Assembly (NCBI GenBank): GCA_038106525.1 | Contig: JAYOEC010000001.1 | Coordinates: 24,876-88,875, forward strand | DNA: 64,000 bases | Direction of reading: 5' to 3' | Origin: Minisyncoccota bacterium | GTDB taxonomy: Bacteria; Patescibacteriota; Minisyncoccia; Phycocordibacterales; Phycocordibacteraceae | Part shown: positions 1 to 64,000 of the stretch, one piece after another | Layout of the letters: each line of letters begins with the position of its first letter | Numbering within the stretch: position 1 is the first letter of the stretch | Notes under the pieces: generated by a model | Database searches by the model: none | Told to the model about the DNA's origin: nothing | What the model saw: only the letters and a program-made list of their open reading frames with translations | Translations under genes and position numbers: made by a program

Positions 1-782
1 ACGACTGAACAAAACAATCAGCATGCTGATAAAATGGCCGAGGATCCTGTACCCACCCAAGAAAGTGAACACGGCCGCCAAGACGAAGATTGAATGAAAG
101 AGATTCGAGCCTCTTGCGGAGCGGGCCGTCGCCAAGAATGTAAAGATGTGCATCCGGAATCTCTGCCATCGTTCGTAAGACACGATCAAGGCGTTTTTCT
201 TTTGTGAGCCGTGAGACAACAAGCACCGCAGGCGCAGCTACGAGCTCCTTGGGGCGAGGCATCCCAGCAACAAACGGTGGCGGAGCAATGGGGAGTACGG
301 TGACGGGTCTTTTGGTATACTTCTGCACTTCGATTCGCAATTCCTCGCTGACCGTTCGAACACAATCAGCACCGCGAAGCGCAACGAGCGCGATCAGGAA
401 CTCGACCATCCGCTGCAACGATTCTGTCCGATATGCGGGGGAAAAAATGCTGGTGTGTATCTGCATTTCGAGCCGCGCCCGAGCTGCTCGCGCCGCAAGG
501 ATTCCAGCACAGCCAACAAAAGCAGGATCTTGTGCTGACACGACTTGAACCGCATGCTCCGTAGCAAGTCGGCGCGCAAGGCGGATGTATGCGATGTATG
601 CATGAAGGCGCCCGATACCGCCAGCCATATGCACCGTGCATGATGGGCCAAGAACAATCTCGCGCCCCTCGCCAGCGCCATAGACTACAATATGCAACCA
701 CCCCAACCTCGATGCATATCTCTGCATCCGCTCAGCCGCGCGCGAAGTCGGATCCAGGATGGTTCGATCGGTTGAGAGCATT
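1..782 (-). CDS. GT4-family glycosyltransferase, partial: start codon at ~782, runs off the window start. The ORF track does not list it because there is no stop in the window.
   Basis: Manual minus-strand translation gives a continuous frame MLSTDRTILDPTSRAAERMQRYASRLGWLHIVVYGAGEGREIVLGPS...RVHFLGWVQDPRPFYQHADCFVQS with a GT-B fold and GT4-like C-terminal motif. The short + and - ORFs at 204-795 in the track are other frames of this gene. Confidence 0.6.
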
Positions 783-789
783 AGCACCT

Positions 790-1893
790 TCATAGTGTGT
801 GCAGCACTGCTGCGGTACGATCCAACATCACGGCGTCGGTGAAGGAATGCATCCGCTCGAGCCCCGTTGCTGCATACTGCCGCGCCAGTTCAGGTTTTAG
901 AAGAAGCGCGCCAATGCGCGACTCAAGTGCGCTCAAATCATTCGGCGCTACGAGTGAACCATTTTCACCGTCAATGATTATCTCCGGATTACCGCCAACT
1001 GTTGTGGTTATTACCGGAGTCCCAACCGCAAGTGCTTCAAGAATAAGATGCGAAAATCCTTCGTAAGAAGTATTGAGCACAAACAAGTCCGCAGCACGCA
1101 GGTATCGAAGCAGCGCATCACGGTCAACCGCACCAGCAAAAATAACGGAAGATGAAAGTCGTTCTTCAGCAACGATTCGCTCAAGGCGTTCAAGGTCGGG
1201 GCCACTCCCCACAATGAAAAGAGTAAGGTCGGGGTGTTTCTTTTTCAGACGGCGACACACCCTAATGAGCACCTCAAACCCCTTCCACGGAACCAGCCGC
1301 CCAACAGATATCACCAGCTTTCCTGAAAAATGGAGCACGCCGCGGATGGTCTTTGGGTCGCCAACATCGCCAACTGAAACGCCATTGTAAATGACGGTGA
1401 TACGATCCGCCCGGATCCCCCACGCAGCAATAATGTTACCAAGGTATCGCGAAGGAACAATAACCGCCGCCGCGCTCCGTGCAACAAGCCGTTCAAGTGT
1501 ACGAAATGCAGACGGAACGAATGGCAGCGACGCCTGCTGAAATGTCTCGATCGTGCCCTGATACCCAAACCGCTGCGTCGACTGCTCCCACGCGTAATCG
1601 CCGACAATCTTGAGCAAAAACTTTTTCCGCAAGACTGTTGCAGCGAGAACCGCAGGAATACCGACGGAAAACGGATCAAGTGCGAGGACTGCGTCCGCGC
1701 GTCGGAGCGCGCGGAGCAGCATAAAGAAAAATATGAGATGTCTCAACCCTCGCGGGTACCGTCGCACCAAAGCAAACGGCACCACGACCACTTCAATCCC
1801 CCGCTCAGGCAGCCCATCCTCAATGCTACGAGCATAGGTCGCCGGCCCCCCGATGTCGGGCGGATACAGACCGGTAGCAACAAGAAGGCGCAT
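790..1893 (-). CDS. Glycosyltransferase family 1/4 (GT-B)
   Basis: C-terminal motif ...SYEGFSHLILEALAVGTPVITTTVGGNPEIIIDGENGSLV typical of GT4. Start moved to MRLLVATGLYPPDIGG (M44 of the track ORF) to remove a 122-nt overlap with the upstream GT. Confidence 0.8.
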   Translation of the reverse strand: MRLLVATGLYPPDIGGPATYARSIEDGLPERGIEVVVVPFALVRRYPRGLRHLIFFFMLLRALRRADAVLALDPFSVGIPAVLAATVLRKKFLLKIVGDYAWEQSTQRFGYQGTIETFQQASLPFVPSAFRTLERLVARSAAAVIVPSRYLGNIIAAWGIRADRITVIYNGVSVGDVGDPKTIRGVLHFSGKLVISVGRLVPWKGFEVLIRVCRRLKKKHPDLTLFIVGSGPDLERLERIVAEERLSSSVIFAGAVDRDALLRYLRAADLFVLNTSYEGFSHLILEALAVGTPVITTTVGGNPEIIIDGENGSLVAPNDLSALESRIGALLLKPELARQYAATGLERMHSFTDAVMLDRTAAVLHTL

Positions 1894-1900
1894 GAGCGAA

Positions 1901-3049
1901 CTATAGCAAAGCAAAGACTTTCTCGCGCATTTCACTTGCAATCGTTCCCCATTCATACTGACGAAGCGCAAGTGCACGGGCACGAGTTGTAACTTCATTG
2001 ATAATGTCAGGATTCGCCACAATGTCTAGAACCGCAGAAACAATATCCTCGGGGGCATCTGGCCGCACCACCCACCCGGTCCCGCGCAGACCATCCAAAC
2101 GGACATCGGTCAAAAAATCAGTAATCCCGCCCACCCCGGTGCCGATGACCGGTAGACCAGCGGCAAACGCCTCAATAAACGCGTTCCCCATTCCTTCGGA
2201 ACGCGAGGGACGGACAAAAATACTCGAACTTCGCAAAAGCTCTCCAAGAGCACGGTGCGGGATGTATCCAAGAAACTGAACACGATCAGCGACTTTAAGT
2301 AAAGACGCAAGCATCTTCAATTCTGACTCATCAGGACCAACCCCAGCAATGACGAGAGAAACGCCCTGAAGTGCAGGAAGCGCGCGAATAATCGTGTCGA
2401 TGCCATTTTTATGCACCAACCGCGATGCGGTGACTAGCCTGATCGCATCCGGCGGATGCGTCGGACCGACAAACAGTGATGCATCCACCCCATTCGGAAC
2501 AACGACTACCCGTTCAGCACCCATCGAACGGGCCCATGACGCCAGGTACTGCGAGATACACTGCACCACTGCGGCCTTTCGAAATGCAATGCGGAGCAAA
2601 AGATAGAAAGGAAGAATGTGTGGACGAAGAAATACATGACGGTACGAATCCCCTTCTTGAAGAGTAATCGAAAACGGTAGCACCACACCAAGCATCCTCA
2701 AAAGCAGTATCGGAAAGGTCATATATGCCATCATCGCCCACAGCGCATCGAAAGGTCGTTCGGTATGCGCGGCGAATGCAGCAAGTGCAGCTCGCGGTAC
2801 AAATAACACCTTATCAACATACCGATCACCAAGCCCTACCCGTCGCACGGTAACCGATCCGATTTGCTCAACTGGTGCATCAGCCACACGGCGGCGCATG
2901 GTAATCATTTCGAAGTGGTATGCGCTCTTCGGCAGTCGGTCAGTAATCTCCTTAAGTGCAACCTCGGCACCGCCAACATCGGGGAAGTATGAGAGAGAAA
3001 AAATAAGAACCCGCTTTGCTGCAGGAGCGACTTTTGATGCCGATGTCAT
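1901..3049 (-). CDS. Glycosyltransferase family 1/4 (GT-B)
   Basis: RSEGMGNAFIEAFAAGLPVIGTGVGGITDFL... GT4 signature; N-terminus MTSASKVAPAAKRVLIFSLSYFPDVGGAEV. Confidence 0.8.
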   Translation of the reverse strand: MTSASKVAPAAKRVLIFSLSYFPDVGGAEVALKEITDRLPKSAYHFEMITMRRRVADAPVEQIGSVTVRRVGLGDRYVDKVLFVPRAALAAFAAHTERPFDALWAMMAYMTFPILLLRMLGVVLPFSITLQEGDSYRHVFLRPHILPFYLLLRIAFRKAAVVQCISQYLASWARSMGAERVVVVPNGVDASLFVGPTHPPDAIRLVTASRLVHKNGIDTIIRALPALQGVSLVIAGVGPDESELKMLASLLKVADRVQFLGYIPHRALGELLRSSSIFVRPSRSEGMGNAFIEAFAAGLPVIGTGVGGITDFLTDVRLDGLRGTGWVVRPDAPEDIVSAVLDIVANPDIINEVTTRARALALRQYEWGTIASEMREKVFALL

Positions 3050-3648
3050 TGTGGTATGTCCTCTACTATCTCATACTCGGACCCGGTACGATTCGGTACA
3101 CTCCTCAGCACCAGAAAGACGCAAGCCGAAAGGGCCGCAAGCAGTCCGGCCCAGAGAAACGAGAGCGACGGTCCCTGCAAAGGTCCCTGCCCTTCTGTCG
3201 CAACCGCCGCAAGAAGAAGTGCCTTCTCGTTACCTCCACTCTTCGGCTTCATGCCCTGATATCGAATCTGAGCAACAGTTGCCCCAGAGCGGTCTCTCAA
3301 CTCTAAAAGCTCTCCGGAATTTGAAAGAGAAAATGTGCTATCGAAAACTACTTCCGTCGAGTTTGGATGTTCGCTCAAAAAGGTCGCTGCGTCGGCAGCA
3401 ATAATCGCACTCGCGCCTGGAGCAAGTTCGGAACTGCCCAATGCAGTAATGCGATGGACACTACCTCCTTCAAAAAGCCTGAGGTCGGTAACAATAACAG
3501 GAACCGGAGATGTATTGAGGATTCGGACCCACTCACGGTTGTGGTCGCTGCCGTCCGGGTTGTACTCAATATGCGCAAACGACATCGCACTTGCTGTAAG
3601 AGGCATGAGAAGTGCGAATGTACTGTTACGCAGGAATCGGGGCAACAT
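3046..3648 (-). CDS. Lamin-tail-domain (LTD) protein with signal peptide and C-terminal TM anchor
   Basis: Start re-assigned to MLPRFLRNSTFALLMPLTASAMSFA (signal-peptide-like). LTD-like core FAHIEYNPDGSDHNREWVRILNTSPVPVIVTDLRLFEGG...SNSGELLELRDRSGATVAQIRY. Hydrophobic C-terminal helix LSFLWAGLLAALSACVFLVL. Confidence 0.65.
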   Translation of the reverse strand: MLPRFLRNSTFALLMPLTASAMSFAHIEYNPDGSDHNREWVRILNTSPVPVIVTDLRLFEGGSVHRITALGSSELAPGASAIIAADAATFLSEHPNSTEVVFDSTFSLSNSGELLELRDRSGATVAQIRYQGMKPKSGGNEKALLLAAVATEGQGPLQGPSLSFLWAGLLAALSACVFLVLRSVPNRTGSEYEIVEDIPQ

Positions 3649-5062
3649 ACATAAGGTCGCGCAGCTCACGCTCAGGAACTTCTTTTGGACTTTGTGATGG
3701 TGCGCCAGAAGCTTGGGGTGATGCAGCAGGAGGAGCGGTTGGAGGCCGCGGCTGTTTTTCCTCGCGAGGAACCGACGCCTGAGGCGGCGGTGCTTGTCCA
3801 GCCTTCTTTGCGAACATAGAACGAAATGCATCTGAAAATCCGGGCCCTCCAGATGCCGCCGGCGGCGCAGGCCGAGATCGCTCGGAACGGAATGATTCGT
3901 CAACCTCCGTGCGCGGTGTTGCATACTCGCGCCTCGATGTGAGGGCAATATCCTGCGGCGAGATCACCGTCCGCTCCGGAAGCTGCAGTGCCGATGCAAT
4001 AAATGGTTTTGAGCGGATGCCGTCGATCATCAGAGACACGGCGCACTCTCCGGGCTCAAACTGCTCGAGCTCAGCTTCCGTAAGATACGGATACACCACA
4101 CTGCCAGCCAACTTGAGATCAGCAGGGTGCGGCTGGAACGAAATGATTGATCCTGAGCGCGCAATCGCCTGCTCGCGGATTGGGAGATCGCCTTCTCGAT
4201 ACGCAGTGTCGGCAATCTGCACAGCAATGCTGCGGTCACTCAGCATCCGTTCGACATCAACCACACTAAGATACCTCAGACAATCGTGCAGGTACAATGC
4301 GTGGGGGCCACTCGCGGCTGCTGCAACTCGCGCTGCATATACTCCGAGCCTGACGAGCGGCGTAATTCGAGTAGGAAAGATCCTAATCCTCGAAACATCA
4401 AGAATGATACTGCGCCCAGCGCGAAGCGAGTCAAACGAAAATTTTCCGGATCGCTGCCCGATAAGATTTCGGACCATGGTGTCCTTGGCAAGGTATCGTC
4501 CAGTATCGGCAATAATGTTTGCGGCATCAGCATCCTCAGTTACCAGAGCAGAAAAATCGCGGTCGCTGTCCTTAAGATCGGACCGGAATCCTGCATCAGT
4601 CACAACCGAGTGCAGCATGAGCGGGGTTGTGTGGGGATTTTCCATCGTATAGGTGGCAGCAGCTGAGACGAGCGGACCCTCAGGAACACCATAGAGGGAC
4701 GCGAGAAGTTCGCGATATAATTCGCGACCACGCGCAGTAGTGCGAAAATCTCCTGCAACATCCCACGAAAACGGATACTCGGCATCCGCAGCATCAAGGT
4801 ATATGACTCGTTCTTCCGCTCCGCTTGGGAGTCGCTCAAGGATAAGTTGTGTAAGCACTCCGGTAGCATCAACAATAACCGTACCGATGCCCCGCTCAAT
4901 ATCCTGAAGCGCCATGCGCGCAAGCATGTGCGCGCGGCCGGATCCGACTTTCCCAGATACCAAGAGATGTTGCAACCGATCAGCATCCCGTATCCCGAAC
5001 GGAGTTACTCGTCCTTTAAATGAGGTTGCTGCAAGGTAGGTGATGCGTGAACCCCAATCCAT
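3626..5062 (-). CDS. HerA/FtsK-superfamily (DUF87/AAA_10-like) P-loop NTPase with a degenerate Walker A and a Pro/Ala-rich low-complexity C-terminal tail
   Basis: RLQHLLVSGKVGSGRAHMLARMALQDIERGIGTVIVDATGVL resembles the h-l-i-G-x-T-G-S-G-K-S...iDpkGe pattern of HerA/TraD/FtsK ATPases, but reads GSGRA (K to R, S/T to A). Walker-B-like RSIILDVSR. C-terminal tail PAPPAASGGPG...PPPQASVPREEKQPRPPTAPPAASPQASGAPSQSP. Confidence 0.6.
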   Translation of the reverse strand: MDWGSRITYLAATSFKGRVTPFGIRDADRLQHLLVSGKVGSGRAHMLARMALQDIERGIGTVIVDATGVLTQLILERLPSGAEERVIYLDAADAEYPFSWDVAGDFRTTARGRELYRELLASLYGVPEGPLVSAAATYTMENPHTTPLMLHSVVTDAGFRSDLKDSDRDFSALVTEDADAANIIADTGRYLAKDTMVRNLIGQRSGKFSFDSLRAGRSIILDVSRIRIFPTRITPLVRLGVYAARVAAAASGPHALYLHDCLRYLSVVDVERMLSDRSIAVQIADTAYREGDLPIREQAIARSGSIISFQPHPADLKLAGSVVYPYLTEAELEQFEPGECAVSLMIDGIRSKPFIASALQLPERTVISPQDIALTSRREYATPRTEVDESFRSERSRPAPPAASGGPGFSDAFRSMFAKKAGQAPPPQASVPREEKQPRPPTAPPAASPQASGAPSQSPKEVPERELRDLMYVAPIPA

Positions 5063-5099
5063 AGCGACAGCTTACAGGTTCTCGGCAGTCGATTCCAGT

Positions 5100-6308
5100 T
5101 CATTCCGCCGCACCTGAGGACGACAGTACCTCGCGCAAGTTTGCATACTTGTTCGCAGGATCCCAAAAAATCCACGAAGTCAATCCTGCCATTTCTGCCC
5201 CCCTGATCTGCGCTTGGATATCTTCTGGCCGATAATCTTTTCCGTAGTCAAAGTCCTGAAGCCACGGTCGCAGTATCCGCGCCGGATAGACGGACTTCGT
5301 ATAGCGTTGCGGCGAAGTAGACGCAACCGGAATCCCCGCAAGGGTTTGCACTAAAGTCGATGTCGCAAGCGCACGATCTACCGCCGCACTCATCGAAATG
5401 CGAATAATCTCAAGCGGATGCTGGTTCGGATTTCCGAGATCTCTGAAATTTTTTGGATAGTGCGACGGATAGACCATGGGCATGATGTAATCAAAGTACG
5501 GCATTGCTCGTTCAAGCTGCTGCCCGATATTAAGGTCATCGGTGTTTGTAGTCGTCATGCCGAATAGGTCAGCGGACATTACTGCCCCTGTCGGCTTGAC
5601 CGCCGCATGAAGGTACGCGAAAAATTGTTCAACCGCGTCAGGCTTGTTTGGGTTCTGATATCGAGCATCCGCCATCGGGCCATCGGATGGGTAGCGGATG
5701 TAATCGTAATTAAGTTCATCAAAGCCGATCTCTGTATGCGCGACACGCGAGAGTTCGGTTACATAGTCCCAGTATGGACGATACGACACATCAATAAACG
5801 AAAGTCCTTTAAAATCCTTCCACGGACCGCCTTTGGATGCGCTCTGAACTGCGGACTCCGGATGTTTTGAAGTGTAGTATGGGTCCTGAAACACAGTAAT
5901 CCGCCCAATCACATACACCCCCTTCTCATGCAATGCTGCAACAAATGAACGCATATCTACGGCGCCGCACGCATCCGAAACCGAATCAGCAAGAGTTGGA
6001 TTGTCGGTAGGGAAAGCAATCTTCCCCGTGTAGTCCTTTATGTCAATAACCACCGCATTCAAGGATGTCGACTCGATGAGGCGTACCAGGTCGTCCCGGA
6101 AACTCGGCGTACCAACGACGCACTGCGACATGTAGATTCCTCGCAACGGATCAGGAGTTTGTATGTATGCGTGCTGAGGAGCGGCTGGTTCAGTGAGGCG
6201 AGGTTCAAAAGCCTCTGCGGCACTATCCCACTTTCCCGGCACCAGATATCCAAGCGCACAGATGCCCAAAAAAAGCGCGAGGAGGAGCGCGCCGTATAGA
6301 TTACGCAT
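5100..6308 (-). CDS. Putative glycoside hydrolase (TIM-barrel, GHL10/DUF4015-like), secreted or membrane-anchored
   Basis: Start moved to MRNLYGALLLALFLGICALGYLVPG (signal/TM). Conserved block GRITVFQDPYYTSKHPESA...GFDELNYDYIRYPSDG typical of the uncharacterised hypothetical glycosyl hydrolase family. Confidence 0.6.
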   Translation of the reverse strand: MRNLYGALLLALFLGICALGYLVPGKWDSAAEAFEPRLTEPAAPQHAYIQTPDPLRGIYMSQCVVGTPSFRDDLVRLIESTSLNAVVIDIKDYTGKIAFPTDNPTLADSVSDACGAVDMRSFVAALHEKGVYVIGRITVFQDPYYTSKHPESAVQSASKGGPWKDFKGLSFIDVSYRPYWDYVTELSRVAHTEIGFDELNYDYIRYPSDGPMADARYQNPNKPDAVEQFFAYLHAAVKPTGAVMSADLFGMTTTNTDDLNIGQQLERAMPYFDYIMPMVYPSHYPKNFRDLGNPNQHPLEIIRISMSAAVDRALATSTLVQTLAGIPVASTSPQRYTKSVYPARILRPWLQDFDYGKDYRPEDIQAQIRGAEMAGLTSWIFWDPANKYANLREVLSSSGAAE

Positions 6309-6549
6309 CTGAACCATGCGGCACTTGGGGCTGTGGAGCATTTTCAGCATAGGCATCGGTGACGCGGCCGCCACCGAGCGCACGAAGCATCCACAGTCGC
6401 TCAACACGCATCAGCAATCCGAGAACGATGAGCGCAGCGCCAGCGCCGACCGCAATCCATGTTTTTGCCACGAGCGGCAGTCCGGTAAACGGCAAAAATG
6501 CAACGATGACACCGACACATACCACGAGCATCGCTTTTGACATGCACAC
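6301..6549 (-). CDS. Small two-TM membrane protein (hypothetical)
   Basis: 82 aa with two hydrophobic helices (MLVVCVGVIVAFLPFTGLPLV; WIAVGAGAALIVLGLLM). Same strand and tightly packed between rsmI and the GH gene. No homology assignable. Confidence 0.35.
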   Translation of the reverse strand: MCMSKAMLVVCVGVIVAFLPFTGLPLVAKTWIAVGAGAALIVLGLLMRVERLWMLRALGGGRVTDAYAENAPQPQVPHGSDA

Positions 6550-6552
6550 ATT

Positions 6553-7251
6553 CTAGCAAGCGCTCAGAACCACGACAAACTCGCCCCGAACGGGGATATC
6601 GTGTCCAATTCGTTCAGAAAGCTCTCTCACGGAACCAACCGCAACCTGCTCGTATAGCTTCGTCAGCTCCCTTGCAATAACTGCGTGCCGATCGGGAGCC
6701 TTGTCTACAAGTTCCAAAAAAAGTTTCTGAATCCGGTGCGGAGATTCGTAGCACACCAGTGCATAGCCACTCGCGAGTGCCTGATCAAGCTTCTTTTGCC
6801 TCCCCTTCTTATGCGGCAAAAACCCGACAAAGAGAAATTCTGAAAATGGTAGACCTGAAACCGAAAGCGCAGCGGTCAGTGCAGACGGTCCCGGGATGGG
6901 AACAATTGCGCCCTCGCCGCACCGCTCGCGCACCAGCTGCACCAACAGTCCACCAGGATCAGAAATACCCGGCGTCCCCGCGTCAGTAACATATGCAACT
7001 GACTTCCCTGACGCAACCAGCATTGCAACTCGCTCAAATGCCGCGCGCGGCGACCGCGCGCGAAGTGACAGTAGCGGCTTCTTAATCGCATACCGCGCGA
7101 GGAGTTTTGCGGTTACTCGAGTATCCTCTGCCACTACAGAGTCGACTTCCTTCAAAACTTCAAGCGCGCGGTTAGTAATATCCCCGAGGTTGCCAATCGG
7201 GGTAGCGAGGACGAACAACACATTGCCCTTCATACCAGTACTTAACCACAC
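6553..7251 (-). CDS. rsmI: 16S rRNA (cytidine1402-2'-O)-methyltransferase RsmI
   Basis: NVLFVLATPIGNLGDITNRALEVLKEVDSVVAEDTRVTAKLL... tetrapyrrole-methylase-fold RsmI signature; 232 aa. Confidence 0.85.
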   Translation of the reverse strand: MWLSTGMKGNVLFVLATPIGNLGDITNRALEVLKEVDSVVAEDTRVTAKLLARYAIKKPLLSLRARSPRAAFERVAMLVASGKSVAYVTDAGTPGISDPGGLLVQLVRERCGEGAIVPIPGPSALTAALSVSGLPFSEFLFVGFLPHKKGRQKKLDQALASGYALVCYESPHRIQKLFLELVDKAPDRHAVIARELTKLYEQVAVGSVRELSERIGHDIPVRGEFVVVLSAC

Positions 7252-7285
7252 CCTGAAGGAAGTACAAATCAGGTACTATGGACTG

Positions 7286-8698
7286 ATGCAAAGAGTCCAC
7301 TGCATCGGAATTGCAGGCATGGGTATGAGCGCTATTGCTGTACTGCTCAAAGAGGCCGGATACCATGTTACCGGATCGGACGAGGGTCTGTACCCGCCTG
7401 CGAGCGAGTACCTGCGCGAATCCGGGATTACTGTATTTGAAGGATACACGCCGCAGCATATCCCCGATGATACTGACTGGTTCATCATCGGCAGAAATGC
7501 GAAACTTGATCCAAGTACCAATGCCGAGGTGCGCGCCGCACTCGAGAGCGGGAAGCCGGTGCGGACCTTCCCCGAAGTGCTCGGTGAGCTTGGAAAAAAA
7601 TCACGCGTGCTCGTGGTCGCAGGGAGCTACGGAAAATCAACCAGTACCACACTCATCGCATGGTGCCTAGCCAGCGCAGGAAAAGATCCTTCGTATTTCA
7701 TAGGAGCTTTCCCGTTCGACCTCCCAAGAACCGCACGGCTCGGATCTGGAAATTTTTTCGTCATGGAGGGCGACGAGTACCCAACCTCCCATCAGGACCC
7801 GCGGTCAAAATTTTTGCACCTCGGCGCGCACGATGTACTGCTCACTGGAGCAGTACACGACCATGTAAATGTCTTTCCGACCGCGGACGACTACGAACGC
7901 GCATTTGTACCACTCATTGCAGGTCTGCCTGAGCAGGGGGTTATCGTCGCTGCGCGCGGAGAGGAAACGGAGCGGATACTTGCGCATGCCGGAAGGTCAG
8001 CAGTTATGTACGGGATTGGCGCATCTTCCGCTGGCTATGCTGCCACAGATATCCGCTTTGCTGAGCGAAGCTCCTTTGTTCTCAGAAAAGATGGCGCTGC
8101 TCTCGGAACACTTGAGACGGTCCTCCTCGGATCGCATAATATTGAAAACATCGTCGGAGCGGCGGCGATGCTGCTTGAGACTGGCGCACTGAGTTTTGAC
8201 GAAATAAGCACCGCAGTCGCCACATGCACCGGCGTCCGCCGCCGCCTTGATCTTTTGACTCCTGATTCGTCCGTACGCACCTATGAGGGGTTCGGTTCAT
8301 CGTATGAAAAAGCACGCGCCGCGATCAAAGCAATGAGGCTGCACTTCCCTGAGCGACGATTGGTAATTATATTTGAACCGCACACCTTCAGTTGGAGGAA
8401 TCGTAACTCCATACACTGGTACGATACGGTCTTTGCAGAAGCGAGCCGCGTGCTGGTATACGAACCCGCGAGACAAGGAAGCGAGACGCACGCGCAGCTG
8501 AATCAGGCAGAGATTGTTAATCGACTTCATCTTGCCGGAGTTCGTGCAGAGGCGTTGGATGAAGCTGCAGGAAATGCGCATATCCTTCAAAGCCTCGAAC
8601 CAGGAGATGTCGCGCTTATCTTAAGCTCCGGTAACTTAGGAGGGATTCTTGACACACTCCCAGCTGCCATCACTGCAGCATTTCCAAAATCCGCATGA
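7286..8698 (+). CDS. mpl: UDP-N-acetylmuramate:L-alanyl-gamma-D-glutamyl-meso-diaminopimelate ligase (Mpl-type Mur ligase)
   Basis: True start MQRVHCIGIAGMGMSAIAVLLKEAGYHVTGSD at 7286; the track's 5' extension overlaps rsmI on the opposite strand. Mpl-specific blocks: YPPASEYLRESGI, FFVMEGDEYPTSHQDPRSKF (vs E. coli Mpl FFVIEADEYDCAFFDKRSKF), GSHNIENIVGAAAM, VRRRLDLL, IFEPHTFSW, ILSSGNLGGI. Confidence 0.8.
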   Translation: MQRVHCIGIAGMGMSAIAVLLKEAGYHVTGSDEGLYPPASEYLRESGITVFEGYTPQHIPDDTDWFIIGRNAKLDPSTNAEVRAALESGKPVRTFPEVLGELGKKSRVLVVAGSYGKSTSTTLIAWCLASAGKDPSYFIGAFPFDLPRTARLGSGNFFVMEGDEYPTSHQDPRSKFLHLGAHDVLLTGAVHDHVNVFPTADDYERAFVPLIAGLPEQGVIVAARGEETERILAHAGRSAVMYGIGASSAGYAATDIRFAERSSFVLRKDGAALGTLETVLLGSHNIENIVGAAAMLLETGALSFDEISTAVATCTGVRRRLDLLTPDSSVRTYEGFGSSYEKARAAIKAMRLHFPERRLVIIFEPHTFSWRNRNSIHWYDTVFAEASRVLVYEPARQGSETHAQLNQAEIVNRLHLAGVRAEALDEAAGNAHILQSLEPGDVALILSSGNLGGILDTLPAAITAAFPKSA

Positions 8699-9366
8699 AA
8701 GTAATCCGCGAGGAATTCGGAGAGGACTATGGTAACTACCGCTTTGGATACTGCGTGTGGTGCCACCTGGAGCAGGATGATGAGCTTCGAGATATCTATG
8801 CAGGCGGATTTCTCCCATACTCAAAAAACCCAGAAGAGAAGAACACATTTTATATGGCACGGAGTGCTCGCGTCACGCTTAGCCAATTTGAGCCGTCGAG
8901 CGAAAATAGGAGGATTGCAAAAAGGTTCGATGGACAGGCCAGGCGCGAACTGCTTACTCCGGCAGAAGCAAAGACGGACCCGGAGTGCATCCCGATGGTG
9001 CTTGAGTACTTTTCAAAAAAACACGGCGCTATTGTCATGCCGGAAAATCGGCTTATCGGAATACTTGACACACCGCTCCCACTCAGAGTCGTACGGTATG
9101 TGGGCGACGCAGTGCTTGGGTATACATTTGAAATCGTAGCGGAGGGGGTGATGCACTTTTGGTATTCAGCGTACGATATGCGGTACGCGCAAAAATCTCT
9201 AGGCGCATGGCTTATGCTTGACTCAATTCGAAATGCAAAATCAGAGGGCAGAGCGCACGCGTATCTTGGCACCGTCTACGGCGAAAAGGGAAAATACAAA
9301 ATGAACTTTCAGCCGCTCGAATACTGGAACGGCACTGAATGGATTGGTGGGCGCGAGAGGACTTGA
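8695..9366 (+). CDS. ATE/Bpt-family aminoacyl-tRNA--protein transferase (arginyl/leucyl-tRNA protein transferase-like)
   Basis: N-terminal Cys motif FGYCVWC (ATE_N-like CGYC). C-terminal block HFWYSAYDMRYAQKSLGAWLMLDSIRNAKSEGRAHAYLGTVYGEKGKYKMNFQPLEYWNGTEW aligns with the Bpt/ATE_C pattern YSFYDP..SLG..L..I..AK..G...YLGY...C.KM.YK.NF.P.E...G.W. Start ATG overlaps the mpl stop (ATGA). Confidence 0.6.
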   Translation: MKVIREEFGEDYGNYRFGYCVWCHLEQDDELRDIYAGGFLPYSKNPEEKNTFYMARSARVTLSQFEPSSENRRIAKRFDGQARRELLTPAEAKTDPECIPMVLEYFSKKHGAIVMPENRLIGILDTPLPLRVVRYVGDAVLGYTFEIVAEGVMHFWYSAYDMRYAQKSLGAWLMLDSIRNAKSEGRAHAYLGTVYGEKGKYKMNFQPLEYWNGTEWIGGRERT

Positions 9367-9430
9367 ACCTCCACCCCCTTGCGGGGACTACGACCTGAAC
9401 GTAGCGTGTCTGCCATTTCACCACGCGCCC
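9345..9430 (-). tRNA. tRNA-Leu(CAG), long variable arm, CCA encoded
   Basis: Reverse complement: GGGCGCGTGGTGAAATGGCAGACACGCTACGTTCAGGTCGTAGTCCCCGCAAGGGGGTGGAGGTTCAAGTCCTCTCGCGCCCACCA. 7-bp acceptor, anticodon loop TTCAGGT (CAG), T-loop GGTTCAAGTCC. Its 3' end overlaps the last ~20 nt of the convergent Bpt-like CDS. Confidence 0.8.
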
Positions 9431-9470
9431 ATGTGGCTTAGTGCCTAGGATACTATAACAAAAAACCGAG

Positions 9471-9543
9471 TGCGCACTCTAGGATTCGAACCTAGGACCG
9501 CTCGAGTATCAGTCGAGTGCTCTACCAACTGAGCTAAGTGCGC
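9471..9543 (-). tRNA. tRNA-Ile(GAT), CCA not encoded
   Basis: Reverse complement: GCGCACTTAGCTCAGTTGGTAGAGCACTCGACTGATACTCGAGCGGTCCTAGGTTCGAATCCTAGAGTGCGCA. Anticodon loop CTGATAC (GAT). Immediately downstream of the 16S 3' end, as in rrn spacers. Confidence 0.8.
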
Positions 9544-9756
9544 ATGCTCATCCTATATACCAAAAAAAGCATTGCCCGTCGAGCGCCAAAACGCGACGAG
9601 CATCCAGATCCAAAGAGCTTTTCTTTCTTCTGCCCCGATCCACCCCCGTTTCGTGTATCGGGGTACCGAGCGCCAGTTTAGAGTTGTGCGCCAATACTCT
9701 GTGTCGTTAGACAATCGACCGGTAAGTCATCCCAAATTGTGGGACGACCTTTCCGT

Positions 9757-11215
<1,459 letters not shown>

Positions 11216-11572
11216 ATCTCGTGCCGCCAATTGGAAGGCGCGAGATCGGTAGTCGGAGCAGAAGAAAAACAAGCTCTTTGGTTACTACTTATTCTGGTTT
11301 GTATGCTTTGGTCCAAATTGTCAACGAACACCGGAAACAAAAAAGCCGAAGCTTTGCTCCGGCACCCCTTGAAAGATTTCTTCTAATGAAATTAGATGAA
11401 TGTCTTCATAGGTGTAAGAGCACCATGCAGCCGGAACTGTATGGCTCTGCCATTCTACCCCCCCGGATACCCCTTTGTCAACACCAAGCTGCTGAAAGCT
11501 TGTATGTAAAGAGTGGCTTTATACAGAGCTTTTTCCACACTTTCGTCCACACCCGTGTGATAGCATGAAGGT

Positions 11573-12256
11573 ATGCTGCAGTCCTCATGGGCCGTGATAT
11601 CGCTCGGCGGATCTGTTATTGTCCCGGACACCATTGATACTGAGTTTCTAAAGGCATTTGCTGCCCTTATCCGGGCGCACCTCGCTGCTGGAATGCGATT
11701 TATCATCATCGCTGGCGGAGGCAGTACGGCACGGAACTATCAAAACGCCGCCCGGGAGTTGGGGGAAACCTTCCCAGACGACCTCGATTGGCTTGGAATA
11801 CATGCAACTCGACTAAACGGCCACCTCCTCCGTTCTGTCTTCCGTGCCGAAGCACACCCAAAACTTATAGCAGACCCATCGCTGCCGATACCCGACGCAA
11901 AGATCATCATTTCAGCTGGATGGAAACCGGGAGCATCAACAGACCATGTTGCAGTCCAGCTAGCAAAGAATGCTGGAGCAAAAAAACTGATAAATCTTTC
12001 GAACATTGAGTATGTCTACAGCGCAGATCCGCACACCGATCCGACGGCACAAAAAATTGAACGCGCCACCTGGGCAGAGTTTATTGCGCTACTCCCCGAC
12101 CACTGGGATCCGGGGCTGCATGCGCCGTTTGATCCTGTTGCGGCGCGAGATGCTGCGGCACTTGGTATGGAAGTTGCAGTCATTAAGGGCGGGTACAGTA
12201 CGGAAATCGACAACTATCTCCGCAACAAAGCCTTTGTTGGGACTCTTATTGCATGA
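11573..12256 (+). CDS. pyrH: UMP kinase (amino-acid kinase family, archaeal-type)
   Basis: WAVISLGGSVIVPDTIDTEFLKAFAALIRAHLAAGMRFIIIAGGGSTARNYQ... aspartokinase/UMPK fold; 227 aa. Confidence 0.75.
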   Translation: MLQSSWAVISLGGSVIVPDTIDTEFLKAFAALIRAHLAAGMRFIIIAGGGSTARNYQNAARELGETFPDDLDWLGIHATRLNGHLLRSVFRAEAHPKLIADPSLPIPDAKIIISAGWKPGASTDHVAVQLAKNAGAKKLINLSNIEYVYSADPHTDPTAQKIERATWAEFIALLPDHWDPGLHAPFDPVAARDAAALGMEVAVIKGGYSTEIDNYLRNKAFVGTLIA

Positions 12257-12797
12257 ACTCGACAAGGGCGCGATCTACAGAATCGCGGAGCGCATCGAGA
12301 GACCCATTGTTCATAATAATTATGTCAGCACTTTGAATTACTGAGCGAATATTACTACTAATATCGCGCCTCCCTTCCTCCTCTCGCGCAACGCTTTCCT
12401 TAAATTGATCAAAAGTCACGGCATCCTTCAAACCTTCCTTGCGCAGTAGTGCGCGACGATATCTCACCTCAAGATCAGCATCCACCCCAATAATCTTCCC
12501 GCCCTTACTCCGCACAAAGTCTGCCTCACTCATGCGATGTATTGCCTCGAACACGCTATGCACCGTCCCGTCAGCAAGAGCGCGTTCAAAGTTAATCCCC
12601 AACACTCCACCAGTGTGTGTCGCAGACAACTCCTCGGCGAGCTCTGAGAGATGTTCACGATTGGGCAGCAGTCCACGCTCGTTCGAAATCTGCTTGAGGG
12701 TTTCAGAACTTGAGTAATGCTGGAACCCCTTTGATTTCAAAAACTCGACTACGGCGCCCTTTCCTGACGCCAGAGTGCCTGCGACCCCGATAATCAT
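12246..12797 (-). CDS. P-loop nucleoside/nucleotide kinase-like protein (dephospho-CoA kinase / NMP-kinase-like); Walker A ends GKG
   Basis: Start moved to MIIGVAGTLASGKGAVVEFLKSKGFQHYSSSETL (4-nt overlap with the secF stop). Small kinase-like fold (~184 aa). Specific substrate not assignable from sequence. Confidence 0.5.
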   Translation of the reverse strand: MIIGVAGTLASGKGAVVEFLKSKGFQHYSSSETLKQISNERGLLPNREHLSELAEELSATHTGGVLGINFERALADGTVHSVFEAIHRMSEADFVRSKGGKIIGVDADLEVRYRRALLRKEGLKDAVTFDQFKESVAREEEGRRDISSNIRSVIQSADIIIMNNGSLDALRDSVDRALVEFMQ

Positions 12798-13699
12798 TGC
12801 TTCTTCTGTACTTCTGGTATGCCCAAAAGTGCATGCCAGGTAACCAAGAGGGGTGATGCAAGAAAGATTGAAGAATAGGTACCAGCTACAATACCAATGA
12901 GCAGAGTGAGCGAAAAGAGTCGGATGGATTCCGGACCCCATACCATAAGTGCCACAAGCGCAAGCGCAGTGGTCAACGAAGTGTTGATCGAGCGACCCAA
13001 GGTCTGCATAATTGATCGTCCGACAGTGGTTTCAAATGGTTCCGCCATCCCCTTCTCTGCAAGAATCCTAAGATTCTCTCTCGTCCGGTCAAAAACTACA
13101 ATGGTATCGTGGATAGAAAATCCTAAAATTACCAAGAGTGCAGTAACAAACAAAGTATCTATCTCGGCTCCAAAAAAATGTCCGAGGAGTGCAAATGCAC
13201 CGACCGGAAGTATGACATCATGTGCAAGCGCAAGAAGTGCGACCACGCCGTACTTCCAACTCGATACTGGCTTGGATACCTTCCGAAATGCAAAGGCAAT
13301 AAATAGGGTAATCATAAGGAGGACCAGTCCGATTGCAAAAAACGCTCGTGCAGTTAACTCCTGACCTATGGTCGGCCCAATTGATACATACTGAACCTCA
13401 GTGCCACCAACGGCTGCGCGAACCGACTGATACTGATCCGGAGTCATAAATGGGGTGCGAATCAGATATCCAGACTCTCCGGTTGGACGAACTGATGCAC
13501 CAGATACTCCGGCTGCCTCGAGCGCTGCCGCAATACTTTCAGAACTTGGCCTCCCATCAGAAAAAGATACTTCGAGGAGTGATCCTCCAGTAAAATCAAT
13601 ACCGAGTCTAAGCCCAAACACCACACTGCAGACCAACGACAATACAATAAGAACGACGGAGAGACCGTACCAAATGCGCCGATGCGTGACAATGTACAT
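12794..13699 (-). CDS. secF: Protein translocase subunit SecF
   Basis: MYIVTHRRIWYGLSVVLIVLSLVCSVVFGLRLGIDFTGGSLLEV..., 6-TM SecF architecture. Directly downstream of secD. Confidence 0.9.
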   Translation of the reverse strand: MYIVTHRRIWYGLSVVLIVLSLVCSVVFGLRLGIDFTGGSLLEVSFSDGRPSSESIAAALEAAGVSGASVRPTGESGYLIRTPFMTPDQYQSVRAAVGGTEVQYVSIGPTIGQELTARAFFAIGLVLLMITLFIAFAFRKVSKPVSSWKYGVVALLALAHDVILPVGAFALLGHFFGAEIDTLFVTALLVILGFSIHDTIVVFDRTRENLRILAEKGMAEPFETTVGRSIMQTLGRSINTSLTTALALVALMVWGPESIRLFSLTLLIGIVAGTYSSIFLASPLLVTWHALLGIPEVQKKQ

Positions 13700-13707
13700 A
13701 GATCAGA

Positions 13708-15000
13708 TTATGACAATCCGCTCATAAATAAAGCCCGCCCCCATTTCGAGTCCCGTAAACCAATCGCGATCAGCATCGTGCGGGAAACGGTAATCGCTGA
13801 AAACATCGACAATAAAACGCCGATAATGAACACCAGCGCGAACCCCTTAATCACTGGGGTGCCTCCCATCCAAAACAAGATACAGCCCGTAATAATGGAT
13901 GATAGATTCGAATCGCGAATGGATAGCCATGCACGGCTAAACCCCTCGCTGATTGCAGCGCTCAGCTGCTTCCCAGCAGCGAGCTCCTCTTTCATTCTCT
14001 CAAAAATGAGGATATTCGCGTCGACAGCCATGCCAATCGAAAGAATAAATGCGGCGAGGCCCGCGACCGTAAGCGTGACAGGAATCAGCTGGAACACGGC
14101 GAGCGAAAGCGCAACATACAACCCGAGTGCAACAACAGCAACGAGCCCGGGAAGTCGGTACCAAAGCACCAAAAATGCCGAGACTAATATGATTCCCCAA
14201 AAACCAGCAAGCAGTGTCGCATCCAGTGCTGCAGCTCCGAGTGACGCACCAATGGATTGCGACGAGACCAATTCAATGGGGACCGGAAGCGCTCCAAAAT
14301 TCAAATTTCGTACCAAATTCCGTGCTTCGTCTGGGGTAAAGTTGCCCGTAATGGTTGCTTCGCCGTTTGGGATCATCTCCTGGATGACCGGTTCAGAAAT
14401 GGGGCGACCATCAAGAAATATCCCGAGCACTGAACCCACATGTGACTCAGTAATATTCCTAAATCGCTCAGCGCCTTCGGTGGTAAACGAGAGCACGATG
14501 AGCGGCTCGTTTGACAACCCTCCTGTTCTTGAGCTTGCAAACTGCAGCTGCGCTCGAGAAAGATACTGTCCAGTAAGACCGGTCGACTCGTAAACCGTGG
14601 TAGTGCCAACTTCGGTCCGGAGCTTGAAATCAAGTGTTGGTGTCTCGCCAATTGCAGCAACCGCATCAGAAATATTCGTGACACCCGGAAGTTCGACAAT
14701 CAGCCGTTGTTCCCCATCAGTACCAATCCCTCCTCGTTGCACTTGGATAAGCGGCTCAGATACGCCAAACACATTTATTCGGCGTTCAATCACATCCCTA
14801 AGTGCGGCCATTGCCCCACCAACCTCACCAGAAGCAATGTGGGAGGTATCTGCCCGATATACCAGATGCGTCCCACCCGCAAGATCAAGACCGAACTGAA
14901 ACGGAAATTGGGCAGCTGCTCCTGTTCCGCTATATACAAAATAGGCGAGAAGCGCGCCAAAAATCAGAAGTCCCGCTGCAGCAAGCCGCCGTAAAACCAT
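13708..15000 (-). CDS. secD: Protein translocase subunit SecD
   Basis: FGLDLAGGTHLVYRADTS... periplasmic domain, then C-terminal RND-like TM bundle LAGFWGIILVSAFLVLWYRLPGLVAV... Confidence 0.9.
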   Translation of the reverse strand: MVLRRLAAAGLLIFGALLAYFVYSGTGAAAQFPFQFGLDLAGGTHLVYRADTSHIASGEVGGAMAALRDVIERRINVFGVSEPLIQVQRGGIGTDGEQRLIVELPGVTNISDAVAAIGETPTLDFKLRTEVGTTTVYESTGLTGQYLSRAQLQFASSRTGGLSNEPLIVLSFTTEGAERFRNITESHVGSVLGIFLDGRPISEPVIQEMIPNGEATITGNFTPDEARNLVRNLNFGALPVPIELVSSQSIGASLGAAALDATLLAGFWGIILVSAFLVLWYRLPGLVAVVALGLYVALSLAVFQLIPVTLTVAGLAAFILSIGMAVDANILIFERMKEELAAGKQLSAAISEGFSRAWLSIRDSNLSSIITGCILFWMGGTPVIKGFALVFIIGVLLSMFSAITVSRTMLIAIGLRDSKWGRALFMSGLS

Positions 15001-15019
15001 ATGGGGCAGTATGCCACAA

Positions 15020-15784
15020 CTAAAGTCGTCGCGCTAACTCAAAAAGGTTTGCAAAAATTTCGACGACTGCAATTGGTCCGATACCGCCAGGGACGGGAGT
15101 GTAGATACTTGCCTTCTCTGCACATCGTGGGTCAGCGTCACCCACCAGCGCGCCATTCGATTCAGAGGTGCCGGCGTCAAGGATAATTGCACCTGTCCGG
15201 ATTATATTCGGAGTAAGGAGTCCCGGCTCTCCCGCACCAAGTACTACAATGTCAGCGTTCTCTGTCACAGCGGCAATATCGTCTCCTTTGGCGACACTGA
15301 ACACCGTTGCGCCAAGCCTTTCAAATAAAACCGCTGCGGGCTTACCCACCAGTCGCCCTTGTCCGACAATCGCAACTCGTTTTCCTGCAGGATCGACTCG
15401 ATGCATTCGAAGCACATACTCCATTGCGCGAGAAACCGGCGGTGGCGGGAACCTCCCCTCACTGAACGCACGGAATGCAGTATCAGAGAGCACATCGACA
15501 TCTTTCTCAAGCGGTATGGCGTTCCGCGCCGCGTCGATGTCCGTCCCTCCCGGCAGTGGGAGTTGAAGAACAATTCCATCACCACGCGCTTCTGCAACAG
15601 AACTTGAGTACGAAACAGTTACTCCAAGCCGCTCGGCAACACGGCTCTTGATCTTAAGGAACGACCGGGTGACCCTATCCTCATGCATGACAACCAAAGA
15701 CAGTTCGAGCGGCCCAAACTGTGTGCGCTCCCGCATGAGCTCTTGAATCCGCTTCTCTGCAAGCGCCCTACCGTCTACCATCAT
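15020..15784 (-). CDS. folD: Bifunctional methylenetetrahydrofolate dehydrogenase/cyclohydrolase FolD
   Basis: MMVDGRALAEKRIQELMRERTQFG...LSLVVMHEDRVTRSFLKIKSRVAERLG...KRVAIVGQGRLVGKPAAVLFERLGATV... FolD NAD(P)-binding motif. Confidence 0.8.
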   Translation of the reverse strand: MMVDGRALAEKRIQELMRERTQFGPLELSLVVMHEDRVTRSFLKIKSRVAERLGVTVSYSSSVAEARGDGIVLQLPLPGGTDIDAARNAIPLEKDVDVLSDTAFRAFSEGRFPPPPVSRAMEYVLRMHRVDPAGKRVAIVGQGRLVGKPAAVLFERLGATVFSVAKGDDIAAVTENADIVVLGAGEPGLLTPNIIRTGAIILDAGTSESNGALVGDADPRCAEKASIYTPVPGGIGPIAVVEIFANLFELARRL

Positions 15785-16845
15785 GAACTGCGCTCAGATA
15801 GTGGAACCACCGACTCGTACCTCCCCTTCGTCGTCGTAAACGCCTCGAGCGATGGCAATCGATATCGGTACCCATACAATCGTTCGATTTTTGATCCATC
15901 CATGACGATGGGGTAAGAATAGAAACGCCACACTCCAGGCGAAGTTGGGACCTTGCCGCGAGTAAGATGCCAAAAAATGAAGTATGCAAATCGGATGAAT
16001 GAAACCGGAATCAAGAGCACTCGCTTACCAACCGCTCGAGCCATATCCTTTGCAAACACCGGCGCCCCAGGCGGGGCAAGATTAAAAATCTCCTTTCGGC
16101 TCCCCTGCCACGAATCAAACGCAAGGAGTGCAACGATATCGCAGACATCATCCTCGTGGACGAACTGCCGAACCCACCATGGAGTCGCGGGAACAAAGGA
16201 AACCATAAGAGAGATAAGCCCGTACACGCCGCCGCGCAACTGACCAGAAAGCGCTGATTGGAGTCCGAATCGTATGCGGGCAAACCTGCCTCTCGGTCCG
16301 GTAATTGCCGCGGGACGCACCACACCAACTTTCGGTCCCTGCGGATACTTTGAAACAAACTCTGAAAGAATTTCCTCAACTCTCTTTTTCTCAACCCCAT
16401 AGAGATACTGCTCCTCTCGCATCGGCTCATCCTCAGTAAATCGATGCTGAACGGTGTTTGAACGGTACGCACCATAAATCGATGCGGTAGAAAAATGAAT
16501 CAGGCGTTCAACTGATGGGTGCAGAAACGCAAACTCAAACACCGCATGCGAGCCGTCGACATTCCACTTCCAGGTCGTCTCTGCTGCACCATAGAGCATC
16601 CTGATCTGCCATGCGGTATGCACTACAATGTCAGGATTTTCGGCACGGACGCGCTCTTGCCATGAACCATCTGCAGTATTTGCACTGATCCACAGCACTT
16701 TGCTGTTCCCAGAAAGAAATTCCGGCATTGATTCCTTATCGAGCGCAATAATTCGCTCTACATCGTCTCGTTTTGAAAACTGGTCGACCAGCATCGCACC
16801 GACATACCCGGCTGCACCAGTGATATATACTCTGTGTTGTTTCAT
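15781..16845 (-). CDS. NAD-dependent epimerase/dehydratase (SDR family)
   Basis: N-terminal Rossmann motif VYITGAAGYVGAMLVDQF, catalytic YGVEK (YxxxK). 4-nt overlap with the upstream sugar-transferase gene. Confidence 0.8.
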   Translation of the reverse strand: MKQHRVYITGAAGYVGAMLVDQFSKRDDVERIIALDKESMPEFLSGNSKVLWISANTADGSWQERVRAENPDIVVHTAWQIRMLYGAAETTWKWNVDGSHAVFEFAFLHPSVERLIHFSTASIYGAYRSNTVQHRFTEDEPMREEQYLYGVEKKRVEEILSEFVSKYPQGPKVGVVRPAAITGPRGRFARIRFGLQSALSGQLRGGVYGLISLMVSFVPATPWWVRQFVHEDDVCDIVALLAFDSWQGSRKEIFNLAPPGAPVFAKDMARAVGKRVLLIPVSFIRFAYFIFWHLTRGKVPTSPGVWRFYSYPIVMDGSKIERLYGYRYRLPSLEAFTTTKGRYESVVPLSERSS

Positions 16846-18173
16846 GCAGTAAGTAAGCGCCGCGCTATCGTACGCGCAGTCTTTAGTGTAATCGACAGAT
16901 CAAGAAGAAGCGAGCGATGCCGCACATAGTACAAGTCATACTGCAGGCGGATGCGCGATTCTTCAAGCGACTGAGGGCTGATATTGCCTGGCGCATACTT
17001 TTGATTCACTTGAGCCCATCCAGAGATTCCCGGGGTAACCGCGTACCGGAGACGATACAATGGGAGCGCATCCTGGAGTCGTTCTCCAAGCCCTACAATA
17101 TCGCTGCGCGGACCGATGAGCGACAACGCACCGGTAAGTACCGAAATCACCTGCGGCAGCTCATCAATCGAAGCCTTACGAAGCAATGCACCGACTCGCG
17201 TAACACGATTTTCACTCTCCCCGATCCAGGAACTCGAGGCGGATTCATTTCTTATCATGGTCCTGAATTTGTATACGCGGATACGAGTCCACCCCTTTCC
17301 AATCCGTTCTTGCGCAATAAAAAGAGGACCGGGGCCTTCAATCCGCTGGAAAAAGTACACAATTGGCGCACAGGAGATAAGAACACAGAGAAGAAACACC
17401 GATATGACACTATCAATCACTCGCTTAATCGCATACGAAACTATCGAAGCCGGAGAAGTGCGTGTCAGTGCGCTCGGATCAATGAGCGTAAGAGCCACCC
17501 GATCAAAAAGTGACTCATACATATATGCAGCGTCAAGCACTGGCACGCGCGGAGTATACGAACATCTGCGATCTACTACCGCAAGATCTGGGGTCTGCTG
17601 TGAAATATATCGGTCGACTGAACCTGCCGTGCCTGCCCCTTCGCAGGAAACAACCCCAAGGAGCTCGAACCGCGCGCGGGGTGTAGAGCGGATCTCCTTT
17701 GCAAGCTCATCGATATCAGGACCGTCGCCAACAATAACAACGCGCAGCGATGGGCGAAGTTCCTGAATGGCACGAAACACACCGAACCGCCACACGATAA
17801 TGAGCGCGGTAGAAAAAACAAAATACAACGCAAGTATCGTTTTGGGCTGCACGCTCACCGGCGCAAAGAAAAAGAAAGCTACCGCAATGCAGAAAATAAT
17901 GATCTGCGCATCAAGAACTGATTCGGCAATTGATTTTTCAAATAGTGCTGTTCGACGATCGTACAAACCAACACTAATAAAAATGAGTATGGAACATGCG
18001 AAAAGAAACAAAAATGGGAGGTGCAGTATCGCGTCATCAATACTCGGGAGCGTGAAGTGCCGGATGAAAAGCGCAAGCCACAAGGCACCAAAGAGCGCCG
18101 CGCAATCGCCCACAAAAAGGAGGAGTTGGTCTCGCCAGTAGGCAACGCGCATCGGTATACCATACCTTACCAT
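16842..18173 (-). CDS. Polyprenyl-phosphate glycosyl-1-phosphate transferase (bacterial sugar transferase, WbaP/PssY-like)
   Basis: Multi-TM N-terminus plus C-terminal Bac_transf domain: VYKFRTM...DELPQVISVLTGALSLIGPR. Confidence 0.85.
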   Translation of the reverse strand: MVRYGIPMRVAYWRDQLLLFVGDCAALFGALWLALFIRHFTLPSIDDAILHLPFLFLFACSILIFISVGLYDRRTALFEKSIAESVLDAQIIIFCIAVAFFFFAPVSVQPKTILALYFVFSTALIIVWRFGVFRAIQELRPSLRVVIVGDGPDIDELAKEIRSTPRARFELLGVVSCEGAGTAGSVDRYISQQTPDLAVVDRRCSYTPRVPVLDAAYMYESLFDRVALTLIDPSALTRTSPASIVSYAIKRVIDSVISVFLLCVLISCAPIVYFFQRIEGPGPLFIAQERIGKGWTRIRVYKFRTMIRNESASSSWIGESENRVTRVGALLRKASIDELPQVISVLTGALSLIGPRSDIVGLGERLQDALPLYRLRYAVTPGISGWAQVNQKYAPGNISPQSLEESRIRLQYDLYYVRHRSLLLDLSITLKTARTIARRLLTA

Positions 18174-18220
18174 GCAGCAAGAAAATGAGGTACGGGTACC
18201 GAGATCGTGTCGGTGCTAGT

Positions 18221-19297
18221 ATGTCATCTATGCGGACAAAGGTCCTTTTTATTGTTACCAAGTCAAACTGGGGAGGTGCTCAGCGTTATGTATTTGACCT
18301 TGCCACCAACCTACCGCAACACTACGACCCAGCAGTAGCATGCGGCGGTACAGGCCTCTTAACCGAGAAGCTCCGCGCGCACGGAGTGCGGGTGCACAGC
18401 ATCGAAGCGATGCAACGAGACATGAGCATGCTGCGTGAGATTTCAGCATTCGTATCGCTGCTCTCAGTGATACGCCGCGAGCGACCACATATTGTACACC
18501 TCAACTCTTCAAAAGCTGGCGTGCTGGGGGCCGTTGCTGCCCGGCTTCTTGGAGTCCCTAAAATTGTATTTAGCGCGCACGGCTGGGCATACCATGAAAA
18601 GCGGCTTTTATTTATTCAATGGCTCTGGTGGCTTGGTCACGCAGCAACGCTGGCACTCGCAACAGATTCTATTGCGGTTTCTGAACACATATTTCGCACT
18701 GCCCCATTTCGACGACGGATGCGCATTATACTGCACGGTATCGAGCTTTATCCGCCCAAGCAGCAGCACGCGCCTAACGATCCGATCGAAATTCTCACTA
18801 TTGCAGAATTGCATCGCAACAAGGGCATCGATGTGCTCCTGCGCGCGCTTGCCCTCCTCAAGCCAGGGTCGTATCGCGCCACAGTTATTGGTGAAGGGCA
18901 GGAACGGGAGAATCTCGAATCGCTTGCATCATTATTGCAGGTTGCCGTTCATCTACCAGGTTTTATTGAAAATGCCTCAGACAAGATCGATGCCTGTGAC
19001 CTTTTTGTGCTCCCATCGCGGACCGAGGCGCTCGGGTATGTGCTTCTTGAAGCTGGGAGGGCGGCTTGCGCCGCCATTGGCACAAGAGTCGGCGGCATAC
19101 CGGAAGTTATTGAGGATGGGGTAAGCGGCCGTACGGTGGAACCCGAAAATCCTGAGGCACTCGCAGCAGCACTACGATCACTCGTTGAAGATAGCGCGCT
19201 CAGAAATCAGTATGCGGCAGCACTTCGGGCCCGGGTTGAAAGTGTATTTAGACTTGACCGTATGGTGGCAGAGACTGCTGCGGTATATGTAGCTTAG
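18221..19297 (+). CDS. Glycosyltransferase family 1/4
   Basis: MRTKVLFIVTKSNWGGAQRYVFDLA... (start uncertain among M1/M13/M16). C-terminal VLPSRTEALGYVLLEAGRAACAAIGTRVGGIPEVIEDGVSG. Confidence 0.8.
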   Translation: MSSMRTKVLFIVTKSNWGGAQRYVFDLATNLPQHYDPAVACGGTGLLTEKLRAHGVRVHSIEAMQRDMSMLREISAFVSLLSVIRRERPHIVHLNSSKAGVLGAVAARLLGVPKIVFSAHGWAYHEKRLLFIQWLWWLGHAATLALATDSIAVSEHIFRTAPFRRRMRIILHGIELYPPKQQHAPNDPIEILTIAELHRNKGIDVLLRALALLKPGSYRATVIGEGQERENLESLASLLQVAVHLPGFIENASDKIDACDLFVLPSRTEALGYVLLEAGRAACAAIGTRVGGIPEVIEDGVSGRTVEPENPEALAAALRSLVEDSALRNQYAAALRARVESVFRLDRMVAETAAVYVA

Positions 19298-20409
19298 GGC
19301 AACCCAACAAGCTCGCGGTCTGCGCCGCTGCGGACTGACTTTCCGTACCGTTGCATTGCATTCACCATTCCAAGCATTGAATACCCAATAAGCAGGTGCG
19401 AACCCCCGTAGCTCATGAATGGCAAGGTGGTCCCCGTCACTGGCAATAGTCCGACATTCGAACCGATATGAATGCCTGCATGTGCAAGCACCAGCGATGC
19501 AACACCAAGCGCAAATAATGATTCAAAATTTGTCTCTCCACGCCGTGCGCACGCAACCAATCGCCATATGAGTATTCCAAACGCTGCAAGAAGGATACAC
19601 ACACCGACAAACCCCCACTCCTCTGCAAACGATGCAAAGATAAAATCCGTCTCATGCTCAGGCAGAAACTGTAACCGCGATTGCGTTCCGTACCCAATTC
19701 CCTTCCCCAGCAGCCCTCCTGAACCGATCGCGACGGTCGACTGAAATGCATTGTAACCGGCGCCTTGTATGTCTGCGAGCGGGTGGAGAAAGGTTATGAT
19801 GCGATCTTTCTGGTATTCGGCAAAGCCAAAGTTCCATAAGAGCACCCCTGCAATTACCGCTGCGCCGACCAACACTGCAAGGTGCCTAAATGGGATCCCC
19901 GCAATCAGCACCATTGCCCCCCAGAGCGCGGCAACAATCGCAGCAGAGCCAAAATCCGGCTGAAAAAACAGCAAGCACATGAGAAGCCCCGCGTATGCAC
20001 CAGACACTACAATGTGTCTGAATCGTGCAATTTCGATATGTCTCCGCGAAAAGTACTTTGCAAGCACAAGAATCAGTGCAAGTTTTGCAGGATCAGCTGG
20101 TTGTACCGCAAACGCTCCAAGATTAAACCACCCCTGCGCGCCACCAAAAACCGACCCGGCCACGAACAGCAGCGCGAGCAATAGAACTGCGACGCCATAC
20201 AATGCAACAATAATGCTCGTTCGCCTCAGGACTCTTAAATCGAAGGATGAGAGAATAAAAAAAGAGCTGAGGCTGAGTCCTATCCACACCATTTGTCGAT
20301 CTGCAAACGCGCTTGATACAGAAAAACTCTCCATCGATACAAGTCCAGCGAGCGAGATGCACACCGCTGAACCGAGGAGCAACCAATCAGTATTACGGAC
20401 GAACTGCAT
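19294..20409 (-). CDS. SEDS-family peptidoglycan polymerase (FtsW/RodA)
   Basis: 10-TM protein; GGAQGWFNLGAFAVQPADPAKLALILVLAKY and C-terminal ...LPFMSYGGSHLLIGYSMLGMV are SEDS hallmarks. Confidence 0.85.
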   Translation of the reverse strand: MQFVRNTDWLLLGSAVCISLAGLVSMESFSVSSAFADRQMVWIGLSLSSFFILSSFDLRVLRRTSIIVALYGVAVLLLALLFVAGSVFGGAQGWFNLGAFAVQPADPAKLALILVLAKYFSRRHIEIARFRHIVVSGAYAGLLMCLLFFQPDFGSAAIVAALWGAMVLIAGIPFRHLAVLVGAAVIAGVLLWNFGFAEYQKDRIITFLHPLADIQGAGYNAFQSTVAIGSGGLLGKGIGYGTQSRLQFLPEHETDFIFASFAEEWGFVGVCILLAAFGILIWRLVACARRGETNFESLFALGVASLVLAHAGIHIGSNVGLLPVTGTTLPFMSYGGSHLLIGYSMLGMVNAMQRYGKSVRSGADRELVGLP

Positions 20410-21147
20410 GCGGAAGCACGATGTGTATGTCCGCCCTGCCTACCGTCGAGGCAAATGGAACGGCCCACGAAAATACTGCCTCGCGTTCGCCTCGTGGCGG
20501 AATACTATCGAGGAAAGTTTGCGATGCCGCAATCAGCGAATCTGACTGATCGTACACAAGCGCGATAAGAAGCGCGCCAGACACCGGCGCCGCGCTGCTG
20601 TTTGCGATGCGGGCCGTAAGTCGTGCGGCAGTGCTGTCGAGACTTTGCGAAGTAATGTTGAGCGGATGCTGCTCGCGCACTGTGCGGGTCCACACACCAC
20701 CCTCAAGTTCGGTCGATGCGCGGACGGGTATGCGGGCCCCAGTTACGATATTCGGTTCAAAAAGCGGCCGCGACTCACCCGGACCAAGATCAAAACTGCC
20801 GCGCCGTGTAGCCACCAGTATTCCTGATGCATCATAGAGCGACATGGTGTACTGAATAGCAGTACCACCAACTTCAAGAAGTGGATTCTGCACAAATGCA
20901 GCAACATGGTACACGCCTGCGGCTGCCTGAACTGGCCTGGTCCACACAGCGTCAACTCGAGGCGCCGTGCACTGGAGCGCGCACACGCCTCCACAATCAA
21001 CGCCACCTTCATCCTGATTTTGAATGGCGTCAAAACAAGACGGTGGTGTATATAAGAAGAAATACCACCCGAGCGTTGCAAGCGCCGCAAGGCTGACAAA
21101 CACGCCTGCCCCCAGCTGCAATCGTTTTCGTGCGGCCCACTGCATAC
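20393..21147 (-). CDS. Membrane-anchored hypothetical protein with Cys cluster (CFDAIQNQDEGGVDCGGVCALQC)
   Basis: Start moved to MQWAARKRLQLGAGVFVSLAALATLGWYFF (TM), preceded by GAGG. The track's longer frame (to 21298) runs through the 5S rRNA gene. Confidence 0.5.
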
Positions 21148-21159
21148 CTCTGTAGTGTA

Positions 21160-21188
21160 GCAAAAACCGGCACCTCATGGTGCCGGTG
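21160..21188 (-). terminator. Intrinsic terminator downstream of 5S rRNA
   Basis: Minus strand reads CCGGCACC-ATGA-GGTGCCGG followed by TTTTTG. Confidence 0.6.
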
Positions 21189-21204
21189 TGCATCGTATCG
21201 AGTG

Positions 21205-21320
21205 CTCTGTTCTGGCGACTAGCTACTCTCCCCTTGCGAGTACCATCGCTACTACCGCGCTTAACTGCCAAGTTCGGAATGGGATTGGGTGTGACCACGG
21301 CGTCGAATCACCAGAACAGA
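21205..21320 (-). rRNA. rrf: 5S ribosomal RNA (compact, ~105-115 nt)
   Basis: Reverse complement CTGGTGATTCGACGCCGTGGTCACACCCAATCCCATTCCGAACTTGGCAGTTAAGCGCGGTAGTAGCGATGGTACTCGCAAGGGGAGAGTAGCTAGTCGCCAG. Flanked by 16-nt inverted repeats (21190-21205 and 21312-21327), a likely processing stem. Confidence 0.8.
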
Positions 21321-21401
21321 GCACTCGGCTCTGCGTACACTGACTCTTGCATCACAGCAACAACACCGAGCGGTACAATTGACTCGCTCATGGCGTTCAT
21401 A

Positions 21402-24398
<2,997 letters not shown>

Positions 24399-24494
24399 GA
24401 AGTCTGAAAACCACTTACGAATTCAATTACTTAACACTTGCTCAGTGTTGCTTGTGTTGTGATGCAAGTTGTCAATGAACTGTTTATAAGGATC

Positions 24495-24520
24495 AAAAAA
24501 GGCCGCTGGTGGCGGCCTTC
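24495..24520 (-). terminator. Intrinsic terminator (second of a tandem pair) upstream of the 23S gene
   Basis: Minus strand: AGGCCGC-CACCA-GCGGCCT followed by TTTTTT. Confidence 0.55.
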
Positions 24521-24693
24521 GCTGTACCCAACACGAGTTACCGCGATTTCCGCCTGGTGCCTCTAGTGATCGTACTCATAAACTTTACTTAGTATACTCC
24601 CCTCCTCAAATACTGTCAAGATGGAGCGCCGCGGCTCTATTGAGCCACAGCGCTCCATGAACTGCCTGGAAATCCACCGAAATATCCCCAAAT

Positions 24694-24720
24694 AAAAACC
24701 CCCGCAAAGCGGGGGTTTTT
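24694..24720 (-). terminator. Intrinsic terminator after gene 24734..25420 (bidirectional hairpin with A-tract and T-tract)
   Basis: AAAAACCCCCGC-AAA-GCGGGGGTTTTT. Confidence 0.7.
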
Positions 24721-24733
24721 GAGTCGAGGACTG

Positions 24734-25420
24734 CTACTTGTGTCCGATATCGCCACGGATCTTCTCGATATAGCGAGCGGCTGCATCCTGGCCACCGAGG
24801 CCGAACGCAAGACCAAGCGCAAGCGAGATTGCCACAACAACGCCGGTGAACAATGTCTGGATAAACCCAGACGCAACCTGCAGTTGATCCAACGCCGCAA
24901 GGACTGCAAAAATCCAGATCGCCCACTTGGCTACCGAACCTGCAAGACCAGCTGACTTGACCTCTGCAGCGCGCGCCGCACCTGCAACCACATCGCGCGC
25001 AAGCTCTGCGAGCACTGCGCCGACAAGGATAAAGAGCACCGCGACAATCACCTGCGGGAGGTACGAGAGCACTACATCGCTCAAGAACGCGTTTACTTGA
25101 TTCAAGCCAAGTACATCAAGCGACGCGACCAAAAATCCAATAATCACAAACCACTTCACCAACATACCGACGAACGCACCCGAGTTCATCGAGAACCCGG
25201 CCCGCTCGACCACATCATTAAGACCAGTCGATTTAAGTGCACTATCAAGCTTCAAAGACTTGAGTACCTGCTCGATCACCTTTTGCAGTGCGGCGCCAAT
25301 GAGCCAACCGACAACAAAGATGATTACTGCGACAATAATGTTGGGGATGTATGCGACAATGCCGAACCAGAGGCTCTGGAACGACCCCGTCAGCACATCC
25401 GCCCATGTTTGTATAAGCAT
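24734..25420 (-). CDS. Multi-TM membrane protein with conserved-TM-helix repeats (mechanosensitive-channel-associated type)
   Basis: Repeated amphipathic/TM segments (IVAVIIFVVGWLIGAALQKVIEQVL; VAISLALGLAFGLGGQDAAARYIEK). The antisense ORF 25097..25876 is rejected. Confidence 0.55.
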   Translation of the reverse strand: MLIQTWADVLTGSFQSLWFGIVAYIPNIIVAVIIFVVGWLIGAALQKVIEQVLKSLKLDSALKSTGLNDVVERAGFSMNSGAFVGMLVKWFVIIGFLVASLDVLGLNQVNAFLSDVVLSYLPQVIVAVLFILVGAVLAELARDVVAGAARAAEVKSAGLAGSVAKWAIWIFAVLAALDQLQVASGFIQTLFTGVVVAISLALGLAFGLGGQDAAARYIEKIRGDIGHK

Positions 25421-25534
25421 TGCTGTACGAATTACTTTACTAAAAACTTGCTAAGGAGCCCTCGGGGGGCTGCTACCACCATAGCACTTCTGTGCAAAAC
25501 ACGGTGGAGATGCTGTGGAGTACGGATTCCTCTG

Positions 25535-26110
25535 CTAGAGGGTTGGCATCCTACCAAACGCGATGCGGTGTTTAAAATCAAGTACATCTCGAATAAGGCG
25601 GTCGTATGCCTCCTTTCGAGACGCAAACTCTGCAGGCTCAAGGATTGCATAGCGGATGGGGATCACGGTCATTGCTTCAAGCTTGCGAACTGCAAGTGCA
25701 ATCTTTGGATCCCGAGGCTTGCGCGCGATAATAATGAGCTCCGCGGAACTGCGCGGCTCACCAACAAGGTGCCCAGCGGTAATTACCGCGACAACAGAGG
25801 ACACTCGACGAAATGCGTCTGCAACAACCCGATCAGTAGGAGCCGTGGTGGTTTCAAGGAATTCAGACAATCCTGAAGAAAATGGATGCGAGGAATCCCA
25901 CTCGTATTGCACGCCGCCTCTCCCTGCAGTTGACCGGAGCACTTCGAGCTTCGCAAGTGCTGCCATTTCTCGCTGCACCTCAATCCGCGGGGCACTGATG
26001 AGCCCCGCAACCTCGCGCGAAGTGTATGTATGTTCCGGCTGAAGTGCAAAAAATTTGATGATCCTGATGCGGAGCGGCGAGCTAAATAGTCTCGCAAGAT
26101 TTCTGAACAT
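25535..26110 (-). CDS. Winged-helix (ArsR-like) HTH transcriptional regulator, hypothetical
   Basis: N-terminal LRIRIIKFFALQPEHTYTSREVAGLISAPRIEVQREMAALAKLEVL resembles an ArsR/MarR wHTH. C-terminal part unknown. Confidence 0.45.
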   Translation of the reverse strand: MFRNLARLFSSPLRIRIIKFFALQPEHTYTSREVAGLISAPRIEVQREMAALAKLEVLRSTAGRGGVQYEWDSSHPFSSGLSEFLETTTAPTDRVVADAFRRVSSVVAVITAGHLVGEPRSSAELIIIARKPRDPKIALAVRKLEAMTVIPIRYAILEPAEFASRKEAYDRLIRDVLDFKHRIAFGRMPTL

Positions 26111-26135
26111 AGCCTCGCTATTCTACCCGAGAGCC

Positions 26136-26170
26136 GCCACAGAATCAAAAAAACGCCCCAGCATCAGCTG
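26136..26170 (-). terminator. Intrinsic terminator after rplL
   Basis: ACGCCCCAGC-ATCA-GCTGGGGCGT flanked by an A-run and a T-run. Confidence 0.7.
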
Positions 26171-26195
26171 GGGCGTTTTTGAAACACATACCTGG

Positions 26196-26561
26196 CTACG
26201 CGAGCTCAACTTTTCCGCCCGCTGCCTCGACTGATGCCTTTAGGGCCTCAGCATCCTCCTTCTTCACTCCCTCCTTGAGGACCGCTGGAGCACCGTCAAC
26301 AAGGTCCTTTGCTTCCTTAAGACCGAGCGCAAGTGCCTCCTTAACTACCTTAATAACTGCAATTTTTTGTGCGCCACCATCAACTAGCTTTACGGTAAAG
26401 GTGGACTTTGCTTCGCCTGCATCCGCTGCAGCACCCGCCGCAGGAGCTGCTGCAACGGCAGTTGCTGAGACGCCCCATTTCTCCTCAATTGCTTTCACGA
26501 GCTGATTGAGCTCGATAACGGTCATCTTTTCAACTGCTGCAATAATTTCGTCTTGTGACAT
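26196..26561 (-). CDS. rplL: 50S ribosomal protein L7/L12
   Basis: [33 protein letters not shown]...[39 protein letters not shown]. Confidence 0.92.
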
Positions 26562-26567
26562 ACTGCA

Positions 26568-27068
26568 CTATTTAATTTTTATTACCTCACCAAGCGCTAT
26601 CGCAAAGCGCTGGATCGGTGAATTGATAACATTCACGAACATGCCGCGCAGAATCGGAGTCGGTGGAATCGTAGCAACCGATTTCGTATCTTGTTCGGAA
26701 AGAAATGAACCCTCGATAATACCTCCTACTAAGGACAGCTTGTCCTTAAACTTTTTAACGAACGCATGGACCCCGCGCGCAGGTGCGGTGACATCTACGC
26801 CATCACTCTTCGGGACAATGGCGATCGCAATCTCGCCGGGCATCGCGGGCGTATCGCCAGTAACTGATGCCGCCGCAAACGCGCGTTCGAGCAATGTCTT
26901 TTTTATGACAGTGAACTTTACCTGCTCTTTGCGAAGTTCAGCTCGAAGTTCAGCTGCTTCGGCTACCGTTAACCTGCTGAAGCTCACGATGGCCGCTGCT
27001 GCGGCATGCTTCAAAAGCTCGGTCATCGATTCGATTTGCGTTGCTTTTTTCTGTTTAGTAATTGCCAT
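26568..27068 (-). CDS. rplJ: 50S ribosomal protein L10
   Basis: Start moved to MAITKQKKATQIESMTELLKHAAAAAIVSFSRLTVAEAAELRAELRKEQVKFTVIKKTL. The track's N-terminal extension is non-coding leader. Confidence 0.85.
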   Translation of the reverse strand: MAITKQKKATQIESMTELLKHAAAAAIVSFSRLTVAEAAELRAELRKEQVKFTVIKKTLLERAFAAASVTGDTPAMPGEIAIAIVPKSDGVDVTAPARGVHAFVKKFKDKLSLVGGIIEGSFLSEQDTKSVATIPPTPILRGMFVNVINSPIQRFAIALGEVIKIK

Positions 27069-27320
27069 GATGTATCGTGTTACTCGATATATCCAAACCA
27101 GCTTGCTGGTTTGGGGGTGCGCACGATGGGGAGAGCGACCTCGGCAGGTCTTGTATCCAGCTTGAGCCAGATTGCCTGCTGTCTCTAGTCGTGCGTACCG
27201 CAACAATACCAGAGGAACACCTTTTATGCAACTCCGCCGAGCGCGACAAGCGCCCCGAAGGCGCACAATATGATGAACGCAAAGGCAATCAAAAAACGGT
27301 AAAATCCTGGGCCGACCATA
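27069..27320 (-). promoter_or_regulatory. rplJ 5' leader (~250 nt); candidate L10(L12)4 autoregulatory leader
   Basis: Unusually long untranslated gap between the TPR gene stop and the rplJ start. GC-rich stem-forming segments (GGGGTGCGCACGATGGGGAGAGCGACCTCGGCAGG...). Assignment by analogy to known L10 leaders only. Confidence 0.25.
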
Positions 27321-28100
27321 CTAGAGTTTCGCGAGCTCGACATTGATCTGCGATACTAGCTCGATGTTCCCAGCTGCGCGCGCAGTATCAAGCGCCCGCA
27401 AAAAAGCCTCGCGCGCGCCTGCAGGGCGATTCGTGTCGCGGAAGTATGCCCCAAGCGTAAAGGCAAATCCAGCATCACCTGGGAAATGAGCTTCGGCCTC
27501 TGCCATGGTGGCAAATGCCTTCTGCTCATTCTTCAGCGACAGTGTGTACAGCTGAAAGAGTTCAACATACGGCACAGTTGATTCTGGATTGATTTTTTTT
27601 GATTCAAGAAAGTACTGCTCCGCTTTGGAGAAATCCCTAAGGGCAAAGTGGTACAACTTCCCGAGATTATCGAATGCGGTGGTGTCATTCGGCGCGACGC
27701 GGGTCATGAACTCCCACACTGCCCGCGCTCCATCATAATCATTTGCCGCATGGTACCAGAGCGCAAGATTCAGCCATGCGCCCGCATCGGTCTTGTCCGC
27801 GCGAAGAATGACCCGTGCTTCTTCGGCGCGCTGCTCGATGGTCACGCGGATCTCCGGAGGAACTGTTGGTGAAAATTGGACTGGGCGTTCAATGTCTGGG
27901 ATCGCATCGCTCTCATCGATGGCAACCTGCTCAATGGTGTAACCAGGTCCGCGGACAACTCCGTCTTCAGCATCAACCGATACTGCTGCCGGCAAAGCAC
28001 CGCCCTGGAACCAGTACCAACCGCCGAGAATCGCAAGGATACACACCGCCCCTGCGCCGAGCATGTATTTCTTGTACATATCGAGCAGTGTACCAAACAT
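27321..28100 (-). CDS. TPR-repeat protein with N-terminal TM anchor
   Basis: MFGTLLDMYKKYMLGAGAVCILAILGGWYWF (TM), then TPR-like helices (AWLNLALWYHAANDYDGARAVWEF...; AEQYFLESKKINPES...). Confidence 0.6.
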   Translation of the reverse strand: MFGTLLDMYKKYMLGAGAVCILAILGGWYWFQGGALPAAVSVDAEDGVVRGPGYTIEQVAIDESDAIPDIERPVQFSPTVPPEIRVTIEQRAEEARVILRADKTDAGAWLNLALWYHAANDYDGARAVWEFMTRVAPNDTTAFDNLGKLYHFALRDFSKAEQYFLESKKINPESTVPYVELFQLYTLSLKNEQKAFATMAEAEAHFPGDAGFAFTLGAYFRDTNRPAGAREAFLRALDTARAAGNIELVSQINVELAKL

Positions 28101-28107
28101 CAGGCAA

Positions 28108-28138
28108 ACAAAAAATCCCGCCGAAGCGGGATTTTTTG
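28108..28138 (-). terminator. Intrinsic terminator after the 1157-aa surface-protein gene
   Basis: ATCCCGC-CGAA-GCGGGAT with flanking A-run and T-run. Confidence 0.65.
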
Positions 28139-28181
28139 CGTTGGGTCTTCAATCCCAACCGAACTCGGGTAATCCGAAGGA

Positions 28182-31100
28182 TTACTGCGAGCGGGTCTGG
28201 GTCAGGCCGCCTGATGGGAGGCCGAGGACACCATAACCACTGGTCCAGTCCTGATCACCGCGGATAGCCGTCGTGGTCGAGTTAGGCGACCAGATGAAGC
28301 TTTCTGTGGTGAGTGAGGCTGCAGCAAGGAGCGGGTTAGCCGACACGCCTGCTGAAGTCGACGGGAATGTAGAGTCGCCAAGGAGCTTGGTGGTTGCCGA
28401 TGCGCCTGATGTAGCGCCTGCAACTGAACCGCGAACCTCGAAGTATCTCGTCTGTCCTGCCGGAACCTGGATAACTGTAGCCGCAGCCGCCGAGGTCTGT
28501 ACAGCTACCTCGACATTGCCAGACGCCGGAACTGCGTTATCCGATGCCTCAAGCTGGCCGTTTGACGACACGCCTGAGATCGGTACCGAGTATCCAGAGT
28601 CGGTAAAGCCGTAGATGTTGACATTGGTGACATTGAGGGTCGTGGTCGCGAGGTTCACATTGAACTCCGTGATTCCGATCGAGCCCTTAGCGTCAGCCGT
28701 AACCTTGAAGCGGAGAAGCTTGCCGTCGTTAACGCCAGTACCCGAAAGGGTGTCAAGCGCAACGGTCGGGAACGACTTCATGACGCGCGTGCCGGAGACC
28801 GAAGTCGAGCCGGACGGGAAGATGGTGGTACCAGATGACTGACCAACACCCTCTGCATTCAAGAAGTTGACCGCAACCAAGTGGCCCGAGAAGGTCACTG
28901 ACTGCGATGTACCGACATCAGCAAGATCAAGCTTGACCGTGAGCGTCTTGTCCACATCCTTGGTGAGTGTCACCGGGGTTGTGAAGGTCGAAGTCGCGGT
29001 AGTAGCCGAACCGACGAAGTACGCCTCGCCAACCTTGGTTGCGCCGTCGTAGATCGACGCCTTAACCAGATCGCCTGCCGAAGACGAAGCGGTGTTCGTC
29101 AAGGTAAGGCCGAGCTTGGTGAGCGAAATGTTCTCGTTCGATGCGCGAAGGCGGAAGACGCCGTTCGTAACATCGGTCGATCCTGCAGAAGCGATTGCGT
29201 ACGAAGGCGATGAAGCATCCGTTGCAATAGTTGCTGATGCAGAACCGATGGTGACCGTAATCGTGCTGTCCGAAGCATCTGAACCGGTGATGGTCGTGCC
29301 TGAGGTTGCACCCGTAAAGGTGTATGCCGAAGCAGAACCCTCATCCCATGCCCAGGTGCCGTTGTTCGTTGCCGAGCCCGAGATATTGCAGCGGACGCCG
29401 AGCGTCTTTACCGTACCCTTGGCAACCGTTACCGGATTGTCAAGCGTAAAGGTCTGCGTCGAGCCGGTCGAGCCGGACGGATTGACCGTGTTTGAACCAG
29501 TGTTCAACGCGGTTGCGCCGTCAAAGATCTGGCAGCCCGTAAGTTCAGTGACAGCTGCGCCGCCGCCGAACGAAAGTGTTGCTGGGATCGAAGAGAAGCG
29601 CACATCCTCACCAGACTGCGTTGCATCGAACTGGAAGTTGGTGAAGAGCACCGATGAACCGCCAGAAACGATGGTCTGCGAAGCCGGAGATGATGCGTTG
29701 CCGATCGAGACCGAGCCGGCCTTGATCGTCATGGTGTTCATCGTCACTGCCGACGAGAATGTCGAGAGCGAGATGGTGTTACCCGAGACATCGCCGCGGA
29801 TGTTCGACCAGTCCGAAGACGGAGTCGTTGACGCGATGATGGTCACACCGCCAGAGACAGTCGACGGCAGCTTACCCTTCAGGGTATAGACGCCGCGGCC
29901 AGTCTTGTAGGTGACCGAGTCAGTAAAGGTAACTTTCTGTGCAACACCGCTGACATTGACGCCGTCAACAGGGCCCGCAACAACTGTTCCGTTCTGGTCG
30001 ACCAAAGTCACATTCGTGAGAAGGTTCGATGAAGCCGAGCCAGATGAGTAGTTGAAGTAGAAGACCTGCGACTGGACCGTCATTGCCTCGCCCTTCAAGT
30101 CAACAACAAACCCGCCGAGCGGCTGGTTCGGGACATTGATGGCGACATTCTGTGCAGGCACCTCGTTAGCCTTCGAGATGGTCGTGACCGACGCACCCGA
30201 AACAGTAACCTGTGCTGCATAGATGTACGGAGTACCAGTGGTCTCAGTACCAGTGCCACGCGAGCCCGGAACTGACGATGCGCCCGTGGTTGACGGCGAG
30301 ATGCCGTAACCATAAGTCTCGCCGGTGCCGAAGATATCCGTTGTCTTGTCGACATCGAAGATCACCGTGCGGCCAGATGCGTTCGAGCCGATGATGTCGG
30401 CCTGAACATAGACATCGATCTGATTACCCTTTCCGATAACCACGCCATTGCCGAAGGTTGAAGTGTAGTACTTGCCATCTGCAGAGAGGGTGGTCGGGTA
30501 CGAAACGCCGTTCACCACGGTGACGACATTCGCAAGATCGGTCGACGACACAGAACCGGTCTGGTTCCAGGTGATCGACTTCAAGCGGACATCCTCAGCC
30601 GAGCCTGCCGTGAGGCGGAAGCCGGTGAACTTGTGATTCGTAGTGCCGATCTCCTTGGTCGAGTTCGAGTTCGAAGCGAACGCGTTCGACATATCAAGTG
30701 AGAGCGTACCAACTGCAAGCGTTGCGTTGTTGACATTGTACGCACCCGTAATTGGGAGCGAGCCGGTTACGGTTGCTGATGTGTTAACACCAATCACCGC
30801 AATTGCCGGAGCTTCACCCGCGTACGAGTTAAGCGACGATGCCATGTTGCCCGCGACCAAGAAGGTCTTCGAGGTTCCCCTCGGGATCGTCATGGTCTGA
30901 CCGATAGCTGCTTGGTTGTTCGAGTTGAACGACTTTGCAGTACCGATCTGAACGCCCGTAGCCTCGTCAACAAGGACGACGCCAGCGAACGCTGCGTTTG
31001 AGCCAAGACCAACGCGCTGCACCTGGATCGAGCTCACCGTAACATCTCCGTCATTGCCCGCAGTCAAGATGAAGCGGGTGAACGGAACGCGCGATGCGCC

Positions 31101-31655
31101 CTCAGGCGAGAGTGCGTTTGCCGGCTGCGTACCTGCAGTAACCGAAAGGCCAGTGCCTGCCGGAGTCGGGGTCGACGGAGTCGACGGACTTGATGCTGCG
31201 AACGCTGCCTGCGAAATCGGGCCGAAGTAGCCAGCCGCAGGAGAAACTCCCTTAGCTGCCTGCCATGCCTTCACTGCAGATTGCGTCTGAGCACCGAAGT
31301 AGCCCGTTGCGCCTGCCGGAATCGAGTAGCCCATCGAGATGAGAGCGTTCTGGAGGCAGGTCACATCGGCTCCTGAAGAACCGAGAGTCAAGCTGCGCGT
31401 AAAGGTGCACGAGCTTGACGGGGTTGACGGCGTAGACGGAACTGACGGGGTTGAACCCGTGAGCGACGCCTGGACATTTGCAATCGTGGTCGAATCAGCC
31501 CCGAAAGACTGAAGGAGCGACACGATCGCATCAATCTGGCTCTGCGTAAGCGCTGCTGCCTCTGCGCGAGGAGCTGCTACGAAAGCCACCGCAACCATGA
31601 GCGAGAGAGCAACGAATGCCGCTGCAATCTTCGCCGTAGATTGTGTAAGAGTCAT
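28182..31655 (-). CDS. Very large secreted cell-surface protein: signal peptide, peptidoglycan-binding-like domain, long Ser/Thr/Gly-rich beta-repeat region
   Basis: Signal peptide MTLTQSTAKIAAAFVALSLMVAVAFVAAPRAEA. PG_binding_1-like segment LTLGSSGADVTCLQNALISMGYSIPAGATGYFGAQTQSAVKAWQAAKGV. About 950 aa rich in T/S/G/V with repeated VT.SG motifs. The antisense ORF 29092..29889 is rejected. Confidence 0.8.
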   Translation of the reverse strand: MTLTQSTAKIAAAFVALSLMVAVAFVAAPRAEAAALTQSQIDAIVSLLQSFGADSTTIANVQASLTGSTPSVPSTPSTPSSSCTFTRSLTLGSSGADVTCLQNALISMGYSIPAGATGYFGAQTQSAVKAWQAAKGVSPAAGYFGPISQAAFAASSPSTPSTPTPAGTGLSVTAGTQPANALSPEGASRVPFTRFILTAGNDGDVTVSSIQVQRVGLGSNAAFAGVVLVDEATGVQIGTAKSFNSNNQAAIGQTMTIPRGTSKTFLVAGNMASSLNSYAGEAPAIAVIGVNTSATVTGSLPITGAYNVNNATLAVGTLSLDMSNAFASNSNSTKEIGTTNHKFTGFRLTAGSAEDVRLKSITWNQTGSVSSTDLANVVTVVNGVSYPTTLSADGKYYTSTFGNGVVIGKGNQIDVYVQADIIGSNASGRTVIFDVDKTTDIFGTGETYGYGISPSTTGASSVPGSRGTGTETTGTPYIYAAQVTVSGASVTTISKANEVPAQNVAINVPNQPLGGFVVDLKGEAMTVQSQVFYFNYSSGSASSNLLTNVTLVDQNGTVVAGPVDGVNVSGVAQKVTFTDSVTYKTGRGVYTLKGKLPSTVSGGVTIIASTTPSSDWSNIRGDVSGNTISLSTFSSAVTMNTMTIKAGSVSIGNASSPASQTIVSGGSSVLFTNFQFDATQSGEDVRFSSIPATLSFGGGAAVTELTGCQIFDGATALNTGSNTVNPSGSTGSTQTFTLDNPVTVAKGTVKTLGVRCNISGSATNNGTWAWDEGSASAYTFTGATSGTTITGSDASDSTITVTIGSASATIATDASSPSYAIASAGSTDVTNGVFRLRASNENISLTKLGLTLTNTASSSAGDLVKASIYDGATKVGEAYFVGSATTATSTFTTPVTLTKDVDKTLTVKLDLADVGTSQSVTFSGHLVAVNFLNAEGVGQSSGTTIFPSGSTSVSGTRVMKSFPTVALDTLSGTGVNDGKLLRFKVTADAKGSIGITEFNVNLATTTLNVTNVNIYGFTDSGYSVPISGVSSNGQLEASDNAVPASGNVEVAVQTSAAAATVIQVPAGQTRYFEVRGSVAGATSGASATTKLLGDSTFPSTSAGVSANPLLAAASLTTESFIWSPNSTTTAIRGDQDWTSGYGVLGLPSGGLTQTRSQ

Positions 31656-31979
31656 ACCGTGAATAACAACTTAGTAATTACTAATCTAATAAGATGCACA
31701 ACTAATTCCATTCCCTCGCGGCGCGCACAACACTACTAATGCGCAGCAAGGTCGAATGGCTAAGAAATGTAAGGTTCGGCTATCGTCCAATCATTGCAGA
31801 ACATTGCTTCCGAAACAGGAATTCAAAACCCAAAACCAAGAATACTTTTCTTCCGTATATGAAACTGTCAAAGTGCAACACCGCAGTACCCTGTGGGGAA
31901 CCGCAGTACCTCTCAGTATACCGAAGCCGAAGCCCATGGGCTGAGGTCTTGGTACCCTGAGGTGTGGATTACACGCAGT

Positions 31980-32003
31980 ACAAAACGACCGCACCGCGGT
32001 CGC
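31980..32003 (-). terminator. Candidate terminator after regulator gene 32071..32820
   Basis: CGACCGC-GGT-GCGGTCG followed by TTTTG on the minus strand (short T-run). Confidence 0.4.
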
Positions 32004-32070
32004 TAGACCTTATTGAGGCGTGTTGTGCCACAGGGAGCATCGTATCTCAAAATAGCGCAAAAAGCAACGG

Positions 32071-32820
32071 CTATCGCTCCACCCTTCGATAAGTACTCCA
32101 CCGGCGCTCGCCCTCCTTTAGTAAGATCCCACTCTCAACCATTGCAAGAAGTTCGCGCTGAATGGTCTTTGAGGAAACCCCGTTCGCTGCCTGCATGGCG
32201 TCCTGAATACTGATACGGTCCTTCGTTTCGAAAAGCTTCAATATTTCAGCCCTCCTTCCTTGGTCTGCCCCATGTCCGATACTAACACGGTCTATAGATG
32301 TCCTTTTGACTGTCCTAAATATACTTCTGTCCTTTTGTCCTTTATGTTCAGTTCCTCCAAGGACGGTAGTTGGCGGTAAAAGGACATCTGCTACCGGTAC
32401 GATTCCGTGCACATAAGTTGCAAGTTTCGCATACTCTTCCCCAATCAAATTAGCGTTCATTGACGAGACCAACCCAGCGTCTCTTGCCGCCTGAAGAAGT
32501 GCGGTCATTTGGATGGTGAGCTGCTCGAACTCCCGACCCCCCGCCTCCTCCTCAATCGAAGGCGCCACCGATAGTTTAAGAATCGCAAGCGCAGTGGACC
32601 GAATCTCGACCCGAAGGGGTTCAGCCTGCTGAATAAAATTCGTTACCACATGTACTGCCGCAAGGAGTCGTTCTGACTTCCGGATTGCGAAGATCCTCCC
32701 AGGACTGAGTCGAAGAGATATCTGTTCAATGAGGTCCTTCTTGTCATCCCCATTCGCTAAAGCGTCTTTTATGTTGTCTGTCATGTGACTCATACACGCT
32801 GGTGCGGATCTATAGGACAC
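32071..32820 (-). CDS. Hypothetical transcriptional regulator with C-terminal winged HTH
   Basis: C-terminus ISIQDAMQAANGVSSKTIQRELLAMVESGILLKEGERRWSTY (DeoR/GntR-like wHTH). N-terminal two-thirds without recognisable motif. Start uncertain (MSHMTDNIKD alternative). Confidence 0.5.
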   Translation of the reverse strand: MSYRSAPACMSHMTDNIKDALANGDDKKDLIEQISLRLSPGRIFAIRKSERLLAAVHVVTNFIQQAEPLRVEIRSTALAILKLSVAPSIEEEAGGREFEQLTIQMTALLQAARDAGLVSSMNANLIGEEYAKLATYVHGIVPVADVLLPPTTVLGGTEHKGQKDRSIFRTVKRTSIDRVSIGHGADQGRRAEILKLFETKDRISIQDAMQAANGVSSKTIQRELLAMVESGILLKEGERRWSTYRRVER

Positions 32821-32909
32821 AAGGTACTCTTGCCCGCCCGGTAGGTCAAATAAGGCGCAATCAACACAAGCTGAGGAGTTAAGCGGTTCACCGATGCTAC
32901 ACTACAGTT

Positions 32910-35099
32910 ATGGCAAAAAAGCGAGGGAGGCCGCCAAAAAATGAATCGGCATGGAAGCATGTCCCGCGACCGAGACTGCAAATAAAGGACGAGACCAAAA
33001 AGAGCATCTGGGCGATACTTGCACTGGTAATCGCTGGCCTATGCATCGCCGCACCGTTCGGTGCGGGAGGGTTGGTGGGTACAGCACTGTACCAGTGGCT
33101 ACAGACATCGTTTGGGGTCGGATACTTTCTGTTGCCGCTGGTTTCGCTGGCAGTTGCAATTGGACTCTTTGACTTGCTTCGAAAGGAAGAGGGGGACGAT
33201 GAGGCACAGCCTGTGGGCGGAAGATTGCTAGGTGCACTGGTCATCTTTACTTCAGGGACTGCCCTTCTTTCAATCTTGGGCAACTGGGGAGGTGTTGTGG
33301 GGGTGTGGCTCTCAAAGCCGTTCGTACTTCTTTTTGATTACACATTCGGCACCATACTTCTTGCCGCCTTCTTTATCATCGGAACTCTTTTTACACTCGA
33401 CACTCCGCTAAGGCTCCCTACCCTTTTTAGCCGACAGCGGCAGCCAAAAAACTCTGCCGACCAGGACCGCGACGACTCGCCGCATGAGGATGTGGAGATA
33501 GCAGTCGCCACATACGAGGACCCTCAACCTAAAGTTGCCGCGCCATTTGCGGTTAAAAAACAGGAAAAAAAGCCGGAACCGCTCCCCGAGGTCGAAGTGC
33601 CGCAAACACAAGGGTTTCAACTCCGTGACTCTGCATACAATGCACCACCGCTCTCCCTACTTGAACGAGAAAAAGGCAAGCCAGAAACTGGAGACATCAA
33701 AGCGAACGCGAATATCATCAAACGAACGCTGCAAAACTTCGGGATTATGGTTGAAATGGACGAAGTTGCCATCGGTCCGACCGTCACTCGATTTGCGCTG
33801 AAGCCGGCCGAGGGAGTCCGGCTACAAAAAATTGTGTCACTCCAAAATAACCTTGAGTTGGCACTCGCAGCATCCCCGGTGCGCATTGAAGCTCCGATAC
33901 CCGGAAAATCACTAGTGGGTATCGAGGTTCCAAACCAAAAAAAGGCGACCGTCGCCCTTGCGTCACTCCTCGCAGATCATAAGTTCTCTGACGAAAAGCG
34001 ACCCCTGTACGCGGCTCTCGGCAGAGATATTGCCGGAGCTCCGCACTACATCAACCTCGCCAAAATGCCGCACCTTTTGGTAGCTGGCGCAACGGGTTCT
34101 GGCAAATCGGTCACCATACACACCATGATCGCCTCGCTCCTCTATCGAAACGGACCAGGAACACTCCGGTTCATCATGATTGATCCAAAGCGCGTCGAAC
34201 TCACCTTATACAACGGCATCCCGCACCTCCTCACGCCAGTAATTACCGATCCGAAAAAGGCAATTCTCTCGCTCAAGTGGGCAGCCAAAGAAATGGAGCG
34301 ACGGTACAACCTGCTTGAAACACACGCGGTCCGCGACATCAGTTCATATCATGAAAATGTGGTCGCGGGGTGGACTGGCGACGCGTCGAGTGAGGCAGCT
34401 CCTGACCAGATGCCATACATAGTTGTCATTATTGATGAGCTTGCTGACATCATGCAGAGTTACCCCCGCGAGCTTGAAGCCTCGATCGTGCGACTAGCAC
34501 AGATGTCGCGCGCCGTCGGCATACACCTCATCCTATCAACGCAGCGGCCGAGCGTTAATGTGATTACCGGCCTCATCAAGGCAAATGTGCCTGCGCGCAT
34601 TGCGCTCCAGGTTGCGTCGCAGATCGACTCGCGCACCATCCTTGATGCCCCCGGCGCTGAGAACCTGCTTGGCGCTGGAGATATGCTTTTTCAGTCTGCC
34701 GATATGGCAAAACCGCACCGCATTCAAACCGCATTTGTTTCTGAGGCGGAGGTTAAGGAGGTGGCACGGTATATACAGAAAAACAACGATCCGTCAGTCG
34801 ATGATATTGCTATCACCGCAACAGGAAACGATGCGAGCCCGAATGCGCTGTTCGGAGCAAGTATGGAGGATGGTGCGGATGATGACCTCTTTGACGATGC
34901 TCGAGCAACTGTTGAGGAGGCAGGCAAGGCGTCGACCTCGCTCTTGCAGCGGAAGCTTCGGGTCGGCTATGCTCGAGCAGCCCGTCTCATGGATATCCTC
35001 GAGCAGAAAGGCATTATTGGTCCAGCCGACGGCGCAAGACCCCGTGAGGTTCTGACTGTCTCACGAAGTGCCGGAGGTGAGCAAGAGACTGAAGCATGA
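32910..35099 (+). CDS. ftsK: DNA translocase FtsK/SpoIIIE
   Basis: N-terminal TMs, linker, motor domain LLVAGATGSGKSVTIHTMIASLLYRN...RFIMIDPKRVEL...IVVIIDELADIM, and gamma domain (KLRVGYARAARLMDILEQKGIIG). Confidence 0.92.
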   Translation: MAKKRGRPPKNESAWKHVPRPRLQIKDETKKSIWAILALVIAGLCIAAPFGAGGLVGTALYQWLQTSFGVGYFLLPLVSLAVAIGLFDLLRKEEGDDEAQPVGGRLLGALVIFTSGTALLSILGNWGGVVGVWLSKPFVLLFDYTFGTILLAAFFIIGTLFTLDTPLRLPTLFSRQRQPKNSADQDRDDSPHEDVEIAVATYEDPQPKVAAPFAVKKQEKKPEPLPEVEVPQTQGFQLRDSAYNAPPLSLLEREKGKPETGDIKANANIIKRTLQNFGIMVEMDEVAIGPTVTRFALKPAEGVRLQKIVSLQNNLELALAASPVRIEAPIPGKSLVGIEVPNQKKATVALASLLADHKFSDEKRPLYAALGRDIAGAPHYINLAKMPHLLVAGATGSGKSVTIHTMIASLLYRNGPGTLRFIMIDPKRVELTLYNGIPHLLTPVITDPKKAILSLKWAAKEMERRYNLLETHAVRDISSYHENVVAGWTGDASSEAAPDQMPYIVVIIDELADIMQSYPRELEASIVRLAQMSRAVGIHLILSTQRPSVNVITGLIKANVPARIALQVASQIDSRTILDAPGAENLLGAGDMLFQSADMAKPHRIQTAFVSEAEVKEVARYIQKNNDPSVDDIAITATGNDASPNALFGASMEDGADDDLFDDARATVEEAGKASTSLLQRKLRVGYARAARLMDILEQKGIIGPADGARPREVLTVSRSAGGEQETEA

Positions 35100-35500
35100 G
35101 CCCCTACGGCTCGTTCGCAGATAACCGACTCCCTTTCCTCATCGGGGTCGCGGCCCTTGTTTTTGTTGCCGGATACGCCTTTTATGCAGCTCTTCCCATA
35201 CTCGCTGGCCCAAGCCTCTCGATGGAAAGCCCGGTACCCTATCAGGCAACCTCGAGTAGTCGGGTCCTCGTGAGCGGCTCGACCGAACGGGTCCAATTTC
35301 TGTGGATAAATGGCAACCCTGTCGCCCTCTCCGAGAACGGATCATTCGCCGTGCTGCGGAGCATCCCTGCAGGGTATACTGAGTTCGTCATCAAAGCTGA
35401 TGACCGCTTTGGTCGGAGTACTGAAGCGCACATCCCAGTACTCGCGTTACATACCAACCTAAGTACTACCACTCATGACAAAGAACAAGAAGCAGAGTGA
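35096..35500 (+). CDS. Small membrane-anchored hypothetical protein
   Basis: ATGA overlap with the ftsK stop. [29 protein letters not shown], then ~90-aa extracytoplasmic segment. Confidence 0.5.
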
Positions 35501-36500
35501 GAAGGAGTCTCCCGCAGCAGATCGGCGAGCTTCAATATCGGACGCGATTGCATCTATAAAGACGAAATTTGGCGAGGAAGCAATTATGACCCTCGGCTCA
35601 GCGCCGAAGGTTGGCGTAGACGCGGTACCAACCGGGTCGATTGGACTTGATTGGGCACTTGGCATCGGTGGCGTCCCACGGGGCCGCATTATTGAGATCT
35701 TCGGACCTGAATCATCTGGAAAGACAACGCTCTCACTGCACATCATTGCAGAGGCCCAAAAAAAAGGTGGGATTTGTGCGTTTGTTGATGCAGAGCATGC
35801 GCTTGACCCGGAGTACGCGAAACGCCTCGGCGTGAAGACTGAGGATCTTTTGGTATCGCAGCCAGATACCGGAGAGCAGGCGCTCGAGATCACCGAGTCA
35901 CTGGTTCGCTCGGGGAAGATTGATGTTGTAGTAGTAGACTCGGTTGCGGCCCTCACCCCGAAAGACGAGATCGAGGGAGAAATGGGGCAAGCACATGTCG
36001 GCAAGCAAGCACGACTTATGTCGCAGGCGCTCCGCAAACTTACCGCCATTGTTGCAAAATCAAAGACCGTGGTGATTTTCATCAACCAGATCCGTATGCA
36101 GATCGGCGTGATGTTCGGAAATCCTGAGACAACTCCGGGCGGTAAGGCACTCAAATTCTACACCTCCGTCCGAATGGATATCCGCCGCATTGCACAAATC
36201 AAGAAAGGTGAGGAGGTTGTCGGAGGTCGTGTCAGGGTTAAGGTCGTCAAGAACAAAGTCGCTGCTCCATTCAAGCAGACTGAGTTCGACCTCATGTACA
36301 ATGAGGGCATCAGCCGAGAGGGCGAGCTTATCGCGCTCGGCGAAAAGTACAACCTGGTACAAAAGAGCGGTGCGTCATACAAATTCGGAGCTGAACAGCT
36401 TGGCCGTGGCTATGATGCAACGCGGCAGTTTTTGAAGGAAAATCCAAAAATCGCCACAGAACTTCTGAAAGCGATCCAAACAAAATTTAAGGAGGGCTAG
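35475..36500 (+). CDS. recA: Recombinase RecA
   Basis: [63 protein letters not shown]... canonical RecA; 341 aa. Confidence 0.95.
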
Positions 36501-36826
36501 AGGGGCTCCGAATATGTGACAAGCTTTGTGTTCCGGGCGATATCCATTCCTGCCCACCCCAGCATCGCAACGAGCGCAAGTGCGAGCGCTTGCACCAGCA
36601 CTTCTGCCTCAGTGAATGCAGTAACGAGGAAACGAACGAGGCCGGTAACGCTCCCCGTATTGAGAAGATTTGCGGCAATATTCAAAATTGATACGGAGCC
36701 AACAATCGCAAGAAGGAGGACCAACGAGATAATGATGCGTGGTATTGGCTTGCAAACCTGCCTGCCGCAGTACATCAGGTACACGCGGCGCATGACTCGT
36801 TTCCTTTGTTGAGGTGAGAGTTGCAT
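36497..36826 (-). CDS. Small membrane protein (hypothetical)
   Basis: Two hydrophobic helices ([24 protein letters not shown]; [17 protein letters not shown]). Convergent with recA. No homology. Confidence 0.35.
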
Positions 36827-36839
36827 AGGTAGGTAACGA

Positions 36840-37454
36840 TTATTCTGGCGCAGCAGCGCGGACTGCCGTCTTGGCGCGATGTATCCGCGCCTTTATCGCC
36901 CCAACAGTAGTCCCCTCCTCGCTCGCAATTTGCACATACGGGATGCCGTCAATGTATGCTCTCCTTAAGAGTCGGGCTGTATCAGAATCAACGCGGCCAA
37001 GTGCCCGCACTACCTCGTCAGTAGCAAGGTAATCTTCGTGCTCACCGGACTGATCCGCAAGCGACTCGTAGTGTGTGTCTTCGAGATGCACCGTTGCGCT
37101 GCGTTCTTTAACCTGCCTCTGGTATCGTGTCCGGGCGACATTCATAAGGATCGTAAGCGCCCAGGTGCGGAAGGAGCCGTTTTTTGGATCAAACTTAGGA
37201 CCAAATCGGTACATGCGGATAAATGCCTCCTGCGCCACATCCTCAGCGTCGTCTGTGCTTTTTACCACTGCGCGAGCGCGAGAGAGAAACTCTCGCTGGT
37301 ATCGAAGCATCAGGAGTTCAAATAGAGCCGGCGAGTCAAGCGACTGGCGCAAGAGCTCTTCGTCTGAGAGTTCGGATCCGACCGCCTCCATACCACTCAC
37401 TATCCTCCTTTGGAGCGCTTCGTCAACCCCTGAAAGCGTTTGCAATGCATACAT
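36840..37454 (-). CDS. RNA polymerase sigma-70 family factor (ECF-type)
   Basis: Region 2 FELLMLRYQREFLSRARAVV...DAEDVAQEAFIRMYRF and region 4 LLRRAYIDGIPYVQIASEEGTTVGAIKARIHRAKTAV. Confidence 0.8.
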   Translation of the reverse strand: MYALQTLSGVDEALQRRIVSGMEAVGSELSDEELLRQSLDSPALFELLMLRYQREFLSRARAVVKSTDDAEDVAQEAFIRMYRFGPKFDPKNGSFRTWALTILMNVARTRYQRQVKERSATVHLEDTHYESLADQSGEHEDYLATDEVVRALGRVDSDTARLLRRAYIDGIPYVQIASEEGTTVGAIKARIHRAKTAVRAAAPE

Positions 37455-37517
37455 GAATTGATGTATGGTATACCGTGTCAGTATTCATACTTTCTTACTC
37501 ATCAAACGGTTACACTT

Positions 37518-38093
37518 ATGGCAGTCCTCACATACAGCGAAATAACTTCAGGAAAAGTTATCACTTTCGACGGAAACATTTACCAGGTGCTTGCATCGCA
37601 TGTGATGCGCAAGGATATGGGCAAGCCCTCGAATCGAACCAAACTCAGAAACCTGAAAACGGGCAAGGTTGCCGAGGTGATGTTCCATGCTGCCGAAACC
37701 GTCAGTGAAGCAGATATTGAATCAAAAGAGGCGAAATTCGTCTATGCAAACCGTGGTGAGGCGTGGTTTTGCGACCCAGAAAATCCGCGGGACAGATTTT
37801 CTCTTCCCGAATCGCACATCGCCGAACAGCTCCCCTACATGAAGCAGGATATGTTGGTTGAAATGCGTCGTTGGGAAGGAGAGCTCCTCGGGGTGCACCT
37901 CCCGATAAAGATGGATTTTATAATTAAAGACGCCCCACCTGCAGTCAAAGGCAACACGGTATCTGGCGGCTCGAAACAGGCAACGCTTGAAACCGGCGCG
38001 GTAGTGAGTGTCCCTTTGTTTATAAACCCGGGCGACACGGTACGCGTCAATACGGAGACCGGCGAGTATGTCGAGAGGGTTGAGAAAGCCTAA
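37518..38093 (+). CDS. efp: Elongation factor P
   Basis: Start moved to MAVLTYSEITSGKVITFDGNIYQVLASHVMRKDMGKPSNRTKLRNLKTGKVAEVMF. Three-domain EF-P length (191 aa). Confidence 0.85.
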   Translation: MAVLTYSEITSGKVITFDGNIYQVLASHVMRKDMGKPSNRTKLRNLKTGKVAEVMFHAAETVSEADIESKEAKFVYANRGEAWFCDPENPRDRFSLPESHIAEQLPYMKQDMLVEMRRWEGELLGVHLPIKMDFIIKDAPPAVKGNTVSGGSKQATLETGAVVSVPLFINPGDTVRVNTETGEYVERVEKA

Positions 38094-38275
38094 TTCGAAG
38101 TGTACGGAAGAAGCGCCATAAAACGCGCGCGCTTGATCGCCTGATCAATCTTGCGCTGGTGTGCAGCAGGCACATTGGTGCGGCGCTTGCCCATGATTCG
38201 CGCATGCGGCGTCAAAAATGACGACAGGTACTTAGTGTCTTTATAGTTTACAAAAAGCGGAACTGGATTTTGCAT
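38090..38275 (-). CDS. rpsR: 30S ribosomal protein S18
   Basis: FVNYKDTKYLSSFLTPHARIMGKRRTNVPAAHQRKIDQAIKRARFMALLPYT matches the S18 core. Confidence 0.85.
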   Translation of the reverse strand: MQNPVPLFVNYKDTKYLSSFLTPHARIMGKRRTNVPAAHQRKIDQAIKRARFMALLPYTSN

Positions 38276-38320
38276 GGTGTGTAGACTATATACGGAATCA
38301 GTGGTTTCTGCAACTGCTGG

Positions 38321-38749
38321 TTAAAATGGAATATCGTCCGGGCTCACGGTCTCCTCAGGATACTCGACCTCCTCGCGGTGCTGTTCCTTCCCGCTGCTGC
38401 GCTCGGCCCCTTGCCCTGCACCGCCTGCCTTCGCGCCAAACTGAACGCGGTCGGCGACAATCTCAGTGCGGTACTGCTTTTGACCATCTTTTTCCCACCC
38501 GCGAGTCTGGATCCTACCCTCAACCAATACTTGCTGCCCCTTCTTCAAATACTGCGCGCAAGTATCCGCCTGGCGCCCAAACACAACGATGTTATGAAAC
38601 TCGGTTGCCTCCTTCTTTTCTCCGCTCTGATCGCGCCACACCCTATTGGTTGCAACACCAAAGGTGCACACCTGCGCCCCAGACGGAAGCGCCCGCAACT
38701 CTGGGTCTCGGGTGAGGTTGCCTGCAATGAAAGCTTTGTTGAGGTACAT
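38321..38749 (-). CDS. ssb: Single-stranded DNA-binding protein
   Basis: OB-fold NKAFIAGNLTRDPELRALPSGAQVCTFGVATNRVWRDQSGEKKEATEFHNIVVFG...; acidic tail ending DDIPF. Confidence 0.9.
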   Translation of the reverse strand: MYLNKAFIAGNLTRDPELRALPSGAQVCTFGVATNRVWRDQSGEKKEATEFHNIVVFGRQADTCAQYLKKGQQVLVEGRIQTRGWEKDGQKQYRTEIVADRVQFGAKAGGAGQGAERSSGKEQHREEVEYPEETVSPDDIPF

Positions 38750-38751
38750 GG

Positions 38752-39312
38752 CTACTCTTTCATCGTAGCATCCTCTTTCTCAAGGGACTCGAGCGCATCG
38801 GAGAGTGCCTCGTCAGAGACTTGCGCTGATTCCTCCTGTGCTCGCTTCGGGGCCTGAATAGCAGCGGTCGGCGCTTGGGCTGTCGGAACAATAACCGCTC
38901 CCTCCATCACCGCCCTTACCTCATCCTTCGAAGTCAAAACAACAAGATACCTGAGGACGGAGTCATTCCGATCAAGTGCAGCTTTCAGTTCCGCAAGCCT
39001 GTGGGGGGCAATCTCAAACGCTACCCAGCCAAAGTAGGTAGCAGTAAAGCTTGTTAACTTCCCTTCAATCTTTTTCTCAAGCGCATAGGCAAGATCTGTT
39101 TTTTCGGGAACCTTTTCACCGACAAGAGAAGCACCAGCATCTGCGAGCATTTTTGTGAGCGCGGCTACTTGCTGCGCTACCTCTACTTCGCTGAGTGTTG
39201 GAATCAGGTGGTACCCAACCTCGTACACATTCAGCGCACCCTCCTTCTCTCCAGCAGCGTCAAAAACGCCGGCTTCCCCAGCCTCAAGATCCAATGTCAT
39301 ATCATCTGCCAT
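38752..39312 (-). CDS. rpsF: 30S ribosomal protein S6 with extended acidic C-terminal tail
   Basis: YEVGYHLIPTLSEVEVAQQVAALTKMLADAGASLVGEKVPEKTDLAYALEKK... S6 fold. Conserved rpsF-ssb-rpsR order. Start moved to MADDM. Confidence 0.75.
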   Translation of the reverse strand: MADDMTLDLEAGEAGVFDAAGEKEGALNVYEVGYHLIPTLSEVEVAQQVAALTKMLADAGASLVGEKVPEKTDLAYALEKKIEGKLTSFTATYFGWVAFEIAPHRLAELKAALDRNDSVLRYLVVLTSKDEVRAVMEGAVIVPTAQAPTAAIQAPKRAQEESAQVSDEALSDALESLEKEDATMKE

Positions 39313-39337
39313 AGTGCCAGGAATGGTATCACGGCCT

Positions 39338-40141
39338 CTAGGAAATGGCAAAAACCCGCTTTGCATTCTCTAAGATCTGCGCAGCCACCGCGGCCTCTGG
39401 CTCGCCCCTAATGCGCGCTATAGCCCGAACAACATATTGAACATTCACGGGTTCGTTGCGCTTGCCTCGATGCGGAACAGGGGCTGCGTATGGCGAATCA
39501 GTCTCGGTAAGGAGCATGGCAAGCGGTGCAAACTTGACGACATCATGGTACTCGTCGGCGAATGTCAAAACCCCTGTAAATGAAGTAGTGAAGCCGATCT
39601 GATAGAAGCGGCGCGCAAGTGCGACATTCCCCACAAAAAAATGAATGTTCCCGCGGAGCAACTCTCCCACCTGTCGATGCTCCGCCTCAAGACGGTCAGC
39701 CAAATCTGCATACGCGTCCATCGAGCCCTTCGAAGGCCGACAATGGATCATTAGTGGTTTTTTATGGAGCATGGCAAATGCAAGTTGCGCCTCAAACTCC
39801 TCCCACTGGCGCTTCTTTTTAAGTGCTGCGTTGTCCTCTATCCGATGGTAGTCTAAACCGCACTCACCAACCCCTACAACCTTTGAGTTGGAAACAAGCT
39901 CAGCAAATGCTGCACCAGTAAACTGTTCGTTCGGTGTGTTGTTTGGGTGGAGACCAATGGTCGCGTAGAATCCGTCGTTCTTTTCAGCAAAATTTATTGC
40001 CTCCTTGCTCGTCGCAAAGTCCACGCCGACCGTAATAGTCCCGACCCCCGCTTTACGCATTCGCTCAATAACTGCGCCGCGGTCGTGGTCGTATTCTGGA
40101 AACGATACATGCGAGTGCACATCAAAATACTGAAGGTCCAT
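39338..40141 (-). CDS. tatD: TatD-family metal-dependent hydrolase/DNase
   Basis: Start MDLQYFDVHSHVSFPEYDHDRGAVIERMRKAGVGTITVGVDFATSKEAINFAEKNDGFYATIGLHPN. TIM-barrel TatD motifs. Confidence 0.8.
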   Translation of the reverse strand: MDLQYFDVHSHVSFPEYDHDRGAVIERMRKAGVGTITVGVDFATSKEAINFAEKNDGFYATIGLHPNNTPNEQFTGAAFAELVSNSKVVGVGECGLDYHRIEDNAALKKKRQWEEFEAQLAFAMLHKKPLMIHCRPSKGSMDAYADLADRLEAEHRQVGELLRGNIHFFVGNVALARRFYQIGFTTSFTGVLTFADEYHDVVKFAPLAMLLTETDSPYAAPVPHRGKRNEPVNVQYVVRAIARIRGEPEAAVAAQILENAKRVFAIS

Positions 40142-40142
40142 A

Positions 40143-40730
40143 TCAGTAGTTGTCTGAATTCCGTTCAGATACCAGTCCAAGTCTTTGAAGGCCCTCAAGT
40201 GCTGCAGGGAGTGCAAACACTCCTTGCGAACCCGTCAGATGCTTGCCATCTTGTAATGTCACGAGTTCGACACCAAGCTCCCGAGCAAGAAGGACCCCCT
40301 CTTCATATGGCACCATATCGTCGTTTGTTGCGTGTATAATCACAAAGCTTTTGCACTGGTTCTTAATTTTTTCAAAATCAAACGCCTGATAAAAGCCAGC
40401 GGTTGCAAGGTTTTCTGATGGATGAGTCTTCCCAGAGACAAGCACTGCGCCTGCTACCGCCCGTGCATTCTCTGACTGCAGGTAGTCTAAGATGGCAGCG
40501 ACCCCGAGAGAGTGCCCCACAAGGTATACCGTGCCTGCAACATGCCGATCAACGGCACGCGCAATCTCTGCCACCCATTCCTCCTGCTTCGGGGTCGCGG
40601 GGGTCGGCATATCAAGTGCGCATGCATACACGGCTTGTTTCTTAAGTTCGCCCATCAGCCAGGGGAACCACGAACCGTTCGGGGTGGTCTTGAATCCGTG
40701 CACAAGCAGTACTCGCTGCGTGCTAATCAT
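40143..40730 (-). CDS. Alpha/beta-hydrolase (serine hydrolase, YdeN/RBBP9-like)
   Basis: RVLLVHGFKTTPNGSWFPW...VYLVGHSLGVAAIL (GxSxG nucleophile elbow); ~195 aa. Confidence 0.6.
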   Translation of the reverse strand: MISTQRVLLVHGFKTTPNGSWFPWLMGELKKQAVYACALDMPTPATPKQEEWVAEIARAVDRHVAGTVYLVGHSLGVAAILDYLQSENARAVAGAVLVSGKTHPSENLATAGFYQAFDFEKIKNQCKSFVIIHATNDDMVPYEEGVLLARELGVELVTLQDGKHLTGSQGVFALPAALEGLQRLGLVSERNSDNY

Positions 40731-42160
40731 GGTTCGATGCGCTTAAAGAGCGATTCGGGCTTCGTATTTGTTCGCACCGCAATGCCGATTTTCTCTGCTG
40801 TCTCTGGCATGAAGGGCGCTATCATATATGATAGCAACGCAAGTCTCTGTACCAGCTCTGTAATTAAATGTTTTCCAGCCTCGGGATGAATTTTGATCAG
40901 CTTGAAAGGGGCCTCGGCGTTAATGCGCTGATCCAGTGCTTGTATCTCAGCCCACACCACATCCATTGCCTTAGTAAACTCAAACGCATCAAGCGCATCA
41001 GATACCCCTTTCGGAAATGCGTGATTCCTAACTGCAACTGGCGCATCAAGGTTATCCTCGGCAAGCTTCATCACGCGTGCAACAAGGTTGCCAAGGCCGT
41101 TTGCAAGATTGCCATTGTACGCGTCATTAAAACCCTCTTCGGTCATATCACCGTCGGTAAAAGGTGATATGTGGCGCAGCAAATAGTAGCGCACCGCCTC
41201 AGCGCCGTACTTTTCGGCAAGCACAATAGGGTCGATGACATTTCCGAGAGTTTTACTCATCTTTCTTCCTCCAGAAAGAATGAGCCCGTGTGCGAGTATC
41301 ACTCTCGGAAGCTGCATACCCGCCGAAAGAAGCATCGCGGGCCAAATTGCCGCATGAAATCGTAAAATATCCTTGCCAATTACATGCACATCGGCTGGCC
41401 ACCATCGTGCAAACCCTTCCTTATCGCGGCCATACCCTACTGCAGTTGCATAGTTCGCGAGAGCATCGCACCATACATACATTATCTGTGACGGATCTCC
41501 AGGCACGGGGACTCCAAGACTCTCAGGCCAATTGGCCCTCCGAGGGCGCGAAAAACTCACATCCTCAAGCCCCTCGTTGAGAAGCGATACTATTTCATTC
41601 CTACGGGTCTCTGGAAGCACCAGCAGCTCTCCCGACTCAATCTTCCCTTTTATTTGAGAGGTGTACTTGGAAAGCCTAAAAAAATAATTCTCCTCTTTAA
41701 GGTGCTGTGGTTCTGTATCGTGGTCCGGACACTTGCCATTAACCAACTCCTTCTCAGTTACAAACGCTTCGTGTCCAACGCAGTACAAACCCTCATATTC
41801 CTTTTTATAGATATCACCGGACGCAACCAACTCTTTCCACAGAGCTGTAGAGCCGGGCCAGTGAACCCGTTGGTCGGTCGTGCGAATAAATTGATCGTAA
41901 GAAATTCCAAAATCATTAAAAGTCTTTTTGAATTGCTGTACTGTCTCATCAAGAAACGCCATCGGCTCCCGGTGAAGCTTTGTGGCGGAGTCGACCATCT
42001 TTTGCGTGTTCTCATCAGTACCGGTCAAAAAGTGTGTAGCGTCACCAATAAGCCGATGGTACCGTGCAAGGACATCAGCCAACACAGTTGGATACAGGTT
42101 CCCAAGATGAGGACGCGCATTAGGATAGAATATCGGCGTTGTGGTGTAGAACTTCCCCAT
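40727..42160 (-). CDS. metG: Methionyl-tRNA synthetase (short form, no C-terminal tRNA-binding domain)
   Basis: Start MGKFYTTTPIFYPNARPHLGNLYPTVLADVLARYHRLIG (HIGH-type motif). KMSKTLGNVIDP (KMSKS). The track's N-terminal extension overlaps the upstream gene. Confidence 0.9.
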   Translation of the reverse strand: MGKFYTTTPIFYPNARPHLGNLYPTVLADVLARYHRLIGDATHFLTGTDENTQKMVDSATKLHREPMAFLDETVQQFKKTFNDFGISYDQFIRTTDQRVHWPGSTALWKELVASGDIYKKEYEGLYCVGHEAFVTEKELVNGKCPDHDTEPQHLKEENYFFRLSKYTSQIKGKIESGELLVLPETRRNEIVSLLNEGLEDVSFSRPRRANWPESLGVPVPGDPSQIMYVWCDALANYATAVGYGRDKEGFARWWPADVHVIGKDILRFHAAIWPAMLLSAGMQLPRVILAHGLILSGGRKMSKTLGNVIDPIVLAEKYGAEAVRYYLLRHISPFTDGDMTEEGFNDAYNGNLANGLGNLVARVMKLAEDNLDAPVAVRNHAFPKGVSDALDAFEFTKAMDVVWAEIQALDQRINAEAPFKLIKIHPEAGKHLITELVQRLALLSYMIAPFMPETAEKIGIAVRTNTKPESLFKRIEP

Positions 42161-42161
42161 C

Positions 42162-43229
42162 CTAGTGTTCCATTTCGGCAAGTTGGCGTTCTTTTGAACG
42201 CTGGATGTCGCCGACAAATTCTGATATCGCCGCTGCAATCGGGACCGAGAGCAGGACCCCCAAAAAGCCTGCAAGCTGGCCTCCGGCAATCAGTGCGATG
42301 ATGACGAGGAGCGGCGGCACTCCGATCACCTTTTTCACCACCAGCGGGTAGATGAGATTTGACTGCAGCTGATTGATGACGATAAATCCGCCAATAACGG
42401 CAAGCAGCATCGGGAGCCCGCCGACAGTAAAACCGATTGCGACCGATGGCGCAGCGGCTATGTAGGTGCCAAATACCGGAATCAGCTCGGTAAGTGCAGC
42501 AAATACGGCGAGGAGAAATGCATACGGAACCCCAAGAATAGCAAGCCACAGATACACAAGGACACCGGCAATGAGGGACAAAAGGAGCTGCCCTTGCATC
42601 CAGAGCCCAATCTTGCGTTGCGAGCGCTTCCACAGATCTACGCCATACTTCTGATGCTCGACGGGCAGAATGACGCGCAGAAAGTCGTCGACACCAGTCT
42701 CCTGAATTGCGAAGTAGATTGAGAGCACCACAATGAGGACAAACGAGACTACGCCACCAAAGACCCCTGCAAGCGCCTTAAACGCACCGACCGAAGTCTC
42801 AGTAAAGATCCCCTGTACTTGCGTTATGTACTCTTGAAAGGTTGGAACCCCGCCGACCACCTCGCGCGCGGAGTCAACAATGCGATTGTTCAAGATATCA
42901 TCAATATTTACCGCCTCTAGGTACTGCGGCAAATCGGAGGAAAGGTTTGCAGTCTCCTTCAGGAGCGGCGGAAAGAACGAGTATGCAACACCGAATATCG
43001 TCCCAAAAATAATGGTGTATACCAGTGCCACCGCGAGAATGCGCGGCGCCCGATGCCGCATAAACCACTGCACACCTGGCTCAACCGCACTCGCAAGAAC
43101 AACCGCGGTTAAAATAATCAGTACCAGATCCTTGAGGAAAAAGAGCAACCATACTAAGAGCCCGACTCCAAAAATCGTAAGTACAGTCCCAGTGGTGATA
43201 TGGATCGAGAGTGGCCCGCGCTCTGCCAT
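42162..43229 (-). CDS. AI-2E family transporter (UPF0118/PerM)
   Basis: 8-TM profile with conserved ...LIILTAVVLASAVEPGVQWFMRHRAPR... and C-terminal GVLLSVPIAAAISEFV. Confidence 0.8.
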   Translation of the reverse strand: MAERGPLSIHITTGTVLTIFGVGLLVWLLFFLKDLVLIILTAVVLASAVEPGVQWFMRHRAPRILAVALVYTIIFGTIFGVAYSFFPPLLKETANLSSDLPQYLEAVNIDDILNNRIVDSAREVVGGVPTFQEYITQVQGIFTETSVGAFKALAGVFGGVVSFVLIVVLSIYFAIQETGVDDFLRVILPVEHQKYGVDLWKRSQRKIGLWMQGQLLLSLIAGVLVYLWLAILGVPYAFLLAVFAALTELIPVFGTYIAAAPSVAIGFTVGGLPMLLAVIGGFIVINQLQSNLIYPLVVKKVIGVPPLLVIIALIAGGQLAGFLGVLLSVPIAAAISEFVGDIQRSKERQLAEMEH

Positions 43230-43233
43230 GGTG

Positions 43234-44634
43234 CTATCGTAGCACCGATGCATCACGGACGCGAGCAATGGCGTCTGAAATCGAAAGTCGTTCCTGCTCG
43301 CCAGTATCGCGGTGACGGAGCGTTACCGTGTCTTTGAGTTCCGGTCTCTCACCCAAGGTATCAAAGTCGATAACAATACAGTATGGCGTGCCAATCTCGT
43401 CCTGGCGGCGATAGCGTTTACCGATATTGCCGTTATCGTCCCACACCACCTGCGGGACTTCCTTTTTAAGCGCCGCATACACCTCGCGCGCTTTTGCCAC
43501 GAGCTCTGGCTTGTTCTTAAGAAGTGGCGAGACCGCTGCTTTGACTGGCGCGAGATGCGGCGCGAGTTTTAAGACGACGCGCGTTTCGCCGTCCATCTCA
43601 TCTTCATGATACGCGTCAGCAAGAACTGCAAGAAATACACGGCCCACACCCATCGATGTCTCAAGGATCCACGGTACATACTTCTCCCCTGTTTCCGGGT
43701 CGGTGTAGCGCAAGTCAACGCCCGAGAACTTTTGGTGCTGCGTGAGATCGTAGTCAGTACGGTCGTGGATTCCCTCTATTTCATCAAATCCTCCCGGGAA
43801 CTCGTACTCGATGTCCCATGCATCTTTTGCATAAAAAACGAGGTTGTCGTGCTGCTTCCACCTAAGTTTTGCTTCGGCAATGCCTAGGGAAAGGTACCAG
43901 TCCCAGCGATCCTTCTTGATCTGCTCGTATGCCTCTCTATTCTCATTCGGCCTTATAAAGTACTGGGTGTCCGCCTGCTCAAACTCGCGAGTGCGGAACA
44001 GGAAGTTGCGCGGGCTGATCTCGTTACGAAATGCTTTACCTATCTGCGCGACACCAAACGGCACTTTCGGATTCATGGAGTCGACAATGTTTTTATAGTC
44101 GAGATAGATCCCCTGGCATGCCTCACCAGGTAGGTACACCAGGTCTGCTCCTTCAGATGTAAAGTCGCCCAGATTCGACTTCACCAACAGGTTAAACGGC
44201 TTCACGCGACTAAAATCCTTTTTGCCGCACATCGGACATTTAATTTTGTCTCGGTTCTGGTCGAAGAGGTCGTTGAGCTCGGCTTCCGACATCTTTTCGT
44301 CCGCCGTCACACCGACCCTCCCGAGCTCCTTATCGACACGAATGCGCGTGTTGCAGTTCTTGCACTCAGCCAGGGGGTCCGAAAATCCCCCGACATGGCC
44401 AGACGCTTCCCAAGTTTTTGGGTGGCGGAACATCCCGCTGTCCAGTCCGTAATAGTTCTCGCGGTCATATACATTCGCCTTCCACCACGAGCGCTTAATG
44501 TTATTCAGAAGCTCGACGCCTCGCGGACCAAAGTCGTAGACACCTGCAAGTCCGCCGTAAATCTCTGATCCCGGGTACACAAACCCGCGGCGTTTTGCGA
44601 GCGACACTATTTTTTCCATGAGGTCACCTGCCAT
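43234..44634 (-). CDS. glyQS: Glycyl-tRNA synthetase (class II, alpha2 type)
   Basis: MEKIVSLAKRRGFVYPGSEIYGGLAGVYDFGPRGVELLNNIKRSWW... class II motifs; anticodon-binding C-terminus. Confidence 0.9.
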   Translation of the reverse strand: MAGDLMEKIVSLAKRRGFVYPGSEIYGGLAGVYDFGPRGVELLNNIKRSWWKANVYDRENYYGLDSGMFRHPKTWEASGHVGGFSDPLAECKNCNTRIRVDKELGRVGVTADEKMSEAELNDLFDQNRDKIKCPMCGKKDFSRVKPFNLLVKSNLGDFTSEGADLVYLPGEACQGIYLDYKNIVDSMNPKVPFGVAQIGKAFRNEISPRNFLFRTREFEQADTQYFIRPNENREAYEQIKKDRWDWYLSLGIAEAKLRWKQHDNLVFYAKDAWDIEYEFPGGFDEIEGIHDRTDYDLTQHQKFSGVDLRYTDPETGEKYVPWILETSMGVGRVFLAVLADAYHEDEMDGETRVVLKLAPHLAPVKAAVSPLLKNKPELVAKAREVYAALKKEVPQVVWDDNGNIGKRYRRQDEIGTPYCIVIDFDTLGERPELKDTVTLRHRDTGEQERLSISDAIARVRDASVLR

Positions 44635-44641
44635 AACTTGC

Positions 44642-46477
44642 TTACGGTACCACAGTACCCTGCTGCGATGAAACTCCGGTGCCAGTAGTAAGCGAGCCCG
44701 AAGATCGCTCGACTGTGGCTCGAATAAAGCGATCAAATGCTGACACGCGCTGATCAACGACAAGAGAGGGCATACTGTTTACCTGCGAGAGCGAGGGTAC
44801 TGCACCGATAGCAAAAGCTGCTGTCCGCTGTTCGCCTGGCGCAAGATCGCCAATCTCCCATGATATTGATCTGCCGTTCTCATGGTATGAAACCGCCCCT
44901 GACACTGCAGACTTCCACTCAACATAGTTCGGCAAAAGCGCAGTAACCACAGTATCAGCAACCGCGTTTGATGAGTTCGTGACCGTCCAAGAAACAATGT
45001 AGAGTGTCTCTTGCTCAACCTTTGGGGGTTGCGGACCGGAGCTGCGGGCAAGTGTTGCCGAAAGCGCAAGGTCAGTCGATACGAGCGCGACTGCCTTTGC
45101 GCTCGAGCCTACTTCTTCCTGTACATTGCCCTCGGCAGTTCTCTTCCCGCGGACTGTAGCAGCGAGCGTGATCTGTGGACTGCGGAACGACCCCGCATTC
45201 TGCGGGAGTGCCGCAAACTCGAAAGTTGCAAATTGAGACTCGCCAGGAGAAACATCTTCGAGCCTGCGATCAGTCTCCGGTGAAAAGATAATAGTGGTAT
45301 CTGAAGAACGATAGAAACCCTGTTCGGACTTAACTGAACTTTTGTCGAGAACCGCGCCGTTCAATCGCAGCTGTATCTCGACATCCTGAATGCGAGTCGG
45401 AAGATTGTTAGTCCACCGAATCTCTCCTCGAACCGGAACTCCCCGCTGTATGTTTTTTTCTGGTGCAGAATCGCCATTGAGCGATAGCTGTACCGATACG
45501 AACGGCTTTGCAACGAGCAACGAGATATCGGTCGCCGCAAGCGGTGCCTGGATGGTATCGGTGCCTTGCTTTTGAGAACCCGTAGTAAAGTGGACTACCC
45601 GATCCGAACCATCCTCGCCAACAAACGAACCGCGGATCACAATCTCCCGCTCTCCCGAAGGGAGTACGGTACCAAGATCCCACACATTGGAACCGGCACG
45701 AGGAGCTGGCGAAGAAGAGATAAAAGTAAACCCTGGGGGATAGGTGGCAACAAGCAGCATCCCCAGAAGCGGTTCAGTGGCATTTGAAGCGACCCGAACG
45801 CGGATCTCTGCGGGCTCTCCAGACACTACCTCGGACAGTGAGACAACACTAATTGATGCTGGAGACTGACTGATGGTTGTATGATACTCGCCCTCGCTAC
45901 GAAATACTGCATTCGAAGATGGCACCCGGTATTCTGCCGAAACAGCAACAGTAAGTTCTGTTCCTCGCTCGCCAAACAAGACTGCCTGAACGGTGCGCGT
46001 CACCGTTTCTCCGGGCTGGATAGTGCCGAGTGACTCGCGGATGCGCGGCAAGTCGAGCGACACATCAGCAGCAGACCGGGTTCCCGTCGGGTATTCAACC
46101 AAAAGGTCGGTGAGGTTCATCGGTGCAGGATTGTTATTGGTAATGAGAATTTGAAGCGACACCTCGTCTCCGGCACGAACCGCCGTTGGTCCCTGGATAT
46201 CGATCCTGACATTCTTCGTCGAAACTGTAGTGTCACCGGAGAAAATAATGAGACCGGCAACCGTCGCCGCAACGATAAAAAAGACGACTGACCCCGCAAA
46301 GAGATATTCGAGTACGGAAAATCTTCCAAGAAGCGACGGCGCGCGCGGTGGTGGCACCCGCCCCCACGCAGCAGGTGCCGGTGGGGGTGTGGTGCCGAGC
46401 GGTCGCCGTTGGAGCGGCTCTGAGCCAGGGCGCATTTCGACACGGGCGCTGAGCCGATCCAGCGATTCTTGATCCAT
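44642..46477 (-). CDS. Membrane-anchored hypothetical protein with extracytoplasmic beta-rich repeat domains
   Basis: Cytoplasmic Pro-rich N-terminus, single TM (FAGSVVFFIVAATVAGLIIF), then ~500 aa of repeated Ig-like/DUF11-like segments. No catalytic motif seen. Confidence 0.55.
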   Translation of the reverse strand: MDQESLDRLSARVEMRPGSEPLQRRPLGTTPPPAPAAWGRVPPPRAPSLLGRFSVLEYLFAGSVVFFIVAATVAGLIIFSGDTTVSTKNVRIDIQGPTAVRAGDEVSLQILITNNNPAPMNLTDLLVEYPTGTRSAADVSLDLPRIRESLGTIQPGETVTRTVQAVLFGERGTELTVAVSAEYRVPSSNAVFRSEGEYHTTISQSPASISVVSLSEVVSGEPAEIRVRVASNATEPLLGMLLVATYPPGFTFISSSPAPRAGSNVWDLGTVLPSGEREIVIRGSFVGEDGSDRVVHFTTGSQKQGTDTIQAPLAATDISLLVAKPFVSVQLSLNGDSAPEKNIQRGVPVRGEIRWTNNLPTRIQDVEIQLRLNGAVLDKSSVKSEQGFYRSSDTTIIFSPETDRRLEDVSPGESQFATFEFAALPQNAGSFRSPQITLAATVRGKRTAEGNVQEEVGSSAKAVALVSTDLALSATLARSSGPQPPKVEQETLYIVSWTVTNSSNAVADTVVTALLPNYVEWKSAVSGAVSYHENGRSISWEIGDLAPGEQRTAAFAIGAVPSLSQVNSMPSLVVDQRVSAFDRFIRATVERSSGSLTTGTGVSSQQGTVVP

Positions 46478-46495
46478 TCCTGTATAGTACCAAGC

Positions 46496-47080
46496 CTACA
46501 GGCCGGAGGCGCTCATACCGCGGTGTATGTGGCGGACTAACGCTCCGGTGCGCGCACCGGCGCGCATCAAAAGTGCGGCAGTAAGCGGAGAAGCGATGAA
46601 GTCGTGCTCGTCGTCGGATGGCGCAACATATCCAAGTGCCGCAAGGGTCCGTAGCACAACAAGGTATTCAAGCGTACGGATATCTTTGGCCGAAACATCG
46701 TGAAGGGCACCACAGTACTCCCAGAGCCGCCCAAAGAGCTCGTCATTCTTGCCTTCCCCACGGACAAATTGTCGTACAAACGAAATAACTCTGGCGAACG
46801 ATTTCTGAACTTCCTCCTGTTGCACTGCAAAATACTCGTTTACCGTCCGCACAGCGCCCGTAACGCGCCACTGATCTCTTCCTCGAACCAGCGAGTAGGT
46901 GCCGCGCGTCCCCGGTACCAGATGTGCCCGGAGCTTTGAGCGTTCCTCGCGAGCAGAAGTGGCGAGTGCAGTTACCAACCCCAACTCTTCGGTAAAGAGC
47001 ATAATCCTGAGCGATCCCTCGCCCGCCTGACGGCGGCTCAGTACAAGTCCGCGTGTATGCACCTCACGCTTTGTGAACAT
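46496..47080 (-). CDS. recO: DNA repair protein RecO (short form lacking Zn finger)
   Basis: MFTKREVHTRGLVLSRRQAGEGSLRIMLFTEELGLVTALATSAREERSKLRAHLVPGTRGTYSLV... N-terminal OB-fold pattern of RecO. Start chosen to avoid overlap with ileS. Confidence 0.6.
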   Translation of the reverse strand: MFTKREVHTRGLVLSRRQAGEGSLRIMLFTEELGLVTALATSAREERSKLRAHLVPGTRGTYSLVRGRDQWRVTGAVRTVNEYFAVQQEEVQKSFARVISFVRQFVRGEGKNDELFGRLWEYCGALHDVSAKDIRTLEYLVVLRTLAALGYVAPSDDEHDFIASPLTAALLMRAGARTGALVRHIHRGMSASGL

Positions 47081-50000
47081 TGAAATCTCCTTCACGAACT
47101 TCACTGATTGATGCTGCCCTCTCTAGACTCTCGAAGTGCTGCTGAGCAAATACCAACCGCTCGGCCGGAACGGACAGCACCGCACGGTCTTTTGGATTAA
47201 GCCCTGCAATTTTCCGCGCCTCCTGCACTTCACGAATAAGCTCGCGCACTTCTCCCTCCTCCCTAAGCGCATCGGTCAAGGTGGTATCAAGTTCAACCAT
47301 TTCGGGTATTCCCTCTTGCACCACCACCTCCTTTACATTCAATTCATCGCGGATCAGGTCGAGCAGGTCGTTTTTATTCGCAAGTGACGGCGCATTAATT
47401 TTGAGCCTAGAGAGCGGCTGACGAACCTTGATGCCCTCTTTCTGTCTTGCCTCGAGCGCCAAGGACACCAACTCGCGCACCTTTTGCATATCTAATACAA
47501 GTTCAGATGAGTTAAGGCGCAAAAGACTCTTCCAATCGAATATCTTGCGAGCAACAGTCGGCCAGGCTGCAAGGTGCACGGATACCGGATCCTGTTCATC
47601 TCGAACGCCGCGGTACACAGCCTCAGCAAGAAACGGAGCAAACGGTGCTAAGAGGCGTGCTGAAACATGCAATGTCTTTCGCAGCGTCTGTAGTGCAGCG
47701 CGGTCGCCGTCCCGAACCCGATCACGGATGCGGCGCACATACCATTGCGAAATATCTTCGAAAAGGGCTGCAAGCGCTCGTGTCGCTGCGGTGAGATTAT
47801 ATGCGTCGAGCGCCGAGGTCACCTCAACTATAACTTGTTCCGTCCGTCGCTGCATCCACTGATCGATACTCATCACACGCATATCAGGCCCGCCTTCGTT
47901 CTTAAAAATCTCATAAAACTTTGCGCTGTTATCAAACCAACCAAGAGCTCGAGCCGCCTCACGGACGGTCTTTTCGTCAAAATTCTTTGGATCCCCGGCA
48001 TCATTGACACTAAACATCCAAAATCTCAGTGCATCCGCTCCCCACTGTTCAATAGCATCCCAAGGGTTTACCACATTGCCGCGACTCTTCGACATTTTTT
48101 TTCCTTCCGCATCAAGCAGATGACCCAGTGATACTACATGGTTATATGGAGCCCCCTTTCCCATGAGAACACCGACCGCAAGAAGTGTATAAAACCACCC
48201 GCGTGTCTGATCAATTGCTTCAGCAATGTAGTCCGCAGGATATGGTGACTCGGTGCCGAATGGCATTCCTCCAGAATCAAACCACACATCGACCACATCC
48301 GGAACGCGATGGAGTTCTTTGCCTGTCGGGGACTCGAGCACCACTGAATCGATAAATGGGCGGTGTAGGTCAAGCTCGTAATCAGCATTGTGCGGCAACC
48401 GAACAAACTGGAACTCGCGCACCTCGCCAGTGGTGTAGTATTCCTCGCGATCCTTCATGGCGACCGTCCCAGCAACATCAGCCCCTCTGGCAATTGCCTC
48501 GGCTAACCAAACGGCGTACTCGTGCGTCACGATCAAAATAGTCTCTCCATGATGTTTCTCCTCAAGTTCGTAGAGGAACGCGCCAATCCGGCGTCGCATG
48601 TCCATCAAATTTTCTCCGCCAGGGGGCGTCTTGTAAAACCGTTCTTGGTACGAAGAAAAGAAATGATGGTACGCCTCGACCGACTTTCCATCAAATTCTC
48701 CCGTATCTATTTCTTGAATTCGATCATCAAATCGTATTTCTGATTTCGGAAATCCGCATGCGTCGGCAACGATCTCTGCAGTCTCTCTGGTACGGATGAA
48801 TGGGGAGGCATAGATCGCATCAAATCTCTTCCATTTCAGAGTCTGTGCGGACTTTGCAACCTGTGCCCTGCCGGAGTCTGTCAGATGATTTTCGTCACCC
48901 GCATGAGAACTGACCACGGACCCAACATTGCTCATTGCCTGCCCATGCCGCATCAAAAAGTAAGTGTTGCCGCTCTTTTTACTATAGCGTTTCAGCTCAT
49001 CAACGGAACCGATGACCATGTGCTCACCCTCTCCTTCCCACACCGGGAGTGGTGTTGCCCAGTATCGTTCGCGAGAAATTGCCCAGTCCTTTATGCCTCG
49101 CAGCCACTCGCCCATGCGCCCATCACGCAAGTGTGCGGGAACCCAAGCAACCGTCGCATTCTCCCGCTGCAGAGTATCAGCCAATTCGGACATACGGATG
49201 TACCAAGAATCGCGCGCATAGTAGATGAGTGCAGTTTTACATCTCCAGCAAAATGGGTAGGAATGTGCATGCTTCCCTTTTGAGAACAAGTGTCCGCGGT
49301 GCGCGAGGTCCTTAATGATGTCGACCGCAACACCCTCATCCCGTACAAATCTGCCAGCCAAAAATCCGACCCCATCCATAAAACGCCCGGACGGCTCGAC
49401 CACATGTACACGGGGTAAATCGTTTTTTTGACCAAGCAAAAAATCATCCGCCCCATACATGACCGCGGTATGCACCACTCCCGTGCCATCTTCAGTAGTT
49501 ACAAAATCAGCCTCGTACACCTTAAAGGCACTCGCAAACCGCTCGCGCTCACTTTCAGGAGCCAAATCCCGTGCAAATGGGTACAGAGGTTCATATGTCT
49601 GACCAACGAGCTGCTCGCCGGACAAGGATTCAGCTCCTTCCGCAGAAAGGCCGAGGGACGATGCCCGATCTTTAGCAACAATCAGGGTTTCTCCATCATT
49701 GCGGACCTTTAGGTACTGAATGCCACCACCAACCGCGAGAGCAACATTCCCTGGTAATGTCCATGGAGTGGTGGTCCACGCGAGAATAAAGGTCGGCTGC
49801 TGCTCGCCGACCTGTTCCGGAGTGCGAAGGCGAAACTTTGCAACAACCGCAAGGTCGCTTACTTCCTCATACCCTTGTGCAACCTCATGTGATGAAAGAG
49901 CGGTGCCACATCGAGGACACCATGGAACCACCTTGTAATCCTTATACAACCGCCGATCTCGGTGCACCTTGGCAAGAATGCCCCAGAGCCGTTCCATGTA

Positions 50001-50468
50001 TGTTGGAGTGTAAGTGTAGTATGCATCCGCCTGATCAACCCAATACCCAATGCGTTCAGTAAAACGCCACCACTCGTCTATGTACCGTAAGACACTCTCC
50101 CGGCACTTCTGATTAAAGGCTGCGACACCGTACGCCTCAATCTCCGGCTTTCCTGAAAATCCTAGCTGCTTCTCAACCTCGAGCTCCACCGGAAGTCCGT
50201 GCGTATCCCACCCTGCACGGCGCTTCACACGATACCCCTGCATTGTCTTATACCGAGGAATTGCATCCTTAAACGCTCGCGCTTCGAGGTGGTGCAAGCC
50301 AGGTTTACCATTTGCTGTAGGCGGCCCCTCATAAAATACAAACTCGCCCTTCGGGGCTGGCTTCTCCAACGACCGTTCAAAAATCTTGTGTTCTTTCCAA
50401 AATGCAAGCACCTCCTCCTCGCGGAGTGCGGCATCCGACTTTTGACGCTGCTGCGCATCGTCGTGCAT
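47064..50468 (-). CDS. ileS: Isoleucyl-tRNA synthetase carrying an internal histidine-phosphatase (PGAM-like) domain insertion
   Basis: YEGPPTANGKPGLHHLEARAFKDAIPRYKTMQG (HIGH region), WCPRCGTALSSHEVAQGY, CP1 editing domain TTPWTLPGNVALAV, DVWFDSG, KMSKSRGNVV. Between WATPLPVW (aa ~471) and DVWFDSG (aa ~727) sits ~190 aa with LMRHGQAMSN and ILIVTHEYAVWL. Confidence 0.9.
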   Translation of the reverse strand: MHDDAQQRQKSDAALREEEVLAFWKEHKIFERSLEKPAPKGEFVFYEGPPTANGKPGLHHLEARAFKDAIPRYKTMQGYRVKRRAGWDTHGLPVELEVEKQLGFSGKPEIEAYGVAAFNQKCRESVLRYIDEWWRFTERIGYWVDQADAYYTYTPTYMERLWGILAKVHRDRRLYKDYKVVPWCPRCGTALSSHEVAQGYEEVSDLAVVAKFRLRTPEQVGEQQPTFILAWTTTPWTLPGNVALAVGGGIQYLKVRNDGETLIVAKDRASSLGLSAEGAESLSGEQLVGQTYEPLYPFARDLAPESERERFASAFKVYEADFVTTEDGTGVVHTAVMYGADDFLLGQKNDLPRVHVVEPSGRFMDGVGFLAGRFVRDEGVAVDIIKDLAHRGHLFSKGKHAHSYPFCWRCKTALIYYARDSWYIRMSELADTLQRENATVAWVPAHLRDGRMGEWLRGIKDWAISRERYWATPLPVWEGEGEHMVIGSVDELKRYSKKSGNTYFLMRHGQAMSNVGSVVSSHAGDENHLTDSGRAQVAKSAQTLKWKRFDAIYASPFIRTRETAEIVADACGFPKSEIRFDDRIQEIDTGEFDGKSVEAYHHFFSSYQERFYKTPPGGENLMDMRRRIGAFLYELEEKHHGETILIVTHEYAVWLAEAIARGADVAGTVAMKDREEYYTTGEVREFQFVRLPHNADYELDLHRPFIDSVVLESPTGKELHRVPDVVDVWFDSGGMPFGTESPYPADYIAEAIDQTRGWFYTLLAVGVLMGKGAPYNHVVSLGHLLDAEGKKMSKSRGNVVNPWDAIEQWGADALRFWMFSVNDAGDPKNFDEKTVREAARALGWFDNSAKFYEIFKNEGGPDMRVMSIDQWMQRRTEQVIVEVTSALDAYNLTAATRALAALFEDISQWYVRRIRDRVRDGDRAALQTLRKTLHVSARLLAPFAPFLAEAVYRGVRDEQDPVSVHLAAWPTVARKIFDWKSLLRLNSSELVLDMQKVRELVSLALEARQKEGIKVRQPLSRLKINAPSLANKNDLLDLIRDELNVKEVVVQEGIPEMVELDTTLTDALREEGEVRELIREVQEARKIAGLNPKDRAVLSVPAERLVFAQQHFESLERAASISEVREGDFNVHKA

Positions 50469-50494
50469 TTTTTAATCCTAGCACGGCAGCACTT

Positions 50495-51862
50495 TCAAGG
50501 CGCAGCGGTCTTTGAATGGGACACGAGTAGGTACGCTCCAGCACCAGCAGTACCCAAAAGCCCAGCCATAAAAACGAAAACCCAATACGGGAGCGGCCTC
50601 CTTGGTGAGGCAGTTGTTGTTGCCTCAACAATGTCGCGAGAACCATCCGATGACCCGGCTGACGCACCAAGCACCAACCCACTCGCGGCCGCCATCGATT
50701 GTTGCTCTTGTTCTGCTCTCGGGATGCTTTTAGCTGAGAGCATGAGCTGCGCCGTATAGGTCACTGCGGGCATGCCATTTGGGTACTGAAGCAGTACTGT
50801 GCTCGGAACACTTGGGCGCACCCCTGTTACCGCACCGGCAAATGCAACAAGGGTCTGAGGGCGCACTATGGTGCGTGGAGGAAAGACGAATCGTGATCCG
50901 TCCGCACTCAAAATCCATCCACCAAGGTCAACCTCGTGAGAGGAGTGGTTCTTAATTTCTACCAGTTCTGGAGACACCGTACCGAACGAAAGATCCGCGG
51001 GCACCGCTGCAACCAGCACTCTGTCGGCAGCACTATATGCACCACTTGCAGCATCAGCAACCACCGTGTAACTCCCTGGATAGAGAAAAGTGTGCGCTAC
51101 CGATTGTCCTTCGGCGCTTGTTCCATCACCAAAACTCCACACCACGCGAGCACTCTCAATCCGCTCGCCGGCGAGGCCATAGACTACCGAGGAGAATATG
51201 AGCGGAGCCCCAACAATCGCGGTCCGATCATCGCCAGCTGTGATGCGGATCTTCGGGTCGACAGGAAACGAGCTGGTGCTTGGACTGCTCGACGCCGAAA
51301 CAGACGATGGTGTTGATGTCTCAGGAACCTCCGTTTCCTCTGAAGCAGCACCGGGCCCGCCACCGGGTGTTGGTTGAAGTGCTACCCAGCTTGAGCCGTT
51401 TTTCTGAAGTGATGTGCCGTCTCCTGCTCCGCCCATCCCTGGTGTATAGGTCACCGAGTCGATATCTGCTCCGGCGTTGTCACGCACAGCAATGCTTTCG
51501 CCATTCGTATTATTAAGCCCGCTGGTAAACGCAACATCGAAAAGAGTCCCTGAAAATCCAGGATAATCAGCAAGAAATGTAGTCGGGTCGTCTGCAATGA
51601 CTACATATGTTCCGGATGGAATAGTCTCGGCACCCGCAACAAGATTGAGTGAGTGATTAACGCCTCCCTCAAAAAGCTTCCAGTCGGAAAGAACTATCGG
51701 CTCGCCCGAATTCATAACCTCTATCCACTCGTGTTTCGTATCGGTACCGCTTGGATCATACATAATCTCCGAAATAAAAACTGCCGCAGAGGCGGCAGTG
51801 GGAGCTACAAAAACGGTCAGGAAGACGAGGAGCGGGATCGAGGCCCGATACATGCCTACCAC
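50495..51862 (-). CDS. Surface protein with two lamin-tail domains, signal peptide and C-terminal TM anchor
   Basis: Signal MVGMYRASIPLLVFLTVFVAPTAASAAVFISEIMYDPSGTDTKHEWIEVMNSGEPIVLSDWKLFEGG (LTD1). Second LTD VSPELVEIKNHSSHEVDLGGWILSADGSRFVFPPRTIVRPQTLVAFAG. C-terminal PYWVFVFMAGLLGTAGAGAYLLV. Confidence 0.7.
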   Translation of the reverse strand: MVGMYRASIPLLVFLTVFVAPTAASAAVFISEIMYDPSGTDTKHEWIEVMNSGEPIVLSDWKLFEGGVNHSLNLVAGAETIPSGTYVVIADDPTTFLADYPGFSGTLFDVAFTSGLNNTNGESIAVRDNAGADIDSVTYTPGMGGAGDGTSLQKNGSSWVALQPTPGGGPGAASEETEVPETSTPSSVSASSSPSTSSFPVDPKIRITAGDDRTAIVGAPLIFSSVVYGLAGERIESARVVWSFGDGTSAEGQSVAHTFLYPGSYTVVADAASGAYSAADRVLVAAVPADLSFGTVSPELVEIKNHSSHEVDLGGWILSADGSRFVFPPRTIVRPQTLVAFAGAVTGVRPSVPSTVLLQYPNGMPAVTYTAQLMLSAKSIPRAEQEQQSMAAASGLVLGASAGSSDGSRDIVEATTTASPRRPLPYWVFVFMAGLLGTAGAGAYLLVSHSKTAAP

Positions 51863-51890
51863 CGTACACTAGCGCAGCAAGCTGTCAACA

Positions 51891-53585
51891 TTACATCCGA
51901 TCCGGAGCTTGGATCCCGAGTAGCCAGAGACCGTTTTTCATCGTGTGCAGAAATGCTTCGGTAATTGCAATTTTGTACGGCGAGTAAGGATCGGATGGAT
52001 CAACAATCTTGGTCCCCGCATACCAACTATTAAATGCGCCTGCGAGCTCGGTTAAAAATGTGGTGACATAGTGTGGCTCGTATTCAACCATTGCGCGCTC
52101 CACCACCTCTGGGAATCGATACAACAACCGCTCAAGCACCGTGATGCCGTCCGGTAGCATGGCGGACGATGGCTGGATCCGCTCCGCGCGCGCGCGTTCG
52201 AGGACGGAGCGCGCGCGCGTATGCGCGTACTGGAGGTACGGACCCGAGTCTCCCTCAAGAGAAAGCGACTGCGTCGGATCAAAAATGATATTCTTCCCGG
52301 TTCCCTGCTTCAAAATCGAAAATTTGATTGCGGCAACGGCGACCGCATCAGCGATCAATTCCTTTTCGTCACCAAGGTCGCGCTCCTGCATCCTCTCAAG
52401 CGCCTTTACACGCATCGTCTCAATCAGCGATTCGCCGGTGATAACATTCCCCTTTCGGGACGACATCTTGCCTGTGGTGAGGAGGAGCATTCCGAACGGC
52501 ACATGCAGATACGCAGATCCGATATCCGGTCTCAGTTCCGAAAGTGCGGCACGAACAACCGTAAAGTATCCATCCTGCTCAGAAGCTACTGTCGTAACAT
52601 TTAAGTCGAACGGAAAAGTTGCATACTTTGCCTCAGCAAGCCCAAGCTCCTTTGCTTCGTAAGTGGGCGTTCCGTTTTTGGTGATAAATACCCTGGTGTG
52701 CAAGCCGCACTTCTCTCCGCGGTACACGATCGCACCATCACTCTCTTCAAAGATGCCGGCAGCAAGTCCGTCTGCAACCATCTGGGCACCACGCCCAGCA
52801 ACCATGCTCTCAAAAAATAATCCGTCAAATGTCGTGCCGAGCAGCCGATACAATGCGTCAAACTTCTGCAGCGACGCCGTGCGCCCAATATCGTACACCG
52901 TCTGGTACTGCGAGCTCCCTTTGTAGAGTTCGGCGTTGATGAAATCAATTTCTGATCGCGCACTTTCATCGGATTCATACGCCTCGTGCCCAAATGCATA
53001 CGCTTCGCCAAGAGCAATAACATCATGCGGATCCTTTCCTGTCCGCTCGATGCCCCACAAACACTTCGCAACATGCGGACCGATATCTCCTTGATAATTT
53101 GCCCTAAAGAGCTCTGGACCGGACCACTCGATCAACCGAGAAATCGACTCGCCGACTGTCGTCGACATAAGGTGACCGATATGAAAGGGCTTGAACGGAT
53201 TGGGCTGCGAGTACTCAACCATCACCTTCTTGCCTTTCAAAAGGGCATTTTTGCCCCAATCCTTTCCTATCGCGGCAATGTCCGCAATCGAATTTCCGAA
53301 ATAGGCCCGCGATAAATAAAAGTTGATGAACCCTGGCCCTGCGACCTCGAGCTTTGCAACACCTGCCTGTGCGAGAAGATTATCCTTCAAAAGCACTGCG
53401 ACAACTTCTTCCGCAAGCGCCTTTGGGCTTTTCTTCGCTGCCTTTGCTGCGGCGAGAGCAACTGAAGTCGCATAATCGCCGTTCGACACATCTGCTGGAT
53501 GTTCGAGCACTGGTGCTACTCCCTCAATTCCAAGAGAGACAAGACTCCGCAACAGCGCATCATGAATGGCGCGTCGTACTTCCAT
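51891..53585 (-). CDS. argS: Arginyl-tRNA synthetase
   Basis: N-terminal Arg_tRNA_synt_N, VMVEYSQPNPFKPFHIGHLMSTTVGESI (HIGH), C-terminal DALR anticodon-binding region. Confidence 0.9.
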   Translation of the reverse strand: MEVRRAIHDALLRSLVSLGIEGVAPVLEHPADVSNGDYATSVALAAAKAAKKSPKALAEEVVAVLLKDNLLAQAGVAKLEVAGPGFINFYLSRAYFGNSIADIAAIGKDWGKNALLKGKKVMVEYSQPNPFKPFHIGHLMSTTVGESISRLIEWSGPELFRANYQGDIGPHVAKCLWGIERTGKDPHDVIALGEAYAFGHEAYESDESARSEIDFINAELYKGSSQYQTVYDIGRTASLQKFDALYRLLGTTFDGLFFESMVAGRGAQMVADGLAAGIFEESDGAIVYRGEKCGLHTRVFITKNGTPTYEAKELGLAEAKYATFPFDLNVTTVASEQDGYFTVVRAALSELRPDIGSAYLHVPFGMLLLTTGKMSSRKGNVITGESLIETMRVKALERMQERDLGDEKELIADAVAVAAIKFSILKQGTGKNIIFDPTQSLSLEGDSGPYLQYAHTRARSVLERARAERIQPSSAMLPDGITVLERLLYRFPEVVERAMVEYEPHYVTTFLTELAGAFNSWYAGTKIVDPSDPYSPYKIAITEAFLHTMKNGLWLLGIQAPDRM

Positions 53586-53593
53586 ACTTCACA

Positions 53594-53887
53594 CTATATA
53601 TGCTTCTTTATAAATCCGTTGCGAGCACCCCCTTTCTGCGATTGGTGATTTGCAGATAGAAAACAATCCTTACAAAGCCGAGGCGCCGAAGGACTCAATC
53701 TGCGAGTCTGTCCCATCTTTCTACAGTCTTTATTATTGCAAAAGTACAAAAGGCTTGCGCTTCGCGCAGCTTCGGTCCACAGATCCTCCTTCTTATCATT
53801 CCGCCTGCGTTCGCGCACAGCAAACGGCAACTTGAGCTTTCTGCGAGGGTCGCGGTGCGGACCCTTTACCCTGCCTTCTGACATCAC
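53594..53887 (-). CDS. Small basic protein with putative zinc ribbon (C-x4-C...C-x2-C), hypothetical
   Basis: 97 aa, Arg/Lys-rich, FCNNKDC...CKDCF. Only ORF of any length in the 330-bp glyA-argS gap. Could instead be non-coding. Confidence 0.3.
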   Translation of the reverse strand: MMSEGRVKGPHRDPRRKLKLPFAVRERRRNDKKEDLWTEAARSASLLYFCNNKDCRKMGQTRRLSPSAPRLCKDCFLSANHQSQKGGARNGFIKKHI

Positions 53888-53916
53888 TCTGTCATAGCAC
53901 AGAGACAGTGTAGACG

Positions 53917-55182
53917 CTAGACAAAGGATTCTGGGATTGGAAACGCCTCTGCAAGCGCCCGTATCTCTGTCTGTACCCGCGCCCCCGCATCACCTTTATG
54001 CTGCAGCACTTCAATCATGAGTTCTGCAACCCGTGCACACTCAGCCTCCTTGAAACCCCGTGTTGTCACGGCGGGCGTACCAAAACGAATGCCAGAGGGG
54101 TCCATAGGCTTTCTGGCATCGTCTGCAATCGCGTTTTTGTTGAGCGTGATCCCAACCTCGTCAAGCATGGTCTCCGCCTCGTGCCCCGATACGCCCAGCG
54201 AGCCGTACACATCAGCAAGAATCAGATGGTTCGAAGTGCCGCCACCAAGCATCCGCACCTGGTGCTTGGCAAACACTGCCTCCATTGCCTTTGCGTTTTT
54301 AAGGACCTGCGCCGCGTATGCCGCAAACGACGGATGGAGCGCCTCTCCAAATGCAATAGCCTTGGCAGCTACGGCATGCATGTGCGGCCCCCCTTGAAGA
54401 CCAGGAAACACTGCCTTATCTACCTTTTGAGCAAGCGCGGCGTCCTCACGAACCAAAATCATGCCGCCGCGCGGACCACGGAGCGTCTTATGGGTCGTGG
54501 TCGTCATGATATCGAAACCAAAGTCAAAGGGGTTCCGGACTGCTTTGCCGGCAATGAGTCCGGCGATATGCGCAATATCCATGACTGCGTATGCGCCGAC
54601 CTCGCGCGCGATTGAGACGAACTCGGCATAGTCGAGCTCGCGCGAGTATGCCGAGAAGCCCGCAAGCACTATCTTTGGTTTTTCTCTCTTTGCAATCTCA
54701 CGCATCTCGTCGTAGTCAATGTCGCCCGTGTCGGGATTCTTCATTTTGTACCGAACAAACCGGAATACCTTTGACGGAAAGGTAACCGGGTGGCCATGGG
54801 TCAGGTGCCCGCCATGCGAAAGATCCATACCAAGAACTGTGTCACCTGGCTCAAGAAGTGCGGCGTACATGGCAAGATTCGCCGGAGCGCCGGAGAGCGG
54901 CTGCACATTGGCATAGGCTGCACTGAATAGCTTCTTTGCCCGATCACGAGCAATGTCTTCGACCATATCGGTAAACTGCTGCCCGCCGTAATAGCGTTTG
55001 CCCGGGTATCCTTCCGAATACTTGTTGGTAAAGACGCTGCTACTTGCCTCGCGCACTGCGCGCGACACATAGTTTTCAGACGGAATAAGCTCGAGACCTT
55101 CTGACTCCCGCTTTTCTTCTCCGTATATCGCATTCGCAACTTCGGGATCCTGTTTCTCAATGAATGGATAGTCCATAGCCAT
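53917..55182 (-). CDS. glyA: Serine hydroxymethyltransferase
   Basis: LELIPSENYVSRAVREASSSVFTNKYSEGYPGKRYYGGQQF...THKTLRGPRGG (PLP lysine). Confidence 0.95.
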   Translation of the reverse strand: MAMDYPFIEKQDPEVANAIYGEEKRESEGLELIPSENYVSRAVREASSSVFTNKYSEGYPGKRYYGGQQFTDMVEDIARDRAKKLFSAAYANVQPLSGAPANLAMYAALLEPGDTVLGMDLSHGGHLTHGHPVTFPSKVFRFVRYKMKNPDTGDIDYDEMREIAKREKPKIVLAGFSAYSRELDYAEFVSIAREVGAYAVMDIAHIAGLIAGKAVRNPFDFGFDIMTTTTHKTLRGPRGGMILVREDAALAQKVDKAVFPGLQGGPHMHAVAAKAIAFGEALHPSFAAYAAQVLKNAKAMEAVFAKHQVRMLGGGTSNHLILADVYGSLGVSGHEAETMLDEVGITLNKNAIADDARKPMDPSGIRFGTPAVTTRGFKEAECARVAELMIEVLQHKGDAGARVQTEIRALAEAFPIPESFV

Positions 55183-55222
55183 GGTGTTAGTGTGGATAAT
55201 CGATCATGGCGTAGGTGTCAGA

Positions 55223-56188
55223 TCATGATTTCTTTAAATCTCGTTCTTTTACTCCCCCTGCTACTGTAAGTTCACCTTTAAGCGATTGATGCGACTGATA
55301 TCCCTCAAGCAAAACATGCTCGGGTCTAAAGTCATCGATAGACTTTACTGAATCTGCAATGCGGACTGTTGGGAGTTGAAGCGGAGTGCGTGCAATTTGT
55401 TCCTTAACTTGTTCAAGGTGATTTTCGTAGATATGCGCGTCGCCAAAGGAATGTATAAATTCGCCAGGAGGAAGTCCAAGTACCTTTGCAAAAACATGGA
55501 GGAGGAGTGCGTACGACGCGATATTAAACGGCACACCAAGAAACATATCTGCCGTCCTTTGATACATGTGTAAGTGCACCCGTCCTCCCTTTATCGAAGT
55601 CTGGTAAAAACCGTGACAAATTGGAAACCGAGACGCATCTTCAGGAAGCGCCATTGCGTACAAGTATTCTGGGTTCCATGAGGTAACAATGGCATTCCGT
55701 GCATTCGGATCCTGCCGTAACTCATTCAACACCCAGCTGATTTGATCTATTGTCCTCCCATTCTTTGCAGGCCACCTCCGCCACATCTCACTATAAATGC
55801 GCCTCAGCTCGCCATGTTCCACTGCAAATGTGGCGTCTTCCTGTATCTTTGTGATAAATTCCTCTTTCGAGAGTTCTGGGAATTCACCCTTCTTCGATTT
55901 CTCAGCATAGATTTTGTACGGATAGTCATCCCAAATGTGGACATTATTATCTACTAGATACCGGATGTTTGATTGCCCCGAGACGAACCAATAAAGTTCG
56001 TGGAGGATTCCGCTCCAGTACATCTTCTTGGTCGTAAGGAGCGGAAATCCGTCCGCCATATCAAAACGAATTTGTCTCCCAAATACCCCGTAGGATTTCG
56101 CACCGGTGCCCTCGTCCACATTCTCAGCTCCGTTTTTTAAGATATCGCGGAGGAGTTCAAGATATTGTTCTTCGGGATGTTGTTTCAT
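55223..56188 (-). CDS. thyA: Thymidylate synthase ThyA (long form with small-domain insert and 12-aa C-terminal extension)
   Basis: YLELLRDILKNGAENVDEGTGAKSYGVFGRQIRFDMADGFPLLTTKKMYWSGILHELYWFVSG...PICHGFYQ (catalytic Cys)...DAHIYENH. Confidence 0.9.
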   Translation of the reverse strand: MKQHPEEQYLELLRDILKNGAENVDEGTGAKSYGVFGRQIRFDMADGFPLLTTKKMYWSGILHELYWFVSGQSNIRYLVDNNVHIWDDYPYKIYAEKSKKGEFPELSKEEFITKIQEDATFAVEHGELRRIYSEMWRRWPAKNGRTIDQISWVLNELRQDPNARNAIVTSWNPEYLYAMALPEDASRFPICHGFYQTSIKGGRVHLHMYQRTADMFLGVPFNIASYALLLHVFAKVLGLPPGEFIHSFGDAHIYENHLEQVKEQIARTPLQLPTVRIADSVKSIDDFRPEHVLLEGYQSHQSLKGELTVAGGVKERDLKKS

Positions 56189-56733
56189 TTCTTTTTTCTT
56201 GGCGGAACATAGCCGCGGTTATTATCTTTACTATATCTGCCAACCTTATCGTAGGTGTGCCGTGGCGACGACGAAAGTTCAGAGAATGTAAGCTGTGCTA
56301 TCGACATCTTTGGTCTCAGCACTATGGGAACGACATTGGTATTAGAGAGTTCAAAAACAATCTGTAAAAAATGTCCTGGGTTAATAATCCCGGCAGTGTT
56401 GTGTACCATAAGACCAACACGAGCCAAAGACGACTTGCCAGAAAGCTGGATCAAGTACTTGTCCGATCCAAAAAAATCGTAAGAGAAACCGAGAACAACA
56501 ACTCCTGGATGGAGCACAAACTCGCCCCCGTCCTTTACAGTAATCTCGCGCGTTGCAGGAAGTAATTTCTTCACCGGATCGATGATGCCGCGTTCATGCC
56601 ACTCAGTAATCAAAAACTTATTTCCAAGCAAAATGTCGTAGCTCGCGGGATTAAGTCGTCTTTTGTCAAAGGGTTCAAGCTTGATGTTCCCCTCCTTGAC
56701 CTCTTTTTCTATATCAACATCAGAAAGGTACAT
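56185..56733 (-). CDS. dcd: dCTP deaminase
   Basis: MYLSDVDIEKEVKEGNIKLEPFDKRRLNPASYDILLGNKFL...GVVVLGFSYDFFGSDKYLIQLSGKSSLARVGLMVHNTAGIINPGH. Confidence 0.9.
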   Translation of the reverse strand: MYLSDVDIEKEVKEGNIKLEPFDKRRLNPASYDILLGNKFLITEWHERGIIDPVKKLLPATREITVKDGGEFVLHPGVVVLGFSYDFFGSDKYLIQLSGKSSLARVGLMVHNTAGIINPGHFLQIVFELSNTNVVPIVLRPKMSIAQLTFSELSSSPRHTYDKVGRYSKDNNRGYVPPRKKK

Positions 56734-56738
56734 GCCTT

Positions 56739-57422
56739 CTATTGGATAGTGAACACATTATTTGTACCGTAGTACTCTGCCCAGTGCTGATTGTAATGAG
56801 AAAACATGCGCTCGAGTCTGTCCTGCGCTAACTCCTCTACTCCGAGCTCCGTCATAAGCGAGCGCAGTTCTGCTTTAACTACTTCTGCCTGTGACGCATC
56901 GTCAATAACTCGCTCAAACTCAGCAATGTACCCATAACCAGCATTTTTATCTATACATACAGTCGTGTTTTTAGACGACATGCGATACTCGGTGCGCTCG
57001 CGCGACCACTTTGCCTGGCACTGGTACCCCGCACCTAAAACCAGTCTATCCAGGTCGTCGAGCGTCATTCCGGACATGGTCGACTCACACTCGATACGCG
57101 CGGTGCCGTTAGAACTTGTGGTGTCATCAACAGACGCCTTGAGCACGAGAATGACGGTTCCATTCATCTCACGCGTACGAACAGAAATTTTTTTACCCTC
57201 CTCGGCAATTTTCTTAAACTTTGCCGCGTCACTTTCCATAAGTTTTGGTAGCGCCGCTTCGTACAGTTTTCTAATATCACCACCTTCAAAATAGTGGTTG
57301 AGTTGTTTGTATGAGTCAGAAACCTTGATTGTGGGATCTGCGGCCTTCATCTTCTTAACCAAGGTATCCGCCGCGTCTTGCGGGCCAAGAAGAGATTTGA
57401 TTTCAATTTCGTATGAATGCAT
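56739..57422 (-). CDS. CYTH-domain protein (triphosphate tunnel metalloenzyme, CyaB/ThTPase-like)
   Basis: N-terminal YEIEIKSLL (EXEXK motif) and acidic patches typical of the CYTH beta-barrel; 227 aa. Confidence 0.55.
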   Translation of the reverse strand: MHSYEIEIKSLLGPQDAADTLVKKMKAADPTIKVSDSYKQLNHYFEGGDIRKLYEAALPKLMESDAAKFKKIAEEGKKISVRTREMNGTVILVLKASVDDTTSSNGTARIECESTMSGMTLDDLDRLVLGAGYQCQAKWSRERTEYRMSSKNTTVCIDKNAGYGYIAEFERVIDDASQAEVVKAELRSLMTELGVEELAQDRLERMFSHYNQHWAEYYGTNNVFTIQ

Positions 57423-57485
57423 TAAGGACAGTATAGCCCTCGGTGCTTATGTGGCCCAGTGGACAAAGGTGTGTAGAATGGCTGG

Positions 57486-57986
57486 ATGACTCGTATCTCA
57501 ATGATTGCTGCCCTTGGAGCCCGGAATCGAGGCATCGGCAAGGAGGGGGCGCTCTTATGGCACCTGCCCGAGGATCTGAGGCGCTTTAAAGCGCTAACCT
57601 GGGGACACCCGATGATCATGGGGAGAAAAACCTACGAGTCGATCGGGCGACCCCTTCCTGGCAGAACCTCGATAGTGGTAAGCAGAAATCAGGAGCTACG
57701 GCTCCCCGCAGGCGTACTGCGTGCGTCAACGGTAAGTGAGGCTCTCGAACAGGCAAAAAGGATCGATGCAGCAGAATTGTTTGTTATTGGCGGCGGCGAA
57801 CTCTATGCGCAGCTGCTCCCCTTTGCAGAACGGCTGTATCTCACTTTGGTTGATGCAGATGAGCCTGCGGATGCCTTTTTCCCCGAGTATGCCAACCATT
57901 TTACAGTGGTGGAAATGAAAAAAGGCGGGGGAATCCCCGCCTTTGAATGGCTCACACTAGACCGGAATCTGCCGACCCCTCCTTAA
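57486..57986 (+). CDS. folA: Dihydrofolate reductase
   Basis: [65 protein letters not shown]. Confidence 0.9.
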
Positions 57987-58402
57987 ACGATATCTATCCC
58001 CATGCTTCGGGCAGTGCCAGCAATGATCTTTTCTGCAGCCTCAAGAGAGTTTGCATTGAGGTCCGGCATTTTCTTTTCTGCAATCTCGCGGAGCTGTGCC
58101 TTTGTCAACTTGCCTGCCTTAACCGTACCAACTTTGCTAGACCCCTTTTCCAAACCTGAAACTTTCAGAATAAGGCGAGACGCCGGAGAGACCTTGAGAA
58201 TAAAGGAAAACGAACGATCATCCATCACTGAGAGCTCGACGGGGATAATGTCGCCACGCATATCCTTGGTGCGATCATTGAACTCCTTTACAAATTGTCC
58301 AATGTTGACGCCGGCAGGGCCGAGCGCAGTACCAACTGGAGGCGCAGGTGTTGCTGCGCCGCCGGGAATCTGAAGCTTGATTTTCTTTACAACCTTAGCC
58401 AT
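57983..58402 (-). CDS. rplK: 50S ribosomal protein L11
   Basis: [47 protein letters not shown]... Confidence 0.95.
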
Positions 58403-58419
58403 AGGTGTGCTTATTCTAC

Positions 58420-58962
58420 TTAAATCTTACGAATTTGCAAAAAGTCGAGCTCGACCGGCGTTTCGCGGCCAAACATCGACACCAGTACCTTGATCTTGCC
58501 TTTTTCCTCATCTATCTCGCCAACCTTGCCCTCAAGATCCTTAAACGGCCCGTCAGTAACCACCACCGGCTCACCCACCGAGTAGTCGATCTTGTGTTTT
58601 GCGGTCTCCGAAGACATCCGCTTGAAGAGTGAGTCGATCTCCTCTTTCGAGAGCGGAACCGGAACCGTGCCAGAACCAACAAAACCGGTTACGCGCGGTG
58701 TATTGCGCACCACGAACCACGATTCATCATCGACAACCATATCGACCAAAATGTATCCTGGGTAGATTTTTTCTTCCGTAGTGGTGCGCTTGCCTCCTAC
58801 CACCTTTATCTTTTTTTCTGTCGGCACAACGACATTAAAAATTTTGTTCCCCATCCCGAGCGAGTCTATGCGCTGCTTGAGGTTACGCAAGACCGCGTTT
58901 TCATACCCTGAGTAGGTGTGGACCGCATACCATGCTCGATCGCTGGTTGATTGTTTGCTCAT
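58420..58962 (-). CDS. nusG: Transcription termination/antitermination factor NusG
   Basis: [22 protein letters not shown]... NGN domain; C-terminal [51 protein letters not shown]. Confidence 0.9.
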
Positions 58963-58966
58963 ACGA

Positions 58967-59152
58967 TTAGCGAATGATGAGTTGTTCTAAACCAAACGCG
59001 AGGAAAAAGTCTGCCGCTCCGAGCACGAGTGCAACGATGAGCGAAATGCCGATAACGAGCGCTGTGTACCCGACCGCCTGCGCGTAGGTCGGCCAGGTAA
59101 CCTGTCCGAGCTCGGCGCGGACCGCTCGCAAGTAATTGATGAATGCGTTCAT
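58967..59152 (-). CDS. secE: Preprotein translocase subunit SecE
   Basis: 61 aa; [49 protein letters not shown]. Conserved secE-nusG-rplK order. Confidence 0.8.
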
Positions 59153-59173
59153 GATTGTGTCGCAGCCCCTCCT

Positions 59174-59203
59174 ATAAAAAAAGCCCTGCGGGGGCTTTTT
59201 TTA
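59174..59203 (-). terminator. Intrinsic terminator after gene 59237..60040 (bidirectional hairpin upstream of secE)
   Basis: AAAAAAAGCCC-TGCGG-GGGCTTTTTTT. Confidence 0.65.
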
Positions 59204-59236
59204 TCGTAGCATCTTCATGCTAACCGGTCAAGAATC

Positions 59237-60040
59237 CTAACGAATTTCGTAGGTAATTGATACATTTACCACCACCTCATTCTCTCCAACCGGTACTGTC
59301 GGAACCGCCCGCGACTCAACGGCACCACCAAAGCCAATTGCAGCATCCTTAGCGTAGTACGGAAGCGGGTATCCGCCAGTGTTCTCGTAGAAACTGACCA
59401 CCCTGACCAGACGGACATCCAATTGATCAGCGAGCTCTTCAGCCTTGGCGCGCGCCTTTTCAATGGCCTCTTTGCGCGCCTCAGCACGAACTGCATCTCC
59501 GTCCTCGTTCGTAAAGTTCGGGCCATACAGCTGCGATATGCCTGCGTCGCCGAGAGCGCTCAGGATATCTCCGACAGCTCCCGTGTCACGAACTTTAACT
59601 TCAGAAGTCTGGCTGACCTGATAGCCAACAATCCGCTGTTCATCGTAGATACACGGCGGCGTGTAGCATGGCTGCGGGTAACTGTACTTCGGGCTAACCG
59701 AGTAGCCGGTTGTTTTGATATCCTTCTCCTCGATCCCCTTTTCTTTCAGGAGCGCAAGAGCAACATTAATTTTTTTTGTTGCCTCTTCCTGTGCGAGCGA
59801 GGCGGTTTTCCCCTCACCCATCACTGAAAACGATATGGTCGCAATGTCAGGAATAATAGTGGCGCTTCCTTCGCCGTCGACGGTAATCACATTACCCATG
59901 CTTGGAGTTGCGCGCCACAGATCCATGAACGATCCGATTGCAAGAACCGCAACAAAAACTGAAGCGATGACTAAAAAGAGTGCGCCAAGCTTCTCGATCC
60001 GAGAGCTGTGCCAGACGCCGTGCATGCTTGGGGTATCCAT
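59237..60040 (-). CDS. SIMPL-domain (DUF541/YggE-like) periplasmic protein
   Basis: N-terminal TM/signal, then GEGKTASLAQEEATKKINVALALLKEKGIEEKDIKTTGYSVSPKYSY...VRAEARKEAIEKARAKAEELADQL typical of SIMPL proteins. Confidence 0.7.
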   Translation of the reverse strand: MDTPSMHGVWHSSRIEKLGALFLVIASVFVAVLAIGSFMDLWRATPSMGNVITVDGEGSATIIPDIATISFSVMGEGKTASLAQEEATKKINVALALLKEKGIEEKDIKTTGYSVSPKYSYPQPCYTPPCIYDEQRIVGYQVSQTSEVKVRDTGAVGDILSALGDAGISQLYGPNFTNEDGDAVRAEARKEAIEKARAKAEELADQLDVRLVRVVSFYENTGGYPLPYYAKDAAIGFGGAVESRAVPTVPVGENEVVVNVSITYEIR

Positions 60041-60102
60041 ACTGATAGACAGGTTTAGCTAAGTGATAAGTACGCTTCCTATTGTACTACGAGTCTCACG
60101 AT

Positions 60103-61284
60103 TCAAGTGTGACCGCCATGGCTATGCCCATGATGGGCCTGTGGTAAGCCATTTTTTGCAACAAGAACGCCGAACCATGTCGCGAGCGGGAGTACCGCTG
60201 CAAGCGCAACCCCGCCCACTGCCGCACGCAAAATCTCCACCGCAAGCACCTCGCTATTGATGAGGTAGAGCGGGTCGGATGGCGAGAGCGAAAAAAGTAG
60301 CATGAGCGGCAACGCTGACCCAACATATGCGAGAACGAGAGTGTTTACCACCGCGCCAAGATGCTCTCTTCCGACCCGCATTGCCCGTCGGTACAAGTCT
60401 CGCGCCGAGAGTGCTGCACTTGCAGCGCGGAGCTCTTGAACCGTGAGCACCTGCGTTACCGCAAGGTCATCAATAATACCCAAAATGCCGATGATGAAAG
60501 CACCCAACAGCAGCCCTTCCATATTCAGGGTGCCGCCAGTACTTAAGTTAAGTATGGTTGAAGTATCGTCAGTAAACCCAGAGAGGCGCGCCAAAGATAC
60601 AGACGCGCTGCCAAGAAATATCGCGCCAATGATGGTTACGACGCTGGCGCCAAATGCAGCGGCAGTGTGGCGATTTGCGCCGTGGGTCACCAGCATTGCA
60701 AGACCAAGGATTACCGCCGCACTGGTTGTTGCGGTGAGGACCGGTGACGCACCATGTGCAAGTTGAGGCAGCAGCACAAATACGATTACAACGATCGAGA
60801 TCCCGAGCGAAATAAGCGCGCGCACCCCTATCCATCCGCCGACCAAGATAGTCGAAAATGCAAACAGCAGCACCGCAATAAGGAGAACTGAACGGCGGTC
60901 AGCCTCACGCACCGTGTACAGTGGCCCGTCGGACCCTTCCTGCCAGGAGACAAAAAACGAATCGCCTTCGGCAAGCGGCACGCGGTCGTTTGTGATGAAG
61001 GCGCGCTCACCCTCATCGGTAATTGCCTCGAGAGTCTGTACGCGGGTGGTTGCCCCGGCCCCCGGGATCTCCACCACTTCGTCGCTGAGAACCCGCTCAA
61101 CCGTCGCTCGAATAATGCCCGAATCTATTGGGGCACCATCTACCGCCGCACTCGCCCAACTGGTTGACGATGCGAAACAGAAAAGCAAGAACGACACTGC
61201 CCAAAAAATTCGAGCTGGTGTTCGGACAGGTTCGCAAAACCGGACTGCTGCTGTGCCTGCTTGACTATCAAACCTGGTATACAT
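60103..61284 (-). CDS. YibE/F-family membrane protein
   Basis: N-terminal TM, extracytoplasmic domain, then multi-TM core ...LISLGISIVVIVFVLLPQLAHGASPVLTATTSAAVILG...GLLLGAFIIGILGIIDDLAVTQV. The first ATG overlaps the Fur-family CDS by ~145 nt. Confidence 0.7.
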   Translation of the reverse strand: MYTRFDSQAGTAAVRFCEPVRTPARIFWAVSFLLFCFASSTSWASAAVDGAPIDSGIIRATVERVLSDEVVEIPGAGATTRVQTLEAITDEGERAFITNDRVPLAEGDSFFVSWQEGSDGPLYTVREADRRSVLLIAVLLFAFSTILVGGWIGVRALISLGISIVVIVFVLLPQLAHGASPVLTATTSAAVILGLAMLVTHGANRHTAAAFGASVVTIIGAIFLGSASVSLARLSGFTDDTSTILNLSTGGTLNMEGLLLGAFIIGILGIIDDLAVTQVLTVQELRAASAALSARDLYRRAMRVGREHLGAVVNTLVLAYVGSALPLMLLFSLSPSDPLYLINSEVLAVEILRAAVGGVALAAVLPLATWFGVLVAKNGLPQAHHGHSHGGHT

Positions 61285-61553
61285 ACTGAGACATCCTCAA
61301 TGGTACCGCACTTCGTACAAACTACATGGTGATGGTGGCTTTTGCCACAAACTGACTCATACTGAAAAGCGCGCCTCCCAAGATCAATGCGTCGAACCTC
61401 GCCAGATGCAGTCATTTGTCCAAGAGCGCGGTACACGGTTGAAATATGAACCGACTGCCCAGCGCGATGCGCAATAGCAGAAGCAGAAAGTGGCACGGAG
61501 GCGCGCTCCAACACTGCCTTGATGCGTGCCCGATCTTTTGTTCTTCGATGCAT
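61140..61553 (-). CDS. Fur-family metal-responsive transcriptional regulator (Zur/Fur-like)
   Basis: wHTH LSASAIAHRAGQSVHISTVYRALGQMTASGEVRRI; metal sites HHHHVVCTKCG ... CRSCF (two CxxC pairs); 137 aa. Confidence 0.85.
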   Translation of the reverse strand: MHRRTKDRARIKAVLERASVPLSASAIAHRAGQSVHISTVYRALGQMTASGEVRRIDLGRRAFQYESVCGKSHHHHVVCTKCGTIEDVSVCIPGLIVKQAQQQSGFANLSEHQLEFFGQCRSCFSVSHRQPVGRVRR

Positions 61554-61582
61554 CTTCCTTACTCAAACACCCACACGGTAGT

Positions 61583-61610
61583 TTGACAAGCTTCGGCGCT
61601 CCCCTATACT
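61583..61610 (+). promoter_or_regulatory. Sigma-70-like promoter for the CooC-like/hypothetical/ZIP operon
   Basis: TTGACA (61583-61588) - 16 nt - TATACT (61605-61610), ~33 nt upstream of the ATG at 61643. Confidence 0.45.
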
Positions 61611-61617
61611 AATACTA

Positions 61618-61634
61618 TTGCGAATTAGTCGCAA
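61618..61634. promoter_or_regulatory. Palindromic candidate operator TTGCGA-ATTAG-TCGCAA between the -10 and the start codon
   Basis: Perfect 6-bp inverted repeat with 5-bp spacer overlapping the predicted transcription start. Adjacent divergent Fur-family gene suggests a metalloregulator operator. Confidence 0.35.
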
Positions 61635-61642
61635 CAAGATAT

Positions 61643-62473
61643 ATGATTATCGGATTCTTGGGTAAGGGCGGTAGCGGCAAGACGACTAGTGCGACACAAA
61701 CAGCACAGCGAGCGGCAGCGAGGGGGATGTCTGTGCTCGCAATTGACGCGGATCACAACATGGACCTGGCATTCAATCTTGGCTGTCAAGAGCCGTTCCC
61801 CTATTTCGGCGCGTCGATTGCAGAGCTTCGTAAGTGCTGTGGTCTTGCCCCAGGACAAAACTATCGCGACGCACTCGCAAAAGATTCTTCTCACTCATTC
61901 AGCATCACGCCGCCTGACCAGTACATTAAAAAGTATAGTCAAATTGTTCGTTCGAATATTAGGCTGATGGTTGCCGGCCCACACACAGATGAAATACTTT
62001 TTGATCAGAGCTGCAGCCACTCTCTAACGACGCCGCTCAAGGTATTGCTTCCCCTCTTCTCACTAAAAGAGAATGAAATTGTTATAGTTGACGAAAAAGC
62101 TGGATTAGACGGAGCCGGTACTGGGATACCTTCCGGATTTACCGCTGCAATAATTGTTTCTGAACCGACTGATCACAGCATCAAGGCTGCCTTGGGGATT
62201 AAGAAGCTTCTCGACTTTTTCGGAACGCCATATCGGTTCCTTCTTACAAAGGTCCGCTCCGAGGAGGAAGAAAAGAGAGGCAAGGAGGCGTTTCAGCATG
62301 ACCTGATTGGCAGTATCCCGGCAAACAACGAACCTCTTCGAGAGACGAGTGCGGCATACGATTCAATTATTGCGTTTGGGGGCGAGATAGTTCGATCTGG
62401 CGATGCCAGGCTCGAACGGTCTCGGTCTAAGGTCGAGCGAAATCGAGCCTTCCAAACGACACTTACACACTAA
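61643..62473 (+). CDS. MinD/ParA-superfamily P-loop ATPase, CooC-like (metal-insertion accessory ATPase type)
   Basis: Deviant Walker A MIIGFLGKGGSGKTTSATQTAQRAAARGMSVLAIDADHNMDLAFNLG closely parallels CooC (GKGGVGKST...AIDADPDANLA). Cys pair KCCG. Confidence 0.7.
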   Translation: MIIGFLGKGGSGKTTSATQTAQRAAARGMSVLAIDADHNMDLAFNLGCQEPFPYFGASIAELRKCCGLAPGQNYRDALAKDSSHSFSITPPDQYIKKYSQIVRSNIRLMVAGPHTDEILFDQSCSHSLTTPLKVLLPLFSLKENEIVIVDEKAGLDGAGTGIPSGFTAAIIVSEPTDHSIKAALGIKKLLDFFGTPYRFLLTKVRSEEEEKRGKEAFQHDLIGSIPANNEPLRETSAAYDSIIAFGGEIVRSGDARLERSRSKVERNRAFQTTLTH

Positions 62474-62486
62474 CTAACACCTTGAT

Positions 62487-63104
62487 ATGTCAATGGGTTC
62501 CCGTTCAATTGTATATGCCCCGATTACTAGAGGCGGCTTTGAATACATACTCAGCCAATACCCCAATGTTCCGAGGGAGCAAGCGGAGGTACTGTATTCA
62601 ATACTCACCGATCGGCTAACGACCGAGACGCTCCTCTTTGCTGCACTGATCGACCTCATCGATCGCTACCGGAAGAACGGAAGTGCTTCGTTCAAACTTT
62701 CAGCAATTCGCAAAGACAAAAAAGGTAAAGTGCAGACCTACGCGATGGAGCTACTTCATGATGTCATCGTTGAACTTCAAATGGCAGGAAGGGCTATGAA
62801 AAAAATTCAGACGGAACTTGGAAAAAACGGAACCATGCTCGCCTTTATGCACTCATGCGAGTCAGCGATTGTTGATACCCAACAAGTAGATTCGTGGCTT
62901 GAATCAAAGTCAGAAGAAGAGGCATTGAGAACCAGGCTTGACTGGGAGGGGACTTTTGAAAAGGGAGTCCCGGAAGCATACGCGCTTGAATACGCCGAGT
63001 ACTCCGAGGCCGATGCTGCGGATGCAGACCGATGCTATCGTATCGCACTTCATGCCGTCGAGCTTACAGGCCTTACAGCACACGAGCTCACGCCTCAGCG
63101 GTAG
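62487..63104 (+). CDS. Hypothetical protein co-transcribed with the CooC-like ATPase
   Basis: 205 aa, no recognisable motif, acidic C-terminal segment EYAEYSEADAADAD. 13-nt gap from the upstream gene and 15-nt gap to the ZIP gene. Confidence 0.5.
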   Translation: MSMGSRSIVYAPITRGGFEYILSQYPNVPREQAEVLYSILTDRLTTETLLFAALIDLIDRYRKNGSASFKLSAIRKDKKGKVQTYAMELLHDVIVELQMAGRAMKKIQTELGKNGTMLAFMHSCESAIVDTQQVDSWLESKSEEEALRTRLDWEGTFEKGVPEAYALEYAEYSEADAADADRCYRIALHAVELTGLTAHELTPQR

Positions 63105-63119
63105 TGTGATCATTGCCGG

Positions 63120-63893
63120 ATGGAATACTGGACAATGCCGCTGCTCGCAGTTTTTGCAGTATCGCTCGTGTCGCTGGTCGGCATCGCGGCCTTTTCGCTC
63201 CGCGAGGCGTGGCTCCGAAGCATGATTCCCGTGCTGGTCGGGCTTGCTGTGGGCGCGCTTCTTGGTGACGCATTCATCCACCTCATCCCCGAGTCGCTGG
63301 AGTATATCGGAGACGAGCTTGCGTTCGGAGTGACAGTACTCGCAGGTATCGGAACATTCTTTGTTCTTGAAAAGTACCTGCGCTGGCATCATGCGCACCA
63401 TGCACATGAGATTGAGCATGAGGGTCACACCTGTGAGAACCACGCACCTCGGCACCTTGCACCTCTCGTGCTAGTCTCGGACGCAGTCCATAATCTGGTA
63501 GATGGCGCGGTGATCGCTGGTGCGTTTCTCGTTTCTCCATCGCTTGGAATTGCAACCACCGTAGCGGTATTTCTTCATGAGATCCCGCAAGAAATCGCCG
63601 ATTATGGGCTCCTGCTCCACGCAGGCATGGGGCGCGGACGGGCGTTATTTTATAATTTTCTTTCGGGACTCACTGCCCTCGTTGGTGCACTGTTCGTTCT
63701 TGCGGCAGGAAGCGAGTTTCCTCAGCTTGGAGGATACGCGGCCGCATTCACTGCCGGAGCGTTCATATACATTGCGGCGGCGGACTTAGTTCCTGAACTT
63801 CAAAGGGCCCGCGGAGGAAAGGCTGCGCTCGCGCAGTCAGCAGCGATACTTTTCGGCGTTCTCAGCATGGTTCTACTGGCGCTGTCTGAATAG
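63120..63893 (+). CDS. zupT: ZIP-family divalent metal (Zn) transporter, ZupT-like
   Basis: 8 TM; His-rich loop HHAHHAHEIEHEGHTCENH; conserved TM4-5 LHEIPQEIADYGLLLHAGMG. Confidence 0.8.
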   Translation: MEYWTMPLLAVFAVSLVSLVGIAAFSLREAWLRSMIPVLVGLAVGALLGDAFIHLIPESLEYIGDELAFGVTVLAGIGTFFVLEKYLRWHHAHHAHEIEHEGHTCENHAPRHLAPLVLVSDAVHNLVDGAVIAGAFLVSPSLGIATTVAVFLHEIPQEIADYGLLLHAGMGRGRALFYNFLSGLTALVGALFVLAAGSEFPQLGGYAAAFTAGAFIYIAAADLVPELQRARGGKAALAQSAAILFGVLSMVLLALSE

Positions 63894-64000
63894 CTGAACA
63901 GGCCAGTAGATTAAAAGCGGGGTGAGCCAGGTGACACTATCCAACACTGACTTGAAGACCACCTCGTGAAGCCGCATCGGCTGATCAACAAACTCTATAA

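Follow-up and report, generated by a model that had tools for sequence, protein, structure and literature searches.

The type IV coupling proteins (T4CPs) VirD4, TrwB, TraD and DotL, covered by the Pfam models TrwB_AAD_bind, T4SS-DNA_transf and TraG-D_C, carry a Walker A motif of the form GxxGxGK[ST], a Walker B motif (hhhhDE) with its glutamate, a sensor glutamine and an N-terminal transmembrane (TM) anchor, and form hexameric rings that transfer substrate at the expense of NTP. TraD-type T4CPs also have a long disordered C-terminal tail with a short conserved motif at its end. Active hexameric motors are also found in HerA and VirB4, which work with nucleases or with the channels of type IV secretion systems (T4SSs), and HerA-based anti-phage defence systems include an effector partner (Sir2, DUF4297 or a nuclease). 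In EccC/EssC of type VII secretion, degenerate FtsK-like domains are kept as regulatory or substrate-binding modules, not as motors, and bind the short C-terminal signal peptides of partner proteins. In Patescibacteria, 5,713 T4CP homologues were counted in 2,918 genomes, only 148 of them near virB4, and exaptation of the orphan homologues to another function was raised (PMC12102498). In the literature searched, we found no paper on an orphan T4CP locus (DUF4015 was mentioned in a different context only) and no report of the LTD (lamin-tail domain) partner, of fusions with it or of an ATPase-dead clade, as described below.

The 64-kb stretch of DNA analysed here (the window) encodes a 478-aa relative of the T4CPs that has lost its catalytic residues, is predicted to be ATPase-dead and is kept in one clade of Patescibacteria. 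The mapped genes of its locus, all on the minus strand, and a paralogue of the LTD gene elsewhere in the window are as follows:

6553-7251, minus strand: RsmI-type methyltransferase (PF00590, E 6e-34)
6549-6301, minus strand: 82-aa ORF with two TM segments, overlapping the DUF4015 ORF
6407-5100, minus strand: DUF4015 TIM-barrel-type protein (PF13200, 275 bits, E 9e-82)
5062-3626, minus strand: 478-aa ATPase-dead T4CP/HerA-like protein
3648-3046, minus strand: LTD protein of 200 aa (Pfam LTD, E 4e-7)
3049-3105, minus strand: the cytoplasmic end of the same LTD protein (R-S-V-P-N-R-T-G-S-E-Y-E-I-V-E-D-I-P-Q), with the conserved [YF]-x-I-x-E motif
3049-1901, minus strand: GT4 glycosyltransferase (a) (Pfam Glycos_transf_1, E 6e-30), with a 4-nt overlap at the LTD stop codon
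2022-790, minus strand: GT4 (b) (Pfam Glycos_transf_1, E 8e-43, and synteny)
793-1, minus strand: third GT4, running off the window edge
50495-51862, minus strand: 455-aa LTD-PKD-LTD paralogue (Pfam LTD, E 2e-24, and PKD)

ORFs and Pfam matches bear out the gene order, the strand, the signal-peptide- and TM-anchored LTD protein and the two-TM protein that the first-pass annotation had described. The 23-nt overlap that it gave for the LTD and 478-aa genes was read directly from the DNA, with the LTD ATG at 3648, and the NCBI gene model for the LTD protein likewise has 200 aa. Three GT4 genes do follow, the third being truncated at the window edge and identified by tblastn with the third GT4 of another locus (L002) as query (32% identity over 238 aa, E 1.5e-33). 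RsmI marks a conserved upstream end to the block of synteny, and the surroundings in the window are housekeeping (rRNA genes, aminoacyl-tRNA synthetases, FtsK and SecDF-like genes). The DUF4015 protein, a membrane-anchored putative glycoside hydrolase, matches the full PF13200 profile (positions 1-313 of 313) and aligns with PDB 4s1a (E 9e-41), the only solved homologue, itself uncharacterised; its true start probably lies among the Met codons at 6308-6356. Searches with PADLOC profiles found no defence-system signature in the 478-aa protein or its neighbours (a 15.9-bit local match at the P-loop of the former, none in the latter), and no NurA-, Sir2- or DUF4297-type partner occurs at the locus. 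In gene content, EccC/EssC systems are unrelated to it; further, EccC holds tandem domains in one polypeptide and retains an active one, whereas the only domain of the 478-aa protein is degenerate.

The 478-aa protein has the RecA-like ASCE fold of the FtsK-HerA superfamily and belongs to its VirB4/VirD4/HerA clade. Like HerA and VirB4, it has a beta-hairpin at the N-terminus, ahead of the P-loop strand, and an h-h-h-D-x-x-G strand following the Walker A helix. It also has the all-alpha insertion in the nucleotide-binding domain (NBD) that is a T4CP feature, with predicted helices at residues 69-215, which AF2 puts after the D-x-x-G strand and ahead of the following core strand; Foldseek alignments to TrwB run over 392-435 columns and include this insertion. 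Of the HerA/FtsK-like assignment made earlier, the superfamily fold stands, whereas the nearest kin are of T4CP type (VirD4/TrwB) rather than generic HerA/FtsK proteins. The Walker A neighbourhood of T4CPs is alignable by sequence. However, T4CPs pass their Pfam models and the 478-aa protein does not (PF10412, 15 bits against a cut-off of 20.5; TraD_Ftype, 13.5 against 521), so that T4CP homology is established via intermediates only. The link is a canonical 754-aa relative (BLASTP E 9e-30 over 417 aa), which passes PF01935, PF10412 and PF12696 and has a PrgI gene alongside. Being below threshold, the 478-aa protein may have escaped the HMM search of PMC12102498. A hydropathy scan found no TM segment in it, unlike T4CPs with their N-terminal anchor; TM segments are supplied instead by the downstream or C-terminally fused LTD partner.

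Several catalytic positions are replaced, and conserved motifs occur both within the domain and in the tail:

4931-4954, minus strand: degenerate Walker A, residues 37-44, G-K-V-G-S-G-R-A
4367-4399, minus strand: family-specific motif D222-x-S-R-I-R-x-F-P230-T231-R232, with D222, P230, T231 and R232 invariant
4280-4297, minus strand: degenerate Walker B, residues 256-261, L-Y-L-H-D-C, Asp kept and catalytic Glu replaced by Cys
4205-4210, minus strand: former sensor position, residues 285-286, Asp-Thr, not His/Asn-Gln
3803-3838, minus strand: tail helix motif F409-S-D-A-F-R-S-M-F-A-K-K (family consensus F-x-x-A-F-[RK]-x-I-F)
3638-3682, minus strand: conserved C-terminal motif E-V-P-E-x-x-L-R-x-L-M-Y-V-A-P, overlapping the LTD gene start

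At Walker A, HLLVSGKVGSGRAHML pairs with TrwB HLLVNGATGTGKSVLL (phmmer against the PDB) and GKVGSGRAH pairs with GKTGTGKST of a canonical relative (BLASTP); both alignments put Arg43 at the Lys position and Ala44 at the Ser/Thr position, exactly as first annotated. The same BLASTP comparison pairs LHDCLRYL with YVDEFQNF at Walker B, and the sensor region reads A-D-T against the canonical A-H-Q. The protein had been called catalytically compromised on Walker A alone; the loss of the Walker B Glu and the sensor Gln adds to this. In side-by-side profiles, the D-L-S-R-I-R-x-F-P-T-R motif stands where canonical relatives have N-L-S-K-G-x-I-G-E-D-N. The tail of about 80 aa previously described as disordered (residues ~395-478) is indeed of low confidence in AF2 (pLDDT 51-62), and the tails of relatives are P/A/K-rich and variable in length. 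It nevertheless holds two conserved motifs that the first reading had missed. Of these, the helix motif, with F409, F413, I416 and F417 nearly invariant, occurs in 90 of 92 family members, two of 126 canonical representatives and none of 73 canonical locus proteins, and on these counts is specific to the ATPase-dead family. AF2 predicts it to be helical; its hydrophobic moment (muH 0.33) is equalled by 44% of shuffles, so that no amphipathicity is measurable and the helix cannot be called membrane-targeting. The C-terminal motif has a related counterpart, KE[VI]PE[DE]VL[KR]K[VI]L, at the end of the closest canonical relatives.

The degeneration is shared by a whole family. A profile search gave 9,229 relatives with a sharp gap in score between the family (at least 290 bits) and the rest (at most 214 bits), and in a tree the members group as one clade with a long stem. 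Motif statistics from about 90 relatives show Arg in place of the Walker A Lys in 94% (Lys in 100% of canonical relatives), among members 36-53% identical. The next position is A, G or S with no S/T majority (S/T in 99% of canonical relatives); Walker B has D in 92%, followed by C (60%), A or T (canonical D 85%, then E 86%); and the sensor has D in 92% and T in 75% (canonical H/N 99%, Q 98%). Fourteen invariant columns and the newly invariant P-T-R residues point to selection. Recurrence of the same substitutions across the family speaks against chance or sequence error. Orthologues with an intact Walker A could have pointed to such an error or to recent decay, and a few do keep Lys: three full-length members (P0044, P0070 and P0074) and a fourth, P0228, with its fragment P0090, which has an intact GKS. 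All of these, P0228 included, lack the Walker B Glu, which indicates that the degeneration is old and fixed. Some members match DUF87 weakly.

In the closest canonical relatives, GKTGxGKST and VDEFQNF are intact; these proteins pass PF10412, PF02534 and PF12696 and are soluble by hydropathy scan, and by description the orphan T4CPs of PMC12102498, soluble ATPases far from virB4, fit them. At the loci of these closest relatives the genes stand in the same order as in the window, namely RsmI, small TM protein, DUF4015, ATPase, (LTD) and GT4s. Among 80 canonical loci, DUF4015 was found in 55, GT4 in 46, RsmI in 26, a comparable cluster of small TM genes in 26 and LTD in 17. The window gene thus corresponds in position to an ATPase with intact catalytic residues at the same locus in other Patescibacteria, and is a dead branch of a widespread orphan T4CP-like gene, and the canonical ATPase of this locus is not part of a T4SS. 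Identity between the window and canonical loci is 45-47% for RsmI and DUF4015 and 25% for the ATPase, a divergence expected once catalytic constraint is released. Within the family, the 82-aa two-TM protein is conserved in 15 loci (46-64% identity), and GT4 lies downstream in every locus with enough sequence; two to four GT4 genes, and in many loci an NAD-epimerase, follow in family and canonical loci alike.

Judged by gene fusions, the downstream LTD protein is the tightest predicted partner of the 478-aa protein. It consists of an N-terminal hydrophobic signal or anchor, one lamin-tail domain, a C-terminal TM and a short cytoplasmic tail. The window protein scores 30.8 bits, just below the Pfam cut-off of 34.3, and was counted as an LTD protein, with a precomputed PF00932 match on the same protein and orthologous partners at 37-86 bits. 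Conserved co-occurrence with LTD and glycoside-hydrolase-like genes had been proposed as a check: an LTD partner is adjacent or fused in 20 of 25 assessable family loci, whereas the tie to DUF4015, directly upstream in 14 of 23, is looser. Three further loci have an LTD-less mini-partner that retains TM and tail, and two (L009 and L028) have no downstream partner. In six representative proteins and at two loci (L015 and L020, in frame), the ATPase-like and LTD parts form a single ORF in the order NBD, TM, extracellular LTD/PKD/(ComEA-like HHH), TM, Y-x-I-x-E tail. Each fusion has exactly two TMs, which flank LTD/PKD/HHH_3 and are both C-terminal to the NBD, and the E-V-P-E..L-R motif abuts TM1. 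The [YF]-x-I-x-E tail is kept in split, fused and canonical-partner forms, ending GYTIIEE-like in orthologues, YSIKEI-like in fused forms and DEYEIIE-like in partners of canonical ATPases.

We put at about evens the chance that the 478-aa protein is a catalytically dead T4CP-branch platform on an LTD membrane protein in an envelope-glycan locus. The ancestor would have been a soluble, catalytically intact T4CP-like ATPase at the locus where many Patescibacteria still have one. In the window clade, replacement of the Walker A Lys-Ser/Thr, Walker B Glu and sensor Gln was accompanied by the new Arg-rich invariant motif, the new tail helix and tight joining to the downstream bitopic LTD surface protein. 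Having given up motor work, the product would be a non-hydrolysing platform in the cytoplasm, tethered to the membrane by the LTD protein and, like its relatives, probably ring-shaped. Near its C-terminus, the E-V-P-E..L-R..Y-V-x-P motif would lie at the membrane beside the first TM of the partner, whose cytoplasmic Y-x-I-x-E tail is a likely second contact; an AF2 model of a natural fusion did not support the proposed contacts (pLDDT 41-59 for TM1 and the Y-x-I-x-E tail). As part of an envelope glycan locus, the complex would hold or arrange the LTD module outside the cell, or relay signals to or from that module; the earlier suggestion of a scaffold or regulator is consistent with the evidence. 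Nucleotide binding, or even slow turnover, is possible: Arg can contact phosphates, and the protein still has its glycine-rich loop and Walker B Asp. The shared gene order with glycan genes might simply have been inherited and need not reflect functional coupling. The family would offer a first handle on the role of the many orphan coupling-protein genes in Patescibacteria.

The neighbourhood also invites a reading in which the small TM protein, DUF4015, the T4CP-like protein, the LTD protein, the epimerase and the GT4s make, export or remodel a surface glycopolymer, the dead ring being a gate, a scaffold for the TM partner or a regulator of the extracellular DUF4015 hydrolase. We hold this to be possible but doubtful; no FtsK-HerA ATPase is known to handle glycans. 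The order of DUF4015 upstream and GT4 downstream is kept in the dead family and the canonical relatives, and Mur ligases and a Bac_transf sugar transferase lie nearby. However, synteny may reflect shared ancestry of related small genomes, and 8-9 of 23 assessable family loci have no DUF4015 or something else in its slot, although the LTD link persists; in three loci the slot is taken by an unrelated 375-aa membrane protein, and the upstream block is missing in five closely related ones. In Firmicutes, DUF4015 is fused to YkyA, which is also fused to polysaccharide deacetylases (PMC12700454), and these fusions favour a glycan role. It seems improbable that the LTD/HHH partner binds DNA outside the cell and the T4CP-derived domain is the inner part of a receptor or uptake device, powered in its canonical form and passive, or served by another motor, in the dead clade. 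Such a device would account for an N-terminal ComEA-type HHH_3 on the partner in three family lineages (E 7e-11 in P0076, 4e-20 in L029 and 5e-18 in L026), but the window partner has LTD only and partners at the 80 canonical loci yielded no HHH_3. Extracellular nucleases, ExeM among them, come with LTDs (PMC6085458; PMC8289736), yet that of ExeM is dispensable for extracellular DNA degradation (PMC6085458) and DNA binding by LTDs is putative. ComEC is non-essential in one Saccharibacterium and other routes of nucleotide acquisition are expected (PMC12102498), T4CPs are related to DNA-binding translocases, and a weak NCBIfam match points to the archaeal DNA-import ATPase CedD; against these, nuclease, ComEC and DprA genes are absent from the conserved block. 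A dead ATPase could not pump DNA.

Conservation of G37, G40, G42 and Asp260 and the few members with Lys, one with GKS, might suggest an active NTPase, a motor as in its relatives, whose unconventional P-loop has Arg doing the work of Lys; ATP binding can survive a Lys-to-Arg change in the RecA-like fold (RecA K72R). We consider this very unlikely: Lys, Ser/Thr, Glu and sensor Gln changed together and stayed changed, the Glu is missing even where Lys is present, and the gene is far more diverged than its neighbours. Least credible, and in our view barely worth entertaining, is a true coupling protein that serves a conjugative or effector-translocating T4SS, or the decaying remnant of a mobile element. 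One homologue is named 'type IV secretion system DNA-binding domain-containing protein' by NCBI, and PrgI accompanies a distant canonical relative. However, the protein has no N-terminal TM domain and, unlike T4CP genes, its gene shows no link to VirB4, relaxase or a mobile element: its housekeeping flanks (conserved RsmI, DUF4015, GT4) are syntenic across many genomes, neither VirB4 nor relaxase is among the ten largest ORFs of the window, which holds no second FtsK-HerA paralogue of the family, and proximity to virB4 is rare among Patescibacteria T4CP homologues in general. More than 75 clusters have full-length ORFs with invariant residues, which speaks against decay.

As a long shot, the orphan T4CP-like ATPase, its bitopic LTD/PKD/(HHH) partner, the small TM protein and the DUF4015 wall hydrolase might form a T4SS-independent minimal envelope-spanning machine, previously unrecognised, whose coupling-protein ring moves or receives a polymer (DNA, surface glycan or protein) across a single membrane and the wall. 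On this view, the window clade represents a natural 'motor-off' form, its ring having been turned into a fixed, partner-fused receptor or gate. The 455-aa paralogue has a signal peptide and a C-terminal TM and is without the Y-x-I-x-E tail; it is 44% identical (E 7e-115) to the partner beside the ATPase-like gene in another locus (L011), and may be a displaced full-length form of the partner.

The gene for the 478-aa ATPase-like protein lies in a locus that is encoded entirely on the minus strand, from an RsmI-type methyltransferase through to the glycosyltransferases. In window coordinates and transcription order, the locus comprises:

7251-6553 (-): RsmI-type methyltransferase, first
6549-6301 (-): 82-aa ORF with two TM segments, second
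6407-5100 (-): membrane-anchored DUF4015 protein, a putative glycoside hydrolase (PF13200, 275 bits)
5062-3626 (-): 478-aa T4CP/HerA-type protein, fourth
3648-3046 (-): 200-aa lamin-tail-domain (LTD) partner with a hydrophobic N-terminus, one LTD (E 4e-7), a C-terminal TM and a 19-aa tail
3049-1901 (-): GT4 glycosyltransferase (GT4a), directly after the LTD gene
2022-790 (-): second GT4, after GT4a
793->1 (-): third GT4, running past the window start (tblastn E 1.5e-33)

ORF and Pfam reading thus bears out the first-pass annotation, which had described a degenerate P-loop NTPase between a glycoside-hydrolase-like protein with a two-TM ORF and an LTD protein on the same strand, followed by three GT4 genes. 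The reported 23-nt overlap was read directly in the DNA, the LTD start codon lying within the final codons of the 478-aa gene, and the NCBI gene model for the partner is the same. The remainder of the window is housekeeping in character (16S/23S/5S rRNA, tRNAs, four aminoacyl-tRNA synthetases, a genuine FtsK and SHMT), and a PADLOC scan returned no defence system.

By direct sequence match, only the P-loop neighbourhood of the 478-aa protein is recognisable. Its profile matches are to CedD (E 0.002), TrwB_AAD_bind (E 0.012) and TraD (E 0.022), and TrwB in the PDB was matched at E 0.18, with HLLVSGKVGSGRAHML aligned to HLLVNGATGTGKSVLL. At the sequence level, a profile of the whole family retrieved neither a T4CP nor a HerA from the PDB, so that the connection to these structures runs only through the single-sequence P-loop match and fold searches. 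The assignment to type IV coupling proteins (T4CPs) is made because homologous intermediates link the protein to them. One is a 754-aa Gottesmanbacteria protein (L030), which aligns to the 478-aa protein by BLASTP at E 9e-30 over 417 residues, passes DUF87, TrwB_AAD_bind and TraG-D_C, and is adjoined by a PrgI gene. Further, the closest canonical relatives, which retain an intact catalytic site, pass TrwB_AAD_bind, T4SS-DNA_transf and TraG-D_C. The HerA/FtsK-like kinship proposed at first pass therefore stands at the level of a T4CP/HerA-type fold and is narrowed to T4CP by these intermediates; on this homology, the protein is a T4CP-type fold that has lost its catalytic residues.

An exhaustive profile search returned 9,229 relatives, among which a sharp score gap separates the family proper, scoring >=290 bits, from all others (<=214 bits); at the 50% identity level the family comes to about two dozen representatives. 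The named sources of homologues are Patescibacteria throughout (Parcubacteria, Paceibacteria, Kaiserbacteria). Every returned sequence was aligned to the family profile for comparison of the catalytic motifs.

Catalytic motifs in canonical relatives and in the family
Motif: canonical relatives; family
Walker A: G-K-T-G-x-G-K(100%)-S/T(99%); G-K/R-x-G-S-G-R(94%)-A/G/S
Strand following the Walker A helix: D-P-H-G; D-A-S/T-G
Walker B: D-E (E 86%); D-C/A/T
Sensor: H/N-Q (Q 98%); D-T
Further motif: N-L-S-K-G-x-I-G-E-D-N; D-L-S-R-I-R-x-F-P-T-R (P, T, R invariant)

The Arg-Ala that the first-pass annotation had read in place of Lys-Ser/Thr is typical of the orthologues, with Arg in 94% at the Lys position and Ala, Gly or Ser next to it. 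A few members retain the lysine (GKP, GKA, DKT), and one lineage, represented by the protein P0228 at locus L023, has an intact GKPGSGKS. Because even P0228 carries D-T at both Walker B and the sensor, the aligned motifs indicate that every family member has lost the catalytic Glu and the sensor, and that nearly all have exchanged Lys for Arg. Judging by P0228, the order of events suggests that the Glu and sensor went before the P-loop lysine. A pseudogene or a sequencing error is excluded by the conservation of these motifs across the family, which has 14 invariant alignment columns; by this conservation, the degenerate site is a fixed, selected state. In a neighbour-joining tree the members of the dead family form a single clade with a long stem, and the midpoint root sits on that same stem, so that no canonical subgroup of origin can be read from it.

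An intact counterpart occupies the same locus in other genomes. Clustering of the neighbour genes in 80 metagenomic loci around the closest canonical relatives recovered, upstream and on the same strand, a Mur ligase (21 loci), RsmI (26), a small TM protein (26) and DUF4015 (55), and downstream of the ATPase an LTD-PKD-LTD protein (17) and GT4 genes (46). The block order RsmI, small TM protein, DUF4015, ATPase, LTD and GT4 is common to these loci and the window, and by this synteny the 478-aa protein is the counterpart of the intact ATPase. Median identities between the window and the canonical loci are 47% for RsmI, 45% for DUF4015 and 38% for GT4a, but 25% for the ATPase, which shares 42% identity within its own family. 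The ATPase has thus diverged much more than its neighbours, as would be expected if catalytic constraint had been released. Patescibacteria are known to encode thousands of coupling-protein homologues without adjacent type IV secretion genes; what these homologues do is acknowledged as an open point, and exaptation is considered possible (PMC12102498).

The tightest partner of the dead ATPase is the LTD membrane protein. Among 27 family loci, 25 of which had sufficient downstream sequence, an LTD-containing partner lies directly downstream in 20, including two (L015 and L020) where a single ORF encodes both the partner and the ATPase-like protein. Three others (L001, L018, L021) encode a 50-107-aa protein consisting of a TM and tail only, and two (L009, L028) have no partner downstream. 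In-frame fusions are found in six representative proteins (P0068, P0076, P0077, P0082, P0083, P0086) with a common plan: the nucleotide-binding domain, a disordered linker, an E-[IV]-P-E-x-x-L-R-x-M-L-Y-V-x-P motif and TM1; an extracellular LTD, which PKD and a second LTD may accompany, and in one case a ComEA-type HHH_3; then TM2, a basic stretch and, at the C-terminus, a [YF]-x-I-x-E tail. Split partners of the family carry this tail motif too (GYTIIEE and similar), and it reads EYEIVED in the window, where the tail peptide is GSEYEIVEDIPQ. Partners of canonical ATPases end in DEYEIIE or EEFTIIED, and the closest canonical ATPases themselves in KE[VI]PE[DE]VL[KR]K[VI]L. As both short motifs are also present in canonical pairs, the pairing and its motifs are older than the loss of catalysis. 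Specific to the dead family are the fusions and a tail helix, F-x-x-A-F-[RK]-x-I-F, present in 90/92 members versus 2/126 and 0/73 canonical sequences; the partner itself occurs in about 90% of dead-family loci versus about 20-30% of canonical ones. This helix is not measurably amphipathic (muH 0.33, equalled or exceeded by 44% of shuffles) and so is not regarded as a membrane-targeting helix.

HHH_3 is present in the partners of three family lineages (L026 10461-11687, L029 9540-10679 and P0076 residues 499-564), always N-terminal to PKD and LTD, and was not found in partners at the 80 canonical loci. The L026 and L029 partners run from a signal peptide through HHH_3 (E 5e-18 and 4e-20), PKD and LTD to the TM and tail.

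A second, full-length LTD-PKD-LTD protein of 455 aa is encoded at window 50495-51862 (-). It has a signal peptide and a C-terminal TM, shares 44% identity with the partner adjoining the ATPase-like gene in family locus L011, and ends in ...LLVSHSKTAAP, without the Y-x-I-x-E tail. This genome thus seems to have divided the partner between two genes: a mini-LTD that keeps the tail, beside the ATPase-like gene, and a full-length copy that lacks it, 47 kb off. In addition, the LTD frame stays open for ~300 nt 5' of its ATG (window 3649-3948 (-)), in the +1 frame relative to the ATPase-like gene and over its disordered tail. An occasional frameshift product joining the two genes is conceivable because relatives have in-frame fusions; such an open frame is expected anyway in a GC-rich, low-complexity region.

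The other proposed co-occurrence, with the glycoside-hydrolase-like (DUF4015) gene, proved looser than the LTD link. DUF4015 is directly upstream in 14/23 assessable family loci and 5.6 kb distant in one. In three, its place after the small TM gene and before the ATPase-like gene is taken by an unrelated membrane-anchored protein of ~375 aa without a Pfam match (L022 4185-5315; L028 6821-7945; L007 ~6830-7953), and in five closely related loci the entire upstream block differs. GT4a is downstream in every family locus with sufficient sequence. A common role in the envelope would account for the DUF4015 and GT4 links, but so would gene order that related small genomes have simply conserved. Within the literature library searched, the one paper mentioning DUF4015 deals with Bacillus sporulation.

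Taken together, comparative sequence evidence shows a T4CP-type fold that lacks its catalytic residues yet is maintained by selection; its gene lies beside, overlaps or is fused with that of a bitopic LTD surface protein, whose cytoplasmic tail is conserved. Walker A Lys-to-Arg mutants of RecA-like proteins may retain NTP binding; by analogy, the 478-aa protein may bind NTP, although it would not hydrolyse it, and it would form a ring as its relatives do. The LTD partner would hold it at the membrane, with one predicted contact at the Y-V-x-P end beside TM1 and a second at the partner's cytoplasmic tail. AF2 modelling of the natural fusion P0068 gave these contacts no structural support, TM1 and the Y-x-I-x-E tail being modelled with low confidence (pLDDT 41-59). 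Within an envelope-glycan locus, the 478-aa protein would then serve the extracellular LTD module as a fixed platform or as a switch, which supports and sharpens the first-pass proposal of a scaffold or regulator.

More specific roles can be considered. Synteny supports one in glycan export or remodelling, while the protein may instead serve an extracellular-DNA receptor, for which the ComEA-like HHH_3 in three lineages, the DNA-translocase ancestry and the association of LTDs with secreted nucleases (PMC6085458; PMC8289736) all speak. Neither fits the window cleanly, because its partner is LTD-only and a dead motor is unable to pump.

Regardless of which role applies, the 478-aa protein represents a branch of the Patescibacteria orphan T4CP-like ATPases that is catalytically dead and coupled to a partner. 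A large group of these orphans is now placed in a conserved envelope locus, with a specific membrane partner identified by gene fusions and a common tail motif, so that a vague class of "orphan coupling proteins" becomes a defined pair of proteins whose proposed contacts can be tested. A whole clade has abandoned ATPase chemistry and retained the protein, offering a natural motor-off variant and a natural case of a translocase motor becoming a non-catalytic membrane-associated component.

Elsewhere in the window, further envelope genes encode a Bac_transf initiating sugar transferase (16842-18173 (-)) and a 1157-aa protein whose sole Pfam match is a peptidoglycan-binding domain (28182-31655 (-)). 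The rRNA genes are unlinked, with 16S at 9756-11214 (-) and 23S/5S at 21210-24396 (-) separated by ~10 kb of protein-coding genes; tRNA-Ile(GAT) and tRNA-Leu(CAG) come after 16S, at 9345-9543. Finally, a 1134-aa isoleucyl-tRNA synthetase-like protein (47064-50468 (-)) has an unusual architecture, in which a histidine-phosphatase domain (His_Phos_1, E 2e-32) occupies residues 504-664 and so interrupts the catalytic domain between its two halves.

Follow-up and report, generated by a model that had tools for sequence, protein, structure and literature searches.

Enzymes of the ATE1 and Bpt type are, to our knowledge, known only as tagging enzymes that act on protein N termini in N-degron pathways, and they aminoacylate N-terminal glutamate or aspartate. 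We know of tRNA-dependent chemistry at the cell wall only from the Fem/MurM family, and cell walls of the DAP type usually do not have side chains built from aminoacyl-tRNA. Among the enzymes which attach a substrate to UDP-MurNAc, the Mpl ligase of E. coli accepts L-Ala weakly. The same has been found for PaMpl (0.7 min-1), and a weak activity with dipeptides is also known for Mpl (PMC3060825). Mpl can be told from MurC to MurF by the insertion (S/T)AFFDKRSK following a unique Tyr in the motif DEY (Das et al. 2011, PMC3060825). For FemX of W. viridescens, too, a soluble UDP-MurNAc-peptide is reported as the acceptor (PMC2175331).

Here we analyze a locus in which a gene for a Mur ligase related to Mpl is directly followed by a gene for a small protein with an ATE/Bpt-like fold. 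The window, i.e., the whole stretch of DNA under analysis, comprises 64,000 nucleotides (64 kb) of a contig from a Minisyncoccota bacterium. A pairing of an Mpl-like with an ATE-like gene was not found described in our search of the literature.

Results

The two open reading frames, their ATGA overlap, the tRNA-Leu gene, and the motifs on which the original prediction had been based are all present in the sequence (Table 1). Both reading frames are real genes since their homologues are numerous, with 243 relatives of the transferase at E ≤ 1e-3 and thousands of relatives of the ligase. The stop/start overlap is consistent with translational coupling. An overlap of 4 nt is shared by the related loci L001 and L005, a 1-nt gap is seen in L003, and in most relatives the distance between the two genes is about −9 to +2 nt as estimated from tblastn coordinates.

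Table 1. Features at the ligase–transferase locus (positions refer to the window)
Feature	Position	Strand	Remarks
RsmI-like TP_methylase	6553-7251	-	Divergent, upstream of the ligase gene; Pfam TP_methylase 118 bits; conserved synteny context in Paceibacteria
Mpl-like Mur ligase gene	7286-8698	+	470 aa; start is the first Met matching the N terminus of the homologues (MQRVHCIGIAG...)
ATGA stop/start overlap	8695-8698	+	Ligase TGA 8696-8698, transferase ATG 8695-8697; read directly
Minimal ATE/Bpt-fold aminoacyl-tRNA-transferase-like gene	8695-9366	+	223 aa
tRNA-Leu(CAG)	9345-9430	-	ARAGORN and Rfam; convergent; covers the last 22 nt of the transferase reading frame

The tRNA-Leu(CAG) gene is the last gene of a 16S–tRNA-Ile–tRNA-Leu unit, and a tRNA-Leu neighbor is also present in 7 of 92 relatives of the transferase. 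In the window the 3′ end of the transferase gene is shorter by about 10–15 codons and the C-terminal helix of the protein is truncated compared with the homologues. Three relatives with a tRNA-Leu neighbor (L073, L074, and L083) have the longer C terminus with the helix, and there the overlap with the tRNA gene is only 0–1 nt. We therefore reject the overlap as a functional feature; it is incidental, as had already been suspected, and the tRNA gene is context outside the ligase–transferase system. The tRNA genes downstream of the transferase vary by lineage (Ile(GAT), Leu(CAG), Ala(GGC), Gly, and Phe), and in four loci a co-directional tRNA-Ala(GGC) gene lies 3′ of the transferase gene. A dedicated donor tRNA encoded beside the gene was likewise rejected, since no tRNA identity recurs and the genes for tRNA-Ile and tRNA-Leu simply terminate the 16S unit.

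The ligase has the three-domain architecture of Mur ligases with a UDP-binding N-domain, a P-loop ATPase middle domain, and a C-domain (Pfam Mur_ligase 59.9 bits, Mur_ligase_M 54.5 bits, and, weakly, Mur_ligase_C 23.4 bits). It aligns over the full length with the NCBIfam models murC (TIGR01082, 231.1 bits, cut-off 335.1) and mpl (TIGR01081, 202.3 bits, cut-off 388.7) and is below the cut-off of both. The blocks EGDEY...RSKF, VRRRLDLL, and EPHTFSW, which had led to the prediction of an Mpl enzyme, are all found in the protein, and the JGI annotation of the family is Mpl as well. The insertion after DEY, GDEYPTSHQDPRSKF, is equal in length to the 7 residues of Mpl and keeps the Tyr and the RSKF end; the AFFD part is not conserved in the subfamily. 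All seven MurC sequences are without an insertion at this position. The second Mpl-specific indel, one extra residue after EP, is present too, and with its C-terminal motif S-x-G-x-x-GG the ligase (LSSGNLGG) is similar to Mpl (MSNGGFGG).

Other parts of the sequence depart from Mpl, to which the identity is about 28%. The Gly loop GIAGMGMS corresponds to the MurC pattern GIGGxGMS and does not match the Phe-containing GI(C/G)GTFM of Mpl. In the C-domain the FAHH motif is lost, the segment DDFAHHP of Mpl being replaced by EGFGSSYEK. In the motif (T/N)N(I/L)xxDH the subfamily has Ser or Gly at the position of the conserved Asn. EPHTFSW retains the Glu, the Pro, and the extra residue of the Mpl sequence EPRSNTM with different side chains, and is best described as a MurC/Mpl hybrid. 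The subfamily can be recognized by EGDEYPxxxxDxxSKF, EGFGSSYEK, FEPHTFSWRN, and (T/S)SGxLGG. The residues forming the L-Ala pocket of H. influenzae MurC (Tyr346, His348, His376, Arg377, and Arg380) would correspond to Phe, Ser, His, Thr, and Arg in the ligase when the positions are placed via the motifs DDYGHHP and PHRYTR, so that two of the five are kept.

In a neighbor-joining tree (448 columns; 3 Mpl, 7 MurC, and 13 subfamily members; MurD, MurE, and MurF as outgroups) the subfamily formed a clade with Mpl with 85% bootstrap support and grouped with MurC in 3%, as judged with a distance method and a small reference set. Mpl sequences also always outscored MurC sequences in searches with or against the ligase. 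The original prediction was thus right in placing the protein nearer to Mpl than to MurC, and its Mpl identity holds as far as the indels and the clade are concerned; it does not hold with respect to the model score, the Gly loop, the missing FAHH, and the hybrid EPHTFSW. We conclude that, judged from its sequence, the ligase is of the UDP-MurNAc type and belongs to a distinct Mpl-related subfamily which is a deep sister of Mpl and not Mpl proper. Because the ligase falls outside Mpl proper, ligation of a tripeptide, which had been read from the motifs, is not implied by the sequence.

The subfamily occurs in Paceibacteria and in one clade of Hyphomicrobiales, whose copies appear nested inside the diversity of Paceibacteria in a neighbor-joining tree. 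Besides this ligase, the only Mur-pathway genes in the window and in about 1.5 Mb of related loci were one for MurE and one for Ddl. A further gene of the MurC type was thus seen neither in the window nor in the related loci, and our literature search gave nothing specific on canonical MurC or MurD in these genomes. The Parcubacteria core gene table does not contain murC and murD by name and COG number, which is weak evidence since mraY is missing from this table too (PMC4508563). It has to be considered, given these observations, that the ligase might be the housekeeping equivalent of MurC which adds L-Ala to UDP-MurNAc and has no role in salvage, the gene pair then being an operon of convenience. 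The higher score of the MurC model (231 versus 202 bits), the MurC-like Gly loop and His of the PH motif, the wide distribution of the subfamily in Paceibacteria, and the weak use of L-Ala by the Mpl enzymes of E. coli and by PaMpl would fit. Three of the five pocket residues are, however, changed (Tyr346 to Phe, His348 to Ser, and Arg377 to Thr), and the ligase has both Mpl-specific indels. Moreover, Hyphomicrobiales presumably have their own MurC and keep the subfamily with the same motifs, which suggests a non-MurC role there. We consider a MurC equivalent possible but rather doubtful; it concerns the ligase only and would be compatible with a FemX-like role of the transferase.

Residues 140–210 of the 223-aa protein match Pfam ATE_C (PF04377) with 31.0 bits at a gathering cut-off of 25, and with a slightly higher score Acetyltransf_6 (34.2 bits). 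Alignment with bacterial Bpt by hhalign gave an E-value of 1e-15, a tblastn match to an 'arginyltransferase' of S. meliloti covers residues 21–216 (E 3e-4), and in the predicted structure the fold of the whole protein, an N-domain followed by a GNAT domain, resembles ATE1. The catalytic core of the GNAT domain is kept (SLGxW, YLGTVYG, and a YK lysine aligned with that of Bpt), and in common with Bpt are the motifs RxR(I/V)xxxxF, S/TxxRR, Y..Y/F...RHG..M, SLGxW/Y, YLG, and the YK lysine. Seven NCBIfam equivalog models for Bpt/arginyltransferase match the protein, which is far below the cut-offs of all of them (170–358; best score 49.4 bits at a cut-off of 267). ATE_N (PF04376) and FemAB (PF02388) gave no match at E ≤ 1, and there was no qualifying match to Leu_Phe_trans (PF03588) of the L/F-transferase Aat. 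Searches of the PDB with the single sequence and with the family profile gave no match either, and the protein can be connected with ATE1 only by way of the Pfam and NCBIfam profiles, the Bpt bridge alignment, and the predicted structure. The predicted ATE/Bpt character is borne out: the 223-aa protein is a minimal ATE/Bpt-fold protein with a predicted aminoacyl-tRNA transferase activity.

The family is similar in size to Bpt (223–252 aa versus 259–292 aa), but several motifs of Bpt are missing from it. Taking Cys23/26/95/96 of KlAte1 and C..CxxCxxC of Bpt as reference, a deletion of eight residues falls exactly on the CxxCxxC of Bpt, and the Cys4 metal site is gone. An N-terminal string FGYCVWC is present, but its C20 and C23 are not conserved, other members having GYT, GYA, or no Cys at all. 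The Cys motif pointed out in the original prediction as 'CGYC-like' has therefore to be given up, and an ATE_N-like metal site formed by this Cys pair was rejected. The GFRRS motif of Bpt is replaced by GFLPYSKNPE in the window transferase; hhalign pairs FRRS with NPEE, and no Arg is conserved there. Arg80 of KlAte1 presumably falls within this G(F/W)RRS motif. Arg80 is essential for recognizing the acidic N terminus (PMC9351520).

The window transferase is predicted to be soluble, without a membrane segment. In the distant members P0273, P0281, and P0372 hydrophobic C-terminal stretches are present which by eye look like membrane anchors, and one homologue carries a fused PPDK_N/PEP-utilizer module.

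With respect to linkage, the ligase gene is located directly upstream and on the same strand in 55 of the 66 informative species-level transferase loci and is adjacent in another arrangement in two further ones (adjacency 83–86%); all three long contigs of relatives carry the pair. In eleven of the 66 the position directly upstream is not occupied by the ligase, and in nine of these the flanks contain no ligase at all. The adjacency is the best conserved one of the neighborhood, above that of RsmI, which is found upstream in 36 of 48 loci with at least 5 kb of upstream sequence. The pair is thus kept in related genomes, as an operon whose conservation extends over the class Paceibacteria (Patescibacteria/CPR). 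RsmI, DUF4015, and a TraG-like ATPase around the pair are also syntenic in the clade, so that part of this conservation may be inherited gene order. Seen from the ligase, a transferase gene is missing beside 9 of 28 genes in a Paceibacteria-type context and in the whole core clade of 22 high-GC (Hyphomicrobiales-type) loci. Since only about two thirds of the Paceibacteria-type ligases carry it, the transferase is an accessory partner of the ligase. A ligase specialized for the transferase was rejected because about one third of the Paceibacteria-type loci and the Hyphomicrobiales have the ligase alone and these Hyphomicrobiales members show identical subfamily motifs.

The inherited gene order and the ligases without a partner would be expected if the transferase were the Paceibacteria orthologue of Bpt, adding Leu to N-terminal Asp or Glu for Clp-dependent degradation. 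The similar size and the almost full-length homology to annotated arginyltransferase/Bpt also point in this direction. This explanation is nonetheless distinctly unlikely. The GFRRS arginines and all conserved Cys ligands of Bpt/ATE1 are missing (see PMC9351520 for the role of the Arg), the best score of 49 bits compares with equivalog cut-offs of 170–358, and the stop/start overlap together with the adjacency to the ligase exceeds what is seen for every other neighbor. As the original prediction implied, N-end-rule partners are not close by: neither the 64-kb window nor loci L009-L088 yielded a ClpS, ClpA, or Aat, and in about 160 related loci a single ClpA match (among L097-L176) was the only one. 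Transferase genes not linked to the ligase, furthermore, adjoin genes for sugar activation or LPS and not protease genes.

Three of these unlinked genes (L081, L086, and L048) adjoin a NanE–APH fusion, which is weakly AmgK-like, and/or a sugar-1-phosphate nucleotidyltransferase; a fourth (L071) adjoins LPS heptose genes. Nine distinct loci encode a glutamate racemase downstream of the pair, and six encode a class-IV D-amino-acid aminotransferase there. The one MurE found beside this ligase is of the meso-DAP type.

MprF aminoacylates a membrane lipid, and VlmA, Sbb17, and Sba18 act on small molecules. With these precedents the transferase could aminoacylate a target other than peptidoglycan (a membrane lipid, a nucleotide sugar or surface glycan, or a small molecule), the ligase being a mere neighbor. 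The sugar kinase, nucleotidyltransferase, and LPS heptose genes beside the unlinked copies, the anchor-like ends of the three distant members, and the PPDK_N/PEP-utilizer fusion can be cited for such a target. A UDP-MurNAc-type ligase is, however, by far the dominant partner in Paceibacteria and its reading frame overlaps that of the transferase; in addition, enzymes forming D-Glu recur beside the pair, and the window transferase itself is predicted to be soluble. We regard a non-peptidoglycan target as unlikely.

Discussion

We propose that the pair tailors a peptidoglycan peptide or precursor in a tRNA-dependent manner, and give this reading a probability of about 0.4. The combination of genes suggests that an enzyme of the N-end-rule type has been re-used on cell-wall building blocks. 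The points that speak for a role at the cell wall are the operon, the Mpl-related UDP-MurNAc-type ligase, the loss of the N-degron motifs, the envelope-related neighbors, and the lack of N-end-rule partners in the loci searched. Against it stand the ligases without transferase (9 of 28 Paceibacteria-type and all 22 core high-GC loci), the 11 of 66 transferase loci without a ligase directly upstream, the synteny of the wider neighborhood, and the absence of a recurring tRNA identity. The meso-DAP-type MurE also counts against a tRNA-built side chain, because such side chains are usually not found in DAP-type walls.

The operon would then serve the metabolism of peptidoglycan precursors. Using ATP, the ligase would activate UDP-MurNAc at its lactyl carboxylate, to which an amino acid or a pre-formed peptide would be coupled through its amino group. 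The transferase would move an amino acid from aminoacyl-tRNA onto a peptidoglycan peptide that has a free amino group. Two acceptors are conceivable, a free peptide, which would afterwards be attached by the ligase, and the UDP-MurNAc-peptide made by the ligase. We infer the cell-wall acceptor, the tRNA dependence, and the order of both reactions.

Neither gene fits a known system completely. The ligase combines the Mpl-type insertion ending in RSKF, the extra residue after EPxxxx, and the sister-group position with a Gly loop and a PH His like those of MurC. The transferase shares the GNAT part with Bpt/ATE1 but is without an ATE_N match and the Cys4 site, and the partner of its gene is a Mur ligase instead of the Clp machinery. 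In its proposed function it would be analogous to FemX and MurM and yet descend from the Bpt/ATE lineage; Fem proteins are a tandem pair of GNAT domains, whereas the transferase has a single GNAT domain and an ATE-type N-domain, and only a core of about 170 residues can be aligned.

A more specific version of the proposal, which we consider very unlikely, is a tRNA-dependent route by which the N-terminal part of the stem peptide would be made or repaired ahead of its attachment to the sugar. The transferase would put L-Ala or another residue on either free D-Glu or a salvaged peptide containing gamma-D-Glu, at the alpha-amino group, and the Mpl-like ligase would link the product to UDP-MurNAc, so that MurC (and MurD) would be bypassed partly or wholly in these reduced genomes. 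Consistent with such a route are the recurrence of MurI and the D-amino-acid aminotransferase beside the pair, the remodeled acceptor pocket, the tRNA-Ala(GGC) genes in four loci, the dipeptide activity of known Mpl (PMC3060825), and the absence of murC and murD by name from the Parcubacteria core table (PMC4508563); the roughly one third of Paceibacteria-type ligases without an adjacent transferase speaks against it.

If the pair does tailor a peptidoglycan peptide or precursor, aminoacyl-tRNA transferases would have been recruited to peptidoglycan synthesis a second time and independently. As ligase and transferase are two small soluble proteins, the proposal is directly testable. Next to MurC and Mpl, the ligase would represent a third, uncharacterized lineage of UDP-MurNAc ligases, which has apparently been exchanged between Patescibacteria and Hyphomicrobiales. 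If the proposal is correct, it would also be the first functional lead on the wall chemistry of the almost uncultured Paceibacteria and, should the ligase be their sole MurC-type enzyme, it would bear on the question whether wall peptides are synthesized by these reduced episymbionts or salvaged from the host.

Gene arrangement

The original prediction of a Mur-ligase gene overlapping a transferase gene that abuts a tRNA-Leu gene is confirmed, since the coordinates of both open reading frames, the ATGA overlap and the overlap with the tRNA could all be read in the window. Protein genes for SecDF, FolD, glycosyltransferases and FtsW/RodA lie between the 16S unit and the 23S and 5S genes; a split rRNA operon is typical of CPR bacteria. 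It agrees with a placement of the window in the class Paceibacteria (Patescibacteria, CPR), probably near Kaiserbacteria, which the names of the closest homologues indicate.

Features of the ligase-transferase region and the neighbouring rRNA and tRNA genes (window positions)
Feature	Position	Strand	Remark
Mur-ligase ORF, 470 aa	7286-8698	+	start is the Met matching the N-terminus of the homologues
Transferase ORF, 223 aa	8695-9366	+	ATG overlaps the ligase TGA in the string ATGA
tRNA-Leu(CAG)	9345-9430	-	convergent; covers the last 22 nt of the transferase ORF
tRNA-Ile(GAT)	9470-9543	-	part of the 16S unit
16S rRNA	9756-11214	-	forms one unit with tRNA-Ile(GAT) and tRNA-Leu(CAG), 9345-11214
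23S - 5S	21210-24396	-	about 10 kb from the 16S unit

It had been suspected that the tRNA overlap is a coincidence, and this proved right. A C-terminal segment of the pattern D..LK.L.R is found in 23 of 23 aligned homologues and is missing from the window transferase, which instead ends in GGRERT, a stretch read from the antisense strand of the tRNA-Leu gene (window 9300-9366). In the three examined relatives that also have tRNA-Leu as neighbour (loci L073, L074 and L083) the transferase is untruncated, with the C-terminal D..LK helix kept, and its gene overlaps the tRNA by just 0-1 nt. Because these relatives keep their C-terminus and the window copy has lost the segment and reads into the tRNA, the overlap of the transferase 3' end with tRNA-Leu is incidental.

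Family and fold of the transferase

The assignment of the 223-aa protein to the ATE/Bpt family withstood the profile searches: the ATE_C model of Pfam matched with 31.0 bits (cut-off 25) and a family alignment of 24 sequences (A1), compared by hhalign with three Bpt sequences, matched over residues 45-218 with 98.6% probability and an E-value of 1e-15. Acetyltransf_6 matched as well (34.2 bits), and there was no Pfam match to ATE_N, FemAB or Leu_Phe_trans at E<=1. Seven NCBIfam Bpt models ("arginyltransferase") recognize the protein, the best one with 49 bits versus cut-offs of 170-358, and tblastn reached an annotated arginyltransferase of S. meliloti over residues 21-216. The AlphaFold2 model calculated from A1 is confident (pLDDT 90.9, pTM 0.88). 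Structural matches confined to the GNAT core were found with MprF (14.9), FemX (13.2), L-PGS (13.2), Sbb17 (12.1) and L/F-transferase (9.8), and Foldseek agrees with this structure comparison. According to the alignments and the model, the transferase has a whole-length, minimal ATE/Bpt fold.

The family is of modest size; at 50% clustering it comprises 127 clusters when the E-value limit is 1e-30 and 828 when it is 1e-3. In one protein of the 50% representative library, P0258 (809 aa), the transferase homologue (residues 1-219) is fused to PPDK_N ATP-binding and PEP-utilizer swivel domains. Three distant family members of about 300 aa (P0273, P0281 and P0372) have hydrophobic C-terminal stretches which by eye look like membrane anchors, a possible hint that some relatives may act at the membrane.

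A "CGYC-like" Cys motif had also been proposed for the N-terminus of the transferase. This part of the original prediction did not hold, as the two cysteines in question, C20 and C23 of the window protein (FGYCVWC), are unconserved in the family and the alignment bridging the family to Bpt has an 8-residue deletion at exactly the position of the Bpt CxxCxxC. C20 and C23 are therefore ruled out as an ATE_N metal site. Also missing is the Cys that Bpt has further upstream (C.YL). Furthermore, the Bpt motif GFRRS is replaced by an arginine-free stretch, GFLPYSKNPE in the window protein, and hhalign pairs FRRS with NPEE. From ATE1 sequences we take Arg80 of K. lactis Ate1 to lie within the GFRRS motif. 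Arginylation requires Arg80, whose pocket is thought to recognise the acidic residue at the N-terminus (PMC9351520). Invariant in the transferase family are RSARV...F..SENRR, Y..YF..(R/K)HG..M, H.W.S.YD, SLG.WL..D and YLGTVYG.K..YK, and the last motif ends in a lysine, K202, which the alignment places opposite the lysine of the Bpt YK. With these core motifs kept and both the Cys site and GFRRS lost, the catalytic scaffold for aminoacyl-tRNA transfer looks intact, whereas the acceptor-recognition elements of the N-degron enzymes are, to judge from the alignments, gone.

Relationship of the ligase to Mpl and MurC

Pfam recognizes three Mur-ligase domains in the window ligase. The protein aligns end-to-end with two NCBIfam models but stays under both cut-offs, with 231 bits for murC, where 335 are required, and 202 bits for mpl, where 389 are required. 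In pairwise comparison with the window ligase the E. coli enzymes give 172 bits (Mpl) and 106 bits (MurC), and over 61 family members the median is 159 bits to Mpl versus 111 to MurC, with Mpl ahead in every one of the 61. Annotated Mpl genes in a plasmid/chromid collection score 161-173 bits and annotated MurC genes 86-146. Among solved structures MurC gives 127-169 bits and Mpl 137 bits; for scale, E. coli Mpl scores 125-160 bits against the MurC structures, so that the window ligase is about as distant from either.

The hallmarks of Mpl have been listed by Das et al. 2011 (PMC3060825). We aligned 13 family members with three Mpl and seven MurC sequences from five bacterial classes. The subfamily and Mpl have in common the tyrosine of DEY and an insertion of 7 residues with RSKF at its end, which occur in none of the seven MurC sequences, as well as an additional residue behind the EP motif. 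The C-terminal S-x-G-x-x-GG is Mpl-like and the glycine loop GIAGMGMS MurC-like. The subfamily differs from both in that DD(F/Y)(A/G)HHP, kept in MurC as well as Mpl, is changed to EGFGSSYEK, and the Asn of TN(I/L)xxDH, kept across the aligned Mur ligases, to Ser or Gly. When 448 columns were analysed by neighbour joining with 300 bootstraps and MurD/E/F as outgroups (a distance method with a small reference set), the family grouped with Mpl in 85% of the replicates and with MurC in 3%.

The designation of the ligase as "Mpl-type" thus stands as regards affinity, which is seen in the indels, the pairwise scores and the tree, but not as regards membership, the score of 202 bits being far from the mpl cut-off. 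We conclude that the ligase represents a third lineage beside MurC and Mpl and is a deep sister group of the latter. The ligation of a pre-formed tripeptide, which the original prediction derived from the motifs, does not follow from the sequence. It is possible, if doubtful, that the ligase is the MurC equivalent of this lineage and not a salvage enzyme, which would be compatible with a role of the gene pair in cell-wall precursor synthesis.

A ligase-seeded metagenome scan revealed two populations. The first has a low to middle G+C content and an RsmI gene upstream, which is the Paceibacteria context. The second (loci L101-L161, proteins P0391-P0463) has 58-66% G+C, neither RsmI nor transferase, and its nearest named relatives belong to the Hyphomicrobiales (Methylobacteriaceae, Beijerinckiaceae), some of them annotated as Mpl. 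These high-G+C ligases share about 50% identity with the window ligase and carry all subfamily motifs. A second neighbour-joining tree comprised 94 ligases, the window ligase and three Mpl. Nested inside the Paceibacteria diversity of this tree is a core clade formed by 22 of the high-G+C ligases (monophyly bootstrap 52%), which hints, if weakly, at a transfer of the ligase from Paceibacteria to Alphaproteobacteria. Ordinary MurC is presumably present in Hyphomicrobiales, and if so the subfamily would have a role there other than the housekeeping MurC step.

Linkage of the two genes

The transferase-seeded search yielded 80 species-level loci from GTDB representatives, 66 of them with sufficient upstream sequence. 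The ligase is directly upstream on the same strand in 55 of these 66; one locus has the reverse order, in one the ligase lies about 1 kb upstream, and in nine no ligase was found within the flanks. Three long contigs carry the same gene pair, the two genes overlapping by 4 nt or being 1 nt apart, so that conservation of the pair in related genomes, which the original prediction had wanted tested, is borne out. Seen from the ligase, a transferase follows in 23 of 62 informative loci and in 19 of 28 when restricted to RsmI-positive (Paceibacteria) contexts, and the partnerless ligases are scattered over the ligase tree. From these counts it follows that the transferase nearly always occurs with the ligase, whereas the ligase is independent of the transferase. 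The transferase behaves as an accessory, lineage-variable partner of the ligase.

The wider neighbourhood is also syntenic (of 48 loci, 36 have RsmI and 32 a TraG-like ATPase), and inherited gene order therefore adds to the linkage signal. A 478-aa ORF of the window without Pfam match has a counterpart gene at the same position in L003 and L005 with TrwB/TraG-type coupling-ATPase signatures; in many Paceibacteria the block containing it shares synteny with the ligase region.

Synteny might likewise hold an ordinary Bpt-type N-degron enzyme beside the ligase. We regard this explanation of the transferase as distinctly unlikely; besides the loss of the recognition elements, the window and the GTDB loci gave no match to Aat or to ClpS and ClpA, the partners whose presence the original prediction had wanted checked, and the metagenome loci gave a single ClpA match. 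The remaining window contains otherwise ordinary CPR housekeeping genes and no Fem or Clp adaptor genes. It includes a 1134-aa class-I aminoacyl-tRNA synthetase (47064-50468, minus strand) that belongs to the Ile/Val/Leu type and has a DUF5915 tail like that of IleRS. In this synthetase a His_Phos_1 (histidine-phosphatase) domain, residues 504-664, is inserted between the halves of the catalytic domain. Lamin-tail-domain (LTD) proteins and the 478-aa ORF belong to the segments 3046-5062 and 50495-51862, both on the minus strand.

Genomic context and possible function

Downstream of the pair, glutamate racemase is found in nine distinct loci and a class-IV D-amino-acid aminotransferase in six; both enzymes make D-Glu. 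A tRNA-dependent assembly of L-Ala-D-Glu(-X), followed by attachment to UDP-MurNAc by the Mpl-like enzyme with MurC and MurD bypassed, could be imagined, but appears very unlikely to us.

Transferase genes apart from the ligase have other envelope-related neighbours. In L081 (4159-7693) they are a fusion of a NanE-like part with an APH kinase, weakly AmgK-like at 64 bits, plus a sugar-1-phosphate nucleotidyltransferase with weak similarity to MurU/GlmU; the same fusion lies beside the transferase in L086 and a nucleotidyltransferase in L048 (6617-8735). These neighbours suggest an amino-sugar activation cassette. On the 5.1 Mb chromosome of a non-CPR bacterium, an acidobacteriote (L071, CP070717.1, 5955-8705), a 40% identical homologue comes directly after two genes, one LPS heptosyltransferase-like and one for a heptose-7-phosphate kinase of the HldE type; this locus has no Mur ligase close by. 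Such loci bear on the alternative that the transferase aminoacylates another envelope component or a small molecule, which in view of the frequent pairing with the ligase we consider unlikely. In L053 a single-chain PheRS-like gene (1933-3060) closely precedes an unlinked transferase. With the mitochondrial-type pheS model this gene gives 235 bits and with "PheS-related mystery ligase SrmL" 218 bits, in both cases less than the cut-off.

A convergent tRNA-Ile is found downstream of the transferase in 12 of 92 loci and a convergent tRNA-Leu in seven of 92, in each case as the tail of the 16S unit, and the identity of the tRNA differs between loci. Co-directional tRNA-Ala(GGC) genes occur about 130-370 nt past the end of the transferase match in four loci (L027, L036, L043, L047), tRNA-Gly(GCC) directly after the transferase in L024 and tRNA-Phe(GAA) in L044. 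The co-directional tRNAs could reflect lineage synteny or hint at the donor amino acid.

A pentaglycine-bridge (Fem-type) protein has been described in most Parcubacteria but is missing from the C7867 genomes (Nelson and Stegen 2015, PMC4508563). All three C7867 genomes (L029, L030, L042) carry the ligase-transferase pair. The pair and the Fem-type protein may thus have a complementary distribution, an anecdotal but suggestive observation.

In the searchable literature we found no earlier description of the pairing or of either subfamily. The best-supported reading, with a probability of roughly 40%, is that the pair forms a cell-wall precursor operon. The Mpl-related enzyme would act as a UDP-MurNAc ligase, and the ATE/Bpt-derived transferase would tailor a peptidoglycan peptide from aminoacyl-tRNA. 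The transferase would then be a functional analogue of FemX/MurM, but of different descent.

Follow-up and report, generated by a model that had tools for sequence, protein, structure and literature searches.

A histidine phosphatase domain in the type-2 isoleucyl-tRNA synthetase of a Minisyncoccota bacterium, and its standalone relatives beside ileS

Among the described systems, the CP1 editing domain of IleRS, ValRS and LeuRS resembles the enzyme reported here in that it is a hydrolytic domain housed within the connective polypeptide of a Rossmann fold, as is our phosphatase insert. CP1 acts on species delivered from the synthetic site and is the accepted precedent for a second catalytic site serving the tRNA 3′ end. 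However, CP1 is universal, has an unrelated fold and is an esterase for mis-acylated tRNA, whereas the insert is restricted to a clade and occupies a different site. To our knowledge, extra catalytic domains in the catalytic half of a synthetase, besides the editing domain, are very rare in bacteria, and we know of no phosphatase that takes part in tRNA charging. One curated family, NCBIfam NF040702 (isoleucine--tRNA ligase, N-acetyltransferase domain-containing), does comprise IleRS proteins with an additional enzyme domain, as here, but that domain is a GNAT rather than a histidine phosphatase, and our protein matches the model with its IleRS part only (290 bits against a cut-off of 1999). 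We found no paper on IleRS of the NF040702 type, and our literature search likewise returned none on a histidine phosphatase in or beside IleRS; the architecture itself is widespread in public databases.

On the phosphatase side, PhoE from Geobacillus stearothermophilus (YhfR, 1EBB/1H2E) and PspA (4IJ5) are branch 1 members of the superfamily, of ~190-210 aa, PspA being a phosphoserine phosphatase, which share their fold and the catalytic set R-H-G...N...R...E...H with the insert. They are free-standing metabolic enzymes, whereas the insert groups with its standalone siblings in a subfamily of their own, which is uncurated, tied to ileS, and characterised by N-x-Y-F-x-x-R-H-G at the start and GE-x-R-x-L in a terminal strand. 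A branch-1 phosphatase joined to a nucleic-acid enzyme, as in our case, is also found in the RNase H/acid phosphatase proteins (NCBIfam NF005567, Rv2228c type). There, however, it is fused end to end with an unrelated partner enzyme, whereas in IleRS it is inserted internally. Of the NCBIfam phosphatase models, NF005567 gives the insert its highest score, yet the 82.7 bits fall far below the cut-off of 326.

The gene lies in a stretch of 64,000 nucleotides from the contig JAYOEC010000001.1 of an uncultured Minisyncoccota bacterium (Patescibacteria/CPR), which we analysed as a whole and call the window. The features of the host gene and its neighbour are as follows.

47064-50468, minus strand: ileS, encoding a 1134-aa type-2 (eukaryote/archaeal-like) IleRS with an inserted phosphatase domain (open reading frame, TIGR00392, Pfam, AF2)
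48981-50468, minus strand: N-terminal part of IleRS, aa 1-496, with the first half of the Rossmann fold, GLHH and CP1 (aligns to 8c8w 10-478)
50289-50300, minus strand: GLHH, a non-canonical GXHH form of the class I HIGH signature (translation)
49746-49781, minus strand: CP1 editing-domain motif AWTTTPWTLPGN, present here and invariant in homologues
49008-49043, minus strand: first half of the Zn knuckle, VWEGEGEHMVIG, ligands lost (T. thermophilus IleRS has VCQAC with Cys461 and Cys464)
47064-48398, minus strand: C-terminal part of IleRS, aa 691-1134 (aligns to 8c8w 478-859; Anticodon_1, DUF5915)
48312-48341, minus strand: second half of the Zn knuckle, VLESPTGKEL, ligands lost (T. thermophilus IleRS has LACACG with Cys502 and Cys504)
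48270-48290, minus strand: DVWFDSG (translation)
48084-48098, minus strand: KMSKS loop of IleRS (translation; invariant in the homologue alignment)
51891-53585, minus strand: argS, which in related genomes is conserved as the gene upstream of the ileS/phosphatase unit (Pfam, synteny)

A first-pass annotation of this DNA had described an ileS product of 1134 aa with the IleRS blocks, and both the open reading frame and the assignment hold: the protein scores 776.8 bits with TIGR00392, above the curated equivalog cut-off of 621.4, and every motif that had been quoted was found where it had been placed. Besides His_Phos_1, Pfam returned tRNA-synt_1, Anticodon_1 and DUF5915, the last of which corresponds to the type-2 C-terminal domain and not to the bacterial Zn-binding C-terminus. 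The best structures are P. megaterium IleRS2 8C8W (E 1.9e-210) and 1ILE (E 1.3e-200), which have the fold, CP1, KMSKS and the type-2 C-terminal domain in common with our protein; the latter differs from both by 194 extra residues in the second Zn-knuckle loop and by the loss of the four Zn-binding cysteines. The structure prediction that had been proposed as a check gave a confident full-length AF2 model (pLDDT 87.3; TMt 0.77 to IleRS2 8c8w and 0.83 to 1ile). In addition to the elements listed above, the N-terminal part holds the WAISRERYWATPLPVW motif together with the first half of the former knuckle, and the C-terminal part comprises the second half, DVWFDSG, KMSKS, the anticodon-binding domain and the type-2 C-terminal domain. 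P56, H59 and H60 of the GLHH region are invariant among 55 aligned IleRS homologues, and the GXHH signature has been described for a hyper-resistant subgroup of IleRS2 (PMC10485003). Judged from its sequence, the product is a type-2 IleRS, and isoleucine-specific charging of tRNA-Ile is its predicted activity.

Between the two IleRS parts lies the phosphatase domain, with the following features.

48399-48980, minus strand: histidine phosphatase insert (His_Phos_1, PhoE/PspA-like), aa 497-690, 194 residues (Pfam, PhoE alignment, AF2, Foldseek)
48942-48950, minus strand: RHG motif (translation)
48927-48950, minus strand: RHG and Asn of the phosphate pocket, R507, the nucleophile H508, G509 and N514 (translation; alignment to PhoE R10/H11)
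48792-48794, minus strand: R559, second phosphate-binding arginine, in SPFIRTRETA (80/80; invariant in the homologue alignment)
48711-48713, minus strand: E586, predicted general acid, in RIQEID (80/80; aligns to the E of RLREIHLG in PhoE)
48522-48524, minus strand: H649, second catalytic histidine, in ILIVTHE (80/80; aligns to the His of LIVTH in PhoE)

The interval given for the extra residues in the first-pass annotation is matched exactly by the alignment to 8c8w, in which residues 13-496 of our protein pair with chain residues 10-478 and residues 691-1060 with 478-859. With aa 497-685 deleted, the IleRS aligns end to end to 8c8w and 1ile. Pfam His_Phos_1 (PF00300), the model that had been suggested for a search, matches aa 504-664 with E 1.9e-32 (112.9 bits, cut-off 21.7), and PhoE (1ebb/1h2e) is found by sequence with E 2e-13. 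Modelled alone by AF2, the insert reaches a pLDDT of 94.9 and a pTM of 0.91, and Foldseek relates this model to PspA and PhoE with probability 1.00, TM 0.76-0.82 and 27% identity. The RHG and second-histidine motifs, which had drawn attention to the domain, fall on catalytic positions of PhoE and PspA, and among the insert sequences compared, R507 is kept in 81/81, H508 in 80/81 and N514 in 79/81. We therefore hold it to be very probable that the inserted domain is real and catalytically competent; the IleRS that carries it is, on this evidence, a bifunctional type-2 enzyme whose second activity is predicted.

The label "PGAM-like" that the domain had been given stands at the level of the superfamily (PF00300) only. 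The insert is not a cofactor-dependent phosphoglycerate mutase as judged by the available models, since dPGM_arch scores 79.9 against a cut-off of 225 and the other dPGM models (TIGR01258, NF038349) score lower. CobC (TIGR03162, 74.4 bits, cut-off 162.9), PspA (NF045917, 64.4, cut-off 350), phosphoserine phosphatase 1 (NF009994, 46.4, cut-off 277) and SixA (TIGR00249, 38.3, cut-off 74.5) were rejected as well, and the standalone relatives, too, remained below the cut-offs of these four named small-phosphatase models. All NCBIfam phosphatase scores, for the insert as for its standalone siblings, stay below the curated cut-offs, so that homology does not reveal the specificity. The closest solved relatives of the insert are PhoE, PspA, CobC, Rv2419c and TIGAR, which are broad-specificity or metabolite phosphatases. 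Neither the insert nor two standalone relatives matched the anti-phage models of PADLOC-DB, and a component of a defence system was discarded as a candidate.

The domain interrupts the second Zn knuckle at its surface loop, which belongs to the connective-peptide region and immediately precedes the DVWFDSG strand. It had been suggested that the domain is embedded in the class I catalytic core; it does lie in the catalytic half, but the knuckle loop is outside the HUP core, which has been delimited in PmIleRS2 as residues 40-168 and 513-632 (PMC10485003). The second Zn knuckle is a common, not a defining, feature of IleRS2. All four of its ligand cysteines (461/464/502/504 in T. thermophilus numbering) are substituted in our protein, which, together with the faster evolution of the insert relative to the other parts of the protein, could be taken to mean that the domain is a catalytically dead structural module that replaced the knuckle and stabilises or extends the connective-peptide region. 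However, the complete Cys4 knuckle is still present in 46 of 81 enzymes with the insert; the insert therefore did not replace it, and the insertion is older than the loss of the ligands. Moreover, the catalytic residues hardly vary across hundreds of species, although identity is ~41%, and standalone relatives of the domain exist. A dead module is thus very improbable.

The embedded form is not confined to this genome. The identical protein is encoded on a 115-kb NCBI contig, and the survey of homologues that had been recommended found the insertion in all of the best 120 full-length proteins, of which 119 are further, non-redundant sequences (54-69% identity) with the same architecture and an insert length of 191-201 aa across the 120. 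One example in the public databases is PIR85021.1 (UniRef100_A0A2H0UF52). At E<=1e-30, 414 representatives (50% identity clusters) match, and relatives are present in at least 583 GTDB species genomes. When 80 relative loci were checked, 69 lay in open reading frames of more than 1000 aa, while the other 11 were in shorter ones, most of them cut by the end of the locus. Mean identity is 41% in the insert as compared to 62% in the remaining IleRS. Two close relatives, 75% identical in the flanks, are devoid of the insert, which indicates that IleRS functions without the phosphatase domain.

Such a distribution, with several insertion sites, tandem copies and patchy presence, might also be expected of a selfish or mobile element, intein-like or parasitic and of no benefit to the host, and some apparently standalone matches turned out to be frameshifted ileS genes, which would fit an assembly or annotation artefact. 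Yet the fold is that of a histidine phosphatase and not of a Hint domain or endonuclease, and the junctions (...RYS|KKSGN and ...FVR|LPHNAD) have no Cys, Ser or Thr at the positions concerned, and on these grounds an intein or mobile element was rejected. The enzyme residues are under strong purifying selection, and the base composition is that of the host gene, with a GC content of 0.507 in the insert and 0.525 in the rest. A chimera or frameshift is ruled out by the unbroken reading frame across the insert, the uniform GC, the copy on the 115-kb contig and the 119 homologues; the architecture occurs in more than 120 independent assemblies, on contigs of up to 960 kb, and the artefact reading is thereby refuted. 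Selfish insertion fares worst among the roles first suggested for the domain, given its phosphatase fold and conserved enzyme residues, and we give this whole group of explanations hardly any credence.

In some Patescibacteria, argS and an insert-free ileS directly flank a gene for a standalone relative of ~190 aa. For the neighbourhood counts, a scan was seeded with standalone sequences and its best 80 loci were evaluated (the metagenome scan used a 10-sequence alignment); 52 of these 80 are standalone phosphatase genes. Where downstream DNA was available, ileS starts within 1 kb in 42 of 46 standalone loci, and in 38 of the 46 it starts less than 100 nt downstream on the same strand, the phosphatase gene often being translationally coupled. 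Upstream, argS ends within 150 nt of the standalone gene in 35 of 45 loci. The downstream ileS has a median length of ~960 aa and no insert. The relatives retain R, H, R and H; the acid position, which is usually E, is not listed among their conserved columns. Some candidates were set aside, as one supposed standalone gene (P0243) is actually a frameshifted ileS in one assembly and several short representatives, among them P0381 and P0403, proved to be pieces of IleRS. Two others, P0247 and P0251, are genuine free-standing histidine phosphatases that are more distant and lie in unrelated contexts.

It had been argued that the insert is not the result of two fused neighbouring genes. This is correct inasmuch as there is no read-through, but it needs refinement: because the closest standalone relatives lie immediately upstream of ileS elsewhere, the neighbouring gene is likely the source or a sibling of the insert. 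In a neighbour-joining tree of IleRS with the insert masked, 19 of 30 enzymes associated with a standalone phosphatase fall into one run of the leaf order, with one insert-bearing leaf inside, and the remaining 11 are interspersed among insert-bearing ones. The tree, which is crude and midpoint-rooted, gives a hint that several switches between the solo and the embedded form may have occurred.

Does the phosphatase serve the synthetase, or does it merely travel with it? According to the second possibility, it would be a housekeeping small-molecule phosphatase, acting for instance on a sugar phosphate, phosphoserine or a nucleotide, that hitch-hikes on ileS with no mechanistic link to aminoacylation, the essential and constitutive ileS guaranteeing its expression in a minimal genome. 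This would agree with the metabolite or broad-specificity phosphatases among its closest solved relatives, with the lack of an RNA-binding charge on the domain, with the variation in copy number and site and the fact that the insert can be lost, and with its being the sole His_Phos gene that we found in the 64-kb window. Nevertheless, the easiest link for expression, an end-to-end fusion of the adjacent genes, was found in none of the 150 best representatives, whereas the domain turns up repeatedly in catalytic-domain loops of IleRS and also of ValRS, and adjacency to ileS holds across IleRS lineages merely 35-46% identical to one another. We consider a mere hitch-hiker unlikely, and the ileS-linked phosphatase subfamily probably is a functional partner of IleRS. 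Operon adjacency might also reflect a link to argS.

Other class Ia synthetases show further variation: some have two copies in tandem at the site described above, in others the domain follows DVWFDSG or KMSKS, and it is also found in ValRS. One synthetase protein has four phosphatase copies. Every copy of these multi-copy or alternative-site domains retains RHG. No terminal fusion of the phosphatase to a synthetase was seen among the 150 best representatives, nor did we see the domain in the editing, anticodon or C-terminal domains. The occurrence of two to four copies and of three different sites suggests that the exact geometry is not critical.

The alternative sites directly flank the KMSKS loop, which brings protein phosphorylation into consideration. 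HipA/HipT-type kinases phosphorylate a serine in or near this loop in GltX and TrpS, two class I enzymes that are thereby inactivated, and the histidine phosphatase superfamily includes the protein phosphatases SixA, PGAM5 and Sts-1. The module might accordingly be a protein phosphatase that guards the synthetase and clears an inhibitory phosphate, e.g., from a serine in or near KMSKS, to counter such kinases; insertion or translational coupling would then provide it in one-to-one stoichiometry with its target. What speaks against such a guard is that no kinase was found adjoining the locus, that PADLOC gave no match, and that the score with the SixA model is only about half its cut-off. It appears improbable to us.

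Overall, the best explanation, and one that we regard as reasonably probable, is a bifunctional IleRS equipped with a phosphatase of the ileS-linked subfamily that would act in cis. From the chemistry of the family, the domain would hydrolyze a phosphomonoester in two steps: H508 would accept the phosphate, which R507, N514, R559 and H649 would hold, E586 would protonate the leaving group, and water would then free the phosphate. Because the module occurs beside ileS or in loops of the catalytic domain and has never been seen at a terminus, it most likely works in cis, on a phosphorylated species that, left in place, would obstruct the aminoacylation site. As its target we would tentatively name a 2′/3′-(pyro)phosphorylated adenosine ribose, that is, either the A76 end of tRNA-Ile or an ATP/AMP-like nucleotide, from which removal of the phosphate would restore a chargeable substrate. 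Since most bacterial members of this phosphatase branch act on small metabolites, a small molecule (a nucleotide or an unrelated metabolite) would be favoured over the tRNA end. The embedded domains are slightly acidic, with a median net charge of -3, and thus have no obvious RNA-binding surface, while the net charge of the standalone proteins is uninformative with respect to RNA binding.

A bolder extension, to which we attach little likelihood at present, sees in the phosphatase of patescibacterial class Ia synthetases, whether built in or encoded in the operon, a "de-blocking" enzyme, a resident module that would serve the repair or immunity of isoleucine (and valine) charging. It would strip an inhibitory phosphate from the translation substrate or from the synthetase. 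Toxic RelA/SpoT-homologue enzymes make 3′-(pyro)phosphate on the tRNA CCA end and HipA-type kinases make phosphoserine next to the KMSKS loop; both products would be candidates for such de-blocking.

What is new here are the standalone relatives between argS and ileS as well as the other sites, the additional copies and the occurrence in ValRS. An apparently active second hydrolase, conserved in hundreds of species, alternates between a gene beside ileS and a domain inside IleRS, and this alternation, together with the multiple sites and copies in class Ia synthetases, is a classic genomic signature of functional partnership. If the de-blocking proposal were true, such a phosphatase would join editing as an accessory activity of synthetases, and one of a new kind. 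The substrate of the domain could reveal a new quality-control or repair step in translation or, alternatively, show how the tiny, host-dependent CPR bacteria safeguard or control protein synthesis by a new route.

The gene ileS occupies a single uninterrupted open reading frame of 1134 aa on the minus strand (47064-50468), and its product is recognized as an isoleucyl-tRNA synthetase by NCBIfam TIGR00392 (776.8 bits against a cut-off of 621.4). Its Pfam domains are tRNA-synt_1, Anticodon_1 and DUF5915, the type-2 C-terminal domain, and the nearest solved structures are the type-2 enzymes of P. megaterium (8c8w, E 1.9e-210) and T. thermophilus (1ile, E 1.3e-200). Residues 13-496 pair with residues 10-478 of the 8c8w chain and residues 691-1060 with 478-859, and deleting residues 497-685 gives a protein that can be aligned to 8c8w and 1ile over its whole length, with a gap of only 4 residues. 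The extra segment thus comprises aa 497-690 (nt 48399-48980), exactly where the first-pass annotation had placed an in-frame phosphatase domain; re-translation recovered all the motifs quoted there at their coordinates. The profile search that it had proposed, with Pfam His_Phos_1 (PF00300), matches residues 504-664 well above the cut-off (E 1.9e-32, 112.9 bits against 21.7). The insert and the remainder of ileS agree in base composition (GC 0.507 and 0.525, respectively). The class I HIGH signature reads GLHH (50289-50300, minus strand), the non-canonical GXHH form. In 55 homologues the consensus is KPGIHH with both histidines invariant, and this form seems to be common to the whole insert-bearing clade; in IleRS2, the GXHH swap has been tied to mupirocin hyper-resistance (PMC10485003). 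Save for a lost zinc site, the host is an ordinary type-2 IleRS.

An identical protein is recorded from a 115-kb NCBI contig, and the 119 next-best non-redundant full-length homologues (1093-1189 aa, 54-69% identity) all combine PF00300 with the IleRS domains, so that the survey suggested by the first-pass annotation found the insertion throughout. This rules out an artefact or a one-off, and we regard a selfish insertion or artefact as extremely improbable. The homologues stem from metagenome-assembled genomes of Kaiserbacteria, Paceibacterota, Minisyncoccia and other Patescibacteria, and one of them is public as PIR85021.1 / UniRef100_A0A2H0UF52. The search covered proteins no longer than roughly 1.75 times their query, and only the full-length query recovered full-length homologues, a 309-aa query returning IleRS fragments only. 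A GTDB scan with one genome per species and a single peptide pattern taken from the insert found relatives in at least 583 species genomes (583 of the 600 stretches listed). The best 80 of these loci belong to Parcubacteria-type lineages (Kaiser-, Yonath-, Lloyd-, Taylor-, Nomura-, Vogel-, Zambryski- and Wolfebacteria as well as Paceibacterota); the match lies within an open reading frame of more than 1000 aa in 69 of them, and in shorter frames, most reaching a locus end, in the remaining 11. When 1.84 billion representatives were scanned exhaustively with HMMER, 414 proteins matched at E<=1e-30.

The guest domain is an ordinary member of branch 1 of the histidine phosphatases that falls outside every curated subfamily. 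It aligns to PhoE (1ebb/1h2e, E 2e-13) and PspA (4ij5), and its RHG motif, second Arg, Glu and second His coincide with the catalytic positions. AlphaFold2 models the isolated insert with pLDDT 94.9 and pTM 0.91, and its Foldseek neighbours are the small branch-1 phosphatases PspA, PhoE, CobC, Rv2419c and TIGAR (TM 0.76-0.82, probability 1.00). In the full-length model that the first-pass annotation had called for (pLDDT 87.3, pTM 0.78), residues 500-690 reach pLDDT 92-97, and their secondary-structure elements are those of the domain modelled alone; the non-insert part matches IleRS2 structures at TMt 0.77-0.83. As modelled, the insert behaves as would be expected of an autonomous lobe. The earlier description "PGAM-like" holds at the level of the superfamily but not at that of dPGM, since no NCBIfam subfamily model reaches its cut-off on the insert (dPGM_arch, 79.9 against 225; CobC, 74.4 against 162.9; PspA, 64.4 against 350; SixA, 38.3 against 74.5). 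The insert matches no PADLOC defence family, and homology gives no guide to its substrate.

The insert measures 191-201 aa in 120 homologues and has a mean identity to the query of 41%, against 62% for the IleRS part. Among 80 species plus the query, R507 is kept in 81/81, H508 in 80/81 and N514 in 79/81, and R559, E586 and H649 are each kept in 80/80. This pattern reads as that of an enzyme under purifying selection rather than of structural filler, and a dead structural module is very improbable. We are highly confident that the domain is real and looks CATALYTICALLY competent.

The insert lies between a helix (...ELKRYS) and the LPHN...DLHRP segment, at the tip of the second zinc knuckle, and directly precedes the resumption of the core at DVWFDSG. 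The HUP catalytic core of PmIleRS2 comprises residues 40-168 and 513-632 (PMC10485003); residue 478 falls outside it, which places the insertion site (site A) in the connective-peptide part. In eukaryote-type IleRS, the connective peptides comprise a CP core, CP1 (the editing domain), CP2 and CP3 (PMC11685878). The aligned T. thermophilus segment holds the second zinc site, Cys461, Cys464, Cys502 and Cys504 as counted from the alignment. Our query has lost all four ligands, the segments reading VWEGEGEHMV (49008-49043 region) and VLESPTGKEL (48312-48341), both on the minus strand. The knuckle (CxxC...CxC/CxxC) is retained in 46/81 insert-bearing enzymes, arguing that the domain entered an intact knuckle whose zinc site was lost only afterwards, in part of the lineages; all four cysteines are gone in 29/81, and the decay thus happened repeatedly. 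Two IleRS fragments from Logan contigs of 2.6 and 1.7 kb (P0045 and P0052) precisely lack the insert, with a linker of 6-9 residues in its place. Their flanks are 75% identical to insert-bearing enzymes and also lack the zinc cysteines, an apparent secondary loss. Since these are close relatives, IleRS can manage without the insert.

The same subfamily also occurs as separate genes. These standalone proteins, of about 190 aa (177-230 aa), share 37-45% identity with the insert, the level also found between inserts. They start at a Met just ahead of the RHG strand, and their last strand, GE-x-R-x-L, is also the last of the insert. They retain the catalytic Arg, His, Arg and His, and the acid position, outside the listed conserved columns, is usually Glu. 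The genes of two of them, P0083 and P0116, are flanked by argS on one side and, on the other, by an ileS (972-986 aa) that has no insert and an intact Cys4 knuckle. At locus L085, a 5-nt gap separates the phosphatase gene (8001-8543) from ileS (8549-11509), and at L087 the two (4451-5017 and 4986-7904) overlap by 32 nt. The order argS-(phosphatase)-ileS-recO-DUF11/CLIPPER protein at the P0083 and P0116 loci is that of the window, where the neighbours of ileS are:

50495-51862, minus strand: 455-aa protein with Lamin-tail and PKD domains, between argS and ileS
46496-47104, minus strand: recO open reading frame, whose GTG start codon is possibly not the real one
44642-46477: DUF11/CLIPPER-like surface protein, following recO
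43234-44763: class II synthetase, following the DUF11/CLIPPER-like gene

The recO frame shares 41 nt (47064-47104) with the end of ileS, and the order from ileS to the class II synthetase is kept in related contigs. The 455-aa protein appears to carry a signal or anchor sequence at its N terminus; because in most related loci no gene intervenes between argS and ileS or the phosphatase gene, its gene seems to have been inserted at a junction that is conserved. At another locus (L081), argS and ileS are separated by genes for Cas1 and an IS605 OrfB-like protein, and in this one ENA assembly the insert-bearing ileS (4496-7869) is split into four open reading frames, probably by an assembly frameshift. 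The split gene mimicked a standalone phosphatase gene, P0243, which was rejected.

A metagenome scan seeded with an alignment of standalone sequences gave 258 confirmed relatives, of which the best 80 (52 standalone, 28 embedded) were analysed. Of the standalone genes, 46 have 300 nt or more of DNA downstream; an ileS start follows within 100 nt on the same strand in 38/46, and within 1 kb in 42/46 (four more). Many standalone genes overlap ileS or stop just a few nucleotides short of it. The end of argS lies within 150 nt upstream in 35/45 standalone genes, and argS is directly upstream of the embedded form in 19/23. Complete insert-less ileS products have a median length of about 960 aa, as against 1165 aa with the insert. 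Genes that are separate but adjacent in some genomes and fused in others form the classic Rosetta-stone or operon signature of functional partnership. This makes the phosphatase a dedicated partner of ileS, a partnership for which the genomic evidence is strong, and a functional coupling to IleRS in general is fairly probable. A crude neighbour-joining tree, on which we do not rely, gives a hint of several switches from one state to the other.

Further architectures of class Ia synthetases were found among the 150 best representatives, in each case with the phosphatase in the catalytic domain:

Tandem double insert at site A: P0398 (1468 aa), P0406, P0417, P0433, P0444
Site A and a post-KMSKS site, before the anticodon domain: P0435, P0439
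Just after DVWFDSG and the post-KMSKS site: P0390 (1419 aa), P0437
Site A and the post-DVWFDSG site: P0375
Two copies in a valyl-tRNA synthetase (Val_tRNA-synt_C; JGI name ValRS): P0442 (1538 aa)
Four copies in a class I fragment: P0360

Every domain copy of the multi-copy synthetases keeps RHG. P0390 is no assembly accident, since its cluster has five further members on contigs of up to 1.06 Mb. Two-domain and standalone forms also occur among the representatives. A terminal fusion is the easiest outcome expected for two adjacent genes. None of the 150 carries the domain as an N- or C-terminal fusion, or within the editing, anticodon-binding or C-terminal domains, which argues that closeness to the aminoacylation site matters.

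The insert, then, is an intact branch-1 histidine phosphatase genetically tied to IleRS. By the established mechanism of its family, H508 would attack a phosphomonoester whose phosphoryl group is held by R507, N514, R559 and H649, E586 would protonate the leaving group, and the phospho-histidine intermediate would then be hydrolysed. Judging by the anatomy, the phosphatase most probably acts in cis on a phosphorylated species that IleRS (and ValRS) meets at the synthetic site. Because this site binds two adenosine moieties, those of ATP and of A76 of the tRNA, our preferred, tentative candidate is an adenosine ribose with a 2'/3'-(pyro)phosphate, that of a blocked tRNA 3' end or of an adenine nucleotide phosphorylated at the 3' position. 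A precedent for the tRNA 3' end reaching a second hydrolytic site on these enzymes is set by the editing domain. Against this target, metabolites are the substrates of most bacterial relatives, the embedded domains are slightly acidic, and the varying copy number and site suggest a loose geometry. A housekeeping small-molecule phosphatase retained alongside an essential gene is unlikely, though worth bearing in mind. The domain might also be a protein phosphatase clearing an inhibitory phosphate off IleRS itself, given that GltX and TrpS, both of class I, are inactivated through phosphorylation by the kinases HipA and HipT; this we consider quite doubtful.

Like the phosphatase insert, the CP1 editing domain is a hydrolase inserted in a connective peptide. 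NF005567 (RNase H/acid-phosphatase) is a precedent as a phosphatase fusion, and the NCBIfam entry NF040702, an IleRS with a GNAT domain, for an extra domain on IleRS. A search of full-text literature from part of the journals, with a targeted look at a 2026 domain-insertion survey, brought up no histidine phosphatase in or beside any synthetase; the architecture, already visible in public sequence databases, may still have been described before. What is new is a synthetase with a conserved accessory catalytic domain that is also an operon partner. With strong genomic evidence behind it, this phosphatase-synthetase partnership poses a directly testable question and is therefore of high interest.
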